DNA from: a virus
Lineage: Duplodnaviria; Heunggongvirae; Uroviricota; Caudoviricetes
Virus record (IMG/VR): IMGVR_UViG_3300043436_002205
Reading direction: 5' to 3' (one strand)
Length of the DNA: 28,512 nt
Positions within the stretch are counted from its first letter, which is position 1; the number at the start of each line of letters is the position of its first letter. The position numbers were made by a program, and so were the translations under genes. This document shows, piece by piece, positions 1-28,512 of this stretch. The notes under the pieces are model-generated. The model was given only the letters and a program-made list of their open reading frames with translations, was not told where the DNA came from and ran no database searches.

Positions 1-783
1 TTTCTTCTTCACCGCTGGTTTGTCCTCGATCGAGGCAATCAAACCACTAATGATCGTTTCGATACCTTCGATATGAATCTTTTCTTCTTCAATACGATCG
101 ATATGTTCCTGCATACGTTCACGTATCTTGCTAACTTCGCTTTCACGGATCTTACGGATTGAGTCGTTATGTTCGACTGCGGACTCGATCTTTGATTTGA
201 TTAGATCAATCTGATAGTTATTGTCTGTGATCGATTCCTTATTCAGACTTACACGATCCTTTAGAAGAAGGTTCATTGTACTGAACACCTGAATGTCTAG
301 CAGATCCTCAATAATCTCTCTTCGCTGATAAGCCGGCAGTTCCATAAACGGAACATATGTTGCACTACCAAGGACAACGATCTGATTGAACGACTTGTAG
401 TTTAGACCAAGGATGTTCTGCTCGAGGTATGCCTGATAGTCACGAGCTGCAGCATCCTGGTTGACGAGTTCACCGTTTCGATAGATCTCAAAGATGTTTG
501 GTTTCATACCACGACGAATTCGATAATCGTTGCCGGATACAGTAAAGTCCACTTCAACGACGAGATCTTTTACGTTGATCGTATTAATCAACTGCGGCTT
601 ATTGATCTTACGAAACGGTTTTCCGTATAGAGCAAAGGTAATCGCATCGAGGATAGTACTCTTTCCGCTACCATTCGTTCCGCTCACCAACGTGGTTCTA
701 CTCTTATTAAGTTGTATCTCAGTGAAAACATTCCCGGTCGACAGAATGTTCTTATATCGTATCTTATTAAATTGGATATTCAT
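1..783 (-). CDS. 46: gp46 recombination ATPase (Rad50/SbcC-like), 3' part outside the window
   Basis: Manual translation from ATG at 783: MNIQFNKIRYKNILSTGN...SGTNGSGKSTILDAITFALYGKPFRKINK (Walker A, gp46 signature); follows gp47; absent from the ORF track because it runs off the edge. Confidence 0.95.
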   Translation of the reverse strand, partial: MNIQFNKIRYKNILSTGNVFTEIQLNKSRTTLVSGTNGSGKSTILDAITFALYGKPFRKINKPQLINTINVKDLVVEVDFTVSGNDYRIRRGMKPNIFEIYRNGELVNQDAAARDYQAYLEQNILGLNYKSFNQIVVLGSATYVPFMELPAYQRREIIEDLLDIQVFSTMNLLLKDRVSLNKESITDNNYQIDLIKSKIESAVEHNDSIRKIRESEVSKIRERMQEHIDRIEEEKIHIEGIETIISGLIASIEDKPAVKKK

Positions 784-1844
784 TGTATACTCATTGCCTC
801 AATGTAAAGATCGTCGATAACTTTCTTAATCTTCTTTTTATCAGTCGTGGTTTCGATTGAATCAATATAGTTATGAAGAATATCCTTCGTGTCTTGCGTT
901 TCGTCAAGTATGTCAGAGACTCCAGCCGACTCAAGGTTCAGAGAGTCATCGACCGACTTGACATCGGCTGCGCCAGACTCAGACAGCTTGTTGAGAAACA
1001 TATCGTACAGGTATGAATTGGTTCGATACTTGACGATCACCTTCACGTATGTATTCTTAAGAACGTCTGTATTGATATTCGCAACATCATCGATAGTCAT
1101 ATCACGATCATCATAGTCTATCTTATGAAAGATGCGGTTTGGATTTTCAACAAGCGTGATGTCTCGAGTGTTTGCGTCGAACACATGAAAACCACGACGG
1201 CCTGCATAATCCGACCAAGTCATTTCATACTGTGCGCCAAGGTACTTGATGTTACCATATTCAGACGGATGATGAAAGTGACCGGAGTAGACAGCTTGAA
1301 ACCGCGTAAACACATCCTTTTTCAGACCATGATCGCACACCGATCCCTTTAACATCTCGAAACCTTCGATTGCGAAATGGCCGAGTAGTACTTGAGCATT
1401 CGTCTTTTCGATAGCTTCGAGACAGATGTCCTCATTATCCTTCGTGATCCATGGAACCATCATAAACTGAGTTGAGCCAAATGTCAACTCCTTTGGTTCT
1501 TTCTCGTATATATGAAATTTATCGTACTCTCGAAGCAGCAGATCCATCGAGTTGACTTCATTTGTATTCGTAAAGTATACACTGTGGTTTCCAACGATCG
1601 CATGATACTCGATACCTCGAGCCCAAAGCTGATTAAAGAAGAACTCCTTGACTCTCTTGAGAGTAACATAATTGATGTACTTTCTACGATCAAACGTGTC
1701 ACCAAGGTCAAACACGATACGAATGCCATGTTCGTCAAGATATGGAAAGAATACTTCACGAAAGAATTTCTCTTGATGGTCTAAAAATACTTGACTATCA
1801 CCTCTCACACCAAAGTGTGTATCATTAATAATTGCAATCTTCAT
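780..1844 (-). CDS. 47: gp47 recombination nuclease (Mre11/SbcD-like metallophosphoesterase)
   Basis: DTHFG, GDTFD, GNH and SGHFH motifs; T4 order 55-47-46. Confidence 0.95.
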   Translation of the reverse strand: MKIAIINDTHFGVRGDSQVFLDHQEKFFREVFFPYLDEHGIRIVFDLGDTFDRRKYINYVTLKRVKEFFFNQLWARGIEYHAIVGNHSVYFTNTNEVNSMDLLLREYDKFHIYEKEPKELTFGSTQFMMVPWITKDNEDICLEAIEKTNAQVLLGHFAIEGFEMLKGSVCDHGLKKDVFTRFQAVYSGHFHHPSEYGNIKYLGAQYEMTWSDYAGRRGFHVFDANTRDITLVENPNRIFHKIDYDDRDMTIDDVANINTDVLKNTYVKVIVKYRTNSYLYDMFLNKLSESGAADVKSVDDSLNLESAGVSDILDETQDTKDILHNYIDSIETTTDKKKIKKVIDDLYIEAMSIQ

Positions 1845-1861
1845 TTACGATTTCTTCCCAT

Positions 1862-2380
1862 TCACTTGTCAACGCCGTTAGCTTTTTCTTTACTCTTTGT
1901 CAACTTATTTTCAAAATCTTCAATGAAAGAATTCATATAGTCAGCACTGGTATTGAGATGCAGCTTTACTTCATCAGACTCATATGTTTCACCGTTCATC
2001 ATCATGTTATGGGACGATTTAAAACGAATGTACATCTGCTTCTTTTCTTTTTGAATTCTTCGAAGAAACGCATACCAGATCACCTGAGTAAAGTATGCGA
2101 ATGGATTTGAAGACTTCATATGATCGAAATTGTTGATATACAGCAGACAGTTCTCAATACCGTCCATGATCATATCTTCTTTATATGAATACCCTGAAAA
2201 GTTTGGTTTGGTCGCCAATCTCGTTGCAATCTGATATATGCACTCACCGATGTAGTTTGGAACCTTCGGTATCTCGTCGCCTTGATCTTCAGCCTCTTTG
2301 CACTTGTTCTTGTAGTTGATAAGAGCTTCGAGTAAGTCTTTGTTGTTAACGTAGTTTCTTTTAATTCTTTTTTGTGTCAT
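1862..2380 (-). CDS. 55: gp55 late-transcription sigma factor
   Basis: NYVNNKDL, PNFSGYSYKEDMIMDGIENCL, NPFAYFTQ..YAFLRRIQKEKKQ. Confidence 0.95.
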   Translation of the reverse strand: MTQKRIKRNYVNNKDLLEALINYKNKCKEAEDQGDEIPKVPNYIGECIYQIATRLATKPNFSGYSYKEDMIMDGIENCLLYINNFDHMKSSNPFAYFTQVIWYAFLRRIQKEKKQMYIRFKSSHNMMMNGETYESDEVKLHLNTSADYMNSFIEDFENKLTKSKEKANGVDK

Positions 2381-2543
2381 AAGGAGCCCTTCTTATACTA
2401 ACGTATTGTTATAATATAAACCAAAATAGAAAAATGTCAACTACTTAGTGACCGATAACTTATTTCGTTATAGATGCATTTTTTGGTTGACATTTCCTGT
2501 AGAGCTTGTATAATCAGAATTAATATTCTGGCAGTTGTGGAAT

Positions 2544-4037
2544 CTACTCCAATGGAATCGTGTAGATCTTAAACTCAAACTGTTCCGATGAGTAGATCTC
2601 GATACGACGTCTGAAGTGGTTCAGAGTATAGTTCGTAAACTCTCCGATAGAGAGATCGTCTGCGATGTCGTAGAGAGTTGCTTTGTCGGATCCGTTTCCT
2701 TTTCGCAAGGATCTTCCGATAGACTGAAGTACTTTGATCTCTGACTTTGATCCAGATGCAAAGATAACATTGTCCAAACGTTTAATGTTGACACCTGTTG
2801 AAAACACTCCGTAGGAGGCAAGGATGTCATGCTTTTTTTCTGGATCATTCTCGACCAAGTGACGTATAGCTTCACGGTCTTCCCCATCGACTCCACCATA
2901 TATAAAATGGAGTTCACGATCGCCTCTGCGAAGCAGAGGCTCGAGGACCTTACCATGTTTTTCGACCAAGTCAAATAGAATAAGATTGTTCTGACCCTTG
3001 AGAGACCAGACAAGGTTTCGAATGAAAAGATTTCTTTTTTCGTTGGTTATCAGATATTCTCTTTCAGCAGGCCACTTTTTCTGTTTCACCTTTATGGTGT
3101 TGAGTGCCTTACGAAACTCTTTCTTCTTATCCTCTGGGTACTGAAGAACGAGAGCGTTTACCTTAAACTCTGCGACGGTTCCATCGTCTATCAGATCCTT
3201 CGTTTTCACGTATCGCTTTATGCTACCGAAGCAGCCTTCGAGAACAAGGTGGTGAGCTTTACTCTCTGAAGAGATCGTGCCTGTGAACCCGTGACGATAT
3301 GGAGCATTCGTTAGCTTTTCCATGATCGTTGTGAGAGATTTTGCTTGGAACAAATGAGCTTCGTCTCCAAGTACTACACGGAACTGATCAAACCATTCCT
3401 TCGGCTGCTTGATGAGCGACTGCCAAGTACTGATTACGATTGGCGCTACTGTTTCCTTATCAACACCGCCCTGTATCTTGTACACTAACTTAGGATCGCA
3501 TCCATAGTCAACAAAGTCTCCAGCCATCTGATGAACGAGAGAAATCGTTGGAACGATAATCAGAGTCCTGTGACCAAAGCACTGATAGTAGTGTTGCTGT
3601 ATTAAATATATGATGAGTGACTTACCAGAAGAAGTCGGCGATAACGAAAGCGATCTACGAGATCTGAGAGCATTCACTATGTAGTCGTTCTGATAGTCAC
3701 GAGGAGAAAACTTTGAGTTGATCTCCTTGGCGATTTCGTAACCATAATCATCCGGAATATCTTCCGGCTTGATCATATCATCTGGAGCATCCAGAGTATA
3801 GTTACGATCATCGCAAAATTTTTTGAGGTAGTTGAGTAGTCCCGTGTATAGAACCGGTCTGAGTGGCTGATATAATCTGACGTAGCCGTCCCAGACTCTT
3901 GCTTTGAACGCCGGTGAGAATTGATAGCCTTCTGGGCGAAATGAAAAGTAGTTCATTATCTCCTGACGTATAGCAGGATCTGCGAGCACTTTCATATGCA
4001 CATCATTAAGACTCTCTACTCTAACTACGTCACCCAT
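2544..4037 (-). CDS. uvsW: UvsW SF2 DNA/RNA helicase
   Basis: PRDYQ, SPTSSGKS, DEAH, QSIGR motifs; likely start is ATG at 4037, coupled to the uvsY stop. Confidence 0.95.
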   Translation of the reverse strand: MGDVVRVESLNDVHMKVLADPAIRQEIMNYFSFRPEGYQFSPAFKARVWDGYVRLYQPLRPVLYTGLLNYLKKFCDDRNYTLDAPDDMIKPEDIPDDYGYEIAKEINSKFSPRDYQNDYIVNALRSRRSLSLSPTSSGKSLIIYLIQQHYYQCFGHRTLIIVPTISLVHQMAGDFVDYGCDPKLVYKIQGGVDKETVAPIVISTWQSLIKQPKEWFDQFRVVLGDEAHLFQAKSLTTIMEKLTNAPYRHGFTGTISSESKAHHLVLEGCFGSIKRYVKTKDLIDDGTVAEFKVNALVLQYPEDKKKEFRKALNTIKVKQKKWPAEREYLITNEKRNLFIRNLVWSLKGQNNLILFDLVEKHGKVLEPLLRRGDRELHFIYGGVDGEDREAIRHLVENDPEKKHDILASYGVFSTGVNIKRLDNVIFASGSKSEIKVLQSIGRSLRKGNGSDKATLYDIADDLSIGEFTNYTLNHFRRRIEIYSSEQFEFKIYTIPLE

Positions 4038-4477
4038 TATCCACCGCCAGCTTGAAACTTTGACCAATCTATCATATTCTTAATGATATAATTTCTATTA
4101 TTTATCTGTCTCACGATGTTTTCTAGATACTTGGCGTTTTCCTCGTAGAACGAGATCTTAAGACTCAGTTCAATAACTTCTTTGTCGCTCTGAACATATC
4201 TCTCCATGTCGTTCTTAAGAACCTTAAGTGCAAAAGGTTTCCACCCTCTTTCCTTGAGTTCGAGCTCATCCATACTTCCGCTATAGTATTCGGTCTTCGC
4301 CTTCTCGAGTTCGATGAGATCGGCCTTGAGCTTCTTTATCTTAAGAGCTTCTTTATAGAATAGATTATAGTACTTATTATGAAGCTCAGGAATGCGTGCT
4401 GACTCGCGAAATAAATTCGTTTCGTCAATCTTGCAGTCCTGAGCCCACATCTGATTAATTTTTTCAATGTCCATCAC
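4037..4477 (-). CDS. uvsY: UvsY recombination mediator
   Basis: W..D..ID...L..ES..IP.LH.KY and IKNMIDW.KF; adjacent to uvsW. Confidence 0.9.
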   Translation of the reverse strand: MMDIEKINQMWAQDCKIDETNLFRESARIPELHNKYYNLFYKEALKIKKLKADLIELEKAKTEYYSGSMDELELKERGWKPFALKVLKNDMERYVQSDKEVIELSLKISFYEENAKYLENIVRQINNRNYIIKNMIDWSKFQAGGG

Positions 4478-4528
4478 AGAACTCCATCATACAAATAATT
4501 ATAACTATATTATAATATTAGGAAAATG

Positions 4529-4981
4529 TCAATCGCTTTCTGATTTCAAAAGCTTTTCATAAGCTTCTGAATCAACGACGCCTTCCTTCAGAAGTCTCTC
4601 ACGATTTACTCTATGCATATCCTGAACGTTATCCTTTGAGTCTCCAAAGTATGGAACAGCATGGCCTTCTTCAATAAGCATTGAACACGCAGTCTTGTCA
4701 CCTAGAACGAAGTCACCAAGTATTCTTCCAAATTTCTCGTCACTCTTTCCTGGCTTCTGAGTTCTCAGGATAGCAGTTTCACCGAGTATCTCGCCAAGTC
4801 TTTTCTTTGCGGCAAGACCAAAGATCTTTTCGACTTCGTCAGAAGTTCTGCTCTCTGGAGTATCAATACCCATGATGCGAACTCTTTCGTTTCTTAGCCA
4901 TACACCAAATCCTAGGTCAATGTCAACATCAACCGTATCCCCGTCGACAACACGGAGAATAGCGCATCTATATTCGTACAT
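4529..4981 (-). CDS. Thermonuclease (SNase-like) family nuclease
   Basis: VVDGDTVDV, RVRIMGIDTPE, KFGRILG. Confidence 0.85.
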   Translation of the reverse strand: MYEYRCAILRVVDGDTVDVDIDLGFGVWLRNERVRIMGIDTPESRTSDEVEKIFGLAAKKRLGEILGETAILRTQKPGKSDEKFGRILGDFVLGDKTACSMLIEEGHAVPYFGDSKDNVQDMHRVNRERLLKEGVVDSEAYEKLLKSESD

Positions 4982-4992
4982 TTAAAATTTCC

Positions 4993-5478
4993 TTATAGTT
5001 TAGTTATTGTGAAGTTTTTGAAGGCAAACGTCACCGTAGCTTGTGGATACACAACATCACTCTGAGTTGTGTCAAGCGTAACATCAGATAAACTCACTGG
5101 GAAACAGTCTTGAAATTGAATTTCGATATTCGGATTTTTATGACTGTTCATTATCACGATAGAGATATCAGTAAGTAATCCGTACTCACTATTCTTTAGG
5201 TTTTTGAATTGATCATAGTTTTCTGGAAAGGTTATGCCCTTCATCCAATTGAAAACTTCGATATAGTTGTTCATAGACTCGTCTATGATAAATGCAATGG
5301 GTAGATCGCCGAACGTTAGTCTATCTCCAGTAATCGGAATAGGCTTAAACGGGTTTGGCTGTTCTATAACTTGTAGAGACAAGGAAGGTATGTTTACTGT
5401 CTGTGTAAAGAACTGAACATTCGGTAGTCTCTTAACTGAGACCACGAACTCAAGTGGAGACATATAATTTGGTATCAT
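4993..5478 (-). CDS. 3: gp3-like tail tube terminator / tail completion protein
   Basis: NYMSPLEF...VQFFTQTVNIP...GDRL.FGDL...F.IDE...NY.E..NW..G..FP; minus-strand late promoter at 5521-5528. Confidence 0.8.
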   Translation of the reverse strand: MIPNYMSPLEFVVSVKRLPNVQFFTQTVNIPSLSLQVIEQPNPFKPIPITGDRLTFGDLPIAFIIDESMNNYIEVFNWMKGITFPENYDQFKNLKNSEYGLLTDISIVIMNSHKNPNIEIQFQDCFPVSLSDVTLDTTQSDVVYPQATVTFAFKNFTITKL

Positions 5479-5571
5479 ACCATTTTCCTGTTTACATTCT
5501 TATAGAATTGGTGTACTATCTATTTATAAAGAAGTATAAATATAAGGTATTAAACGTTAAAGGAATGCGGC

Positions 5572-5655
5572 ATGGTTTACGTAAACAAGTCGTATTTGGC
5601 ATTTATGTTTGATGATCCCTGCGATAACTGTACACATTGGTGTGGATTTGTTTAA
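5572..5655 (+). CDS. Possible 27-aa peptide with a CxxCxHxC motif
   Basis: MVYVNKSYLAFMFDDPCDNCTHWCGFV*; AAGGA RBS; stop overlaps the next ATG. Confidence 0.35.
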   Translation: MVYVNKSYLAFMFDDPCDNCTHWCGFV

Positions 5656-6356
5656 TGAAAAAGTACGTATTTGATGTTGATGGAACTCTTACACCGAGCA
5701 GATGTAAGATTGACGAAGAATTCCTCAAGTGGTTCAAAGATTTTTGTATTCGCAATGAAGTGTACTTAGTCACTGGTTCCGATTATGAAAAGACTCAAGA
5801 ACAGCTAGGAGATGACCTCCTCAGGTGGCCTATCTTTGTCTATAACTGTTCAGGCAATGATGTATGGGCAAAAGGTAAGAGAATAAGATCTGACGCTTGG
5901 AAAGCACCAGAAGAATTGGTGTCGACTCTTGAGATGTTCTTGGAAAATAGTCGTTTTAAATTAAGAACGGGGAGACATATAGAACATCGTCCTGGTGCGC
6001 TTAACTTTAGTATCGTAGGTCGTAACGCGAGTATGCAAGATCGTCATTCATACGTAGAGTGGGATCAAAAGACCAAAGAGCGCGAAATTCTTGCAAAAAA
6101 GATCAACACTTTATTTCCAAACTTAACTGCGAGTGTAGGTGGCGAAACTGGTCTTGACATCTATCCAAAAGGAAAGGATAAGTCTCAGATACTGAAAGAC
6201 TTCGACGAAGAAGATATTATATACTTCTTTGGAGACAGAATGGAACCAACCGGAAACGATTATCCTCTTGGATCGAAACTTAAGAGTCCAAGTAAAGCAT
6301 TTCACGTAAAAGATTGGCAGCATACTTTTGAACTTCTAAAGGAGATTGGCGATTGA
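5655..6356 (+). CDS. HAD-IIB hydrolase, phosphomannomutase-like
   Basis: FDVDGTLT, VTGSD, IE.R...LNFS..GR, FFGD...GNDYP. Confidence 0.85.
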   Translation: MKKYVFDVDGTLTPSRCKIDEEFLKWFKDFCIRNEVYLVTGSDYEKTQEQLGDDLLRWPIFVYNCSGNDVWAKGKRIRSDAWKAPEELVSTLEMFLENSRFKLRTGRHIEHRPGALNFSIVGRNASMQDRHSYVEWDQKTKEREILAKKINTLFPNLTASVGGETGLDIYPKGKDKSQILKDFDEEDIIYFFGDRMEPTGNDYPLGSKLKSPSKAFHVKDWQHTFELLKEIGD

Positions 6357-6772
6357 CAATTGGTATCGTAGCTTCTTCGTTTGATCTATTACACGCCGGC
6401 CACATAATGATGCTCCGTGAAGCAAAATCAAAGTGTGATCATCTTATCGCAGCAATACAGACGGATCCTACAGTTGATCGGCCAGAAAAGAATACGCCGG
6501 TTCAGACCATCGTAGAGAGATACATACAGTTATCAGCAGTCAAGTATGTTGACGAGATCATCGTGTATACTACTGAGCAGGACCTCGAAGATATTCTTGA
6601 GATGTATCCTATCGACATTCGAGTTCTTGGAGAAGAGTATCGTGACAAAGACTTTACTGGTCGCGAGATCTGTAAGAGACGTGGTATCCAACTCTACTTC
6701 AACAAGAGAGATCATCGCTTTAGCTCAAGTGATCTACGAAAAAGAGTTACGAACAAAGAAAAAGACGGTTGA
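6353..6772 (+). CDS. Cytidylyltransferase (TagD-like)
   Basis: FDLLHAGH (HxGH), ER...L...KYVD, SSS motif; TTG start. Confidence 0.85.
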   Translation: MTIGIVASSFDLLHAGHIMMLREAKSKCDHLIAAIQTDPTVDRPEKNTPVQTIVERYIQLSAVKYVDEIIVYTTEQDLEDILEMYPIDIRVLGEEYRDKDFTGREICKRRGIQLYFNKRDHRFSSSDLRKRVTNKEKDG

Positions 6773-6797
6773 CATTCTTTTAGAATCAGTATAATCT
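6769..6797 (+). promoter_or_regulatory. sigma70 promoter with spacer GAATCAG
   Basis: TTGACA-ttcttttaGAATCAGta-TAATCT. Confidence 0.8.
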
Positions 6798-6822
6798 AGA
6801 ATATATCAAAAGGAGGACTGTG

Positions 6823-6999
6823 ATGGAACCCCGCTTTGTTATCTTTGTAGAAACTGTGACTGGTGAAATTGTTCGAGCCTTTACGTGGTGTCGAGACGAA
6901 GCTTCAGGCTTGGCTCGTGCTCGGAAGGACTGTATTGAATTTGGATATGGCTCACCGACTCGCGTCTGGGCTGAAAAGATTGAGGTTTCAAACAAGTGA
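6823..6999 (+). CDS. Hypothetical protein, 58 aa
   Basis: MEPRFVIFVETVTGEIVRAFTWCRDE...; AGGAGG RBS downstream of a promoter; overlaps the tilS start. Confidence 0.7.
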   Translation: MEPRFVIFVETVTGEIVRAFTWCRDEASGLARARKDCIEFGYGSPTRVWAEKIEVSNK

Positions 7000-7607
7000 T
7001 TCAAATTCAAGGCCCTCTTAATCGAGAGGTCTACGTTGCGTGTTCGGGTGGAGTCGACTCAATGGCTGTCGTAGATCTCTTGATGAAGAATCATAAAGTC
7101 AACATGTTATTCTTTAATCACGACACAGAAACGTCTCGTAGTGCAATAAGTTTTCTTGAAGAAAAATACTATGCAAGCATTTCCTTTGCTGGAACAAAAC
7201 TCGAAGTAGGTTCTATCAGAGGTAAGAAAGAACGTTCTGAGTCTTGGGAAGAGTATTGGCGAAATCAAAGATACTCGTGGTTTCATTCTTTCGATGTTCC
7301 AGTGATTACAGCTCATCATTTGGACGATTGCGTAGAGACTTGGATCTGGTCATCGATGCACGGAGAAGGAAAGATCATTCCTTATTCGAACAAGAATGTG
7401 ATTCGTCCGTTTCGACTGAATCGCAAGTCTGAGTTTACGAACTGGTGCCGCAACAAAAATGTATCTTGGATCGAAGACTCTTCAAACTCTGATACAAAGT
7501 ACATGCGAAACTTTATTCGTCAAGAGATTGTTCCAAAGGCGATGATTGTGAACCCTGGACTGCATAAAGTAATTCGTAAAAAGATTTTGGCAGACACTTC
7601 TTTATAA
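6996..7607 (+). CDS. tilS: tRNA(Ile)-lysidine synthetase, catalytic domain only
   Basis: SGGVDS PP-loop, TAHHLDDCVET, IRP, EDSSN...YMRNFIR. Confidence 0.85.
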   Translation: MIQIQGPLNREVYVACSGGVDSMAVVDLLMKNHKVNMLFFNHDTETSRSAISFLEEKYYASISFAGTKLEVGSIRGKKERSESWEEYWRNQRYSWFHSFDVPVITAHHLDDCVETWIWSSMHGEGKIIPYSNKNVIRPFRLNRKSEFTNWCRNKNVSWIEDSSNSDTKYMRNFIRQEIVPKAMIVNPGLHKVIRKKILADTSL

Positions 7608-7610
7608 ATA
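7603..7610 (+). promoter_or_regulatory. T4-type late promoter TATAAATA (also at 5535, 10171, 15423, 20485, 21674, 25468, 27340 and minus strand 5521-5528)
   Basis: Exact gp55 consensus upstream of genes; gp55 is encoded in the window. Confidence 0.8.
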
Positions 7611-7647
7611 GTTGTGAACCACTCATCAACTAGAAAGAATATTCGCC

Positions 7648-8628
7648 GTGCCAGTTAAACCAAGCGGAACTCCTCTAACTACGACAGAGATACAGACAGA
7701 ATTTGGCGATCCGGCGCCGATTAGCTTTTCTGAGTACTATGGTTTAGCAAGTGGAATACCATCATCTGGCGCGATACCTATGTCTACCTTTTATGGTAAA
7801 ACTTTTCTAATAATTGATAGGATCACATCTTCTGGAACATGGTCTCCAAGACCAAACTTAGCAAGATTCATACACATATTTGTTGTTGGTGCTGGTGGTT
7901 CCGGCGGAATGGCTTGGCCTGCAAGAAACGTAGGTTTTTTTGGTAATACTGACGGTGTCGCAGGTGGAAGCGGCGGCGGAGCCGGTGGAGTTGCGTATAG
8001 TCGCATAACAGGGACAACTACTGGTTCTGCTACTGTTACTGTTGGAACCGGTGGTACTGGAGTTGGCGTTACTGGTGAAAGAAGTGCCGTAAACGGAAAT
8101 GCCGGCACGGCATCCAGTTTTATAGGACTAGGTTTAAATATGTCCGCGGGCGGTGGAGGTGGTGGACCGGGCGGACAGAACACAGACGGCGGGAATACTA
8201 GCCTGACTCGTGTAGGCGGAACCGGCGGATCTGCATCCGGCGGTAATCAATCAAACCTCACAGGTGGCTCTGGCGGTGGATTTAGCGTAAGTGGAAGCAA
8301 CCCACGTACATCTGCGGCTGGTGGTGGTGCACCGAGATTTTTAACTGCTAATAACGGCACGGCTACAAATTCCACAACAGACGCTACAACGCCGGGCATT
8401 AGCGTTTCGTCATACGGCGCATACCCAGCAGTCGCAGCTTATGCAGCCGGTAGATCGCAACCATTCTTAGGATCATCTATCACAGATTTTAATGCATCAG
8501 CTGGAGTTAGAGGTGCTGGTTCGGCAGCTGTAACATATGGCGCTGGAAGCGGTGGCGTGGCAGCAGAAGCTGCAGTTAGGTCTGGCCGCGGTGGCAATGG
8601 GGTTATCATAATCGTGTATGAGGTATAA
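7648..8628 (+). CDS. Glycine-rich virion / tail-fibre-like protein, copy 1
   Basis: VVGAGGSGG, GGGAGG and G.GG.GVIII glycine-rich domain; late promoter at 7603. Confidence 0.7.
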   Translation: MPVKPSGTPLTTTEIQTEFGDPAPISFSEYYGLASGIPSSGAIPMSTFYGKTFLIIDRITSSGTWSPRPNLARFIHIFVVGAGGSGGMAWPARNVGFFGNTDGVAGGSGGGAGGVAYSRITGTTTGSATVTVGTGGTGVGVTGERSAVNGNAGTASSFIGLGLNMSAGGGGGGPGGQNTDGGNTSLTRVGGTGGSASGGNQSNLTGGSGGGFSVSGSNPRTSAAGGGAPRFLTANNGTATNSTTDATTPGISVSSYGAYPAVAAYAAGRSQPFLGSSITDFNASAGVRGAGSAAVTYGAGSGGVAAEAAVRSGRGGNGVIIIVYEV

Positions 8629-8640
8629 TAGGAACCAATC

Positions 8641-9198
8641 ATGAACATCGAACATTTTTACGAAATAAATGAAAGTTTGATCGGTTTAAGCGATCAAGTA
8701 AAAAATAGTGTTATTGAACTCGGGTTTTCTATTCGCGAAACCGGAGAAAGTGTTGCTTTAGTATTGAATTCGTTTGATGCTTTTTCAATGCTTATTGGAA
8801 ATGTTCCCGAAAAAATACGTAATGATTACTTAGACGGAAAATCTACTAAATTTTACGTAGAACTTGAAAGCTTAAATACTGATAAAGTTAGAATATATAC
8901 TAACTATATTGGCGAAGGCATTGAACTGATGGGCTATTATGCAGAAAATGGAGTTATATACGAGACAAAAGTTTATCGCTTTACAGACTTAACTACGTCA
9001 AGTATAGAGAGATACGATTCTAATATGAATTTGATCGACAATAGCGACTTTGACACCGTAGTAGATCTAGATCAATGGACTGGCTCTAGAAGAATAATTG
9101 ATATATCAATAGAAAACAATTATAGAGTTACATGTATAAAAAAGACTCCTAAGAACCAAGTATATCTGTTAGTACGTAACAATGGTGTATCACAATGA
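8641..9198 (+). CDS. Hypothetical protein
   Basis: 185-aa ORF with AGGA RBS between the two glycine-rich paralogues. Confidence 0.7.
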   Translation: MNIEHFYEINESLIGLSDQVKNSVIELGFSIRETGESVALVLNSFDAFSMLIGNVPEKIRNDYLDGKSTKFYVELESLNTDKVRIYTNYIGEGIELMGYYAENGVIYETKVYRFTDLTTSSIERYDSNMNLIDNSDFDTVVDLDQWTGSRRIIDISIENNYRVTCIKKTPKNQVYLLVRNNGVSQ

Positions 9199-10175
9199 CG
9201 ATTAAATCAAGCGGAAGTCCTCTAAATCTATTGGAGATACAAACCGAATTTGGTGGCGCAACTCCAATTTCTTTGAATGAATATTATGGTTTAGCAAGTG
9301 GGATCCCTGCAAGCGGTCAGATATCTATCAATGACTTTTATGGTAAAACTTTTCTAGTATATGACAGGATCACTAGTAATAGGACTTGGACTCCTAGAAA
9401 GAATCTAGCAAGATTCATACACATATTCGTCGTCGGCGCTGGTGGTTCCGGCGGAATGGGTTGGCCTGCAAGAAACGTTGGTACTTATGGTAACACGGAC
9501 GGTGTTGCTGGCGGTGGAGGTGGAGGCGCAGGAGGTATGTCATATAGTATCATAGCAGGAACAACTACTGGCTCTGCTACTGTTACTGTTGGAACCGGTG
9601 GAGCTGGAGTTGGGGTGACGGCTGAGCAAAGAGCTATAAGCGGAAACGCTGGTACTGCATCTAGTTTTGTAGGATTTAGTTTAAATATGTCTGCTGCTGG
9701 TGGTGGAGGTGGTCAAGGTGCTCAGAGTACAAACGGTGGGAGTACTGCAGTGACTGGAGTAGGCGGGGCCGGGGGCTCTGCTTCTGGCGGAAATCAATCA
9801 AATCTTACTGGTGGCGCTGGTGGAGGATTTAGCGTAAGTGGAAGCAACCCACGTACATCTGCGGCTGGTGGTGGTGCACCAAGATTTTTAAGTGCTCACA
9901 GTGGAACTGCGGCGAGTTCTACTACAGACTCTATAACTGCTGGCATAAAAGTTTCGTTGTATGGCTCTTATCCTGCGGTTGCAACTTACGCTAACAATAG
10001 GTCTCAATCATTTTTAGGATCGTCAGTTACAGATTTTAATGCATCAGATGGAGTTAGGGGTGCTGGTTCGGCAGCTGTAACATACGGTGGTGGAAGCGGT
10101 GGTGCATGTGCTGAATCTGCTATTACATCTGGCCGCGGTGGCAATGGTGTTGTCTATATAGTTTATGAAGTATAA
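9195..10175 (+). CDS. Glycine-rich virion / tail-fibre-like protein, copy 2
   Basis: Colinear paralogue of 7648-8628, identical length (326 aa). Confidence 0.7.
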   Translation: MTIKSSGSPLNLLEIQTEFGGATPISLNEYYGLASGIPASGQISINDFYGKTFLVYDRITSNRTWTPRKNLARFIHIFVVGAGGSGGMGWPARNVGTYGNTDGVAGGGGGGAGGMSYSIIAGTTTGSATVTVGTGGAGVGVTAEQRAISGNAGTASSFVGFSLNMSAAGGGGGQGAQSTNGGSTAVTGVGGAGGSASGGNQSNLTGGAGGGFSVSGSNPRTSAAGGGAPRFLSAHSGTAASSTTDSITAGIKVSLYGSYPAVATYANNRSQSFLGSSVTDFNASDGVRGAGSAAVTYGGGSGGACAESAITSGRGGNGVVYIVYEV

Positions 10176-10202
10176 ATAGTTTTTTGAAATGGAGACATTT
10201 AA

Positions 10203-10475
10203 ATGATAATAGAATCTATATTGTCAAGTGGCGGAACACATTCCTGCGAAAAATTCGAAGGTATCTATCATATAGAAGAAAACTACTACCTTCTTAAATC
10301 ATACTTTATTAGCGACAGAAAAGAATCAAAGTGCCAGTGGCACATTGCGAAGACTGTAGACGAAGGACAGACGTTTGTCATTGTTCATCGCCTTGGCTCT
10401 TCTGAAATCTACGACGAAGACACGTCTCTTCCATCTTTCAAGTCTTCTGCTCTAGGTTTCTACAAAAAAATCTAA
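10203..10475 (+). CDS. Hypothetical late protein, paralogue of 15479-15730
   Basis: GGAG RBS; TATAAATA at 10171; shared NY...SK..(W/Y)H..K...Q......R.GS pattern. Confidence 0.65.
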   Translation: MIIESILSSGGTHSCEKFEGIYHIEENYYLLKSYFISDRKESKCQWHIAKTVDEGQTFVIVHRLGSSEIYDEDTSLPSFKSSALGFYKKI

Positions 10476-10493
10476 AACTACATCATATTTCTA

Positions 10494-10522
10494 TTTACAT
10501 CTGTAGAGAATCAGTTTATACT
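10494..10522 (+). promoter_or_regulatory. sigma70 promoter with spacer GAATCAG (Y-like RNA / DUF2828 operon)
   Basis: TTTACA-N17-TATACT. Confidence 0.8.
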
Positions 10523-10549
10523 GTATTTACGATGTGAACGAAGCAATAT

Positions 10550-10626
10550 AGGATCGTTACAGCATCTTAAAGCTCATTAGAGCATTTGACTTGTAATCAA
10601 AAGGAAAGCCGCAAGGCGCGATCCTG
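10550..10626 (+). ncRNA. Y-RNA-like element 1 with D-like arm and UGU anticodon arm
   Basis: AGGATCG/CGATCCT closing stem, TTACAGCA motif, TTTGA-CTTGTAA-TCAAA arm. Confidence 0.7.
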
Positions 10627-10647
10627 ACTATTAAACTATGAAACCAT

Positions 10648-10737
10648 AGGTTGGTTTCAGCAAAAAATAAAACCGGGAATGGTTCCCAATTTGTCTTATA
10701 AACAAACTTAACGGTTCTAATCCGTAAATCCAACCTG
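10648..10737 (+). ncRNA. Y-RNA-like element 2 with D-like, UAU anticodon and T-like arms
   Basis: AGGTTGG/CCAACCT stem (compensatory changes), TTTCAGCAA, TTTGT-CTTATAA-ACAAA, ACGG-TTCTAAT-CCGT. Confidence 0.7.
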
Positions 10738-10750
10738 AAAGGAATACACT

Positions 10751-12178
10751 ATGTCATTCGTTAATGCAGTTCAGAAATCCAAGAACAAAGCAGTCGCTCG
10801 TACCGCGAATGGTATGAAGGCTCGTGCTACTTCACAGTCGCCAGTTCTGGATCTATTCGGTCTTATCGGTTCCGCTCGTGGTACTGATATCACCAAGCAA
10901 TTCACCGCTTCTCTCGTAGAGAATGCCGATCTTACTCTGCGTATGCTGCAGTGGGCTCGTGACATTCGTGAGGGCGCAGGCGAACGTGCTACCTTCCGTA
11001 ATCTACTCTCTGCGCTAGAGGCTACCGACCCAACTCTTGCCGGAAAGCTGATGCACAAAATCCCAGCACTTGGTCGTTGGGATGACCTCTTTGCCTACAA
11101 GAACCCGATCAACCGCAATCAGGCTTTCGCTCTGATTGCAGAGGCTCTTGAAGCAAAGAATGGTCTGGCAGCAAAGTGGATGCCACGTAAAGGTCCGGTC
11201 GCAGTCGAACTGACTCGATACCTCGGTCTGTCTCCTAAGGCATACCGTAAGCTCATTGTCGGTTTGACCAATGTCGTTGAGACTCAGATGTGTGCTAAGG
11301 AATGGGAAGCTATCAACTTCTCGCACGTTCCTTCTGTCGCGTCTGCTCGTTATCAGAAAGCTTTCGGTCGTAATGCAAAAGAGTCCTACTCTGCTTACAT
11401 TGCGGAACTGAAGAAGCCTGTTGCTGAGCGTTCAGATCCTAAAGTCAAGATCAACGCTTCTGCGGTTTATCCGTATGATGTTGTGAAGTCTGTCGTGAAG
11501 GGTAATGCGGCTGTTGCTGATGAACAGTGGAAGGCTATGCCTAACTACATCGGCGATGCAAAGGTTCTGCCTATGGTCGACGTCTCCGGCTCGATGGGTT
11601 CGCTGTGGTACACCTACAGCCAACTGCAGCCAATCGACATTGCTGTTTCTCTTGGCCTTTATTGCGCTAGCAAGAACACCGGAGACTTCAAGGATCTGTT
11701 CCTGACCTTCTCTGGTAAGCCTAAGATGGAACACCTGAAAGGTACTCTGTCTCAGAAGATGACTCAGATGACAAAAGCTCACTGGGAAATGAACACCAAC
11801 CTGCACGCAGCATTCGATGAGATCCTCAAGATCGCTGTTAAGGGCAATGTGTCTCAGGAAGATATGCCTGACATGCTGCTCATCCTTTCGGACATGCAGT
11901 TCGATGCTTGCACTCGCTACGATGACTCTGCAATGCAGATGATCAAGCGTAAGTACAAGGAAGCAGGCTACGATGTTCCAAAGATCGTCTTTTGGAACCT
12001 GTCCATGTACGGTAAGGAAAACGGTAACACTCCAGTTAAGTTCGACAAGAACGGTACTGCGCATGTTTCTGGTTTCTCTCCTTCCATCATGAAGCATGTT
12101 CTCGCAAACGACCTCGAGGAGTTTACTCCATACAATGTTATGTTGAAGACTCTGATGAGCGATCGTTATGCCTACTAA
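10751..12178 (+). CDS. DUF2828-type TROVE/Ro60-like protein with C-terminal vWA domain
   Basis: TANG, RDIREGAGER, GRWDDL, AAKWMPR, SHVPS.A...Y..AF, MIDAS DVSGSM, LSDMQFD, FWNL, SGFS. Confidence 0.85.
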   Translation: MSFVNAVQKSKNKAVARTANGMKARATSQSPVLDLFGLIGSARGTDITKQFTASLVENADLTLRMLQWARDIREGAGERATFRNLLSALEATDPTLAGKLMHKIPALGRWDDLFAYKNPINRNQAFALIAEALEAKNGLAAKWMPRKGPVAVELTRYLGLSPKAYRKLIVGLTNVVETQMCAKEWEAINFSHVPSVASARYQKAFGRNAKESYSAYIAELKKPVAERSDPKVKINASAVYPYDVVKSVVKGNAAVADEQWKAMPNYIGDAKVLPMVDVSGSMGSLWYTYSQLQPIDIAVSLGLYCASKNTGDFKDLFLTFSGKPKMEHLKGTLSQKMTQMTKAHWEMNTNLHAAFDEILKIAVKGNVSQEDMPDMLLILSDMQFDACTRYDDSAMQMIKRKYKEAGYDVPKIVFWNLSMYGKENGNTPVKFDKNGTAHVSGFSPSIMKHVLANDLEEFTPYNVMLKTLMSDRYAY

Positions 12179-12182
12179 TCGG

Positions 12183-12206
12183 TTAGGCCTTCGGGCCTAA
12201 CTTCCT
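12183..12206 (+). terminator. Hairpin after the DUF2828 gene (terminator or processing site)
   Basis: TTAGGCC-TTCG-GGCCTAA with a weak pyrimidine tail. Confidence 0.5.
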
Positions 12207-12212
12207 CAATTT

Positions 12213-12313
12213 GGATCGTTGCAGCAAAAAATTAGCTAGTGCAACGGTAGCACACTTTCCTTCTAAGAAAGAGTTCCGGGTTCGATTCCTGGGCAAAATA
12301 AAAAGCGATCCTG
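12213..12313 (+). ncRNA. Y-RNA-like element 3 holding D, UCU anticodon and T arms without acceptor/CCA
   Basis: GGATCG/CGATCC stem, TTGCAGCAA, GTGC-AACGGTA-GCAC, CTTTC-CTTCTAA-GAAAG, CCGGG-TTCGATT-CCTGG. Confidence 0.75.
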
Positions 12314-12344
12314 TAAAATAATTTGAAATAACTCAACTTTTTTG

Positions 12345-12374
12345 TTGACATTCGTAGAATACAATGTATAAATA
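12345..12374 (+). promoter_or_regulatory. Promoter of leader 1: TTGACA plus gp55 late box TATAAATA
   Basis: TTGACA 12345-50, TATAAATA 12367-74. Confidence 0.75.
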
Positions 12375-12405
12375 TATCTAACAGAACTAAAGGAACTCGC
12401 ACTAA

Positions 12406-12492
12406 ATGATTCGCCAACCGCAACCTCAAATGAATAATAAGCGCCAGGTATTTACCTGCGAATATATTCGTATGTGCGAGGGTTCTATATAA
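12406..12492 (+). CDS. Leader peptide 1 of tRNA array 1 (28 aa)
   Basis: MIRQPQPQMNNKRQVFTCEYIRMCEGSI*; AAAGGAA RBS; 3' end overlaps the antiterminator strand. Confidence 0.7.
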   Translation: MIRQPQPQMNNKRQVFTCEYIRMCEGSI

Positions 12493-12553
12493 GGATATTA
12501 AATATCATACCTTATCAAAGAACCCTCCAGATGAAAGTCTAGGAGGGTTTTTT
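12478..12553 (+). terminator. Attenuator 1: mutually exclusive antiterminator and intrinsic terminator
   Basis: GAGGGTTCT (12478-86) pairs AGAACCCTC (12519-27); alternatively AACCCTCC..GGAGGGTT plus T-run (12521-53). Confidence 0.8.
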
Positions 12554-12558
12554 AATAT

Positions 12559-12640
12559 GGTGTGTGGCCCGGATGGTAAGGGGATGGATTGCAAATCCAT
12601 AGCACGAAAGTAGTCAGTTCGATTCTGACACACACCTCCA
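12559..12640 (+). tRNA. tRNA-Cys(GCA), enlarged variable loop
   Basis: Cloverleaf, ATGGA-TTGCAAA-TCCAT, U73, CCA. Confidence 0.9.
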
Positions 12641-12646
12641 GAATAC

Positions 12647-12718
12647 GGTGACACGTTGCGGTAACGACTTGGGTCTCATAAGCCCGAAGAGATGGTTCGA
12701 GTCCATCTGGCACCACCA
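12647..12718 (+). tRNA. tRNA-Met(CAT), atypical D region
   Basis: TGGGT-CTCATAA-GCCCG, canonical T arm, CCA; acceptor mismatch. Confidence 0.7.
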
Positions 12719-12730
12719 AGAAAAAAGTTG

Positions 12731-12759
12731 TTGACATTCATCTAGAATCAGTTTAGATA
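12731..12759 (+). promoter_or_regulatory. sigma70 promoter with spacer GAATCAG
   Basis: TTGACA; GAATC at 12745. Confidence 0.75.
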
Positions 12760-12797
12760 TGAGTTGACGGCGGAAGAAAGACAAAATCAATCTTCCA

Positions 12798-12812
12798 GTT
12801 CTTTGAAAATTT
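12798..12812 (+). promoter_or_regulatory. boxA-like antitermination site
   Basis: GTTCTTTGAAAATTT resembles rrn boxA (TGCTCTTTAACA); downstream of the promoter at 12731. Confidence 0.55.
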
Positions 12813-12856
12813 AAACTTTGTCCTAGCGTAAGCGATGATGGACTGGAAACAGATTT

Positions 12857-12962
12857 ACTCTGTTTTCAACTAGGGTTCGCGGTTCGATTCCGTGCTGGGC
12901 TTCGCGGGCCCGGGTTGCTGCAGCAGATAGTCATGGATGACGACCCTAGTTGAAAACAGAGT
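12857..12962 (+). ncRNA. Long-stem ncRNA A with permuted tRNA-like core
   Basis: Perfect 20-bp terminal stem enclosing T arm CGCGG-TTCGATT-CCGTG, a closed acceptor-like hairpin and a D-like hairpin. Confidence 0.7.
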
Positions 12963-12964
12963 TT

Positions 12965-13039
12965 TGGGAAGTAGTTCAGCGGCAGAATAACTGACTTTGA
13001 ATCAGCAGGCCGGTGGTTCGAATCCACCCTTCCCAACCA
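12965..13039 (+). tRNA. tRNA-Gln(TTG)
   Basis: Cloverleaf, CTTTGAA loop, U1-A72, CCA. Confidence 0.9.
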
Positions 13040-13047
13040 ATAATCAT

Positions 13048-13125
13048 CTGGGTGTAGCTCAGTCTGCGTAGAGTGCTTGCCTTGGAAGCAAGAAGTCGCT
13101 GGTTCGAATCCAGTCATCCAGACCA
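13048..13125 (+). tRNA. tRNA-Pro(TGG)
   Basis: CTTGC-CTTGGAA-GCAAG, C1-G72, CCA. Confidence 0.9.
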
Positions 13126-13135
13126 AAAATACCTG

Positions 13136-13164
13136 TTGACATTCATTTAGAATCAGTATATTCT
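13136..13164 (+). promoter_or_regulatory. sigma70 promoter with spacer GAATCAG
   Basis: TTGACA-N17-TATTCT. Confidence 0.8.
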
Positions 13165-13187
13165 GATAATACGAAAAGGAAAAAGAA

Positions 13188-13337
13188 ATGAAACGAAAAC
13201 ATAAGGACCTACCGAAGGCACGAAACCCATTCGTCCTTCATCTTTCCAAACGTCTTTCGGGCGCACACGGAAAGACTAAAAAAGCGGAACGCCGTAGTGA
13301 TAAGATGGCGTTGAAGCAGGAATGGACGGTTAGCTGA
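13188..13337 (+). CDS. Small basic protein (49 aa) overlapping tRNA-Lys
   Basis: MKRKHKDLPKARNPFVLHLSKRLSGAHGKTKKAERRSDKMALKQEWTVS*; own promoter and AAGGA RBS. Confidence 0.7.
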   Translation: MKRKHKDLPKARNPFVLHLSKRLSGAHGKTKKAERRSDKMALKQEWTVS

Positions 13338-13400
13338 GTTGGTTTAGCGGCGGGCTTTTAATCCGCGTCAACCAGGGTTCGAATCCCTGACCGTTCACCA
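13324..13400 (+). tRNA. tRNA-Lys(TTT)
   Basis: GCGGG-CTTTTAA-TCCGC, CCA. Confidence 0.9.
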
Positions 13401-13512
13401 TTACTTTGATGATGCACCGAGGGCGATTGGTACCAGCCCTTTCCTTGGTGGAAGCCTGCCGTTGAGGTGGGTGGGAGAGTTTCGATACCTCCACGGTGTA
13501 TCTTCTAAGTAA
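13401..13512 (+). ncRNA. Degenerate tRNA-like RNA with long variable arm and no CCA
   Basis: GATGCACCG/CGGTGTATC stem, GGGC..GCCC D-like arm, TTCC-TTGGT-GGAA, TTCGATA T-like loop. Confidence 0.5.
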
Positions 13513-13523
13513 TAGGAGTAAAG

Positions 13524-13916
13524 ATGTTAGAGTGTTTAATCATTGGTGATAGTATTGCAGTAGGAATAGGGCAATATAGACTGGATTGTGTAGTAGAAGC
13601 TAAGGTAGGTATTAACAGTCGTAACTATGTTAAGACTTATGCATTGCCTGAGTCGAAGTTAACAGTGATTAGCCTTGGTAGTAACGATCTAGGTATGAGC
13701 AATCAATATACTGTGTTGTATAACTTACGTAGCGAAATTAAAGGCACTGTGCTTTGGATATTGCCAGCTAACAATGACGAAGCGAGAAGCAATATACTAA
13801 CTATTGCAAGTATTCATAACGATAAAGTTGCTGATATTAGACAACTGCCGTTAAGCAAAGATGGTGTTCACCCTACTACAAAAAGCTATGAAGCACTAGC
13901 AAAGGTATTTAAATGA
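13524..13916 (+). CDS. SGNH/GDSL hydrolase
   Basis: GDSIA, LGSND and DGVHP catalytic blocks. Confidence 0.85.
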   Translation: MLECLIIGDSIAVGIGQYRLDCVVEAKVGINSRNYVKTYALPESKLTVISLGSNDLGMSNQYTVLYNLRSEIKGTVLWILPANNDEARSNILTIASIHNDKVADIRQLPLSKDGVHPTTKSYEALAKVFK

Positions 13917-14065
13917 CTGTAGAAGAAAGATTGGCAAAACTAGAAGCAATTATTGAAATTCTTATGGAAGACCCTGCGTTTCGACATAAAATCGAAGTTG
14001 CTCGTTTGATGTCAGGTAGTAACAAAAATCCAATCCACTTTGAAATCAAAGCCAATTATCAATAA
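13913..14065 (+). CDS. Hypothetical protein, 50 aa
   Basis: MTVEERLAKLEAIIEILMEDPAF...; ATGA overlap with the upstream stop. Confidence 0.55.
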   Translation: MTVEERLAKLEAIIEILMEDPAFRHKIEVARLMSGSNKNPIHFEIKANYQ

Positions 14066-14066
14066 T

Positions 14067-14142
14067 GCACCGGTAGCTGAGAGGCTTAGCGGCGGGCTCT
14101 TAATCCGCGACAACATGGGTTCGATTCCCATCCGGTACACCA
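14067..14142 (+). tRNA. tRNA-Lys(CTT)
   Basis: GCGGG-CTCTTAA-TCCGC, CCA; C2.A71 mismatch. Confidence 0.85.
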
Positions 14143-14269
14143 AAACGTGCCCTTTGACGTTGAAACAAACTAGGGTGATGGCGAATGATTCTTTCCTATC
14201 CTGCAGGATCAATGGGAAACGTCTAAATAACCATCCGCTGCCGAACTGCGATAGTGCTCGGTGCAATTT

Positions 14270-14347
14270 TGTCCTAGAGTCGTCCAGGTGACGGCACCTG
14301 GCTGTTAACCAGGATGGAGAGAGGTTCGAGTCCTCTTAGGACAGCCA
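14270..14347 (+). tRNA. tRNA-Asn(GTT)
   Basis: CCTGG-CTGTTAA-CCAGG, G73, CCA. Confidence 0.85.
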
Positions 14348-14351
14348 ATAT

Positions 14352-14427
<76 letters not shown>

Positions 14428-14477
14428 AGTTTGTGACAGATCCGGCTGCACATTAAAAGAATTTCCGGCTGAAATTT

Positions 14478-14552
14478 TGTGGTGTAGCTCAGTGGTAGAG
14501 CAATCCCCTGATAAGGGATAGGTCGGTGGTTCAATCCCACCCACTACAACCA
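14478..14552 (+). tRNA. tRNA-Ile(GAT)
   Basis: ATCCC-CTGATAA-GGGAT, CCA. Confidence 0.9.
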
Positions 14553-14557
14553 ATATT

Positions 14558-14641
14558 GGGAGTGCCGCCTCAAGGTGAGGCAGCGGACTGTAACTCCGTC
14601 GAGGAAACTCATGTTGGGTTCGATTCCCTTCACTCCCACCA
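14558..14641 (+). tRNA. tRNA-Tyr(GTA)
   Basis: GCGGA-CTGTAAC-TCCGT, long variable arm, CCA. Confidence 0.9.
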
Positions 14642-14648
14642 ATATAAC

Positions 14649-14725
14649 GTCCCTATAGATTACGTTGGCTAGATCATCGCCCTTTCAAGGCGAAGAAGCG
14701 GGATCGACACCCGCTGGGGATACCA
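14649..14725 (+). tRNA. tRNA-Glu(TTC)
   Basis: TCGCC-CTTTCAA-GGCGA, CCA. Confidence 0.9.
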
Positions 14726-14730
14726 ATCAC

Positions 14731-14804
14731 ACTCCTGTAGCATAATGGCAGTGCGCTGTCCTGACTCGACAGATGAGAAGGCTCGATTCCTTCCAGGAGT
14801 ACCA
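14731..14804 (+). tRNA. tRNA-Val(GAC), atypical U37 and C54
   Basis: CTGTC-CTGACTC-GACAG, CCA. Confidence 0.75.
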
Positions 14805-14809
14805 ACAAC

Positions 14810-14883
14810 GCTGCTATAGTATAAAGGTATTATGCATCTTTGGTAAGGATGAGACGGAGGATCGTTACCTCCTAGCAGCACCA
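14810..14883 (+). tRNA. tRNA-Thr(GGT)
   Basis: CATCT-TTGGTAA-GGATG, CCA. Confidence 0.85.
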
Positions 14884-14938
14884 TTTAGAGGTTGACATGT
14901 GGAACAGTTTAGACTATGATGGTGTAAAGGAGACAGCT

Positions 14939-15244
14939 ATGAACATCTCAATCGACTATGATGATACTTACACCAAAGATCCTCTTCTGTGGAATTGGTT
15001 CGCACAAGAAGCGTTGAACCGTGGACATAAGGTCTACTGTGTATCTGCTCGTGGAACCCAACACATGGATGATCCAAAGATGACAATCGGTCGAGTGATC
15101 GGTGCAGAGAATTGCTTTGGTACTGGTCTTCGTCCTAAACGTCACTTTATGCATCATGTTCATAAGATTGACATCGATGTATGGATCGACGATATGCCTG
15201 AGATGATTGTTGATCAGGAAATCGAAGGTTTGTATATGCCTTAA
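14939..15244 (+). CDS. Small HAD-like phosphatase
   Basis: IDYDDTYT (DxD), VSAR, K, WIDD; AAGGAG RBS before ATG 14939. Confidence 0.7.
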   Translation: MNISIDYDDTYTKDPLLWNWFAQEALNRGHKVYCVSARGTQHMDDPKMTIGRVIGAENCFGTGLRPKRHFMHHVHKIDIDVWIDDMPEMIVDQEIEGLYMP

Positions 15245-15245
15245 T

Positions 15246-15318
15246 GCTTCTGCCGGCGGAACCGGTGGCGGGTCTACGAAGCCTGCTTACGAATGTTCAA
15301 CTCATTCCAGGAGCGCCA
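15246..15318 (+). tRNA. tRNA-Arg(ACG), shortened D arm
   Basis: CGGGT-CTACGAA-GCCTG, CCA. Confidence 0.75.
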
Positions 15319-15323
15319 ATAAC

Positions 15324-15398
15324 GCCTCTATAGCTCAGCGGAAGAGTACTGGTCTTCGAAACCAAGGGTCGGGAGTTCGAATCTCTCTAGGGGCACCA
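15324..15398 (+). tRNA. tRNA-Arg(TCG)
   Basis: CTTCGAA loop, canonical arms, CCA. Confidence 0.9.
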
Positions 15399-15478
15399 AA
15401 CTACTCGTCAAAGACTAATCTTTATAAATACATATATCTAAATTATGAATTTGCACGGATTAGAAAAGGAGTAATTTC

Positions 15479-15730
15479 ATGGAAGAAGTGTATACAATCC
15501 TAGACTTTGATGTAGTTCAAAAGTTACACGGTAACTATGTAATTACTAGAAGAATAGATGAGTCTGATCAAGTTACATCAAAATACGAGTATCACGTAGG
15601 AAAGATTAACGCAGATACTCAGGCAATAGAACTTCTAGAAAGAATAGGATCTACTGCCAGAAATGTTGTTTCTATACCAGAAAATCAGATTAATCTCGCT
15701 AAGACTGTTCTACTATCATACCTACCATAA
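15479..15730 (+). CDS. Hypothetical late protein, paralogue of 10203-10475
   Basis: AAGGAG RBS; TATAAATA at 15423. Confidence 0.65.
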   Translation: MEEVYTILDFDVVQKLHGNYVITRRIDESDQVTSKYEYHVGKINADTQAIELLERIGSTARNVVSIPENQINLAKTVLLSYLP

Positions 15731-15795
15731 AAAGATCGAGTTTGCGAACCTAACTATATGATGACTATAACTGGTCTTACACATAGGAGGCGCGT

Positions 15796-16125
15796 ATGCC
15801 TGTTAAGATCAAAAAAGAATTAGAAGAAAGTAGTTGTCATGTTGATGACGCTGAAATAAAAAATACTGAGACGATGATTGAACTGCAAGACCGCAAACTT
15901 CGTATTGAGAACGAAGATAAGAAACAAGATGCTCAACGTAGCATGGCATGGTTCGCTCTGTTCGGAATGTTATTGTATCCATTCACGGTCGTCTTGGCCG
16001 ATGCGCTAGGATTGTATCAGGCAGCGACTATCATTGGTAATATGGCAAGCATATACTTCGTATCAGTTGCTGCTATTGTATCTGCGTTCTACGGAACACA
16101 GGCATACGTATCAAAAGGCAAGTAA
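15796..16125 (+). CDS. Membrane protein with two predicted TM helices (holin-like)
   Basis: Hydrophobic MAWFALFGMLLYPF and IYFVSVAAIVSAFYG segments; GGAGG RBS. Confidence 0.6.
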   Translation: MPVKIKKELEESSCHVDDAEIKNTETMIELQDRKLRIENEDKKQDAQRSMAWFALFGMLLYPFTVVLADALGLYQAATIIGNMASIYFVSVAAIVSAFYGTQAYVSKGK

Positions 16126-16140
16126 TATCTAAAACATTCA

Positions 16141-16167
16141 AGGGCTGCATCATGCAGCCCTTTTTTT
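16141..16167 (+). terminator. Intrinsic terminator
   Basis: AGGGCTGCA-TCA-TGCAGCCCT plus T-run. Confidence 0.85.
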
Positions 16168-16168
16168 G

Positions 16169-16197
16169 TTTACATTTGAATAGAATCAGTATATATT
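16169..16197 (+). promoter_or_regulatory. sigma70 promoter with spacer GAATCAG (topoisomerase)
   Basis: TTTACA-N17-TATATT. Confidence 0.8.
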
Positions 16198-16224
16198 GAT
16201 ATTGACCACCGTAAGGAGTACACT

Positions 16225-18057
16225 ATGTCAAAAGAACAGTTTAAGATTCTCACTCCACGTGAACACGTGCGAGAAAGAATCGGTATGTACATGGGGTCGG
16301 CTGCTCGAGAAGAGGTCGATCGTTTTGTGCTCGGTAAATGGAAAACCACCGTCTATATCCCTGCTTTGTCGAAGATGATCGATGAGATCCTCGACAACTC
16401 GATTGACGAAGCTATTCGTACCAACTTTAGGTTTGCAAATAAGATCGACGTATCAGTAGACGGCGACTGTGTGATTGTCTCTGATAACGGCCGTGGTATT
16501 CCACAGGACGAGATCTTCGATTCCGTAACTCAAGAAAACATTCTTCGTCCTGTTGCTGCATGGACTCGAGTGAATGCAGGTACTTCGTTTGATAATGAAC
16601 GTGTTACGATTGGTACGAACGGCGTTGGATCATCGGCGACCAACTTTCTTTCGACTGAGTTCATTGGACGCACTTGGCAGAACGGCAATCTCCTTGAGGT
16701 TACCTGTACAGAGGGTGGTCTCAAGACGAAAGTAAAACAGAAGACTCGAGCCGGATCTGGTACTGAAGTGTCGTTCAAACCAGACTTCAGTTTGTTCGAA
16801 GTAAACTCGATCCAAGAACTCGATACGATTCAGTTGGTCGAGGATCGTCTTGTAAGTCTTCAGATGGCATTTCCCGAGATTTCATTCTCATTCAATAAGA
16901 AGCGTACTCAGACAGCAAACATCAAGAAGTATTCTTCTATGTTCGTTCCTGAGAACGCATCGGTGATCTCTGAAATTTCTTGTGACCTTACGTTCTTCTT
17001 TTCTTCGTCCGAGGACGGATTTAGGTCGAACAGTTTCGTGAACGGTGTTAACACTCGTCAGGGTGGTTCGTATGTGGACTACATCGTGAATGGAGTTGTC
17101 GACGAACTCGTGACTCTGATTAAACGTCGACATAAGATCGAAGTCGCAAAGAGCACAATCAAAGGTGGTCTTACCTTTGTCATGTTCGCTCGTAACTTTA
17201 CAAACCCCAAGTTCGATAGTCAGACGAAAGAACGTCTTACGAACCCAGTCAGTAACGTAAAGGAACACTACGACGGAGCAAACATCAAAGACTTCTTGTA
17301 TCTTGCCAAGAAGATCTTTGCTTCCAATGACATCATCGACCCTATCATCGAAGCTCAGATCGCAAAGAAGCAGGCTGCCGACAGACGAGATGCCGCTCTT
17401 GCTCAGAAGAAGCTCAAGAAGGTCAAGGTCGCAAAACATATCGCCGCCAACAAAGATGGCGCCGTCCTGAAGATCGTCGAAGGTGACTCGGCAATGGGCT
17501 TCCTTCTCAAGGTTAGAGATCCAGATAAAGTCGGTGCTTATCCTCTGCGTGGTGTTATCATGAACACGTGGGATATGAAACCATCTGAAGTTCTCAAGAA
17601 CAAAGAACTTGGCGAACTGATTGCAGTCCTTGGTCTCGACATCAACGATCCGAACAGTGTCGACAATATGACCTATGGTCAGATCGCTTCGCTGACAGAC
17701 GCAGACCACGACGGCATCGGTCATATCTCTCCGTTGCTGATTGCTTTCTTCTACAAGTTCTGGCCTCGACTCCTGAAAGAGAAGCGAGTGTACATTACTC
17801 GTACTCCAATCATGATCTCGACGAACGGAAAAGAAACGAAGTGGTTCTATACATACGAAGAGGCAGCCAACTTCAAAACGAAAGAGACCGGGTGGAAACA
17901 CCGCTACATCAAGGGTCTTGGTAGTTTGACAGAAGAAGAGTACGATGTAATCATCAATAATCCTACCTATGATGTCGTGACTGTCGACGATGCCTCGTAT
18001 TTCCAGATGATGTTTGGCGACGACTCTACGCCTCGTAAGGAGTTTATGTTTCAATGA
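16225..18057 (+). CDS. 39: DNA topoisomerase II large subunit (gp39 and gp60 as one ORF)
   Basis: EILDNSIDE, DNGRGIP, GTNGVG (GHKL); EGDSA, PLRG, DADHDG, YIKGLG (TOPRIM). Confidence 0.95.
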   Translation: MSKEQFKILTPREHVRERIGMYMGSAAREEVDRFVLGKWKTTVYIPALSKMIDEILDNSIDEAIRTNFRFANKIDVSVDGDCVIVSDNGRGIPQDEIFDSVTQENILRPVAAWTRVNAGTSFDNERVTIGTNGVGSSATNFLSTEFIGRTWQNGNLLEVTCTEGGLKTKVKQKTRAGSGTEVSFKPDFSLFEVNSIQELDTIQLVEDRLVSLQMAFPEISFSFNKKRTQTANIKKYSSMFVPENASVISEISCDLTFFFSSSEDGFRSNSFVNGVNTRQGGSYVDYIVNGVVDELVTLIKRRHKIEVAKSTIKGGLTFVMFARNFTNPKFDSQTKERLTNPVSNVKEHYDGANIKDFLYLAKKIFASNDIIDPIIEAQIAKKQAADRRDAALAQKKLKKVKVAKHIAANKDGAVLKIVEGDSAMGFLLKVRDPDKVGAYPLRGVIMNTWDMKPSEVLKNKELGELIAVLGLDINDPNSVDNMTYGQIASLTDADHDGIGHISPLLIAFFYKFWPRLLKEKRVYITRTPIMISTNGKETKWFYTYEEAANFKTKETGWKHRYIKGLGSLTEEEYDVIINNPTYDVVTVDDASYFQMMFGDDSTPRKEFMFQ

Positions 18058-19442
18058 CACAGTTGACAGATTTCATGGTTGATGATATAATCAAAAAGAA
18101 TGCAGAAAAGGAATCACCTGTGAGTAAGAAAGACTATCCTATCTCAGCCGTTGCAAAAAACGAATGGAAATCATTCGCTATGTATACGGTCGAAGCTCGA
18201 GCCATTCCTAACATGATTGACGGTCTTAAACCCGTTCAGCGTTACTACCTCTACTCGTCAATCGTAAACTCGAAGACCGACTTTAAGAAGGTCAGTGCCA
18301 TCTCAGGTATCATCTCTGACTATGGCTATAACCACGGTGAGGCTAGCGCTGCTGGTTCCGGTCAGCTGATGGCTGCTACCTGGAACAACAACATCTGTCT
18401 TATTGAAGGTCGAGGTTCGTTTGGAACTCGACTTGTGCAGGAAGCTGGTGCTCCTCGATACGTGTACACTCGCCTTCATAAGAACTTTAACAAGTATATC
18501 AAGGATCTTGAGCTGTCACCGCAGCACTCAGATCCTGAACACGAGCCGCCTGCCTTCTATCTTCCGGTCATTCCTTTGGTTCTGACGAATGGGTCGAAGG
18601 GAATTGCTACTGGTTTCGCGACGAATATTCTACCTCGTGATCCGGACTCACTTTCTAGTGCTTGTCGTGATTACCTTATGTATGGTAATATAACGAAGAA
18701 GGTTCTGGTGAAGTTTCCAGATTTTTCTGGCACCGTCGAGTACAACGAAGAAGAGAATCGTTACTACTGCAACGGAGTCTATGAGAAGAAAGGCAAAACC
18801 GTTCTGCTCATCACCGAAGTGCCGTATGGATACGATCGTGAAAGCTATGTAAAGGTCCTCGACGATCTGGAAGAGAAGGACGAGATCGTTGGCTATGACG
18901 ACCTCTGTGATAAGACTGGTTTTAAATTCGAAGTCAAGCTGAAGCAAAACACTTCTGCCAATTGGACTGACGAGAAGATCGTCAAACAGTTTAAACTCAG
19001 CAAGCCGTTCACAGAGAACCTAACCGTTATCGACTATGACGGTAAACTTCGTGAATACACCGACGAGCGTACGCTCATCAAGGACTTCTGTAAGTATCGC
19101 GTTGGTATTCTTACCAAGCGTATTAACCTACGTAAGAGCGAGATCTCTGAACTCATGCGTTGGCTGAACGTAAAGATGCAGTTCATCCAGGCTGTTCTCG
19201 ACAATAAGATCGAGTTCAAAAACAAAAAGAAAGACGACGTCGCAAAGCAAATCACTGCTCACACCGACGTCATCTCTGAAGAAGATATCAATAAGCTGCT
19301 TCGTATCAATATGCTCAGCCTTACTGACGAGATGGTGAAACAACTCGAGCAGGAAATCAAAGACGCAAAGAAAGAACATAAGTATTGGTCGACCACGACT
19401 GCAGAGCAGCAGTTCATCAATGATCTTGATGAGATCAAGTAA
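18054..19442 (+). CDS. 52: DNA topoisomerase II medium subunit gp52 (start may be GTG 18120)
   Basis: RAIP..IDGLKPVQR, YNHGE, APRY catalytic Tyr, GIATGFAT. Confidence 0.95.
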   Translation: MTQLTDFMVDDIIKKNAEKESPVSKKDYPISAVAKNEWKSFAMYTVEARAIPNMIDGLKPVQRYYLYSSIVNSKTDFKKVSAISGIISDYGYNHGEASAAGSGQLMAATWNNNICLIEGRGSFGTRLVQEAGAPRYVYTRLHKNFNKYIKDLELSPQHSDPEHEPPAFYLPVIPLVLTNGSKGIATGFATNILPRDPDSLSSACRDYLMYGNITKKVLVKFPDFSGTVEYNEEENRYYCNGVYEKKGKTVLLITEVPYGYDRESYVKVLDDLEEKDEIVGYDDLCDKTGFKFEVKLKQNTSANWTDEKIVKQFKLSKPFTENLTVIDYDGKLREYTDERTLIKDFCKYRVGILTKRINLRKSEISELMRWLNVKMQFIQAVLDNKIEFKNKKKDDVAKQITAHTDVISEEDINKLLRINMLSLTDEMVKQLEQEIKDAKKEHKYWSTTTAEQQFINDLDEIK

Positions 19443-19849
19443 TGTACTACGTTACATATGATAAGCCAAAGTCGATCTCTGATGAACTCATCGATTCTGC
19501 AGTTCAGTTTGCGGCTGAGTTTTTAAATCTCGATGGTTCAATTGAGATCGACTTTGGTGACAAGTTTGAAAAAGATAAGTGCGGATACTGCGACTACGAT
19601 GAAGAAGGAGCCACGATCTTCATCAATCCAAAGATGAAACTGAGCAAGATCATTGTGACTCTGTTTCATGAGATGGTCCATGCTCGACAATTCATGAGAG
19701 GATGGCTCGAGATACCGGACAAAAGTAGTCTTCCTGCCAGGTGGTTCGGAAAGGAGTACGATGTACCATACTTCGAGTCACCTTGGGAGATCGAGGCATA
19801 TGAACTCGAGCTCGTTATGTGGGATATCTTTAACGAAAGAAACAGTTGA
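19442..19849 (+). CDS. HExxH zinc metallopeptidase-like protein
   Basis: TLFHEMVHARQ, PWEIEAY. Confidence 0.75.
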   Translation: MYYVTYDKPKSISDELIDSAVQFAAEFLNLDGSIEIDFGDKFEKDKCGYCDYDEEGATIFINPKMKLSKIIVTLFHEMVHARQFMRGWLEIPDKSSLPARWFGKEYDVPYFESPWEIEAYELELVMWDIFNERNS

Positions 19850-19874
19850 CATTCGTTTAGAATCAGTGTATATT
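19846..19874 (+). promoter_or_regulatory. sigma70 promoter with spacer GAATCAG
   Basis: TTGACA-N17-TATATT. Confidence 0.8.
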
Positions 19875-19900
19875 CATAATATACCGAGAAGGAAACTGTC

Positions 19901-20113
19901 GTGAATATGCACAAAGCAAAACAGGAGTTTGAAACTCATGCGAAGGAAACTCTCAATGTTGAATACATGGGTGGCGCACTCTACGCGTTCGGCTCAGAGC
20001 TCGCTTGCCTACGTTTGGTCAGAGCATATCGCCACTGCGGCCACCGTGCTGATTGCGGTTTTTCTGAAAACATGAAGACTTGGTACTTCTATCTCGAACC
20101 TCTAGGATCATAA
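19901..20113 (+). CDS. Hypothetical protein
   Basis: ORF after the GAATC promoter at 19846; AAGGA RBS. Confidence 0.65.
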   Translation: MNMHKAKQEFETHAKETLNVEYMGGALYAFGSELACLRLVRAYRHCGHRADCGFSENMKTWYFYLEPLGS

Positions 20114-20116
20114 TCG

Positions 20117-20500
20117 ATGATCCTGAAAACGCAGCTTCATGATTCGTACGATCATCTCGTAAATCCATTTGTGAAGTTCCTATGCAATGAACTCTCAGTT
20201 CTTCCTCGTGAAGTCACTATCGTGAGCGAAGACGTAGAAGGTGGAGTCGGTCTCTGTATCGATGTCGATCCCGACTCATTTCTTATTCTCGTGAAAGAGA
20301 GTGGTCGTAGTGTTGGTCAAGTACTTACTACGATTGCTCACGAGATGATCCATGTTAAACAATACATGACACAGGAACTTGGTAGACTTCTAGATGAACA
20401 GAGTCACGTTCCATACGAAGATCGTTGGTGGGAAAAAGAAGCTTATGAAAATGCAGTTCCTTTAGTAGAAAAATTTGTAAAAATTATAAATACCTCGTAA
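20117..20500 (+). CDS. HExxH zinc metallopeptidase-like protein, paralogue
   Basis: TIAHEMIHVKQ, WWEKEAY. Confidence 0.75.
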   Translation: MILKTQLHDSYDHLVNPFVKFLCNELSVLPREVTIVSEDVEGGVGLCIDVDPDSFLILVKESGRSVGQVLTTIAHEMIHVKQYMTQELGRLLDEQSHVPYEDRWWEKEAYENAVPLVEKFVKIINTS

Positions 20501-20515
20501 AGAGGAGATTTATAC

Positions 20516-20980
20516 ATGCAGTCTTTTAAAAATTTTTTGTTAGAACAATCTAAGTGGGTGAAGCCGCATCATACTGATGAACACGACGAAGTTCACGTCC
20601 AGTCTGAAGTTCCTCATGGCGAATATCCAGACCACGTTCATAAAATGTTGCAACATTTGAAAGATAAAGACAACTACCACTCTGCAATGAAGAGTGGGAA
20701 ACACATGGTTGTGACTCCTTCGTCTGCTAAAAAGATCTCTAACACAGACGCTGGATACAAACCAACGCGTGACACGTTTAGACAAGACAAAAGAGAACGT
20801 GTCACAAAACAGATGAAGAGTGGAAAGCCAATGACTAAGCCGATAGTTCTTCATGATACTCATACCGGCCATACGCATCTTTTAGCTGGAAACACTCGAC
20901 TCACAATGAACACCCATCACGGATCAAAAACAACACCAGTTCATGCTATCACGTATGATTCGAGTAAAATGAAAAAATAA
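20516..20980 (+). CDS. His-rich late protein with ParB/Srx-like C-terminal motif
   Basis: KPIVL...LLAGNTRL; late promoter at 20485; N-terminus MQSFKNFLLE. Confidence 0.55.
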   Translation: MQSFKNFLLEQSKWVKPHHTDEHDEVHVQSEVPHGEYPDHVHKMLQHLKDKDNYHSAMKSGKHMVVTPSSAKKISNTDAGYKPTRDTFRQDKRERVTKQMKSGKPMTKPIVLHDTHTGHTHLLAGNTRLTMNTHHGSKTTPVHAITYDSSKMKK

Positions 20981-21002
20981 TTGTAAAAAATGTCTGCGAC
21001 CA

Positions 21003-21030
21003 TTGACATCTCATACAAATGATATAAATA
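21003..21030 (+). promoter_or_regulatory. Promoter of leader 2: TTGACA plus late box TATAAATA
   Basis: TTGACA 21003-08, TATAAATA 21023-30. Confidence 0.7.
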
Positions 21031-21057
21031 CTATTGTATAACCAACAGAGAAGAAAC

Positions 21058-21138
21058 ATGCTTTCTACACATTCGAGCATATCAAGACAGGCGATAAATC
21101 TCCCAGGCGTATGGACTGATGGAGACGGGCTACTTTGA
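21058..21138 (+). CDS. Leader peptide 2 of tRNA array 2 (26 aa)
   Basis: MLSTHSSISRQAINLPGVWTDGDGLL*; last four codons form the antiterminator strand. Confidence 0.7.
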   Translation: MLSTHSSISRQAINLPGVWTDGDGLL

Positions 21139-21202
21139 CATAGATACAAGATCAAATCTATCTCAAAGTAGCCCAGGATGAAAATCCTGGGTTTCTTCAT
21201 TT
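21127..21202 (+). terminator. Attenuator 2: antiterminator and intrinsic terminator
   Basis: GGGCTACTTTGA (21127-38) pairs TCAAAGTAGCCC (21163-74); alternatively GCCCAGGAT-GAAA-ATCCTGGGT plus T-rich tail. Confidence 0.8.
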
Positions 21203-21207
21203 AATGG

Positions 21208-21236
21208 TTGACAAAACGTTAGAATCAGATTATACT
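21208..21236 (+). promoter_or_regulatory. sigma70 promoter with spacer GAATCAG
   Basis: TTGACA-N17-TATACT. Confidence 0.85.
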
Positions 21237-21259
21237 AACAATATAAGAAGAAACTAACT

Positions 21260-21275
21260 AGCTCTTTGACAATTT
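21260..21275 (+). promoter_or_regulatory. boxA-like antitermination site
   Basis: AGCTCTTTGACAATTT downstream of the promoter at 21208. Confidence 0.65.
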
Positions 21276-21295
21276 AGAAAAGGAAACAGAAGAAA

Positions 21296-21444
21296 TTCTG
21301 TTTTCACATATGACTGTAAATGGGAGTACTATGGTTCGAATCCATAGGTGGTCTGGCTGACCGTGATTTACAATGCCAAAAGGGCCAGCGTGCCCCTGAG
21401 CGCTCGAAAGTTCGAAGCTTTCACAGTCATAGTTGAAAACAGAA
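21296..21444 (+). ncRNA. Long-stem ncRNA B containing a T arm
   Basis: TTCTGTTTTCA/TGAAAACAGAA plus TATGACTGT/ACAGTCATA stems; CTATGG-TTCGAAT-CCATAG. Confidence 0.65.
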
Positions 21445-21448
21445 GTTT

Positions 21449-21526
21449 TGCGGGGTAGACTGGAGGTGGTTCCAGCACGGTCTCATAAGCCGAAGACGTA
21501 GGTTCGATTCCTACCCACCGCAACCA
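21449..21526 (+). tRNA. tRNA-Met(CAT), initiator-like
   Basis: TGCGGGG 5' end, CTCATAA loop, CCA; irregular acceptor. Confidence 0.75.
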
Positions 21527-21528
21527 AG

Positions 21529-21616
21529 TTTAGACTGTAGAATTAATCACCTCTTGTGAAGGTGTCCCTGATCCGTCATCGCCGGCAGGTCAAAGCTGCA
21601 AACAGCCCAGTCTAAA
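21529..21616 (+). ncRNA. Structured spacer RNA
   Basis: TTTAGACTG/CAGTCTAAA closing stem; CACCT-CTTGTGA-AGGTG; GCTG-CAAA-CAGC. Confidence 0.4.
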
Positions 21617-21623
21617 ACAAATC

Positions 21624-21657
21624 GGGGGATTAGCTCAATTGGTTAGAGTTGCCCGCT
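21624..21657 (+). pseudogene. 5' half of a tRNA truncated at position 33
   Basis: GGGGGAT-TA-GCTC-AATTGGTTA-GAGT-T-GCCCG-CT followed by AT-rich endonuclease DNA; no matching 3' half seen. Confidence 0.7.
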
Positions 21658-21698
21658 ATGAAATATCTTTTTGTATAAATAGACAAAAGGAGATTATA

Positions 21699-22262
21699 AT
21701 GCTTTACACAATATACCAAATAACTAATGAGCTTAACGGAAAAATATACATAGGAAAGCATCAAACTACCAATCTCAATGATAGATATTATGGCTCTGGA
21801 AAGTTCATAAGGTCTGCCATGAAGAAATATGGTAAAGAGAACTTTACTAAAGAGATACTATTTGTCTTCGATACTGAAGAAGAAATGAATACAAAAGAGA
21901 AAGAGTTGATAACAGAAGAGTTTGTATCCAGAAAAGATACTTACAACGCCGGAATTGGCGGAGAAGGAGGACCTCATTTCAAAGGGAAAAAGCACGGCTC
22001 TTACATGAAAGAAATAAGTAGCTCTGTAGATCATCGTAAAAAAATAAGTGAAGGTCTTAAAGAACACTATAAAGATAACGCTGCTTGGAACAAAGGTCAA
22101 ACAATATCATCAAATCAAAAAGATAAAATATCAAAAACAATGAGTGGAAGAAAACTTTCAGAAGAAACAAAAAATAAGATAAAAGAAGCGCGGGCAAGAC
22201 AAACATTTTCAGAAGAAACAAAAAAGAAAATGACTGAAAGCGCAAGAAATAGAAAGAAATAA
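21699..22262 (+). mobile_element. Free-standing GIY-YIG homing endonuclease (Seg-like) with NUMOD3-type repeats
   Basis: TIYQITNELNGKIYIGKH, YYGSG, YN...GGEGG, SEETK repeats; AT-rich; own TATAAATA and AAGGAG. Confidence 0.9.
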
Positions 22263-22269
22263 TTTTAGT

Positions 22270-22346
22270 GGGCTTGTCGACTAATTGGTTAAGTCACAAT
22301 CCTCATAAGATTGCTGATCGCGGTTCGAGTCCGTGCGGGCCTACCA
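22270..22346 (+). tRNA. tRNA(CAT), probably Ile2 (lysidine substrate)
   Basis: CAATC-CTCATAA-GATTG; GGGC acceptor start with C4-G69 resembles Ile2; CCA. Confidence 0.75.
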
Positions 22347-22432
22347 AAATTATTTCTTGGTCTTATTATAATCGGTACTGCTGGGATAGGGCAGCTAAGT
22401 CGGCACGAGGAGGTGCTAGAGCCAAAAACATT

Positions 22433-22508
<76 letters not shown>

Positions 22509-22531
22509 TACTTTCTATTGAAAGGTTTCCT

Positions 22532-23197
22532 ATGTTAACTCATATTCAAAATATGCAATGGGTTGGCGCTCTTAGTCTTGAAGACGCAGACGTACTAGCT
22601 CAGAAGTCAAAGACTGCTCTAAAGATATTAGAATTTGGCCCTGGTGGCTCGACAATGATATTTCTTCAGAGTATTGATTCTAACGCATCAGTTACTTGCG
22701 TTGAGACTCGACAGCAATGGATTGAAGAACTACAGAATAGATTAGATCTTATTGAACATAAGTCTAATAATTATGAGTTCTATCGGTATAAAGATTTCAT
22801 GAATAAAGAAATTAGAGAAGAAAGCTTTGATCTCATATTTGTTGATGGTGAGAAAACATTTAGAGAAGACTTTGCGCGTAAGACATGGTATCTGTTAAAG
22901 AACGGCGGAGAGATGATGTTTCACGACACAAAGAGAATATCATATATTGATAGTATGATGAACGTAATTCGCAATAAACTTTTTCAAATCGAAAGCGTTC
23001 AATTTAATATTAAAGCATCAAACGGAGAGAATTCAAACATTTCTTCGATTAAGAAAACAGCTAGAATTGAACCACCAAACAACTTACAGAGTATCGAACA
23101 AGAAAGAGAACTGTGGACTTTTGGTGGTATCAGACAACATAACTATACGATAGACAAAGGTCTGTTTGTATATAGAAATACAGAAGCGCAAAAATAA
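22532..23197 (+). CDS. Class I SAM-dependent methyltransferase
   Basis: LEFGPGGST, DLIFVDG, GGEMMFHD; real start ATG 22532 after AAAGG. Confidence 0.8.
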   Translation: MLTHIQNMQWVGALSLEDADVLAQKSKTALKILEFGPGGSTMIFLQSIDSNASVTCVETRQQWIEELQNRLDLIEHKSNNYEFYRYKDFMNKEIREESFDLIFVDGEKTFREDFARKTWYLLKNGGEMMFHDTKRISYIDSMMNVIRNKLFQIESVQFNIKASNGENSNISSIKKTARIEPPNNLQSIEQERELWTFGGIRQHNYTIDKGLFVYRNTEAQK

Positions 23198-23198
23198 A

Positions 23199-23286
23199 GG
23201 AAGCGTGGGCGAGAGGTTTATGCCTGCAGTCTTGAAAACTGCCGAACGGAAACGTTCCGTGAGTTCGAATCTCACCGCTTCCGCCA
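23199..23286 (+). tRNA. tRNA-Ser(TGA)
   Basis: GCAGT-CTTGAAA-ACTGC, long variable arm, G73. Confidence 0.95.
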
Positions 23287-23292
23287 TGATTT

Positions 23293-23357
23293 AGGATCGG
23301 TTCAGCAAACCAAAACGCTAAAATGTTATGATAGTCTTAGCGGACAAAACGATCCTG
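23293..23357 (+). ncRNA. Y-RNA-like element 4 (minimal form)
   Basis: AGGATCG/CGATCCT, GTTCAGCAA, CGCTAA/TTAGCG hairpin. Confidence 0.7.
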
Positions 23358-23365
23358 TTTAATTT

Positions 23366-23441
23366 GGGCTCTTAGCTCAGCTGGGAGAGCGCCTGCCTTG
23401 CAAGCAGGAGGTCAGGAGTTCGATCCTCCTAGGGTCCACCA
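23366..23441 (+). tRNA. tRNA-Ala(TGC)
   Basis: CTTGCAA loop, G3.U70, CCA. Confidence 0.95.
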
Positions 23442-23460
23442 ATATAACGGAGAACATCTA

Positions 23461-23544
23461 ATGGCTGCATTTCTTATCTTTATGGCAGTGGTTATAGTTG
23501 CAATTCTCTGGATTTCAGATGGACCAGGATCAAATCGCTGGTAA
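23461..23544 (+). CDS. 27-aa single-TM peptide
   Basis: MAAFLIFMAVVIVAILWISDGPGSNRW*; GGAG RBS. Confidence 0.5.
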   Translation: MAAFLIFMAVVIVAILWISDGPGSNRW

Positions 23545-23551
23545 TAGAATT

Positions 23552-23625
23552 GGCCTATTCGTATATGGGTATTACATTCGGCTGTCCACCGGATAAAGAG
23601 GGTTCAAGTCCCTCATAGGTCGCCA
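23552..23625 (+). tRNA. tRNA-Asp(GTC)
   Basis: TTCGG-CTGTCCA-CCGGA, G73, CCA. Confidence 0.85.
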
Positions 23626-23628
23626 ACT

Positions 23629-23716
23629 TACGATGGTTGTGTTAGAGTCTTGGTTGTCTTAACACATAAACTAGAAAGAGGTACGGGTCGCTACCGTCGC
23701 TCACTATTCCATCGTA
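23629..23716 (+). ncRNA. Structured spacer RNA with GGGTCGCTACC hairpin
   Basis: TACGATGG/CCATCGTA closing stem; ACGG-GTCGCTA-CCGT T-arm-like hairpin. Confidence 0.45.
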
Positions 23717-23725
23717 TTCAATAAT

Positions 23726-23800
23726 GCGGAATTAGCTCAGTGGTAGAGCCCCTCGTTTACACCGAGGTTGTCGGGAGTTCGACCCTCTCATTCCGCACCA
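23726..23800 (+). tRNA. tRNA-Val(TAC)
   Basis: TTTACAC loop, CCA. Confidence 0.95.
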
Positions 23801-23807
23801 ACTACAT

Positions 23808-23884
23808 GCCCATGTAGGCCAATTGGTAGAGTCGGCGCGCTTAGAACGCGTATGTTGGGGGTTCGAGTCCCTCCATGGGCACCA
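23808..23884 (+). tRNA. tRNA-Leu(TAG) with short variable loop
   Basis: GCGCG-CTTAGAA-CGCGT, 77 nt, CCA. Confidence 0.85.
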
Positions 23885-23890
23885 AAATTT

Positions 23891-24081
23891 AGAATGTTTA
23901 CAGCAACAAAACAAAACTACTGGTTCGATTCCAGTACTCCCCACCATGGATACACTGTCAGCACTGTGAGAAGCGCAGATCGACAAGACTAGAACAAGGT
24001 TTGAATCCAAACAGTGTATCTTTGATGGGGAGTATGGCAAGGTGCCGCTAAGAGCAATCTTAGCTTTCCCCAAACATTCTG
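23891..24081 (+). ncRNA. Y-RNA-like element 5 with YrlA-type permuted tRNA domain
   Basis: AGAATGTTT/AAACATTCT, TTACAGCAA, T arm, ACTCCCC-A-CCA ... GGGGAGT acceptor, D-like arm. Confidence 0.75.
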
Positions 24082-24103
24082 TTATATAGTATAGGAGAGC
24101 ACA

Positions 24104-24337
24104 ATGCGCGATAGAGCTTTTCGACGATTTCAAGAACTTAAGAAGAAGCAGTGGGTTCGAAAGTTTTTCTCAAAACATCGAGCTCGTGATCTAACCGATG
24201 CTGATGTTGGAGTCTATTCTCATACACCGCATCTGTGTTCCTGCTACTTATGTGGTAATCCACGCAAGTGGTGGGATCAAAAGACTCTTCAAGAAAAGAA
24301 GATGGAAGACTTTTATAAAGCAACTGATGAAGACTAA
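24104..24337 (+). CDS. Small basic protein with a CSCxxCGNPR motif
   Basis: TPHLCSCYLCGNPRK; AGGAG RBS. Confidence 0.75.
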   Translation: MRDRAFRRFQELKKKQWVRKFFSKHRARDLTDADVGVYSHTPHLCSCYLCGNPRKWWDQKTLQEKKMEDFYKATDED

Positions 24338-24338
24338 T

Positions 24339-24426
24339 GGATCGTGGGCAGGACGGTAATGCAGCAGATTGCTAATCTGTAGAACGAGCAATCGTTCACT
24401 GGGTTCGACTCCCAGACGGTCCGCCA
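24339..24426 (+). tRNA. tRNA-Ser(GCT)
   Basis: GCAGA-TTGCTAA-TCTGT, long variable arm, G73. Confidence 0.9.
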
Positions 24427-24430
24427 ATAC

Positions 24431-24519
24431 GGGTGGTAATCCTAGTTGGGACTAGGGCTCGCCTGGAAAGCGATGCGCAGGCGCAAGTCTGTCAGATTCG
24501 ATTTCTGTGCCACCCGCCA
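24431..24519 (+). tRNA. tRNA-Ser(GGA)
   Basis: CTGGAAA loop, long variable arm, G73. Confidence 0.85.
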
Positions 24520-24531
24520 AAAAAATAATGG

Positions 24532-24560
24532 TTGACATTCACATAGAATCAGTTTATATT
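24532..24560 (+). promoter_or_regulatory. sigma70 promoter with spacer GAATCAG
   Basis: TTGACA-N17-TATATT. Confidence 0.85.
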
Positions 24561-24591
24561 GATAATGTAAGTAACGAAAGGAAACAACGTT

Positions 24592-24756
24592 ATGCTTTAC
24601 ATTCGTGATATCATGGAGCTTCTTCAAGTTGATAAAGAAGTCGCGACTAAAGTGTTTGCTTGGATGGATCTTGACCTGAGCGAATGCACTAGGGAAGATT
24701 TCGATGCTGATGCACGTTATGTGTATGCCCAAATTAAAAATGGTACATACAAATAA
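24592..24756 (+). CDS. Hypothetical early protein, 54 aa
   Basis: MLYIRDIMELLQVDKEVATKVFAWMDLDLSEC...; promoter 24532 and AAGGA RBS. Confidence 0.7.
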   Translation: MLYIRDIMELLQVDKEVATKVFAWMDLDLSECTREDFDADARYVYAQIKNGTYK

Positions 24757-24759
24757 CTA

Positions 24760-24788
24760 TTGACATTCATGTCGAATCAGTGTATTCT
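24760..24788 (+). promoter_or_regulatory. sigma70 promoter with spacer GAATCAG
   Basis: TTGACA-N17-TATTCT. Confidence 0.85.
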
Positions 24789-24814
24789 AATAATGTAAGG
24801 AACGAAAGGAAACC

Positions 24815-25015
24815 TTGATGAATATCGCTAGCTCCAAACTTGCTGAGATTGCCTACGGTATGTCCGAGATGGCTCGCACTCACAAGAACGACGTGATTGC
24901 AAACAACCTCGCTCGCGTTTCGGAAAAGGTCGCCGTCCAAGGTGCAAACTGGGCAGGTAAACCGCTCGATGAAACTGATATGATGTTGGTTCGTTACTAC
25001 CTCGCTAACAAATAA
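24815..25015 (+). CDS. Hypothetical early protein
   Basis: Promoter 24760 and AAGGA RBS. Confidence 0.7.
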   Translation: MMNIASSKLAEIAYGMSEMARTHKNDVIANNLARVSEKVAVQGANWAGKPLDETDMMLVRYYLANK

Positions 25016-25018
25016 TAG

Positions 25019-25047
25019 TTGACATTTCTGTCGAATCAGTGTAGATT
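25019..25047 (+). promoter_or_regulatory. sigma70 promoter with spacer GAATCAG
   Basis: TTGACA-N17-TAGATT. Confidence 0.8.
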
Positions 25048-25073
25048 GAGAATATACAGAAGAGGAACTGATC

Positions 25074-25472
25074 ATGTATACCTTCGATGAAACGATCGTC
25101 TCCGACCTCCACAAGGATGCTTACGGCTATCGCCCAGATGCATACTTCTGGGAAGAGTGGACTCAGTGCGGCGACGACACTCGTCAAGCCATGTGGGATA
25201 ACCTGCTTGTAGAACTTGAGCAAGCGCGTGAGCGGGAAGCTCAAGAACAGATCGCTGCGATCAATGCTTTCGAGCTTGAGATTGCAAACGCTCTTGATGT
25301 TGGTGCTCGTTCGCGTGAAGACGCAGTTCGTTGGATCGTCCAAGGTTTGGAGCTTAGCGATATCGACATGATGTACGGTGGCAGCTACATCTGCTTCCTT
25401 AAGGGTCTGCCTTATCGCATGGCAGCAATGTTTGACAACGCGATCAACTTCTTTCGTGCTGAAGTTGTATAA
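25074..25472 (+). CDS. Hypothetical early protein
   Basis: SDLHKDAYGYRP motif; promoter 25019 and GAGG RBS. Confidence 0.75.
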   Translation: MYTFDETIVSDLHKDAYGYRPDAYFWEEWTQCGDDTRQAMWDNLLVELEQAREREAQEQIAAINAFELEIANALDVGARSREDAVRWIVQGLELSDIDMMYGGSYICFLKGLPYRMAAMFDNAINFFRAEVV

Positions 25473-25490
25473 ATAGTATTGTAACGAGTG

Positions 25491-25580
25491 CTCTGTTTCC
25501 CGCTATATCCCGTAAATGAGGGTCGGCCACCCAAACTTTACTGAAACACGCAATGCGCTGGGGTATAGCGGAAAACAGAG
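25491..25580 (+). ncRNA. Long-stem ncRNA C
   Basis: CTCTGTTTCCCGCTATATCC / GGGTATAGCGGAAAACAGAG, 20 bp with one mismatch; after late promoter 25468. Confidence 0.6.
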
Positions 25581-25585
25581 ATAGT

Positions 25586-25661
25586 TTCCTGATAGCTCAG
25601 TTGGTAGAGCGTCTGACTGTTAATCAGAATGTCCCAGGTTCGAGCCCTGGTCAGGGAGCCA
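25586..25661 (+). tRNA. tRNA-Asn(GTT)
   Basis: Canonical cloverleaf, CTGTTAA loop, G73. Confidence 0.95.
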
Positions 25662-25669
25662 AAATTTAT

Positions 25670-25744
25670 ATCGGTGTAGCTCAATGGTAGAGCGGAGGTC
25701 TCCAAAACCTCGCGCAGTGGGTTCGATTCCTACCACCGGTGCCA
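25670..25744 (+). tRNA. tRNA-Trp(CCA)
   Basis: GAGGT-CTCCAAA-ACCTC, G73. Confidence 0.9.
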
Positions 25745-25750
25745 ATATAT

Positions 25751-25827
25751 CCGAGTATAGCTCAGTTTGGTAGAGCGCTTGCTTTGGGAGCAAGATGTCG
25801 TGGGTTCAAATCCTGCTACTCGGACCA
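25751..25827 (+). tRNA. tRNA-Pro(TGG)
   Basis: CTTGC-TTTGGGA-GCAAG, CCA. Confidence 0.95.
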
Positions 25828-25833
25828 AAATTT

Positions 25834-25898
25834 AGGATCGGTTCAGCAAACAAAAACGCTAAATCGTATTGGATGTCTTAGCGGACAAAACGATCCTG
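25834..25898 (+). ncRNA. Y-RNA-like element 6, near-copy of 23293-23357
   Basis: Same stems; differences are almost confined to the hairpin loop. Confidence 0.7.
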
Positions 25899-25906
25899 TT
25901 AAATAT

Positions 25907-25984
25907 GGTCCTATAGCTCAGCTTGGTTAGAGCGCGAGTCTCTAAAACTCACGGCCGCGGGTTCAAATCCCGCTTGGACCACCA
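25907..25984 (+). tRNA. Amber suppressor tRNA (CTA)
   Basis: CGAGT-CTCTAAA-ACTCA; canonical D and T arms; A73-CCA. Confidence 0.85.
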
Positions 25985-26142
25985 CGAATCCGACTTTGTA
26001 AGAAATGGCATAAGAGTAACCGAGACAACTTATGTACCGCTTACATTAACTAGCGCTGTATATGCTGGCAAAGCCGATAAAAACCTTCTCAGGTCGTGCA
26101 TATGTTAGAGCCGGATAACTATATTAAGGAAAGTGTAAATAA

Positions 26143-26769
26143 ATGTCGTATCTAAATCACAACCTACCAGATTGGCCTTGCTACATTCGCAATGAGTTTT
26201 TGTACAATCACACAAAAGGACATGGCGAAGTTTCCAAATGTAATGTTCACTCAGTCGCAAGCATGGAGAAAAGAACGCCATTATTTGAATGCTTTTTAGA
26301 AAATGGTGTAAACTGGACTCGTAGACCTCTGCACGCGCTTTGTTGGGATCCGGAAGCAGAAATAGAACCACTAAATCAAATCATGTATTGGGATTGTTTT
26401 TCCACGTACATTGACGTTCAACGTAGACATCGCTTGGCTGGGTTAAGCGCTGAACTAATTCGTCCTGATAATACAAAAGTACGTGGTGATTACATGTTCA
26501 CTCTTGATTGGGGCTTTGAAAACAAAGCAATGGCCGATTTTAACTTTGCAGAAACACCTGAGCATAAGTGTGCTCATCTGTTCAAAGTAGAAACTGGAAA
26601 TTACTACGCTTATCCAAATAATAGAATTATATGGTATGATAGCGCATTTACATCTAATCGTATCTCAGCCAATCCCGGGTATGAAATTGATATGACTTGT
26701 TATTCAGTAGAGAATAAGAGAACTTTTGAGACCTCTGACCATTACATTTACAACATTACAGAAAGTTAA
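26143..26769 (+). CDS. Hypothetical protein
   Basis: 208-aa ORF with AAGGA RBS; YMFTLDW, EHKCAH, YPNNRI motifs. Confidence 0.75.
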   Translation: MSYLNHNLPDWPCYIRNEFLYNHTKGHGEVSKCNVHSVASMEKRTPLFECFLENGVNWTRRPLHALCWDPEAEIEPLNQIMYWDCFSTYIDVQRRHRLAGLSAELIRPDNTKVRGDYMFTLDWGFENKAMADFNFAETPEHKCAHLFKVETGNYYAYPNNRIIWYDSAFTSNRISANPGYEIDMTCYSVENKRTFETSDHYIYNITES

Positions 26770-26785
26770 TAAAGGAGAAATACAA

Positions 26786-26824
26786 ATGAAGAGATATCAC
26801 TTGTAGATTACTAGACCGCCCTAA
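26786..26824 (+). CDS. Amber-interrupted uORF MKRYHL*ITRPP*
   Basis: AAAGGAG RBS; in-frame TAG at 26804, then ATT ACT AGA CCG CCC TAA. Confidence 0.5.
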
Positions 26825-26877
26825 ATTGGGGCATACATCATGAAGTAAAAATGAAACCCAATTTAGGAGAACTAACA

Positions 26878-27339
26878 ATGTCTATAGAACTTAAAATTAA
26901 ATCTAAACACCTTTCAGAAGAAGCTCGTATCATTCGTTTTGAAGAACGTAAGTTACTCAAACAGTATCAGTGGTCTCTAAACAAATACAGAGAAGCTGGA
27001 CACAACGACATCTATCCACGTTGGCATGATAAAGCATTTAACGAATACAAATCTATCAGCCAACACCGCAAATGGGAAGTGCGTAACGAGAACCGTGCTA
27101 CCTTCCTTGCTCGTGCTTATCTCACTGGCAAACCATATAAGTCTGTTGAGAATAAGTGCAATGATACATCTGTGCTTCGTACTCGCATCCTTCCTCGTGT
27201 TTGTGAGATGGTTAATAAGTATGGCCCAGTTGCTGATAAGCTGAGTAAGAAGTGGAACAGAGAGCGTATGCGTTATGAGTATGATGCAGAACCTTGGAAA
27301 GCTCACTGTGATAAAGTAAAGGCTTGGACTGAAAGTTGA
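26878..27339 (+). CDS. Hypothetical basic protein
   Basis: AGGAG RBS before ATG 26878; LKIKSKHLSEEARIIRFEE, RATFLARAYL.GKPY..VE. Confidence 0.75.
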   Translation: MSIELKIKSKHLSEEARIIRFEERKLLKQYQWSLNKYREAGHNDIYPRWHDKAFNEYKSISQHRKWEVRNENRATFLARAYLTGKPYKSVENKCNDTSVLRTRILPRVCEMVNKYGPVADKLSKKWNRERMRYEYDAEPWKAHCDKVKAWTES

Positions 27340-27352
27340 TATAAATACTATT

Positions 27353-27436
27353 TGGATGGATACTGCAACCAATCTGCGGGGTAACAACCGCTATCATATG
27401 GTTAGATAGTATCGACGAGGTCCACAGACCATCCAG
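27353..27436 (+). ncRNA. Y-RNA-like element 7 (divergent)
   Basis: TGGATGG/CCATCCA-G stem with ATACTGCAA; starts just after TATAAATA at 27340. Confidence 0.5.
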
Positions 27437-27562
27437 TTTTTAATTTGTGGATAGTAAGCGATAACGAAGCTAACCCATCGAAATGTAAGATGAAGGCCTG
27501 GCGTATTAGCCGGCGAAACATGACAGCTCGGAGAGACGAGTACTTAATTAAAAGGTATATTA

Positions 27563-28312
27563 ATGAGTGAAGAGTATTTAGATAATTCAAAAAAGTTTTT
27601 CGATGAAACTTCAATAGAAGTTTGGAAAAATATATTATCTAAAGAAACACAAATGCATTATGCGTTTGGCGAGTCAATATTAAATAATAGAAAAATTTTT
27701 GAAAATGTAGCTACGGTTCTAGATGTTGGCTGTGGGTGGGGTGGCTCGCTACATCGTATTAAGTCAATATCTCCAAATGCTCACATAACAGGTTTAACCG
27801 AATCAAAACAGCAGGCAGAATACATTGGAGACGAATTCAATGTTATTCTTGCAAACGCTAATGAATACACTACAAATTCTAAATACGAAATCGTATCATT
27901 CATTCAAAGTATTACACATATGAAAGATACGGCGTTTTCAAACTTGGCAAAAACTACTGATAGAATTTTCATAAATGATTTTGTACAAACAAATAAAAGT
28001 GACTTTTATTTAAATGAAAACTGGGTTATGAAAATTAGAACAATAGATAATTGGAAAAATATGTTCAATGAAAATGGATTTGAAATTAAATCATTTAACA
28101 TTTTGCCGTTACAAGAATACAAAAAGAATTCTGCATTTTGGTTAGATAATATAGTAAAGCATAACTATAGTAATATTACATGGCAGATATCAGTTTTAGA
28201 AAAACTTTGTAGAGCTTTTTTGAATAAAGAAATAACGAATACAGAACATTTACATCCGTATGAATCTGATGTATTTTTAGTAGATATCTATGCAGAAAGA
28301 AATAACGGATAA
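27563..28312 (+). CDS. Class I SAM-dependent methyltransferase, AT-rich
   Basis: VLDVGCGWGG, ITGLTES..Q. Confidence 0.8.
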   Translation: MSEEYLDNSKKFFDETSIEVWKNILSKETQMHYAFGESILNNRKIFENVATVLDVGCGWGGSLHRIKSISPNAHITGLTESKQQAEYIGDEFNVILANANEYTTNSKYEIVSFIQSITHMKDTAFSNLAKTTDRIFINDFVQTNKSDFYLNENWVMKIRTIDNWKNMFNENGFEIKSFNILPLQEYKKNSAFWLDNIVKHNYSNITWQISVLEKLCRAFLNKEITNTEHLHPYESDVFLVDIYAERNNG

Positions 28313-28322
28313 ATAATTTAAT

Positions 28323-28395
28323 GCGGGTGAGGCTAAGGTAGCCAACTAGCCTTCCAAGCTATAGGAGACCGGTTCGATTCCGGCCACCCGCTCCA
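28323..28395 (+). tRNA. tRNA-Gly(TCC)
   Basis: CTTCCAA loop, GCGGGTG acceptor, U73. Confidence 0.9.
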
Positions 28396-28402
28396 AGAAT
28401 TT

Positions 28403-28478
<76 letters not shown>

Positions 28479-28512
28479 TTTTATTATAGGAGAAAATGAA
28501 TGGCTTATTGGG

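Follow-up and report, generated by a model that had tools for sequence, protein, structure and literature searches.

Each of the two tRNA blocks in the 28,512-nt stretch of the viral record IMGVR_UViG_3300043436_002205 analysed here (the window), whose parent genome is that of a 218-kb T4-like phage, is preceded by a small predicted uORF and a candidate stop/go RNA switch, and the output of each block probably rises when ribosomes read the leader codons slowly. As far as the DNA alone can tell, the best reading, which we put at a probability of about 0.75, is a ribosome-mediated attenuator of the trp/his type that would serve as a multi-input sensor of aminoacyl-tRNA supply and feed back on the tRNA genes. 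The units share one anatomy, are unique in the genome, recur in relatives, and carry leaders whose composition tracks the content of the array in the frame of the uORF.

Anatomy of the leader units

The tRNA genes, called with ARAGORN and Rfam and by eye, form two arrays in the window, both on the plus strand. Array 1 (12559..15398) encodes Cys, Met, Gln UUG, Pro, Lys UUU, Lys CUU, Asn, Phe, Ile GAU, Tyr GUA, Glu, Val GAC, Thr GGU, and Arg UCG; the in-window part of array 2 (21449..28478) encodes two CAU tRNAs, Arg UCU, Ser UGA, Ala, Asp, Val UAC, Leu UAG, Ser GCU, Asn, Trp, Pro, a CUA tRNA, Gly UCC, and Thr UGU. Array 2 extends beyond the window (~2.2 kb; L001:9874-10724, minus strand) with Leu UAA, His GUG, Gly GCC, Leu GAG, and Gln CUG, among them the His(GTG) and Gln(CTG) tRNAs that the preliminary description had forecast past the right edge. 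A Glu tRNA called by ARAGORN at 21268-21354 was rejected, as it has no Rfam hit, and a tRNA-like Arg(UCU) element is seen at 12230-12300, upstream of leader 1. At Rfam gathering thresholds the window gave tRNA matches only, and no T-box or other riboswitch family.

Both arrays are headed by the arrangement first proposed for them, namely a promoter, a uORF led by a purine-rich SD-like motif, an antiterminator strand (A) formed by the 3' end of the uORF, and an overlapping intrinsic terminator, all on the plus strand. At leader 1, the promoter (12345..12374; -35 TTGACA at 12345-12350, TATAAATA at 12367-12374) and the SD motif AAGGA (12390-12394), both read directly from the sequence, precede uORF 1 (12406..12492; 28 codons and TAA), codons 25-27 of which form strand A (GAGGGTTCT, 12478..12486). 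Strand A pairs with strand B (AGAACCCTC, 12519-12527) in a helix that is extended by ATAAGG around the stop codon; the duplex is worth -22.0 kcal/mol (z=-4.1 against shuffled A). Strand B overlaps terminator 1, with which it spans 12519..12553: the stem (12521-12549) pairs CCCTCC (12523-12528) with GGAGGG (12542-12547), the run of six T occupies 12548-12553, and the hairpin (-16.9 kcal/mol) includes 14 nt of B in its 5' arm. The terminator ends 6 nt upstream of tRNA-Cys, which starts at 12559.

At leader 2, the promoter (21003..21030; TTGACA at 21003-21008, TATAAATA at 21023-21030) is followed by uORF 2 (21058..21138; 26 codons and TGA), whose last three codons and stop form strand A (GGGCTACTTTGA, 21127..21138). 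It makes a perfect 12-bp duplex with strand B at 21163-21174 (-21.6 kcal/mol; z=-4.6 against shuffled A), and B together with terminator 2 occupies 21163..21198, with arms at 21170-21179 and 21184-21193 around a GAAA loop and TTTCTTC following. A homologue of uORF 2 in a relative (L114:2189-2281, minus strand) has a diverged peptide and a near-identical terminator, and its antiterminator helix differs from that of the window by two compensatory double changes. When the 154-aa protein that precedes leader 2 was used as a search anchor, 14 loci were found, all of them lacking tRNAs.

Within the 218-kb genome, 133 hairpins resemble terminators, and only those of the two leaders are accompanied by a uORF, an SD motif, and strands A and B that pair at -20 kcal/mol or below. 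The leader promoters read as sigma-70-type promoters that overlap a T4-type late motif. The combination TTGACW-N14-17-TATAAATA has just two sites in the genome, both at the leaders. TATAAATA itself is found at 38 sites where 11.8 would be expected, and 24 of these precede an ORF by 15-90 nt; in 13 of 19 leaders of relatives it precedes the uORF ATG by 34-46 nt. The record of Vibrio phage 1.081.O did not match the dual-promoter pattern.

Each array also has an internal promoter. The first (12731..12809; -35 TTGACA at 12731-12736, -10-like TAGATA at 12754-12759, boxA-like GTTCTTTGAAAA at 12798-12809) is placed after tRNA-Cys and tRNA-Met, bypassing the attenuator; the second (21208..21272) has its -35 at 21208-21213, its -10 (TATACT) at 21231-21236, and a boxA-like GCTCTTTGACAA at 21261-21272. 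Units of promoter and boxA-like sequence such as the first are present in relatives too. The original caveat that internal promoters bypass the attenuators stands, and with their boxA-like sites these promoters would provide attenuator-independent transcription.

Leader composition and array content

Codons 2-20 of uORF 1 contain all 13 amino acids of array 1, in full agreement with the claim that leader 1 uses the amino acids of its array (13/13 covered). With the protein composition of the phages themselves as the chance model, 16.6 of the 27 codons would be expected within the array set; the count is 25 (p=2e-4), and when the last six codons are left aside the figure is 21/21 (p=5e-5). The corresponding claim for leader 2 holds with 13 of 14 amino acids covered and 23 of 25 codons in the set: uORF 2 uses 15 amino acids, 14 of which have tRNAs in array 2, and lacks Cys, Glu, Phe, Lys, and Tyr. 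The fifteenth, Ile, is always written ATA, in keeping with the CAU tRNAs at the head of array 2 if one of them is tRNA-Ile2. Codons for array-exclusive amino acids are divided 7/2 versus 0/16 between the leaders (exact p=7.5e-5).

About 20 distinct leaders with the common layout and with unrelated sequences were found ahead of tRNA arrays in IMG/VR relatives, where such units had been suggested as a check; a search of the phage collection at nucleotide and protein level gave only Schizotequatrovirus-like matches of ~50% identity or matches to tRNAs alone, and regions L110 and L111 have no tRNA arrays. Homologues of the 28-codon uORF 1 keep the frame at L003:6725-6811, L009:2485-2571, and L036:10516-10602. 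Over 17 leader/array pairs with strongly diverged leaders, 174 of 182 array amino acids (96%) are represented in the leader, against a coverage of 55-73% in the five other frames. Permuting the arrays among the leaders, as had been proposed, yields 195.5 +/- 10 agreements, compared with the 253 observed (z=5.8, p<5e-5), a p-value that, like those of the other permutations, overstates significance because the relatives are not phylogenetically independent. For four amino acids the association is nearly complete: counted as present in both, in the leader only, in the array only, and in neither, Trp gives 4/0/0/9, Gln 9/0/0/4, His 8/0/2/3, and Lys 12/0/0/1. Two leaders found later provide an out-of-sample view, with coverage of 19/19 at L045:1041-1151 and of 11/11 at the homologue of uORF 2 on L114, where the split between two leaders of one phage is repeated. 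The core of the preliminary description, that the codons of a leader inventory the array downstream and that any stall would lead to readthrough, is supported by this comparison.

The match is one of amino acids more than of codons. A split between the leaders at the level of isoacceptors had also been claimed, and it holds in part: the use of Ile ATA or ATY (p=0.002) and of Arg AGA follows array type, but a general match is not supported, with 100 of 135 codons matching an anticodon under standard wobble rules against 97.3 expected from codon usage (z=0.55). Mismatches recur, with GTA where the array has Val GAC and CGC or CGT where it has Arg UCG. The Arg anticodon of array 1 is itself UCG, not ACG as first given, and CGC and CGT are therefore not canonical matches there.

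A proposed three-strand switch and its alternatives

Throughout the window and its relatives, the terminators combine a GC-rich hairpin of -13.5 to -25 kcal/mol with a T-run after it, the A:B duplexes range from -12.6 to -22.5 kcal/mol and average z=-2.6 relative to shuffled A, and B has 4-16 nt in common with the 5' arm of the terminator. In 18 of 19 leaders the stop codon is 22-33 nt before the terminator stem, and in 18 of 19 strand A falls between 23 nt upstream and 3 nt downstream of the stop, covering approximately the last seven codons; as modelled, this geometry suits a ribosome at the stop codon that masks A but not the terminator. The four-segment trp-type layout, with a 1:2 pause or anti-antiterminator helix, is absent from these units, which are three-strand variants: a helix between the 5' UTR and strand A of leader 1, comparable to a trp segment 1, is predicted in the window and is not conserved among the leaders of relatives (mean z=-0.43). 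On a MAFFT alignment, column-wise covariation of A with B does not rise above that of shuffles, because the G/C core barely varies; the register also slips, and for the terminator, with an equally invariant core, covariation was likewise uninformative.

Folding with a masking ribosome agrees with this geometry. At leader 1, in a transcript cut before the 3' arm of the terminator, A:B is predicted to pair unless the ribosome is at the stop; at equilibrium the terminator fold is better than A:B by 2-8 kcal/mol in every ribosome state, so that the switch would have to be kinetic. At leader 2, A:B forms over 11-13 bp when the ribosomal A site is at codons 2-20, and the terminator (9-10 bp) forms only once the A site has reached codon 21.

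These units suggest the following course of events. RNA polymerase would start at the sigma-70-/T4-late-like promoter and transcribe the short, SD-led uORF, the last codons of which are strand A; A can pair with B, and B can also pair, as the 5' arm of the terminator, with C. An unhindered ribosome reaching the stop would cover A, so that B:C forms and the polymerase stops short of the first tRNA gene, while a stall at any earlier codon would leave A free to capture B as it emerges, and the polymerase would enter the array. The sensing part would be the stretch in which almost all amino acids served by the tRNAs of the array appear, at approximately one codon each; it would therefore be a multi-input OR gate on aminoacyl-tRNA supply, through which the phage would keep its tRNA genes under negative feedback. 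We infer from this arrangement that the uORF is translated, that A captures B kinetically, that regulation runs in the direction described, and that it acts mainly on late transcripts.

How closely the gate is tuned to its own array can be questioned. The units might be true attenuators that sense translation capacity in general, like the whiB7 uORF, with leader and array alike reflecting codons or amino acids in short supply in the host. The long leaders, which use 17-19 amino acids (e.g. L084:7883-7996 and L045:1041-1151), would fit such a role, as would the missing overall match at the codon level, the extra amino acids in most leaders (mainly Asn, Ser, Ala, Thr, and Tyr, with later arrays explaining 15 of 24), and a three-strand design from which readthrough is also expected without translation. 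Against a general sensor speak the short leaders (L006, L013, L099a, and leader 1 of the window), whose codons lie inside their own array set with p of 5e-5 to 7e-4, and the phages with two leaders (the window; G001, with L013 and L114; and L099), in which the amino acids are apportioned between the leaders as the tRNAs are between the arrays. Permutation among type-1 leaders alone still lowers the match (z=4.8), and the choice between Ile ATA and ATY goes with array type; we regard lack of tuning to the array as unlikely.

Much less probable still is that the uORFs are untranslated, that the hairpins are ordinary terminators or promoter-proximal structures, and that the amino-acid match stems from base composition and shared ancestry. 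In its favour, several leaders place their ATG as far as 10-12 nt from the SD motif and the related sequences are not independent, but the match is specific to the uORF frame, the SD-like motif, the ATG, and the approximate length of the open frame persist through an almost complete change of the peptide, the distance from stop to terminator is constant, and the units occur nowhere else in the genome. To a role of the leaders as peptides, in trans or by nascent-chain arrest and with codon content secondary, we give hardly any credence: some leader peptides elsewhere reportedly work in trans (peTrpL), and a tail of Glu-Gly-Ser or Gly-Gly-Ser is conserved, but the tail is accounted for by the RNA pairing strand GAGGGTTC, and outside it composition is conserved, and neither order nor peptide sequence.

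Known systems and significance for phage tRNA genes

Leader-peptide transcription attenuators are familiar from enterobacteria (trpL, hisL, pheL, thrL, ilvL, leuL, and pheM before pheST), where a stall at the regulatory codons leads to readthrough and a ribosome at the stop to termination; multivalent cases are thr (Thr/Ile) and ilv (Ile/Val/Leu). The phage units resemble them in having a short leader ORF, here predicted to be translated, an intrinsic terminator, and an alternative antiterminator helix. They differ in controlling tRNA genes instead of enzymes, in using approximately one codon each for 7-19 amino acids where the enterobacterial leaders have runs of one to three kinds, and in being three-strand, phage-borne, placed under a promoter with a T4-type late motif, and devoid of sequence homology to them. 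T-box riboswitches likewise report tRNA charging by transcription attenuation; unlike the phage units, they bind one uncharged tRNA directly, without translation.

The whiB7 / wblC uORF attenuator of Actinobacteria is a uORF-terminator switch that answers many translational stresses and provides a precedent for uORF composition determining what an attenuator senses (PMC10274678). It is bacterial, has an alanine-enriched uORF, and targets a transcription factor (PMC10274678), whereas in the phage the output would be tRNA supply itself, closing a direct loop, and uORF composition follows the array behind it. A report on the Anabaena trn operon describes 26 tRNA genes under the TrcR repressor, an accessory array kept off, as those here would be, until translational stress, with control in that account by a ribbon-helix-helix repressor at the promoter and not by a leader peptide and terminator (PMC10272220). 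A full-text search of the literature did not find leader-peptide control of tRNA genes described, a result that does not prove its absence.

If the proposed reading is true, leader-peptide attenuation would reach up to 19 amino acids instead of one to three, and we know of no earlier case in which it controls tRNA genes. Array content can in practice be predicted from leader composition, as in the forecast of the His and Gln tRNAs outside the window, and the units would be small, portable sensors of decoding speed, usable as reporters of tRNA depletion. The purpose of phage tRNA genes is debated between codon compensation and escape from tRNA-targeting defences, and to our knowledge their regulation is almost unknown; an attenuator reading the supply of the tRNAs under its control would mean that these phages gauge whether their tRNAs suffice and make up a shortfall. 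A more ambitious version, for which we would offer somewhat less than even odds, makes each array a self-contained, feedback-controlled module whose gate reads charged-tRNA supply for just its own amino acids, with a codon set that turns over as tRNA genes are gained and lost. During infection the gate would turn the array on once host tRNAs run low, are cut by anticodon nucleases, or cannot keep pace with late gene expression; the link to anticodon nucleases is speculation. Should this version hold, no direct circuit of tRNA homeostasis would be known before these units, which would also be sensors for counter-defence.

The two leader units and the arrays behind them

The window corresponds to bases 53118-81629, on the minus strand, of a single 217,966-bp virus record with a GC content of 42%. 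The phage encodes T4-type topoisomerase II subunits, an SbcD-like nuclease and helicases, shares only ~50% gp39 identity with its nearest cultured phages, and carries every one of its tRNA genes within one stretch of ~18.5 kb. The preliminary description had placed a leader unit (uORF, antiterminator and terminator) ahead of each of two tRNA arrays, and both units were found where it had put them, with their elements in the same order. In leader 1, a TTGACA box (12345-12350) and TATAAATA (12367-12374) precede a uORF of 28 codons with a Shine-Dalgarno (SD) sequence ahead (12406-12492); its 3' end contains strand A, GAGGGTTCT (12478-12486), which is complementary to strand B, AGAACCCTC (12519-12527). 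The terminator reuses B, pairing CCCTCC with GGAGGG before six T, and ends at 12553; tRNA-Cys follows next, starting at 12559. In leader 2, TTGACA (21003-21008) and TATAAATA (21023-21030) precede a uORF (21058-21138) whose final 12 nt pair perfectly with 21163-21174, a segment overlapping the terminator arm at 21170-21179.

This architecture is rare in the genome. A genome-wide scan covering both strands gave 133 terminator-like hairpins. Only three of them combine a short uORF that follows an SD and ends 15-45 nt before the hairpin with an A:B duplex at least as stable as -12 kcal/mol, and the two leaders, at -22.0 and -21.6 kcal/mol, stand far apart from the third candidate at -12.3 kcal/mol. 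The composite promoter TTGACW-N14-17-TATAAATA occurs at exactly two sites genome-wide, those of the two leaders.

Four tRNAs absent from the default ARAGORN output were confirmed by Rfam or direct reading, and a 95% threshold regains exactly these four: Tyr GUA (14558-14638), a CAU tRNA (21449-21526), Gly UCC (28323-28392) and, in the phage sequence beyond the window edge (locus L001), His GUG (L001:10112-10182, minus strand). Array 1 thus serves 13 amino acids. As forecast, tRNAs for His(GTG) and Gln(CTG) are located just beyond the right edge, the Gln gene being at L001:9874-9944 on the same strand; the Arg anticodon of array 1, described as ACG, had to be corrected to UCG. A tRNA with a CUA anticodon (25907-25984; Rfam tRNA score 65 bits, labelled 'Pyl' by ARAGORN), which would read the amber codon, has counterparts at the equivalent array position in many relatives; the leader uORFs of several relatives (L003, L006, L009) terminate with TAG. 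Array 2 also contains an ORF matching homing-endonuclease PHROGs between two CAU tRNAs (21639-22262), and two methyltransferase-domain ORFs (22268-23197 and 27563-28312). After the arrays, ~7.5 kb beyond the right edge, lies a permuted (two-piece) tmRNA gene of alpha-proteobacterial type (L001:4430-5069, minus strand; RF04321, 104.6 bits).

Leader codons and array content

All 13 amino acids of array 1 occur in codons 1-20 of leader 1, and only its last three sense codons (Gly, Ser and Ile-ATA), all within the pairing strand, fall outside the array-1 set. Array 2 encodes a tRNA for each amino acid used in leader 2 apart from Ile; this residue, present only as ATA in leader 2, fits the two CAU tRNAs that head this array if one of them is tRNA-Ile2. 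With the amino-acid composition of long ORFs from the phages themselves as baseline, 25/27 codons of leader 1 belong to the array set where 16.6 are expected (p=2e-4), as do 21/21 once the last six codons are removed (p=5e-5), and coverage of the array amino acids is 13/13 (p=5e-4 to 2e-3). For leader 2, 23/25 codons are in the array set and 13 of the 14 array amino acids are covered. Codons for amino acids served by one array only are divided 7/2 in leader 1 versus 0/16 in leader 2 (exact p=7.5e-5, calculated from the sequences).

Relatives were collected from ~90 IMG/VR loci, anchored on the flanking DUF2828/DUF7788 RNA-binding protein and on a Dps-like protein encoded ahead of the leader in many of them. 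A mechanical search for ATG uORFs of 10-45 codons that had an SD ahead and came with both a terminator and an A:B duplex yielded 17 further distinct leaders of identical layout ahead of tRNA arrays; two were added later. In homologues of leader 1 the frame stays open while most residues differ, the closest subfamily retaining 28 codons (L003:6725-6811, L009:2485-2571, L036:10516-10602). Within this subfamily, Gly, Leu, His and Trp codons are found mostly where the array behind the leader has acquired Gly GCC, Leu GAG, His and Trp tRNAs, the exceptions being L009, with a His tRNA and no His codon, and L003, with Leu codons and no Leu tRNA in the array; window leader 1, whose array lacks all four, has Cys at the position of Gly in the other three. 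Elsewhere, the first eleven codons of L006:2455-2526 spell the nine amino acids that its array serves and no others (Cys, Met, Lys, Phe, Ile, Tyr, Glu, Arg, His), and the leaders at L013:13762-13821 and L099:1489-1554 name all seven and all eight amino acids of their own arrays, respectively. Two leaders found after the hypothesis had been fixed show coverage of 19/19 (L045:1041-1151) and 11/11 (L114:2189-2281, minus strand). The latter is the second leader of the 283-kb phage G001 and lacks Cys, Glu, Lys, Tyr, His and Trp; the first (L013) is made of Tyr, Phe, Ile, Cys, Lys, Glu and Met. The two-leader, two-array split seen in the window thus recurs in a phage with only 60% identity in the anchor protein, and a further time in L099.

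With arrays defined as the tRNAs that follow a leader until a gap of >2,500 nt or the next leader, 17 pairs were available. The leaders contain 174/182 (96%) of the array amino acids, against 55-73% for the other five frames of the same DNA. When arrays are permuted among leaders, the 253 observed agreements in presence or absence compare with 195.5 +/- 10 (z=5.8; the observed number was never reached in 20,000 permutations), although, the leader sequences being related, such p-values should not be read as probabilities of independent events. For type-1 leaders (those like leader 1) on their own, z is 4.8, or 4.75 once one clade is thinned. In the 13 thinned type-1 pairs, the counts for both, leader only, array only and neither are 4/0/0/9 for Trp, 9/0/0/4 for Gln, 8/0/2/3 for His, 12/0/0/1 for Lys, 4/3/0/6 for Gly and 5/2/0/6 for Leu. 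Without the last six codons, 21 of the 83 leader-only calls disappear and only 2/176 matches are lost, in agreement with the earlier exemption of the pairing strand. The extra amino acids of leaders are mostly Asn, Ser, Ala, Thr and Tyr; in single-leader phages, 15 of 24 have a tRNA in the next array, and later arrays are only 59% covered.

The match does not extend generally to codons. The claim of a split between isoacceptors is not supported overall, since 100/135 leader codons are cognate to anticodons of their own array under standard wobble rules versus 97.3 expected from codon usage (z=0.55), with recurrent mismatches of GTA to Val GAC and of CGC/CGT to Arg UCG. A codon-level signal does exist for Ile, which is ATA in 4/4 cases in type-2 leaders (those like leader 2) and ATT or ATC in 28/33 in type-1 leaders (Fisher p=0.002), type-2 arrays having CAU tRNAs first and no Ile GAU, and for AGA, which is present in all three type-2 leaders and only once among type-1 leaders.

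Predicted RNA switch and promoters

Strand A consistently falls within the final ~seven codons, with the stop codon 22-33 nt ahead of the terminator stem in 18 of 19 leaders; a ribosome that has reached the stop would thus mask A and leave B exposed. Energies of the A:B duplexes lie between -12.6 and -22.5 kcal/mol, with a mean z of -2.6 relative to shuffled A; B overlaps the 5' arm of the terminator by 4-16 nt. Folding leader 2 with a ribosome mask of 28 nt gives an A:B helix of 11-13 bp and a terminator of only 5-7 bp with the A site at codons 2-20, and a terminator of 9-10 bp from codon 21 onward. In leader 1 the equilibrium fold always contains the terminator, which is better by 2-8 kcal/mol; with the transcript cut before the 3' arm, A:B pairing is predicted except with the ribosome at the stop. 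Leader 1 would thus act by pre-emptive capture of B by A, as the classical trp attenuator is understood to do. A trp-like helix of the 5' UTR with A is also predicted in leader 1, and no conservation of this helix was found among the leaders. A MAFFT alignment of 16 type-1 units gives no information on column-wise covariation, as there is hardly any variation in their G/C cores; between window leader 2 and its L114 homologue, the A:B helix carries two compensating double changes (CTA/TAG versus TCA/TGA).

TATAAATA is threefold overrepresented in the genome, mostly ahead of ORFs, and lies 34-46 nt 5' of the uORF ATG in 13/19 leaders, two of which have no -35 element. Since the internal promoters at 12731 and 21208 lack TATAAATA and have boxA-like sequences downstream, the attenuators would plausibly control the late, TATAAATA-driven part of array transcription. 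Both internal promoters carry GAATCAG, which contains a GANTC site, between -35 and -10 (12737-12753; 21214-21230), as do some leader promoters of relatives (L007, L093). After each internal promoter of the window (12798-12960 and 21261-21440), boxA-like GYTCTTTGAMAA precedes a structured RNA that carries T-arm-like GGTTCGA(A/T)TCC and is enclosed in a long stem, CTGTTTTCA...TTGAAAACAG; the unit is kept in relatives (L003:7100-7290, L005:12010-12200, L009:12590-12720), and the tRNA-Glu called by ARAGORN within 21261-21440 is a miscall, for which Rfam finds nothing.

In many relatives a Dps/ferritin-like gene lies immediately 5' of the leader-1 promoter (L003:6209-6655, L007:4547-4981 and ~560 other IMG/VR loci); in the window its place is taken by the gene for a 475-aa protein (10751-12310; Pfam DUF2828 and DUF7788, PHROG 'RNA-binding protein'). 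A tRNA-like element after this gene (12230-12300), tRNA-Arg(UCU) according to ARAGORN and Rfam, is surrounded by a GGATCG...CGATCC stem; such stem-enclosed elements follow the DUF2828/DUF7788 gene in relatives as well (L003:11440-11560).

Relation to known attenuators

The phage units share the defining structural features of ribosome-mediated attenuators except the four-segment layout, and differ from them in the target they would control and in a leader with one codon per amino acid. As a precedent for a broad-spectrum uORF in which the coding sequence determines the signal, the whiB7 uORF comes nearest (PMC10274678). In the Anabaena trn operon (PMC10272220), translational stress induces a tRNA array, acting through a repressor protein instead of a leader peptide. 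Full-text literature searches turned up no report of tRNA genes controlled by a leader peptide. A link to anticodon nucleases is conjecture. The frame-specific co-variation in relatives supports, at the level of amino acids, a reading of these units as attenuators in which a ribosome stalled at a codon for one of the array's amino acids would allow A:B pairing and readthrough into the array, and a ribosome at the stop would lead to termination.

Follow-up and report, generated by a model that had tools for sequence, protein, structure and literature searches.

A likely leader-peptide transcription attenuator ahead of the tRNA genes of an uncultured T4-like lake phage

The stretch of DNA analysed here, referred to as the window, is 28,512 nucleotides long and is part of a 217,966-base IMG/VR virus record (IMGVR_UViG_3300043436_002205). 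The record is that of an uncultured T4-like lake phage; its gene content is T4-like, with topoisomerase II subunits, an SbcD-like nuclease and a helicase, and DNA of the window was matched in many lake-water metagenomes, among which the sample of origin may be present. Its topoisomerase is 49% identical to that of the nearest cultured kin, the Vibrio phage nt-1/KVP40 group. ARAGORN and Rfam together detect at least 31 tRNA genes in the window, lying on the plus strand in two arrays. The first array (12559-15398) covers 13 amino acids, namely C, M, Q, P, K, N, F, I, Y, E, V, T and R, and the second runs on past the end of the window. The tRNA-Tyr (GTA) at 14558-14641 is detected by Rfam and by ARAGORN with relaxed settings and missed by ARAGORN at its default, as are a tRNA-Met (CAT) at 21449-21526 and a tRNA-Gly (TCC) at 28323-28395. 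The same tRNA-Tyr (GTA) is overlooked by default ARAGORN in three related loci (L005, L091 and L108; other loci are likewise given L numbers below), and a tRNA-Tyr missed in this way was added to an array only if Rfam too called a tRNA. The tRNA-Cys that opens the first array is unusual for its kind in having a long variable arm; a tRNA-Cys of this form was seen in 36 IMG/VR stretches (window 12559-12640, loci L134-L167). A tRNA with the anticodon CTA, a reader of the amber stop codon, is present at 25907-25984 (labelled "Pyl" by ARAGORN; 65 bits in Rfam) and is common to L002, L008, L009 and L042.

Immediately ahead of the first array lies a compact cassette (Table 1), here called leader 1. 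An earlier note on this DNA, made from the letters alone, had placed a short ORF at 12406-12492, and it is indeed found there, with 28 codons and a TAA; the note's counts of two TGC and three ATG codons in this frame are likewise correct, the TGC codons being numbers 18 and 24. It had also described a pairing between 12478-86 and 12519-27, extended by ATAAGG/CCTTAT around the stop codon, and a terminator right before tRNA-Cys. Both are borne out: GAGGGTTCT at 12478-86 is the exact reverse complement, over 9 bp, of AGAACCCTC at 12519-27, the ATAAGG and CCTTAT segments form a hairpin that includes the stop codon, and the terminator ends at 12553 with tRNA-Cys starting at 12559. The motif shared by regions 2 and 3 is restricted to these places in the window (3 matches against 0.46 expected). 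The features of an attenuator are thus present, namely a promoter, a ribosome-binding site, a short ORF and a Rho-independent terminator, followed by tRNA genes.

Table 1. Features of the leader 1 cassette, the tRNA genes that follow it and the second cassette of the window
Feature	Coordinates	Strand	Details
Promoter, sigma-70-type	12345-12373	+	-35 TTGACA 12345-50; -10 TATAAAT 12367-73; read from the sequence
Shine-Dalgarno region (region 1)	12390-12403	+	AAGGA 12390-94; can pair with 12474-86
Leader ORF	12406-12492	+	ATG 12406; 28 sense codons, MIRQPQPQMNNKRQVFTCEYIRMCEGSI; TAA 12490-92
ORF-internal hairpin	12430-12471	+	codons 9-22; in MFE and centroid folds
Region 2, antiterminator 5' strand	12478-12486	+	GAGGGTTCT; codons E-G-S; ends 3 nt before the stop codon
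Hairpin H	12489-12515	+	ATAAGG...CCTTAT plus inner 3 bp; contains the stop codon; stacks under the 2:3 helix
Intrinsic terminator	12517-12553	+	5' arm 12517-32 with region 3 AGAACCCTC; GAAA loop; 3' arm 12537-53; six U
tRNA-Cys (GCA)	12559-12640	+	82 nt; long variable arm; ARAGORN; Rfam 48.2 bits; first gene after the terminator
tRNA-Met (CAT)	12647-12718	+	ARAGORN; second gene after the terminator
Leader 2 cassette	21058-21202		promoter 21003; 26-codon ORF; GGGCTACTTTGA:TCAAAGTAGCCC pairing; hairpin; terminator

The promoter at 12345 is absent from the list produced by a consensus scan because its -10 hexamer fails the position rules of the tool; the arrangement TTGACA...GTATAAATA is kept before the homologous leaders in L002, L004, L006, L012 and L162. 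Rfam holds no family for the leader, and only tRNA families reach their gathering score anywhere in the window. A T-box riboswitch was considered and rejected, there being no Rfam T-box match in the whole window. Searches by blastn with the leader region and with a family-B leader against 50,697 phage records returned tRNA matches only, or none. Metatranscriptome contigs from four runs carried tRNA parts of related phages with foreign flanks, and none lay on 12323-12527. Just upstream of the leader is a gene (10751-12178) for a 475-amino acid protein with DUF2828 and DUF7788 domains (PHROG "RNA-binding protein"). Small structured RNAs flank this gene, including a tRNA-Arg(TCT)-like element at 12230-12300, and in L002 and L004 it lies in the middle of the tRNA region.

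Only 5 nt (AATAT) separate the U-tract of the terminator from tRNA-Cys, a gap too short for a promoter, in agreement with the earlier statement that tRNA-Cys and tRNA-Met have no other visible promoter. Any transcript reaching these two genes must therefore cross the terminator, and transcription arriving from the upstream gene would also need to pass it. The next promoter beyond tRNA-Met has its TTGACA at 12733 and a further one lies at 13136, so that tRNA-Cys and tRNA-Met are the only genes to rely on the leader 1 element alone. The view of the earlier note that both are fully attenuation-dependent goes further than the sequence by itself allows.

Both conformers of the leader were folded, a check that the earlier note had proposed. 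The full leader RNA folds at -52.8 kcal/mol (z -5.4), and none of 200 shuffled sequences was as good. This minimum free energy form is the terminator form; when the 2:3 pairing is forced the energy is -45.7 kcal/mol. Since the terminator form is more stable by 7 kcal/mol, the switch must be kinetic. The antiterminator, for its part, is the minimum free energy form of the nascent RNA up to 12527-12540, and the antiterminator piece (region 2, hairpin H and the 5' arm) has an energy of -21.9 kcal/mol compared to -20.2 kcal/mol for the terminator hairpin with its 16-bp stem. The same near-equality in the nascent RNA was seen in all ten elements compared below, with antiterminators of -17 to -27 kcal/mol and terminators of -18 to -22 kcal/mol. 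Classical attenuators show a like energetic pattern, with a kinetic choice between the forms. The predicted hairpin within the ORF (12430-12471) may serve to pause RNA polymerase.

Of the sequence upstream, the Shine-Dalgarno region pairs best with region 2, at -15.2 kcal/mol compared to a shuffle mean of -10.3 kcal/mol (P 0.025), and this 1:2 pairing belongs to the minimum free energy fold of the window. In L002 the corresponding pairing has a P of 0.05, and nothing significant was found in the other eight elements. An anti-antiterminator of this kind common to the whole class was accordingly rejected, the pairing being significant in the window and L002 only.

The window contains a second cassette, leader 2, whose peptide (MLSTHSSISRQAINLPGVWTDGDGLL) carries an LP..VWT motif like that of a large family of leaders. 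Its composition is the complementary amino-acid set, that of the second tRNA array. The leader 2 terminator is followed immediately by another promoter at 21208, and in L006 the cassette terminator is likewise followed directly by a new promoter and not by a tRNA.

Relatives of the cassette were gathered independently of the pairing, 13 loci through the neighbouring DUF2828/DUF7788 protein and 36 through the long-armed tRNA-Cys. Homologous or analogous cassettes were obtained in this way from L002, L004, L005, L006, L012, L156, L162 and L163. A strict terminator finder gave 13 matches, and a fold-based finder gave mostly non-leader hairpins, yet it revealed the element of L004. Ten elements were tested: leader 1, leader 2 of the window and the eight relatives, nine of them without selection for pairing. 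About 150 upstream segments of 14 nt per element were compared to the terminator arm, and in each of the ten the segment most complementary to it starts 9-23 nt before the stop codon of a short ORF. The usual energy of this pairing is -12 to -17 kcal/mol compared to -4 to -9 kcal/mol at the next-best place, L005 being weak; in leader 1, region 2 tops 154 upstream segments with -17.0 kcal/mol against -4.0 for the next. The position of hairpin H is filled by a hairpin of unrelated sequence in all ten folded elements, and also in the further family members that were read. The terminator arm begins 24 nt past the stop codon in leader 1 and 22-30 nt past it over the ten elements.

The pairing partners themselves differ between elements. 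The GAGGGTTCT/AGAACCCTC pair of leader 1 is replaced by GGGGGTTCT/AGAGCCCTC in L002, where it is held by wobble pairs, by GAGGGC/GCCCTC in L004, where a T-A pair of leader 1 has become C-G, by GAGGGTTT/AAACCCTC in L006 and by GGGCTACTTTGA/TCAAAGTAGCCC in leader 2. In a formal covariation count, 88% of cells were paired compared to 33-60% with slid partners, with 2 double changes; this count rests on four alignable sequences and so has little power by itself. One double compensatory change was counted in hairpin H. On this comparative sequence evidence the 2:3 complementarity is not a chance match, and the claim of a leader with an antiterminator/terminator switch directly ahead of tRNA-Cys and tRNA-Met is upheld by the conservation of the switch and its compensatory changes.

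It is the frame of the leader ORF, and not its peptide, that is preserved among the close relatives. The ORF has exactly 28 codons in the window, L002 and L156, where 21-38 differences are found in 84 nt (roughly 25-40% nucleotide divergence). These differences are spread evenly over the codon positions in the three comparisons (7/5/9, 12/11/12 and 13/11/14), and the codon changes in the leader 1 clade amount to 11-18 non-synonymous compared to 3-5 synonymous. A frame that is kept while residue identity is not is what would be expected of a leader, and not of a small protein with a function of its own. The large related family has a K-H-L-P-L motif that varies almost only at third codon positions, so the ORFs of that family are read as protein. 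From these sequence patterns the leader 1 ORF may be translated as well.

The composition of the leader was compared to the tRNA array downstream. All 23 of residues 2-24 of leader 1 are among the 13 amino acids of the array, where the expected share is 0.62 (P 1.8e-5), and all 13 of these amino acids occur in the leader; Leu, Ala, Asp, His and Trp do not. Similar results were obtained across families: with 17 family representatives, recall of the array amino acids in the array's own leader is 0.99 compared to 0.83 for permuted arrays and per-residue precision is 0.59 compared to 0.45 (each P ≤ 5e-5), P values that are optimistic since some of the representatives are related. The outcome holds with each of three array definitions and when both leaders of the window are left out. 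An amino acid occurs in the leader in 181 of 189 cases if its tRNA is in the array and in 86 of 151 if it is not (odds ratio 17). Tryptophan is present in the leader in 9/9 cases with tRNA-Trp in the array and in 1/8 without it.

Other families show like behaviour. In L052, two tRNA-Asn are preceded by a leader containing seven Asn (24/28 residues match, P 2.5e-7), and the matches are 22/23 in L061, 10/13 in L012 and 8/16 in L114, the last on a three-tRNA array. In some relatives the precision of the match is poor, as in L002 (10/23). Leaders of 40 codons ahead of arrays for all amino acids contain all 20. At the codon level, 146 of 197 codons belonging to 3-, 4- and 6-fold codon families can be read by the anticodons of the array across leader families, compared to 122.7 expected. 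In leader 1 alone the figure is 4/10 against 5.4 expected, no better than chance; GTA is unreadable by tRNA-Val(GAC), and CGC and CGT are doubtful for tRNA-Arg(TCG).

Taken together, we consider it likely that leader 1 is a ribosome-mediated transcription attenuator of the trp (leader-peptide) type that gates phage tRNA genes, a reading built on sequence and its comparison. Transcription would begin near 12380 and a ribosome would translate the 28-codon leader. With smooth decoding, the ribosome would be at the TAA while the polymerase makes 12517-12553; it would there cover region 2 together with the 5' half of hairpin H, letting the terminator form and the transcript end at about 12553. The masking argument uses the footprint geometry of the ribosome. 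Because only 3 nt lie between region 2 and the stop codon, and 24 nt between the stop codon and the terminator arm, a ribosome at the stop codon masks region 2 and half of hairpin H and cannot reach the terminator, and complete translation should therefore terminate transcription. If the aminoacyl-tRNA for one of the leader codons is scarce, a ribosome held some 5 codons or more ahead of region 2 would leave that strand free to pair with 12519-27 atop hairpin H, sequestering the terminator arm and allowing readthrough into tRNA-Cys, tRNA-Met and possibly further. In the leader 1 clade, an RNA with no ribosome loaded could pair region 2 with 12390-12403, and termination would again be favoured. 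We infer the polarity of the switch and the regulated readthrough from this geometry; the phage probably makes tRNA-Cys and tRNA-Met when ribosomes slow on the leader codons. The best reading is that the attenuator senses the amino acids of the whole array and not just Cys and Met. Since the leader uses the amino acids of the array behind it, this would be a feedback loop in which a shortage of those tRNAs makes the phage produce more of its own.

The cassette could instead be an ordinary small gene or a small RNA of dual function that has a promoter and a terminator of its own and happens to lie ahead of tRNA genes, the tRNAs being served by leaky readthrough or upstream transcription and the 2:3 pairing being no switch. 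In the leader 1 clade this meets the difficulty that amino-acid identity is not conserved, as the excess of non-synonymous changes makes clear; it is the third-position variation of the K-H-L-P-L motif, in the larger related family, that points to a peptide under selection. The new promoter that follows the cassette in L006 and the thermodynamic dominance of the terminator also fit a free-standing unit. Such a unit would, however, have no need of a composition that tracks the downstream tRNA set, nor of a complement placed at the end of the ORF, a hairpin H and compensatory changes, all of which recur in 10/10 elements with unrelated peptides. We regard this explanation as unlikely. Somewhat less probable again is a sensor of transcription-translation coupling in general, one with no amino-acid specificity, in which any slowing of the ribosome opens the gate and composition is secondary. 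The geometry needs only the timely arrival of a ribosome at the stop codon, the codon match of leader 1 is at chance, and the leaders hold amino acids that are absent from the arrays, as the precision of 0.59 reflects. Against this stand the excess recall over permuted arrays, the distribution of Trp and the enrichment of readable codons across families.

The emphasis of the earlier note was on the Cys and Met codons, and the corresponding explanation is an attenuator in which only TGC and ATG are sensed and only tRNA-Cys and tRNA-Met are regulated. The cassette does lie directly before tRNA-Cys in the window, L002, L005, L012, L156, L162 and L163, and in 4/5 relatives a Cys codon, counted by eye, is 21-36 nt 5' of the switch strand. 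Cys is also found in every leader whose array holds tRNA-Cys (14/14), a count that is uninformative (Fisher P 0.18) because nearly all arrays hold tRNA-Cys; non-initiator Met shows no leader-array association (P 0.86). GGC and CGT stand in place of the two TGC codons of leader 1 in L002, the closest homologue, where tRNA-Cys still follows; this speaks against the emphasis. The ATG-TGC reported just before the switch strand is present. Judged by the usual footprint of a ribosome, one that has TGC 12475-77 or ATG 12472-74 in its A site would mask 12478-86, so that these two codons would favour termination rather than readthrough. Sensing of Cys and Met only is also at odds with a leader that represents all 13 amino acids of the array 12559-15398, and of the explanations set out here we hold it to be the least probable, a very unlikely one.

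Attenuation by a leader peptide is well known from textbooks for amino-acid operons and for a small number of synthetase genes, and a literature search found no account of its controlling tRNA genes. The present element differs in its target, phage tRNA genes, and in a leader that is an inventory of many amino acids. The trp-type attenuators of enterobacteria include trpL, hisL, leuL and pheL. The phage element resembles these in its promoter-proximal short ORF, in an intrinsic terminator that overlaps the antiterminator, in a stop codon placed so that the terminating ribosome can mask the antiterminator strand and in the greater stability of the terminator; in the leader 1 clade there may also be a third pairing (1:2), which would favour termination if the RNA is untranslated. 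It differs from them in regulating phage tRNAs where they regulate biosynthetic enzymes, and in its leader, which has no run of a single regulatory codon and in which each of 13 amino acids occurs between one and a few times. Its region 1 is the Shine-Dalgarno sequence, and not the regulatory codons, and is not conserved across the class.

Multivalent attenuators offer a parallel in one respect: the ilvGMEDA leader senses Ile, Leu and Val and the thr leader Thr and Ile, mixed codons allowing one leader to sense several amino acids there as here. Those leaders deal with 2 or 3 amino acids through many codons each, whereas the phage leaders have one or a few codons for each of up to 13, or for all 20 in the 40-codon leaders, and their output is tRNA. 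The pheST leader (pheM) and T-box riboswitches link the decoding or charging state of tRNA to the expression of aminoacyl-tRNA synthetases, and so share with the phage element a feedback of decoding status on the decoding machinery through premature termination. The T-box binds uncharged tRNA directly and does not need translation, and the phage leader has no match to a T-box or other Rfam family; pheM responds to a single amino acid and acts on a synthetase rather than on tRNA genes. Mycobacterial polycysteine leaderless short ORFs are described as Cys-responsive attenuators (bioRxiv 10.1101/834739). The likeness is that Cys codons of an upstream short ORF report the supply of Cys-tRNA to downstream genes; the mycobacterial ORFs are poly-Cys, leaderless and bacterial and precede protein-coding operons, whereas the phage leader has two non-conserved Cys codons and precedes a tRNA array.

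A wider proposal, possible rather than likely in our judgement, is that phage tRNA arrays are under on-demand feedback, each gated by a tiny "test" ORF that lists the amino acids of its tRNAs, so that the phage's own tRNA supply would be switched on exactly when decoding of those codons fails. If this is true, the trigger could be, for example, cleavage of host tRNAs by an anticodon nuclease or the run-down of tRNAs late in infection. The tRNA genes would then be a new class of attenuation target, and the leaders would act as in-built detectors of host defences directed at tRNA. The attenuator itself, if real, would account for the regulation of tRNA arrays in large phages. It would tie phage tRNAs to the sensing of tRNA shortage, which bears on the counter-defence debate over tRNA-cleaving immune systems, and would provide a readable rule, by which the composition of a leader predicts the content of its array.

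A pattern scan on the switch core found at least 119 IMG/VR stretches that match it; because the pattern forces the core pairing, these loci are used as evidence on where the ORF lies, on the tRNA context and on leader composition, and not on the pairing itself. Among the matches listed, a tRNA on the same strand lies within 700 nt downstream in about 85 of 125, the commonest first tRNA being tRNA-Gln (44), and at least 96 carry an ORF of at least 15 codons that ends 0-30 nt past the switch strand. The ORFs of those 96 encode 75 distinct peptides, again among the matches listed, in several families that cannot be aligned with each other. The IMG/VR stretches with this layout, numbering at least about 85, come from lakes and seas, and the cultured Vibrio phage nt-1 possibly has it too. 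In that phage (L169, NC_021529.2 at about 97,680-97,990, minus strand), an unannotated 37-codon ORF with 19 of the 20 amino-acid types, Gly being the one missing, lies in a 315-nt gap ahead of the main tRNA array together with a hairpin and a terminator (GAGGACGC...GCGTCCTTTTT). GTCC just past its stop codon can pair with GGAC in the terminator arm; as this pairing is short (4 bp plus the hairpin) it is treated as a lead.

Several other features of these tRNA regions were seen. In the related contig L005, a permuted tmRNA of alphaproteobacterial type is found at 12515-12886 (95-104 bits in Rfam), which hints at an alphaproteobacterial host for this group of phages. In the window, a basic ORF of 49 codons (13188-13337) follows the promoter at 13136 and overlaps the start of tRNA-Lys (13324) by 14 nt, so that excision of the tRNA would take away the stop codon of the ORF; in a check for ArfA membership, Pfam gave this ORF no match. 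A 20-bp stem (CTCTGTTTTCAACTAGGGT and its complement) encloses a T-arm-like GGTTCGATTCC at 12857-12962, downstream of the promoter at 12733 and ending 2 nt from tRNA-Gln. It occurs again at 21296-21444, and a copy of the stem at 21268 is miscalled tRNA-Glu by ARAGORN. The element at 12857-12962 may be Y-RNA-like or a processing element, and similar stems (GAAAACAGA...) are found ahead of tRNA-Cys in L004, L108 and L140.

Follow-up and report, generated by a model that had tools for sequence, protein, structure and literature searches.

A probable leader-peptide attenuator ahead of a tRNA gene array in a large T4-like phage

In the enterobacterial his, trp, leu and pheA leaders, and in the multivalent leaders ilvGMEDA/ilvBN (Ile, Leu, Val) and thr (Thr, Ile), a short promoter-proximal ORF is followed by an intrinsic terminator and an overlapping antiterminator; the position of the ribosome decides between them, and a stall results in read-through. 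The phage element described here shares this layout and, as in the ilv and thr leaders, several amino acids are represented among the codons of its ORF. What sets it apart is the target, since it would control tRNA genes rather than biosynthetic enzymes, and the leader, which offers one or few codons for each of 13–20 amino acids instead of runs for one to three. Furthermore, it consists of two competing helices without a separate 1:2 pause/protector pair, so that absence of translation would lead to read-through and not to super-attenuation. The pheST attenuator of E. coli senses Phe codons and controls phenylalanyl-tRNA synthetase. There, as proposed here, a gene of the translation apparatus is subject to leader-peptide attenuation and charged tRNA is sensed by decoding of the leader, but pheST concerns one amino acid and a synthetase, whereas the phage element concerns many amino acids and tRNA genes. 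T-box riboswitches likewise place translation-apparatus genes under terminator/antiterminator control by tRNA status; however, the T-box binds uncharged tRNA directly and without translation, whereas the predicted phage sensor is a translated ORF, and no match to a T-box (specifier loop, T-box motif or Rfam model) was found in the element. In pyrBI, a ribosome close to the polymerase blocks terminator formation and the signal is UTP-dependent pausing. The outcome is set, as in the proposed phage mechanism, by the distance of the ribosome behind RNA polymerase, but in the phage element a ribosome near the stop codon would permit the terminator. The leader-peptide logic is a known one, with the multivalent ilv and thr leaders and pheST as its nearest counterparts, and it is the tRNA-gene target, the leader design and the two-helix layout that differ; a literature search found no description of leader-peptide attenuation controlling tRNA genes.

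The window, a stretch of 28,512 nucleotides, is the minus strand of positions 53118–81629 in a viral record of 217,966 bp, complete according to CheckV. It carries T4-like genes, including both subunits of topoisomerase II, a GIY-YIG homing endonuclease of the Seg type and a DUF2828/Ro-like RNA-binding protein. The genome has about 36 tRNA genes (ARAGORN and Rfam) in two blocks, both on the plus strand of the window: array 1 at 12230–15398 and array 2, which starts at 21449, reaches 28478 within the window and runs on past its edge. The in-window part of array 2 comprises two CAT tRNAs, Arg(TCT), Ser(TGA), Ala, Asp, Val(TAC), Leu(TAG), Ser(GCT), Asn, Trp, Pro, an amber suppressor(CTA), Gly(TCC) and Thr(TGT). 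Four tRNA genes pass the Rfam threshold and are missed by ARAGORN at default settings: a third CAT tRNA (21449–21526, plus strand), Tyr(GTA) (14558–14641, plus strand), Gly(TCC) (28323–28395, plus strand) and His(GTG), the first three being called by Rfam or relaxed ARAGORN. The CAT tRNA at 21449–21526 has 84% identity to tRNA-Met of Gordonia phages. The CTA-anticodon tRNA at 25907–25984, labelled Pyl by ARAGORN, is of the amber suppressor type and is found too in L019, L025, L026–L028 and L042; the TAG codon is absent from every leader examined. Array 2 spans about 9.5 kb and includes protein genes and internal promoters. The unit of array 1 is closed by a strong terminator at 16140–16162, which is bidirectional, has a 10-bp stem of −16.3 kcal/mol and lies just ahead of the topoisomerase genes.

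The element ahead of array 2 (attenuator 2) is likely, though well short of certain, to be a ribosome-dependent (leader-peptide) transcription attenuator. All of its parts lie on the plus strand. A consensus scan predicts a sigma-70-like promoter at 21003–21032, with a −35 TTGACA at 21003–21008 and a TATAAATA-type −10 motif at about 21023–21032; a −10 motif of this type precedes every att1- and att2-type leader in the relatives. The purine-rich 5′ UTR contains a weak RBS of the AGAGAAGA type (21047–21057), and its weakness had been remarked on from the sequence; a near-identical motif occurs at the same position in three homologous leaders (L039, L038 and L043). The leader ORF itself (21058–21138), with homologous leaders in relatives, begins with ATG at 21058 and has 26 sense codons and a TGA at 21136–21138, exactly where the original prediction had placed it. 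Its last three sense codons and the stop (21127–21138) form the 5′ strand of an antiterminator, the 3′ strand of which (21163–21174) is their exact reverse complement, in agreement with the perfect pairing of 12 bp that had been proposed; this pairing covaries in four family members. An inner 6-bp hairpin (21140–21145 with 21156–21161), obtained by folding and kept with altered sequence in relatives, caps the antiterminator, so that the whole helix has 12 + 6 bp (21127–21145 with 21156–21174) and includes the stop codon. The predicted intrinsic terminator with its T-run (21170–21203), recognized by folding and covariation, has arms at 21170–21179 and 21184–21193 that form a 10-bp stem around a GAAA loop (21180–21183), with a stability of −16.2 kcal/mol; the T-run is interrupted after three T. 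The two helices are mutually exclusive: five nucleotides (21170–21174) belong both to the antiterminator 3′ strand and to the base of the terminator 5′ arm, which is the overlap that had been noted earlier. A second predicted sigma-70-like promoter (TTGACA / 17 nt / TATACT, 21208–21236, from the consensus scan) lies between the terminator and the tRNAs. Array 2 would thus have a source of transcription besides read-through, and read-through would be an added input.

For the 166-nt region, the folding energy is −52.3 kcal/mol (z = −5.9), a stability that none of 200 shuffles attains. The 12-nt complement is the longest between an ORF end and a terminator on both strands of the 218-kb genome, the runner-up having 9 nt. 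The antiterminator has a predicted stability of −25.6 kcal/mol versus −16.2 kcal/mol for the terminator. When the ribosome is represented in folding as a mask with a 30-nt footprint, the probability of the terminator base pairs is 0.05–0.18 without a ribosome or with the A site at codons 1–19, and 0.63–0.90 with the A site at codons 20–27. In this model, the ribosome-masking fold is a clean switch at codon 20. None of the curated leader models in Rfam (Trp, His, Thr, Leu and similar) matches the window at gathering score, and relaxation to E ≤ 5 within 20900–21700 gives chance-level matches only. DNA searches of a phage collection with 20500–22300, for near and distant relatives, returned homing-endonuclease and tRNA similarities only, with no close cultured relative. 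For the 154-residue protein encoded upstream, homologues occur in 14 viral contigs, but never with tRNAs behind them, so that synteny was of no use.

The composition of the leader can be compared with the content of the array behind it. The codons TCT, TCG, AGC, TCA, ATA (twice), AGA, CTA, TGG, CAT and CAG, listed in the original prediction, are all there. The claim that three Ser isoacceptors lie downstream has to be corrected to two, as ARAGORN (default and relaxed) and Rfam detect only Ser(TGA) at 23199 and Ser(GCT) at 24339. It had also been predicted that tRNA genes for His, Gln(CTG), Gly(GCC) and Leu(GAG) would be found past the window. Exactly five further tRNA genes continue array 2 on the same strand (window-equivalent positions 29907–30760), namely Leu(TAA) at 29907 and a tight block of His(GTG) (30448–30523), Gly(GCC) (30529–30603), Leu(GAG) (30609–30685) and Gln(CTG) (30687–30760); all four predicted genes are therefore present, within 30448–30760. 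The His(GTG) gene is weak, with 30.1 bits versus an Rfam threshold of 29, an odd T-loop and an ARAGORN call only at relaxed settings; it aligns lengthwise with the His tRNAs of five relatives, which are ARAGORN default calls, and the anticodon loop is identical. No strong plus-strand terminator occurs between 21.2 and 33.8 kb and, judging from this, read-through could reach the distal His, Gly, Leu and Gln genes.

All 26 leader codons are cognate to array-2 tRNAs, compared to a genome baseline of 0.65 (the share of codons readable by array 2 in 159 long ORFs of the genome). This count presumes that U34 reads U in four-codon boxes (TCT, ACT) and that one of the two CAT tRNAs is an ATA-reading Ile tRNA, which is assumed here; under strict wobble, 24 of the 26 codons are cognate. 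The probability of 26/26 is 2.5e-5 for random codons and 2.5e-4 for windows of real genes. The leader touches 18 of the 20 tRNA species of array 2 (P about 1.5e-5). Among the 890 ATG-started ORFs of 20–40 codons in the genome, one other equals the leader in cognate-codon fraction and none in tRNA count. At the level of amino acids, the leader contains each of the 15 types that array 2 serves and no foreign one (joint P about 1e-5). When the nucleotides of this leader are shuffled, the joint P is 1e-4, and such shuffles, applied to every leader, rule out base composition as the cause of the amino-acid match. The idea that the leader is an inventory of the array thus survives controls with random codons, gene windows, small ORFs and nucleotide shuffles. 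The choice between synonymous codons, resampled for the given peptide, is also biased towards the array (p = 0.0066), driven by ATA, AGA and CAG. Codons for Asp, Gly(TCC) and Leu(TAG) are restricted to codons 20–26; a stall there would favour termination, which counts against the attenuator reading.

A sister element, attenuator 1 (12346–12553, plus strand), lies ahead of array 1 and has the same order of promoter, leader, antiterminator and terminator. Its promoter has a −10 motif identical in type to that of attenuator 2. The 28-codon leader (12406–12492) ends in the antiterminator 5′ strand, and the terminator (12521–12549), the stem of which is interrupted, ends 10 nt before a tRNA-Cys that starts at 12559 on the same strand, directly after the element. 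The amino-acid set of its first 25 residues is identical to the set served by the 14 tRNAs behind it, 13 amino acids in all (joint P about 1e-5). The two leaders divide the amino acids as the two arrays do: Lys, Glu, Phe, Tyr and Cys are exclusive to leader 1 and array 1, whereas His, Ala, Asp, Leu and Trp are exclusive to leader 2 and array 2. Ser and Gly are likewise confined to the second pair, save for a single Gly and a single Ser in the tail of leader 1, which is under stem constraint. Equilibrium folding with the ribosome mask shows no switch for attenuator 1.

In the mechanism proposed for attenuator 2, transcripts starting at the 21003 promoter would carry the 26-codon leader, every amino acid of which, and here every codon, would be served by an array-2 tRNA when the leader is translated. 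If the ribosome lags in codons 1–19 while the polymerase transcribes 21163–21193, the end of the leader would pair with 21163–21174; this pairing would remove the base of the terminator stem and the polymerase would continue into the tRNA genes. If, instead, the ribosome has arrived at about codon 20 or at the stop codon, it would cover the leader-end strand, the full terminator would form and the transcript would end, presumably at 21193. The outcome would be that of a kinetic race between ribosome and polymerase. Supply would be driven by demand: slow decoding of any array-served codon class, the putative physiological signal, would raise transcription of the array, whether the slowing comes from scarce or cleaved host tRNAs or from phage tRNA that is still too low. 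Enough tRNA would switch the attenuator input off, and the promoter at 21208 would supply basal transcription of the array. Thus, the phage probably makes more array-2 tRNAs when the leader codons are decoded slowly.

Related loci were located via the Ro-like protein, the terminator pattern and whole-record fetches. BLAST of both elements against these loci gives matches only in L018, L019 and L023, and structure-based scans were needed; of the terminator scans, one misses attenuator 1 (interrupted stem) and the other attenuator 2 (interrupted T-run), and at a loose threshold there are many false positives. The resulting set consists of nine elements of the att1 type and four of the att2 type, together with the near-identical L018, across nine related contigs; their tRNA arrays depend partly on relaxed ARAGORN calls. 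Besides the window and L018, the att2 type is found in L039, L038 and L043, which have in common the −10 motif, the purine-rich RBS, a stop codon within the antiterminator strand, a terminator with an A-rich loop and a promoter directly after it, and then an array of the Ser/Ala/Asp/Gly/Leu/Trp type. The leader starts with Met-Leu-Ser in the window, L018, L039 and L038; in L043 the leader has diverged and the terminator is nearly identical to that of the window. No att2-type element is present before array 2 in L019, L021, L022 and L025 or between the arrays of L041, where plain promoters are found.

Comparison among these elements extends the inventory idea to 13 leaders, each of which matches its own array. 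In the first nine elements, the own leader covers 95 of the 97 pairs of array amino acid and element. Permutation of the arrays among leaders (Jaccard) gives p = 7e-5 for these nine elements, 7e-4 for the att1 family alone and p ≤ 5e-6 for all 13. In the four phages with both elements, the codon fraction is 0.52–1.0 with the own array versus 0.07–0.43 with the arrays swapped. Trp, His, Gln and Pro switch arrays between phages and the leaders mostly follow. Exceptions are residues with no matching tRNA (Trp in L029, His in L035, Pro in three leaders) and the absence of His from the leaders of L037 and L043. In a phage with a single attenuator (L032/L041), a 36-codon leader with all 20 amino acids covers 19 of the 19 types in the two arrays that it precedes. 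Residues that the array does not serve are concentrated in the last six codons (32/78, 41%) versus the body of the leader (42/262, 16%) in the 13 elements (p = 8e-6). Since mask folding places the switch only at codon 20, the last six or seven codons would not take part in sensing, which agrees with this clustering; the base-pairing constraint on the leader tail would yield equal clustering.

Synonymous codon choice is not significant in 12 of the 13 elements, att2 of the window being the only one in which it is. Outside the element of the window, the match between leader and array is therefore at the level of amino acids and not of synonymous codons, which a strictly codon-specific sensor does not predict. 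This feature would suit a real switch that reads general translation capacity (ribosome availability, transcription-translation coupling, host shut-off) and not the tRNA species of the array, the amino acids served by the phage merely keeping the leader translatable after degradation of host tRNAs. With the antiterminator as the default in the absence of a ribosome, any loss of translation would give read-through. However, such a switch has no need for a partition of amino acids between two leaders that mirrors the two arrays, nor for covariation with array content inside the att1 family, and in the element of the window the synonymous choice, too, follows the array. A readout of general capacity is accordingly considered unlikely, and sensing of array-served codons remains the preferred reading.

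Both alternative helices of the att2 type show compensatory changes, which, together with the switch at codon 20, support the attenuator structure that had been drawn from the window. In the four-member alignment, 94% of the antiterminator cells are paired versus 35–48% with the partner slid, double changes occur in 6 of 18 pairs, and none of 500 shuffles reaches the observed score; the sequences are related, and these shuffle counts are not true probabilities. The terminator is 95% paired in the same alignment, with compensatory changes in 3 of 10 pairs. In most family members, equilibrium folds favour the terminator in every ribosome state, and the equilibrium switch is clear only in the element of the window and one relative. 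For most relatives, a kinetic argument is therefore needed. Attenuators that work kinetically commonly favour the terminator at equilibrium.

The thermodynamic preference for the terminator in most relatives could also point to an independent micro-gene or short RNA, equipped with a promoter and terminator of its own and acting for example as an insulator against upstream transcription and without regulated read-through. The long hairpin would then merely stabilize the RNA or serve as an RNase III processing structure, for which a helix of about 19 bp is in principle long enough, and the promoter found in the equivalent position directly downstream of all four att2-type elements would provide for the array. 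A peptide function is unlikely, because the leader peptides are poorly conserved in sequence. In addition, neither the equality of leader and array amino acids, with its covariation, nor the stop codon that always lies within the strand competing with the terminator is explained by an isolated transcript, which makes this a distinctly improbable account. A minus-strand gene for an 83-residue protein (21200 down to 20949) is far less probable still: the frame is open across the element in the window, L039 and L038, and an opposite-strand CDS is annotated over the analogous region in KVP40 and D482, but L043 and 7 of 9 att1 elements have it interrupted, it runs into the promoter and the end of the gene upstream, it has no Shine-Dalgarno motif and no PHROG match even at E ≤ 1, and it gives hydrophobic, low-complexity translations that can barely be aligned; it was rejected. 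A chance small ORF beside an ordinary terminator, conceivable in phage early regions rich in both and with a permissive scan that gives many false matches, is negligible in view of probabilities of 1e-4 to 1e-5 under four nulls, the tRNA genes found as predicted and conservation with covariation.

The attenuator reading may have a wider counterpart in cultured Vibrio phages of the KVP40 and nt-1 group. In KVP40 (L044), an ORF of 37 codons with 19 different amino acids, preceded by AGAGAG and followed by a terminator, occupies 10797–10959. The ORF ends in a short strand able to pair with the 5′ arm of the terminator, which precedes the first main-array tRNA by about 130 nt. ORFs of this type, with 37–38 codons and 18–19 different amino acids, are found in six Vibrio phages (L044–L049) at identities down to 72%. 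The antiterminator is weak (4 bp plus an inner hairpin), and the Vibrio element is therefore regarded as a possible analogue and a lead only. The records annotate nothing over this ORF, or a hypothetical gene on the opposite strand.

The presence of tRNA genes in phages has prompted decades of debate, with codon compensation and the replacement of degraded host tRNAs as candidate reasons. Escape from tRNA-cleaving defences is another idea (PMC10264068). It seems an evenly balanced proposition that large T4-like phages possess a general sensor of decoding capacity, in which near-pangram leaders list the amino acids of the next tRNA block and gate its transcription for supply on demand, with one leader per array or a merged leader of 20 amino acids as arrays rearrange. 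Degradation of host tRNAs, or their cleavage by anticodon-nuclease defences, would for example trigger induction. If true, the phage would track decoding and adjust its tRNA supply through feedback, and the depletion and defence hypotheses would become directly testable. Leader-peptide attenuation would also be extended from amino-acid operons to tRNA genes, with a leader design in which each of up to 20 amino acids has a single codon. As a practical rule, leader composition may help to anticipate tRNA genes, as it foretold four unseen ones here.

Several minor features accompany the arrays. The DUF2828/Ro-like gene (10751–12178; phrog_850, E = 4.5e-145) is located between both tRNA arrays in relatives, and a sub-threshold tRNA-like match of 24.6 bits lies just upstream of it (10563–10654). 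The His-Gly(GCC)-Leu(GAG)-Gln(CTG) block closes array 2 in this genome, whereas in the close relative L025 (1598–1997) it closes array 1, after Arg(TCG); this indicates rearrangement between the arrays. Related contigs include tmRNA genes, permuted and of the alphaproteobacterial type in L022 (12515–12886, Rfam 104 bits) and called by ARAGORN in L026–L028 (about 4631–5170); these genes may give a hint of the host group. A structured cassette of about 125 nt (21268–21444), flanked by GAAAACAG-type repeats, separates the array promoter from the first CAT tRNA. An ARAGORN call of a tRNA-Glu at 21268–21354 overlaps this repeat-bracketed cassette; it is without Rfam support and was excluded from array 2. 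In L018, which is otherwise 98% identical, the interior of the cassette is swapped for unrelated sequence (reverse strand, about 7195–7330). A comparable bracketed cassette lies at 12845–12962, and more are found in L019, L021 and L025.
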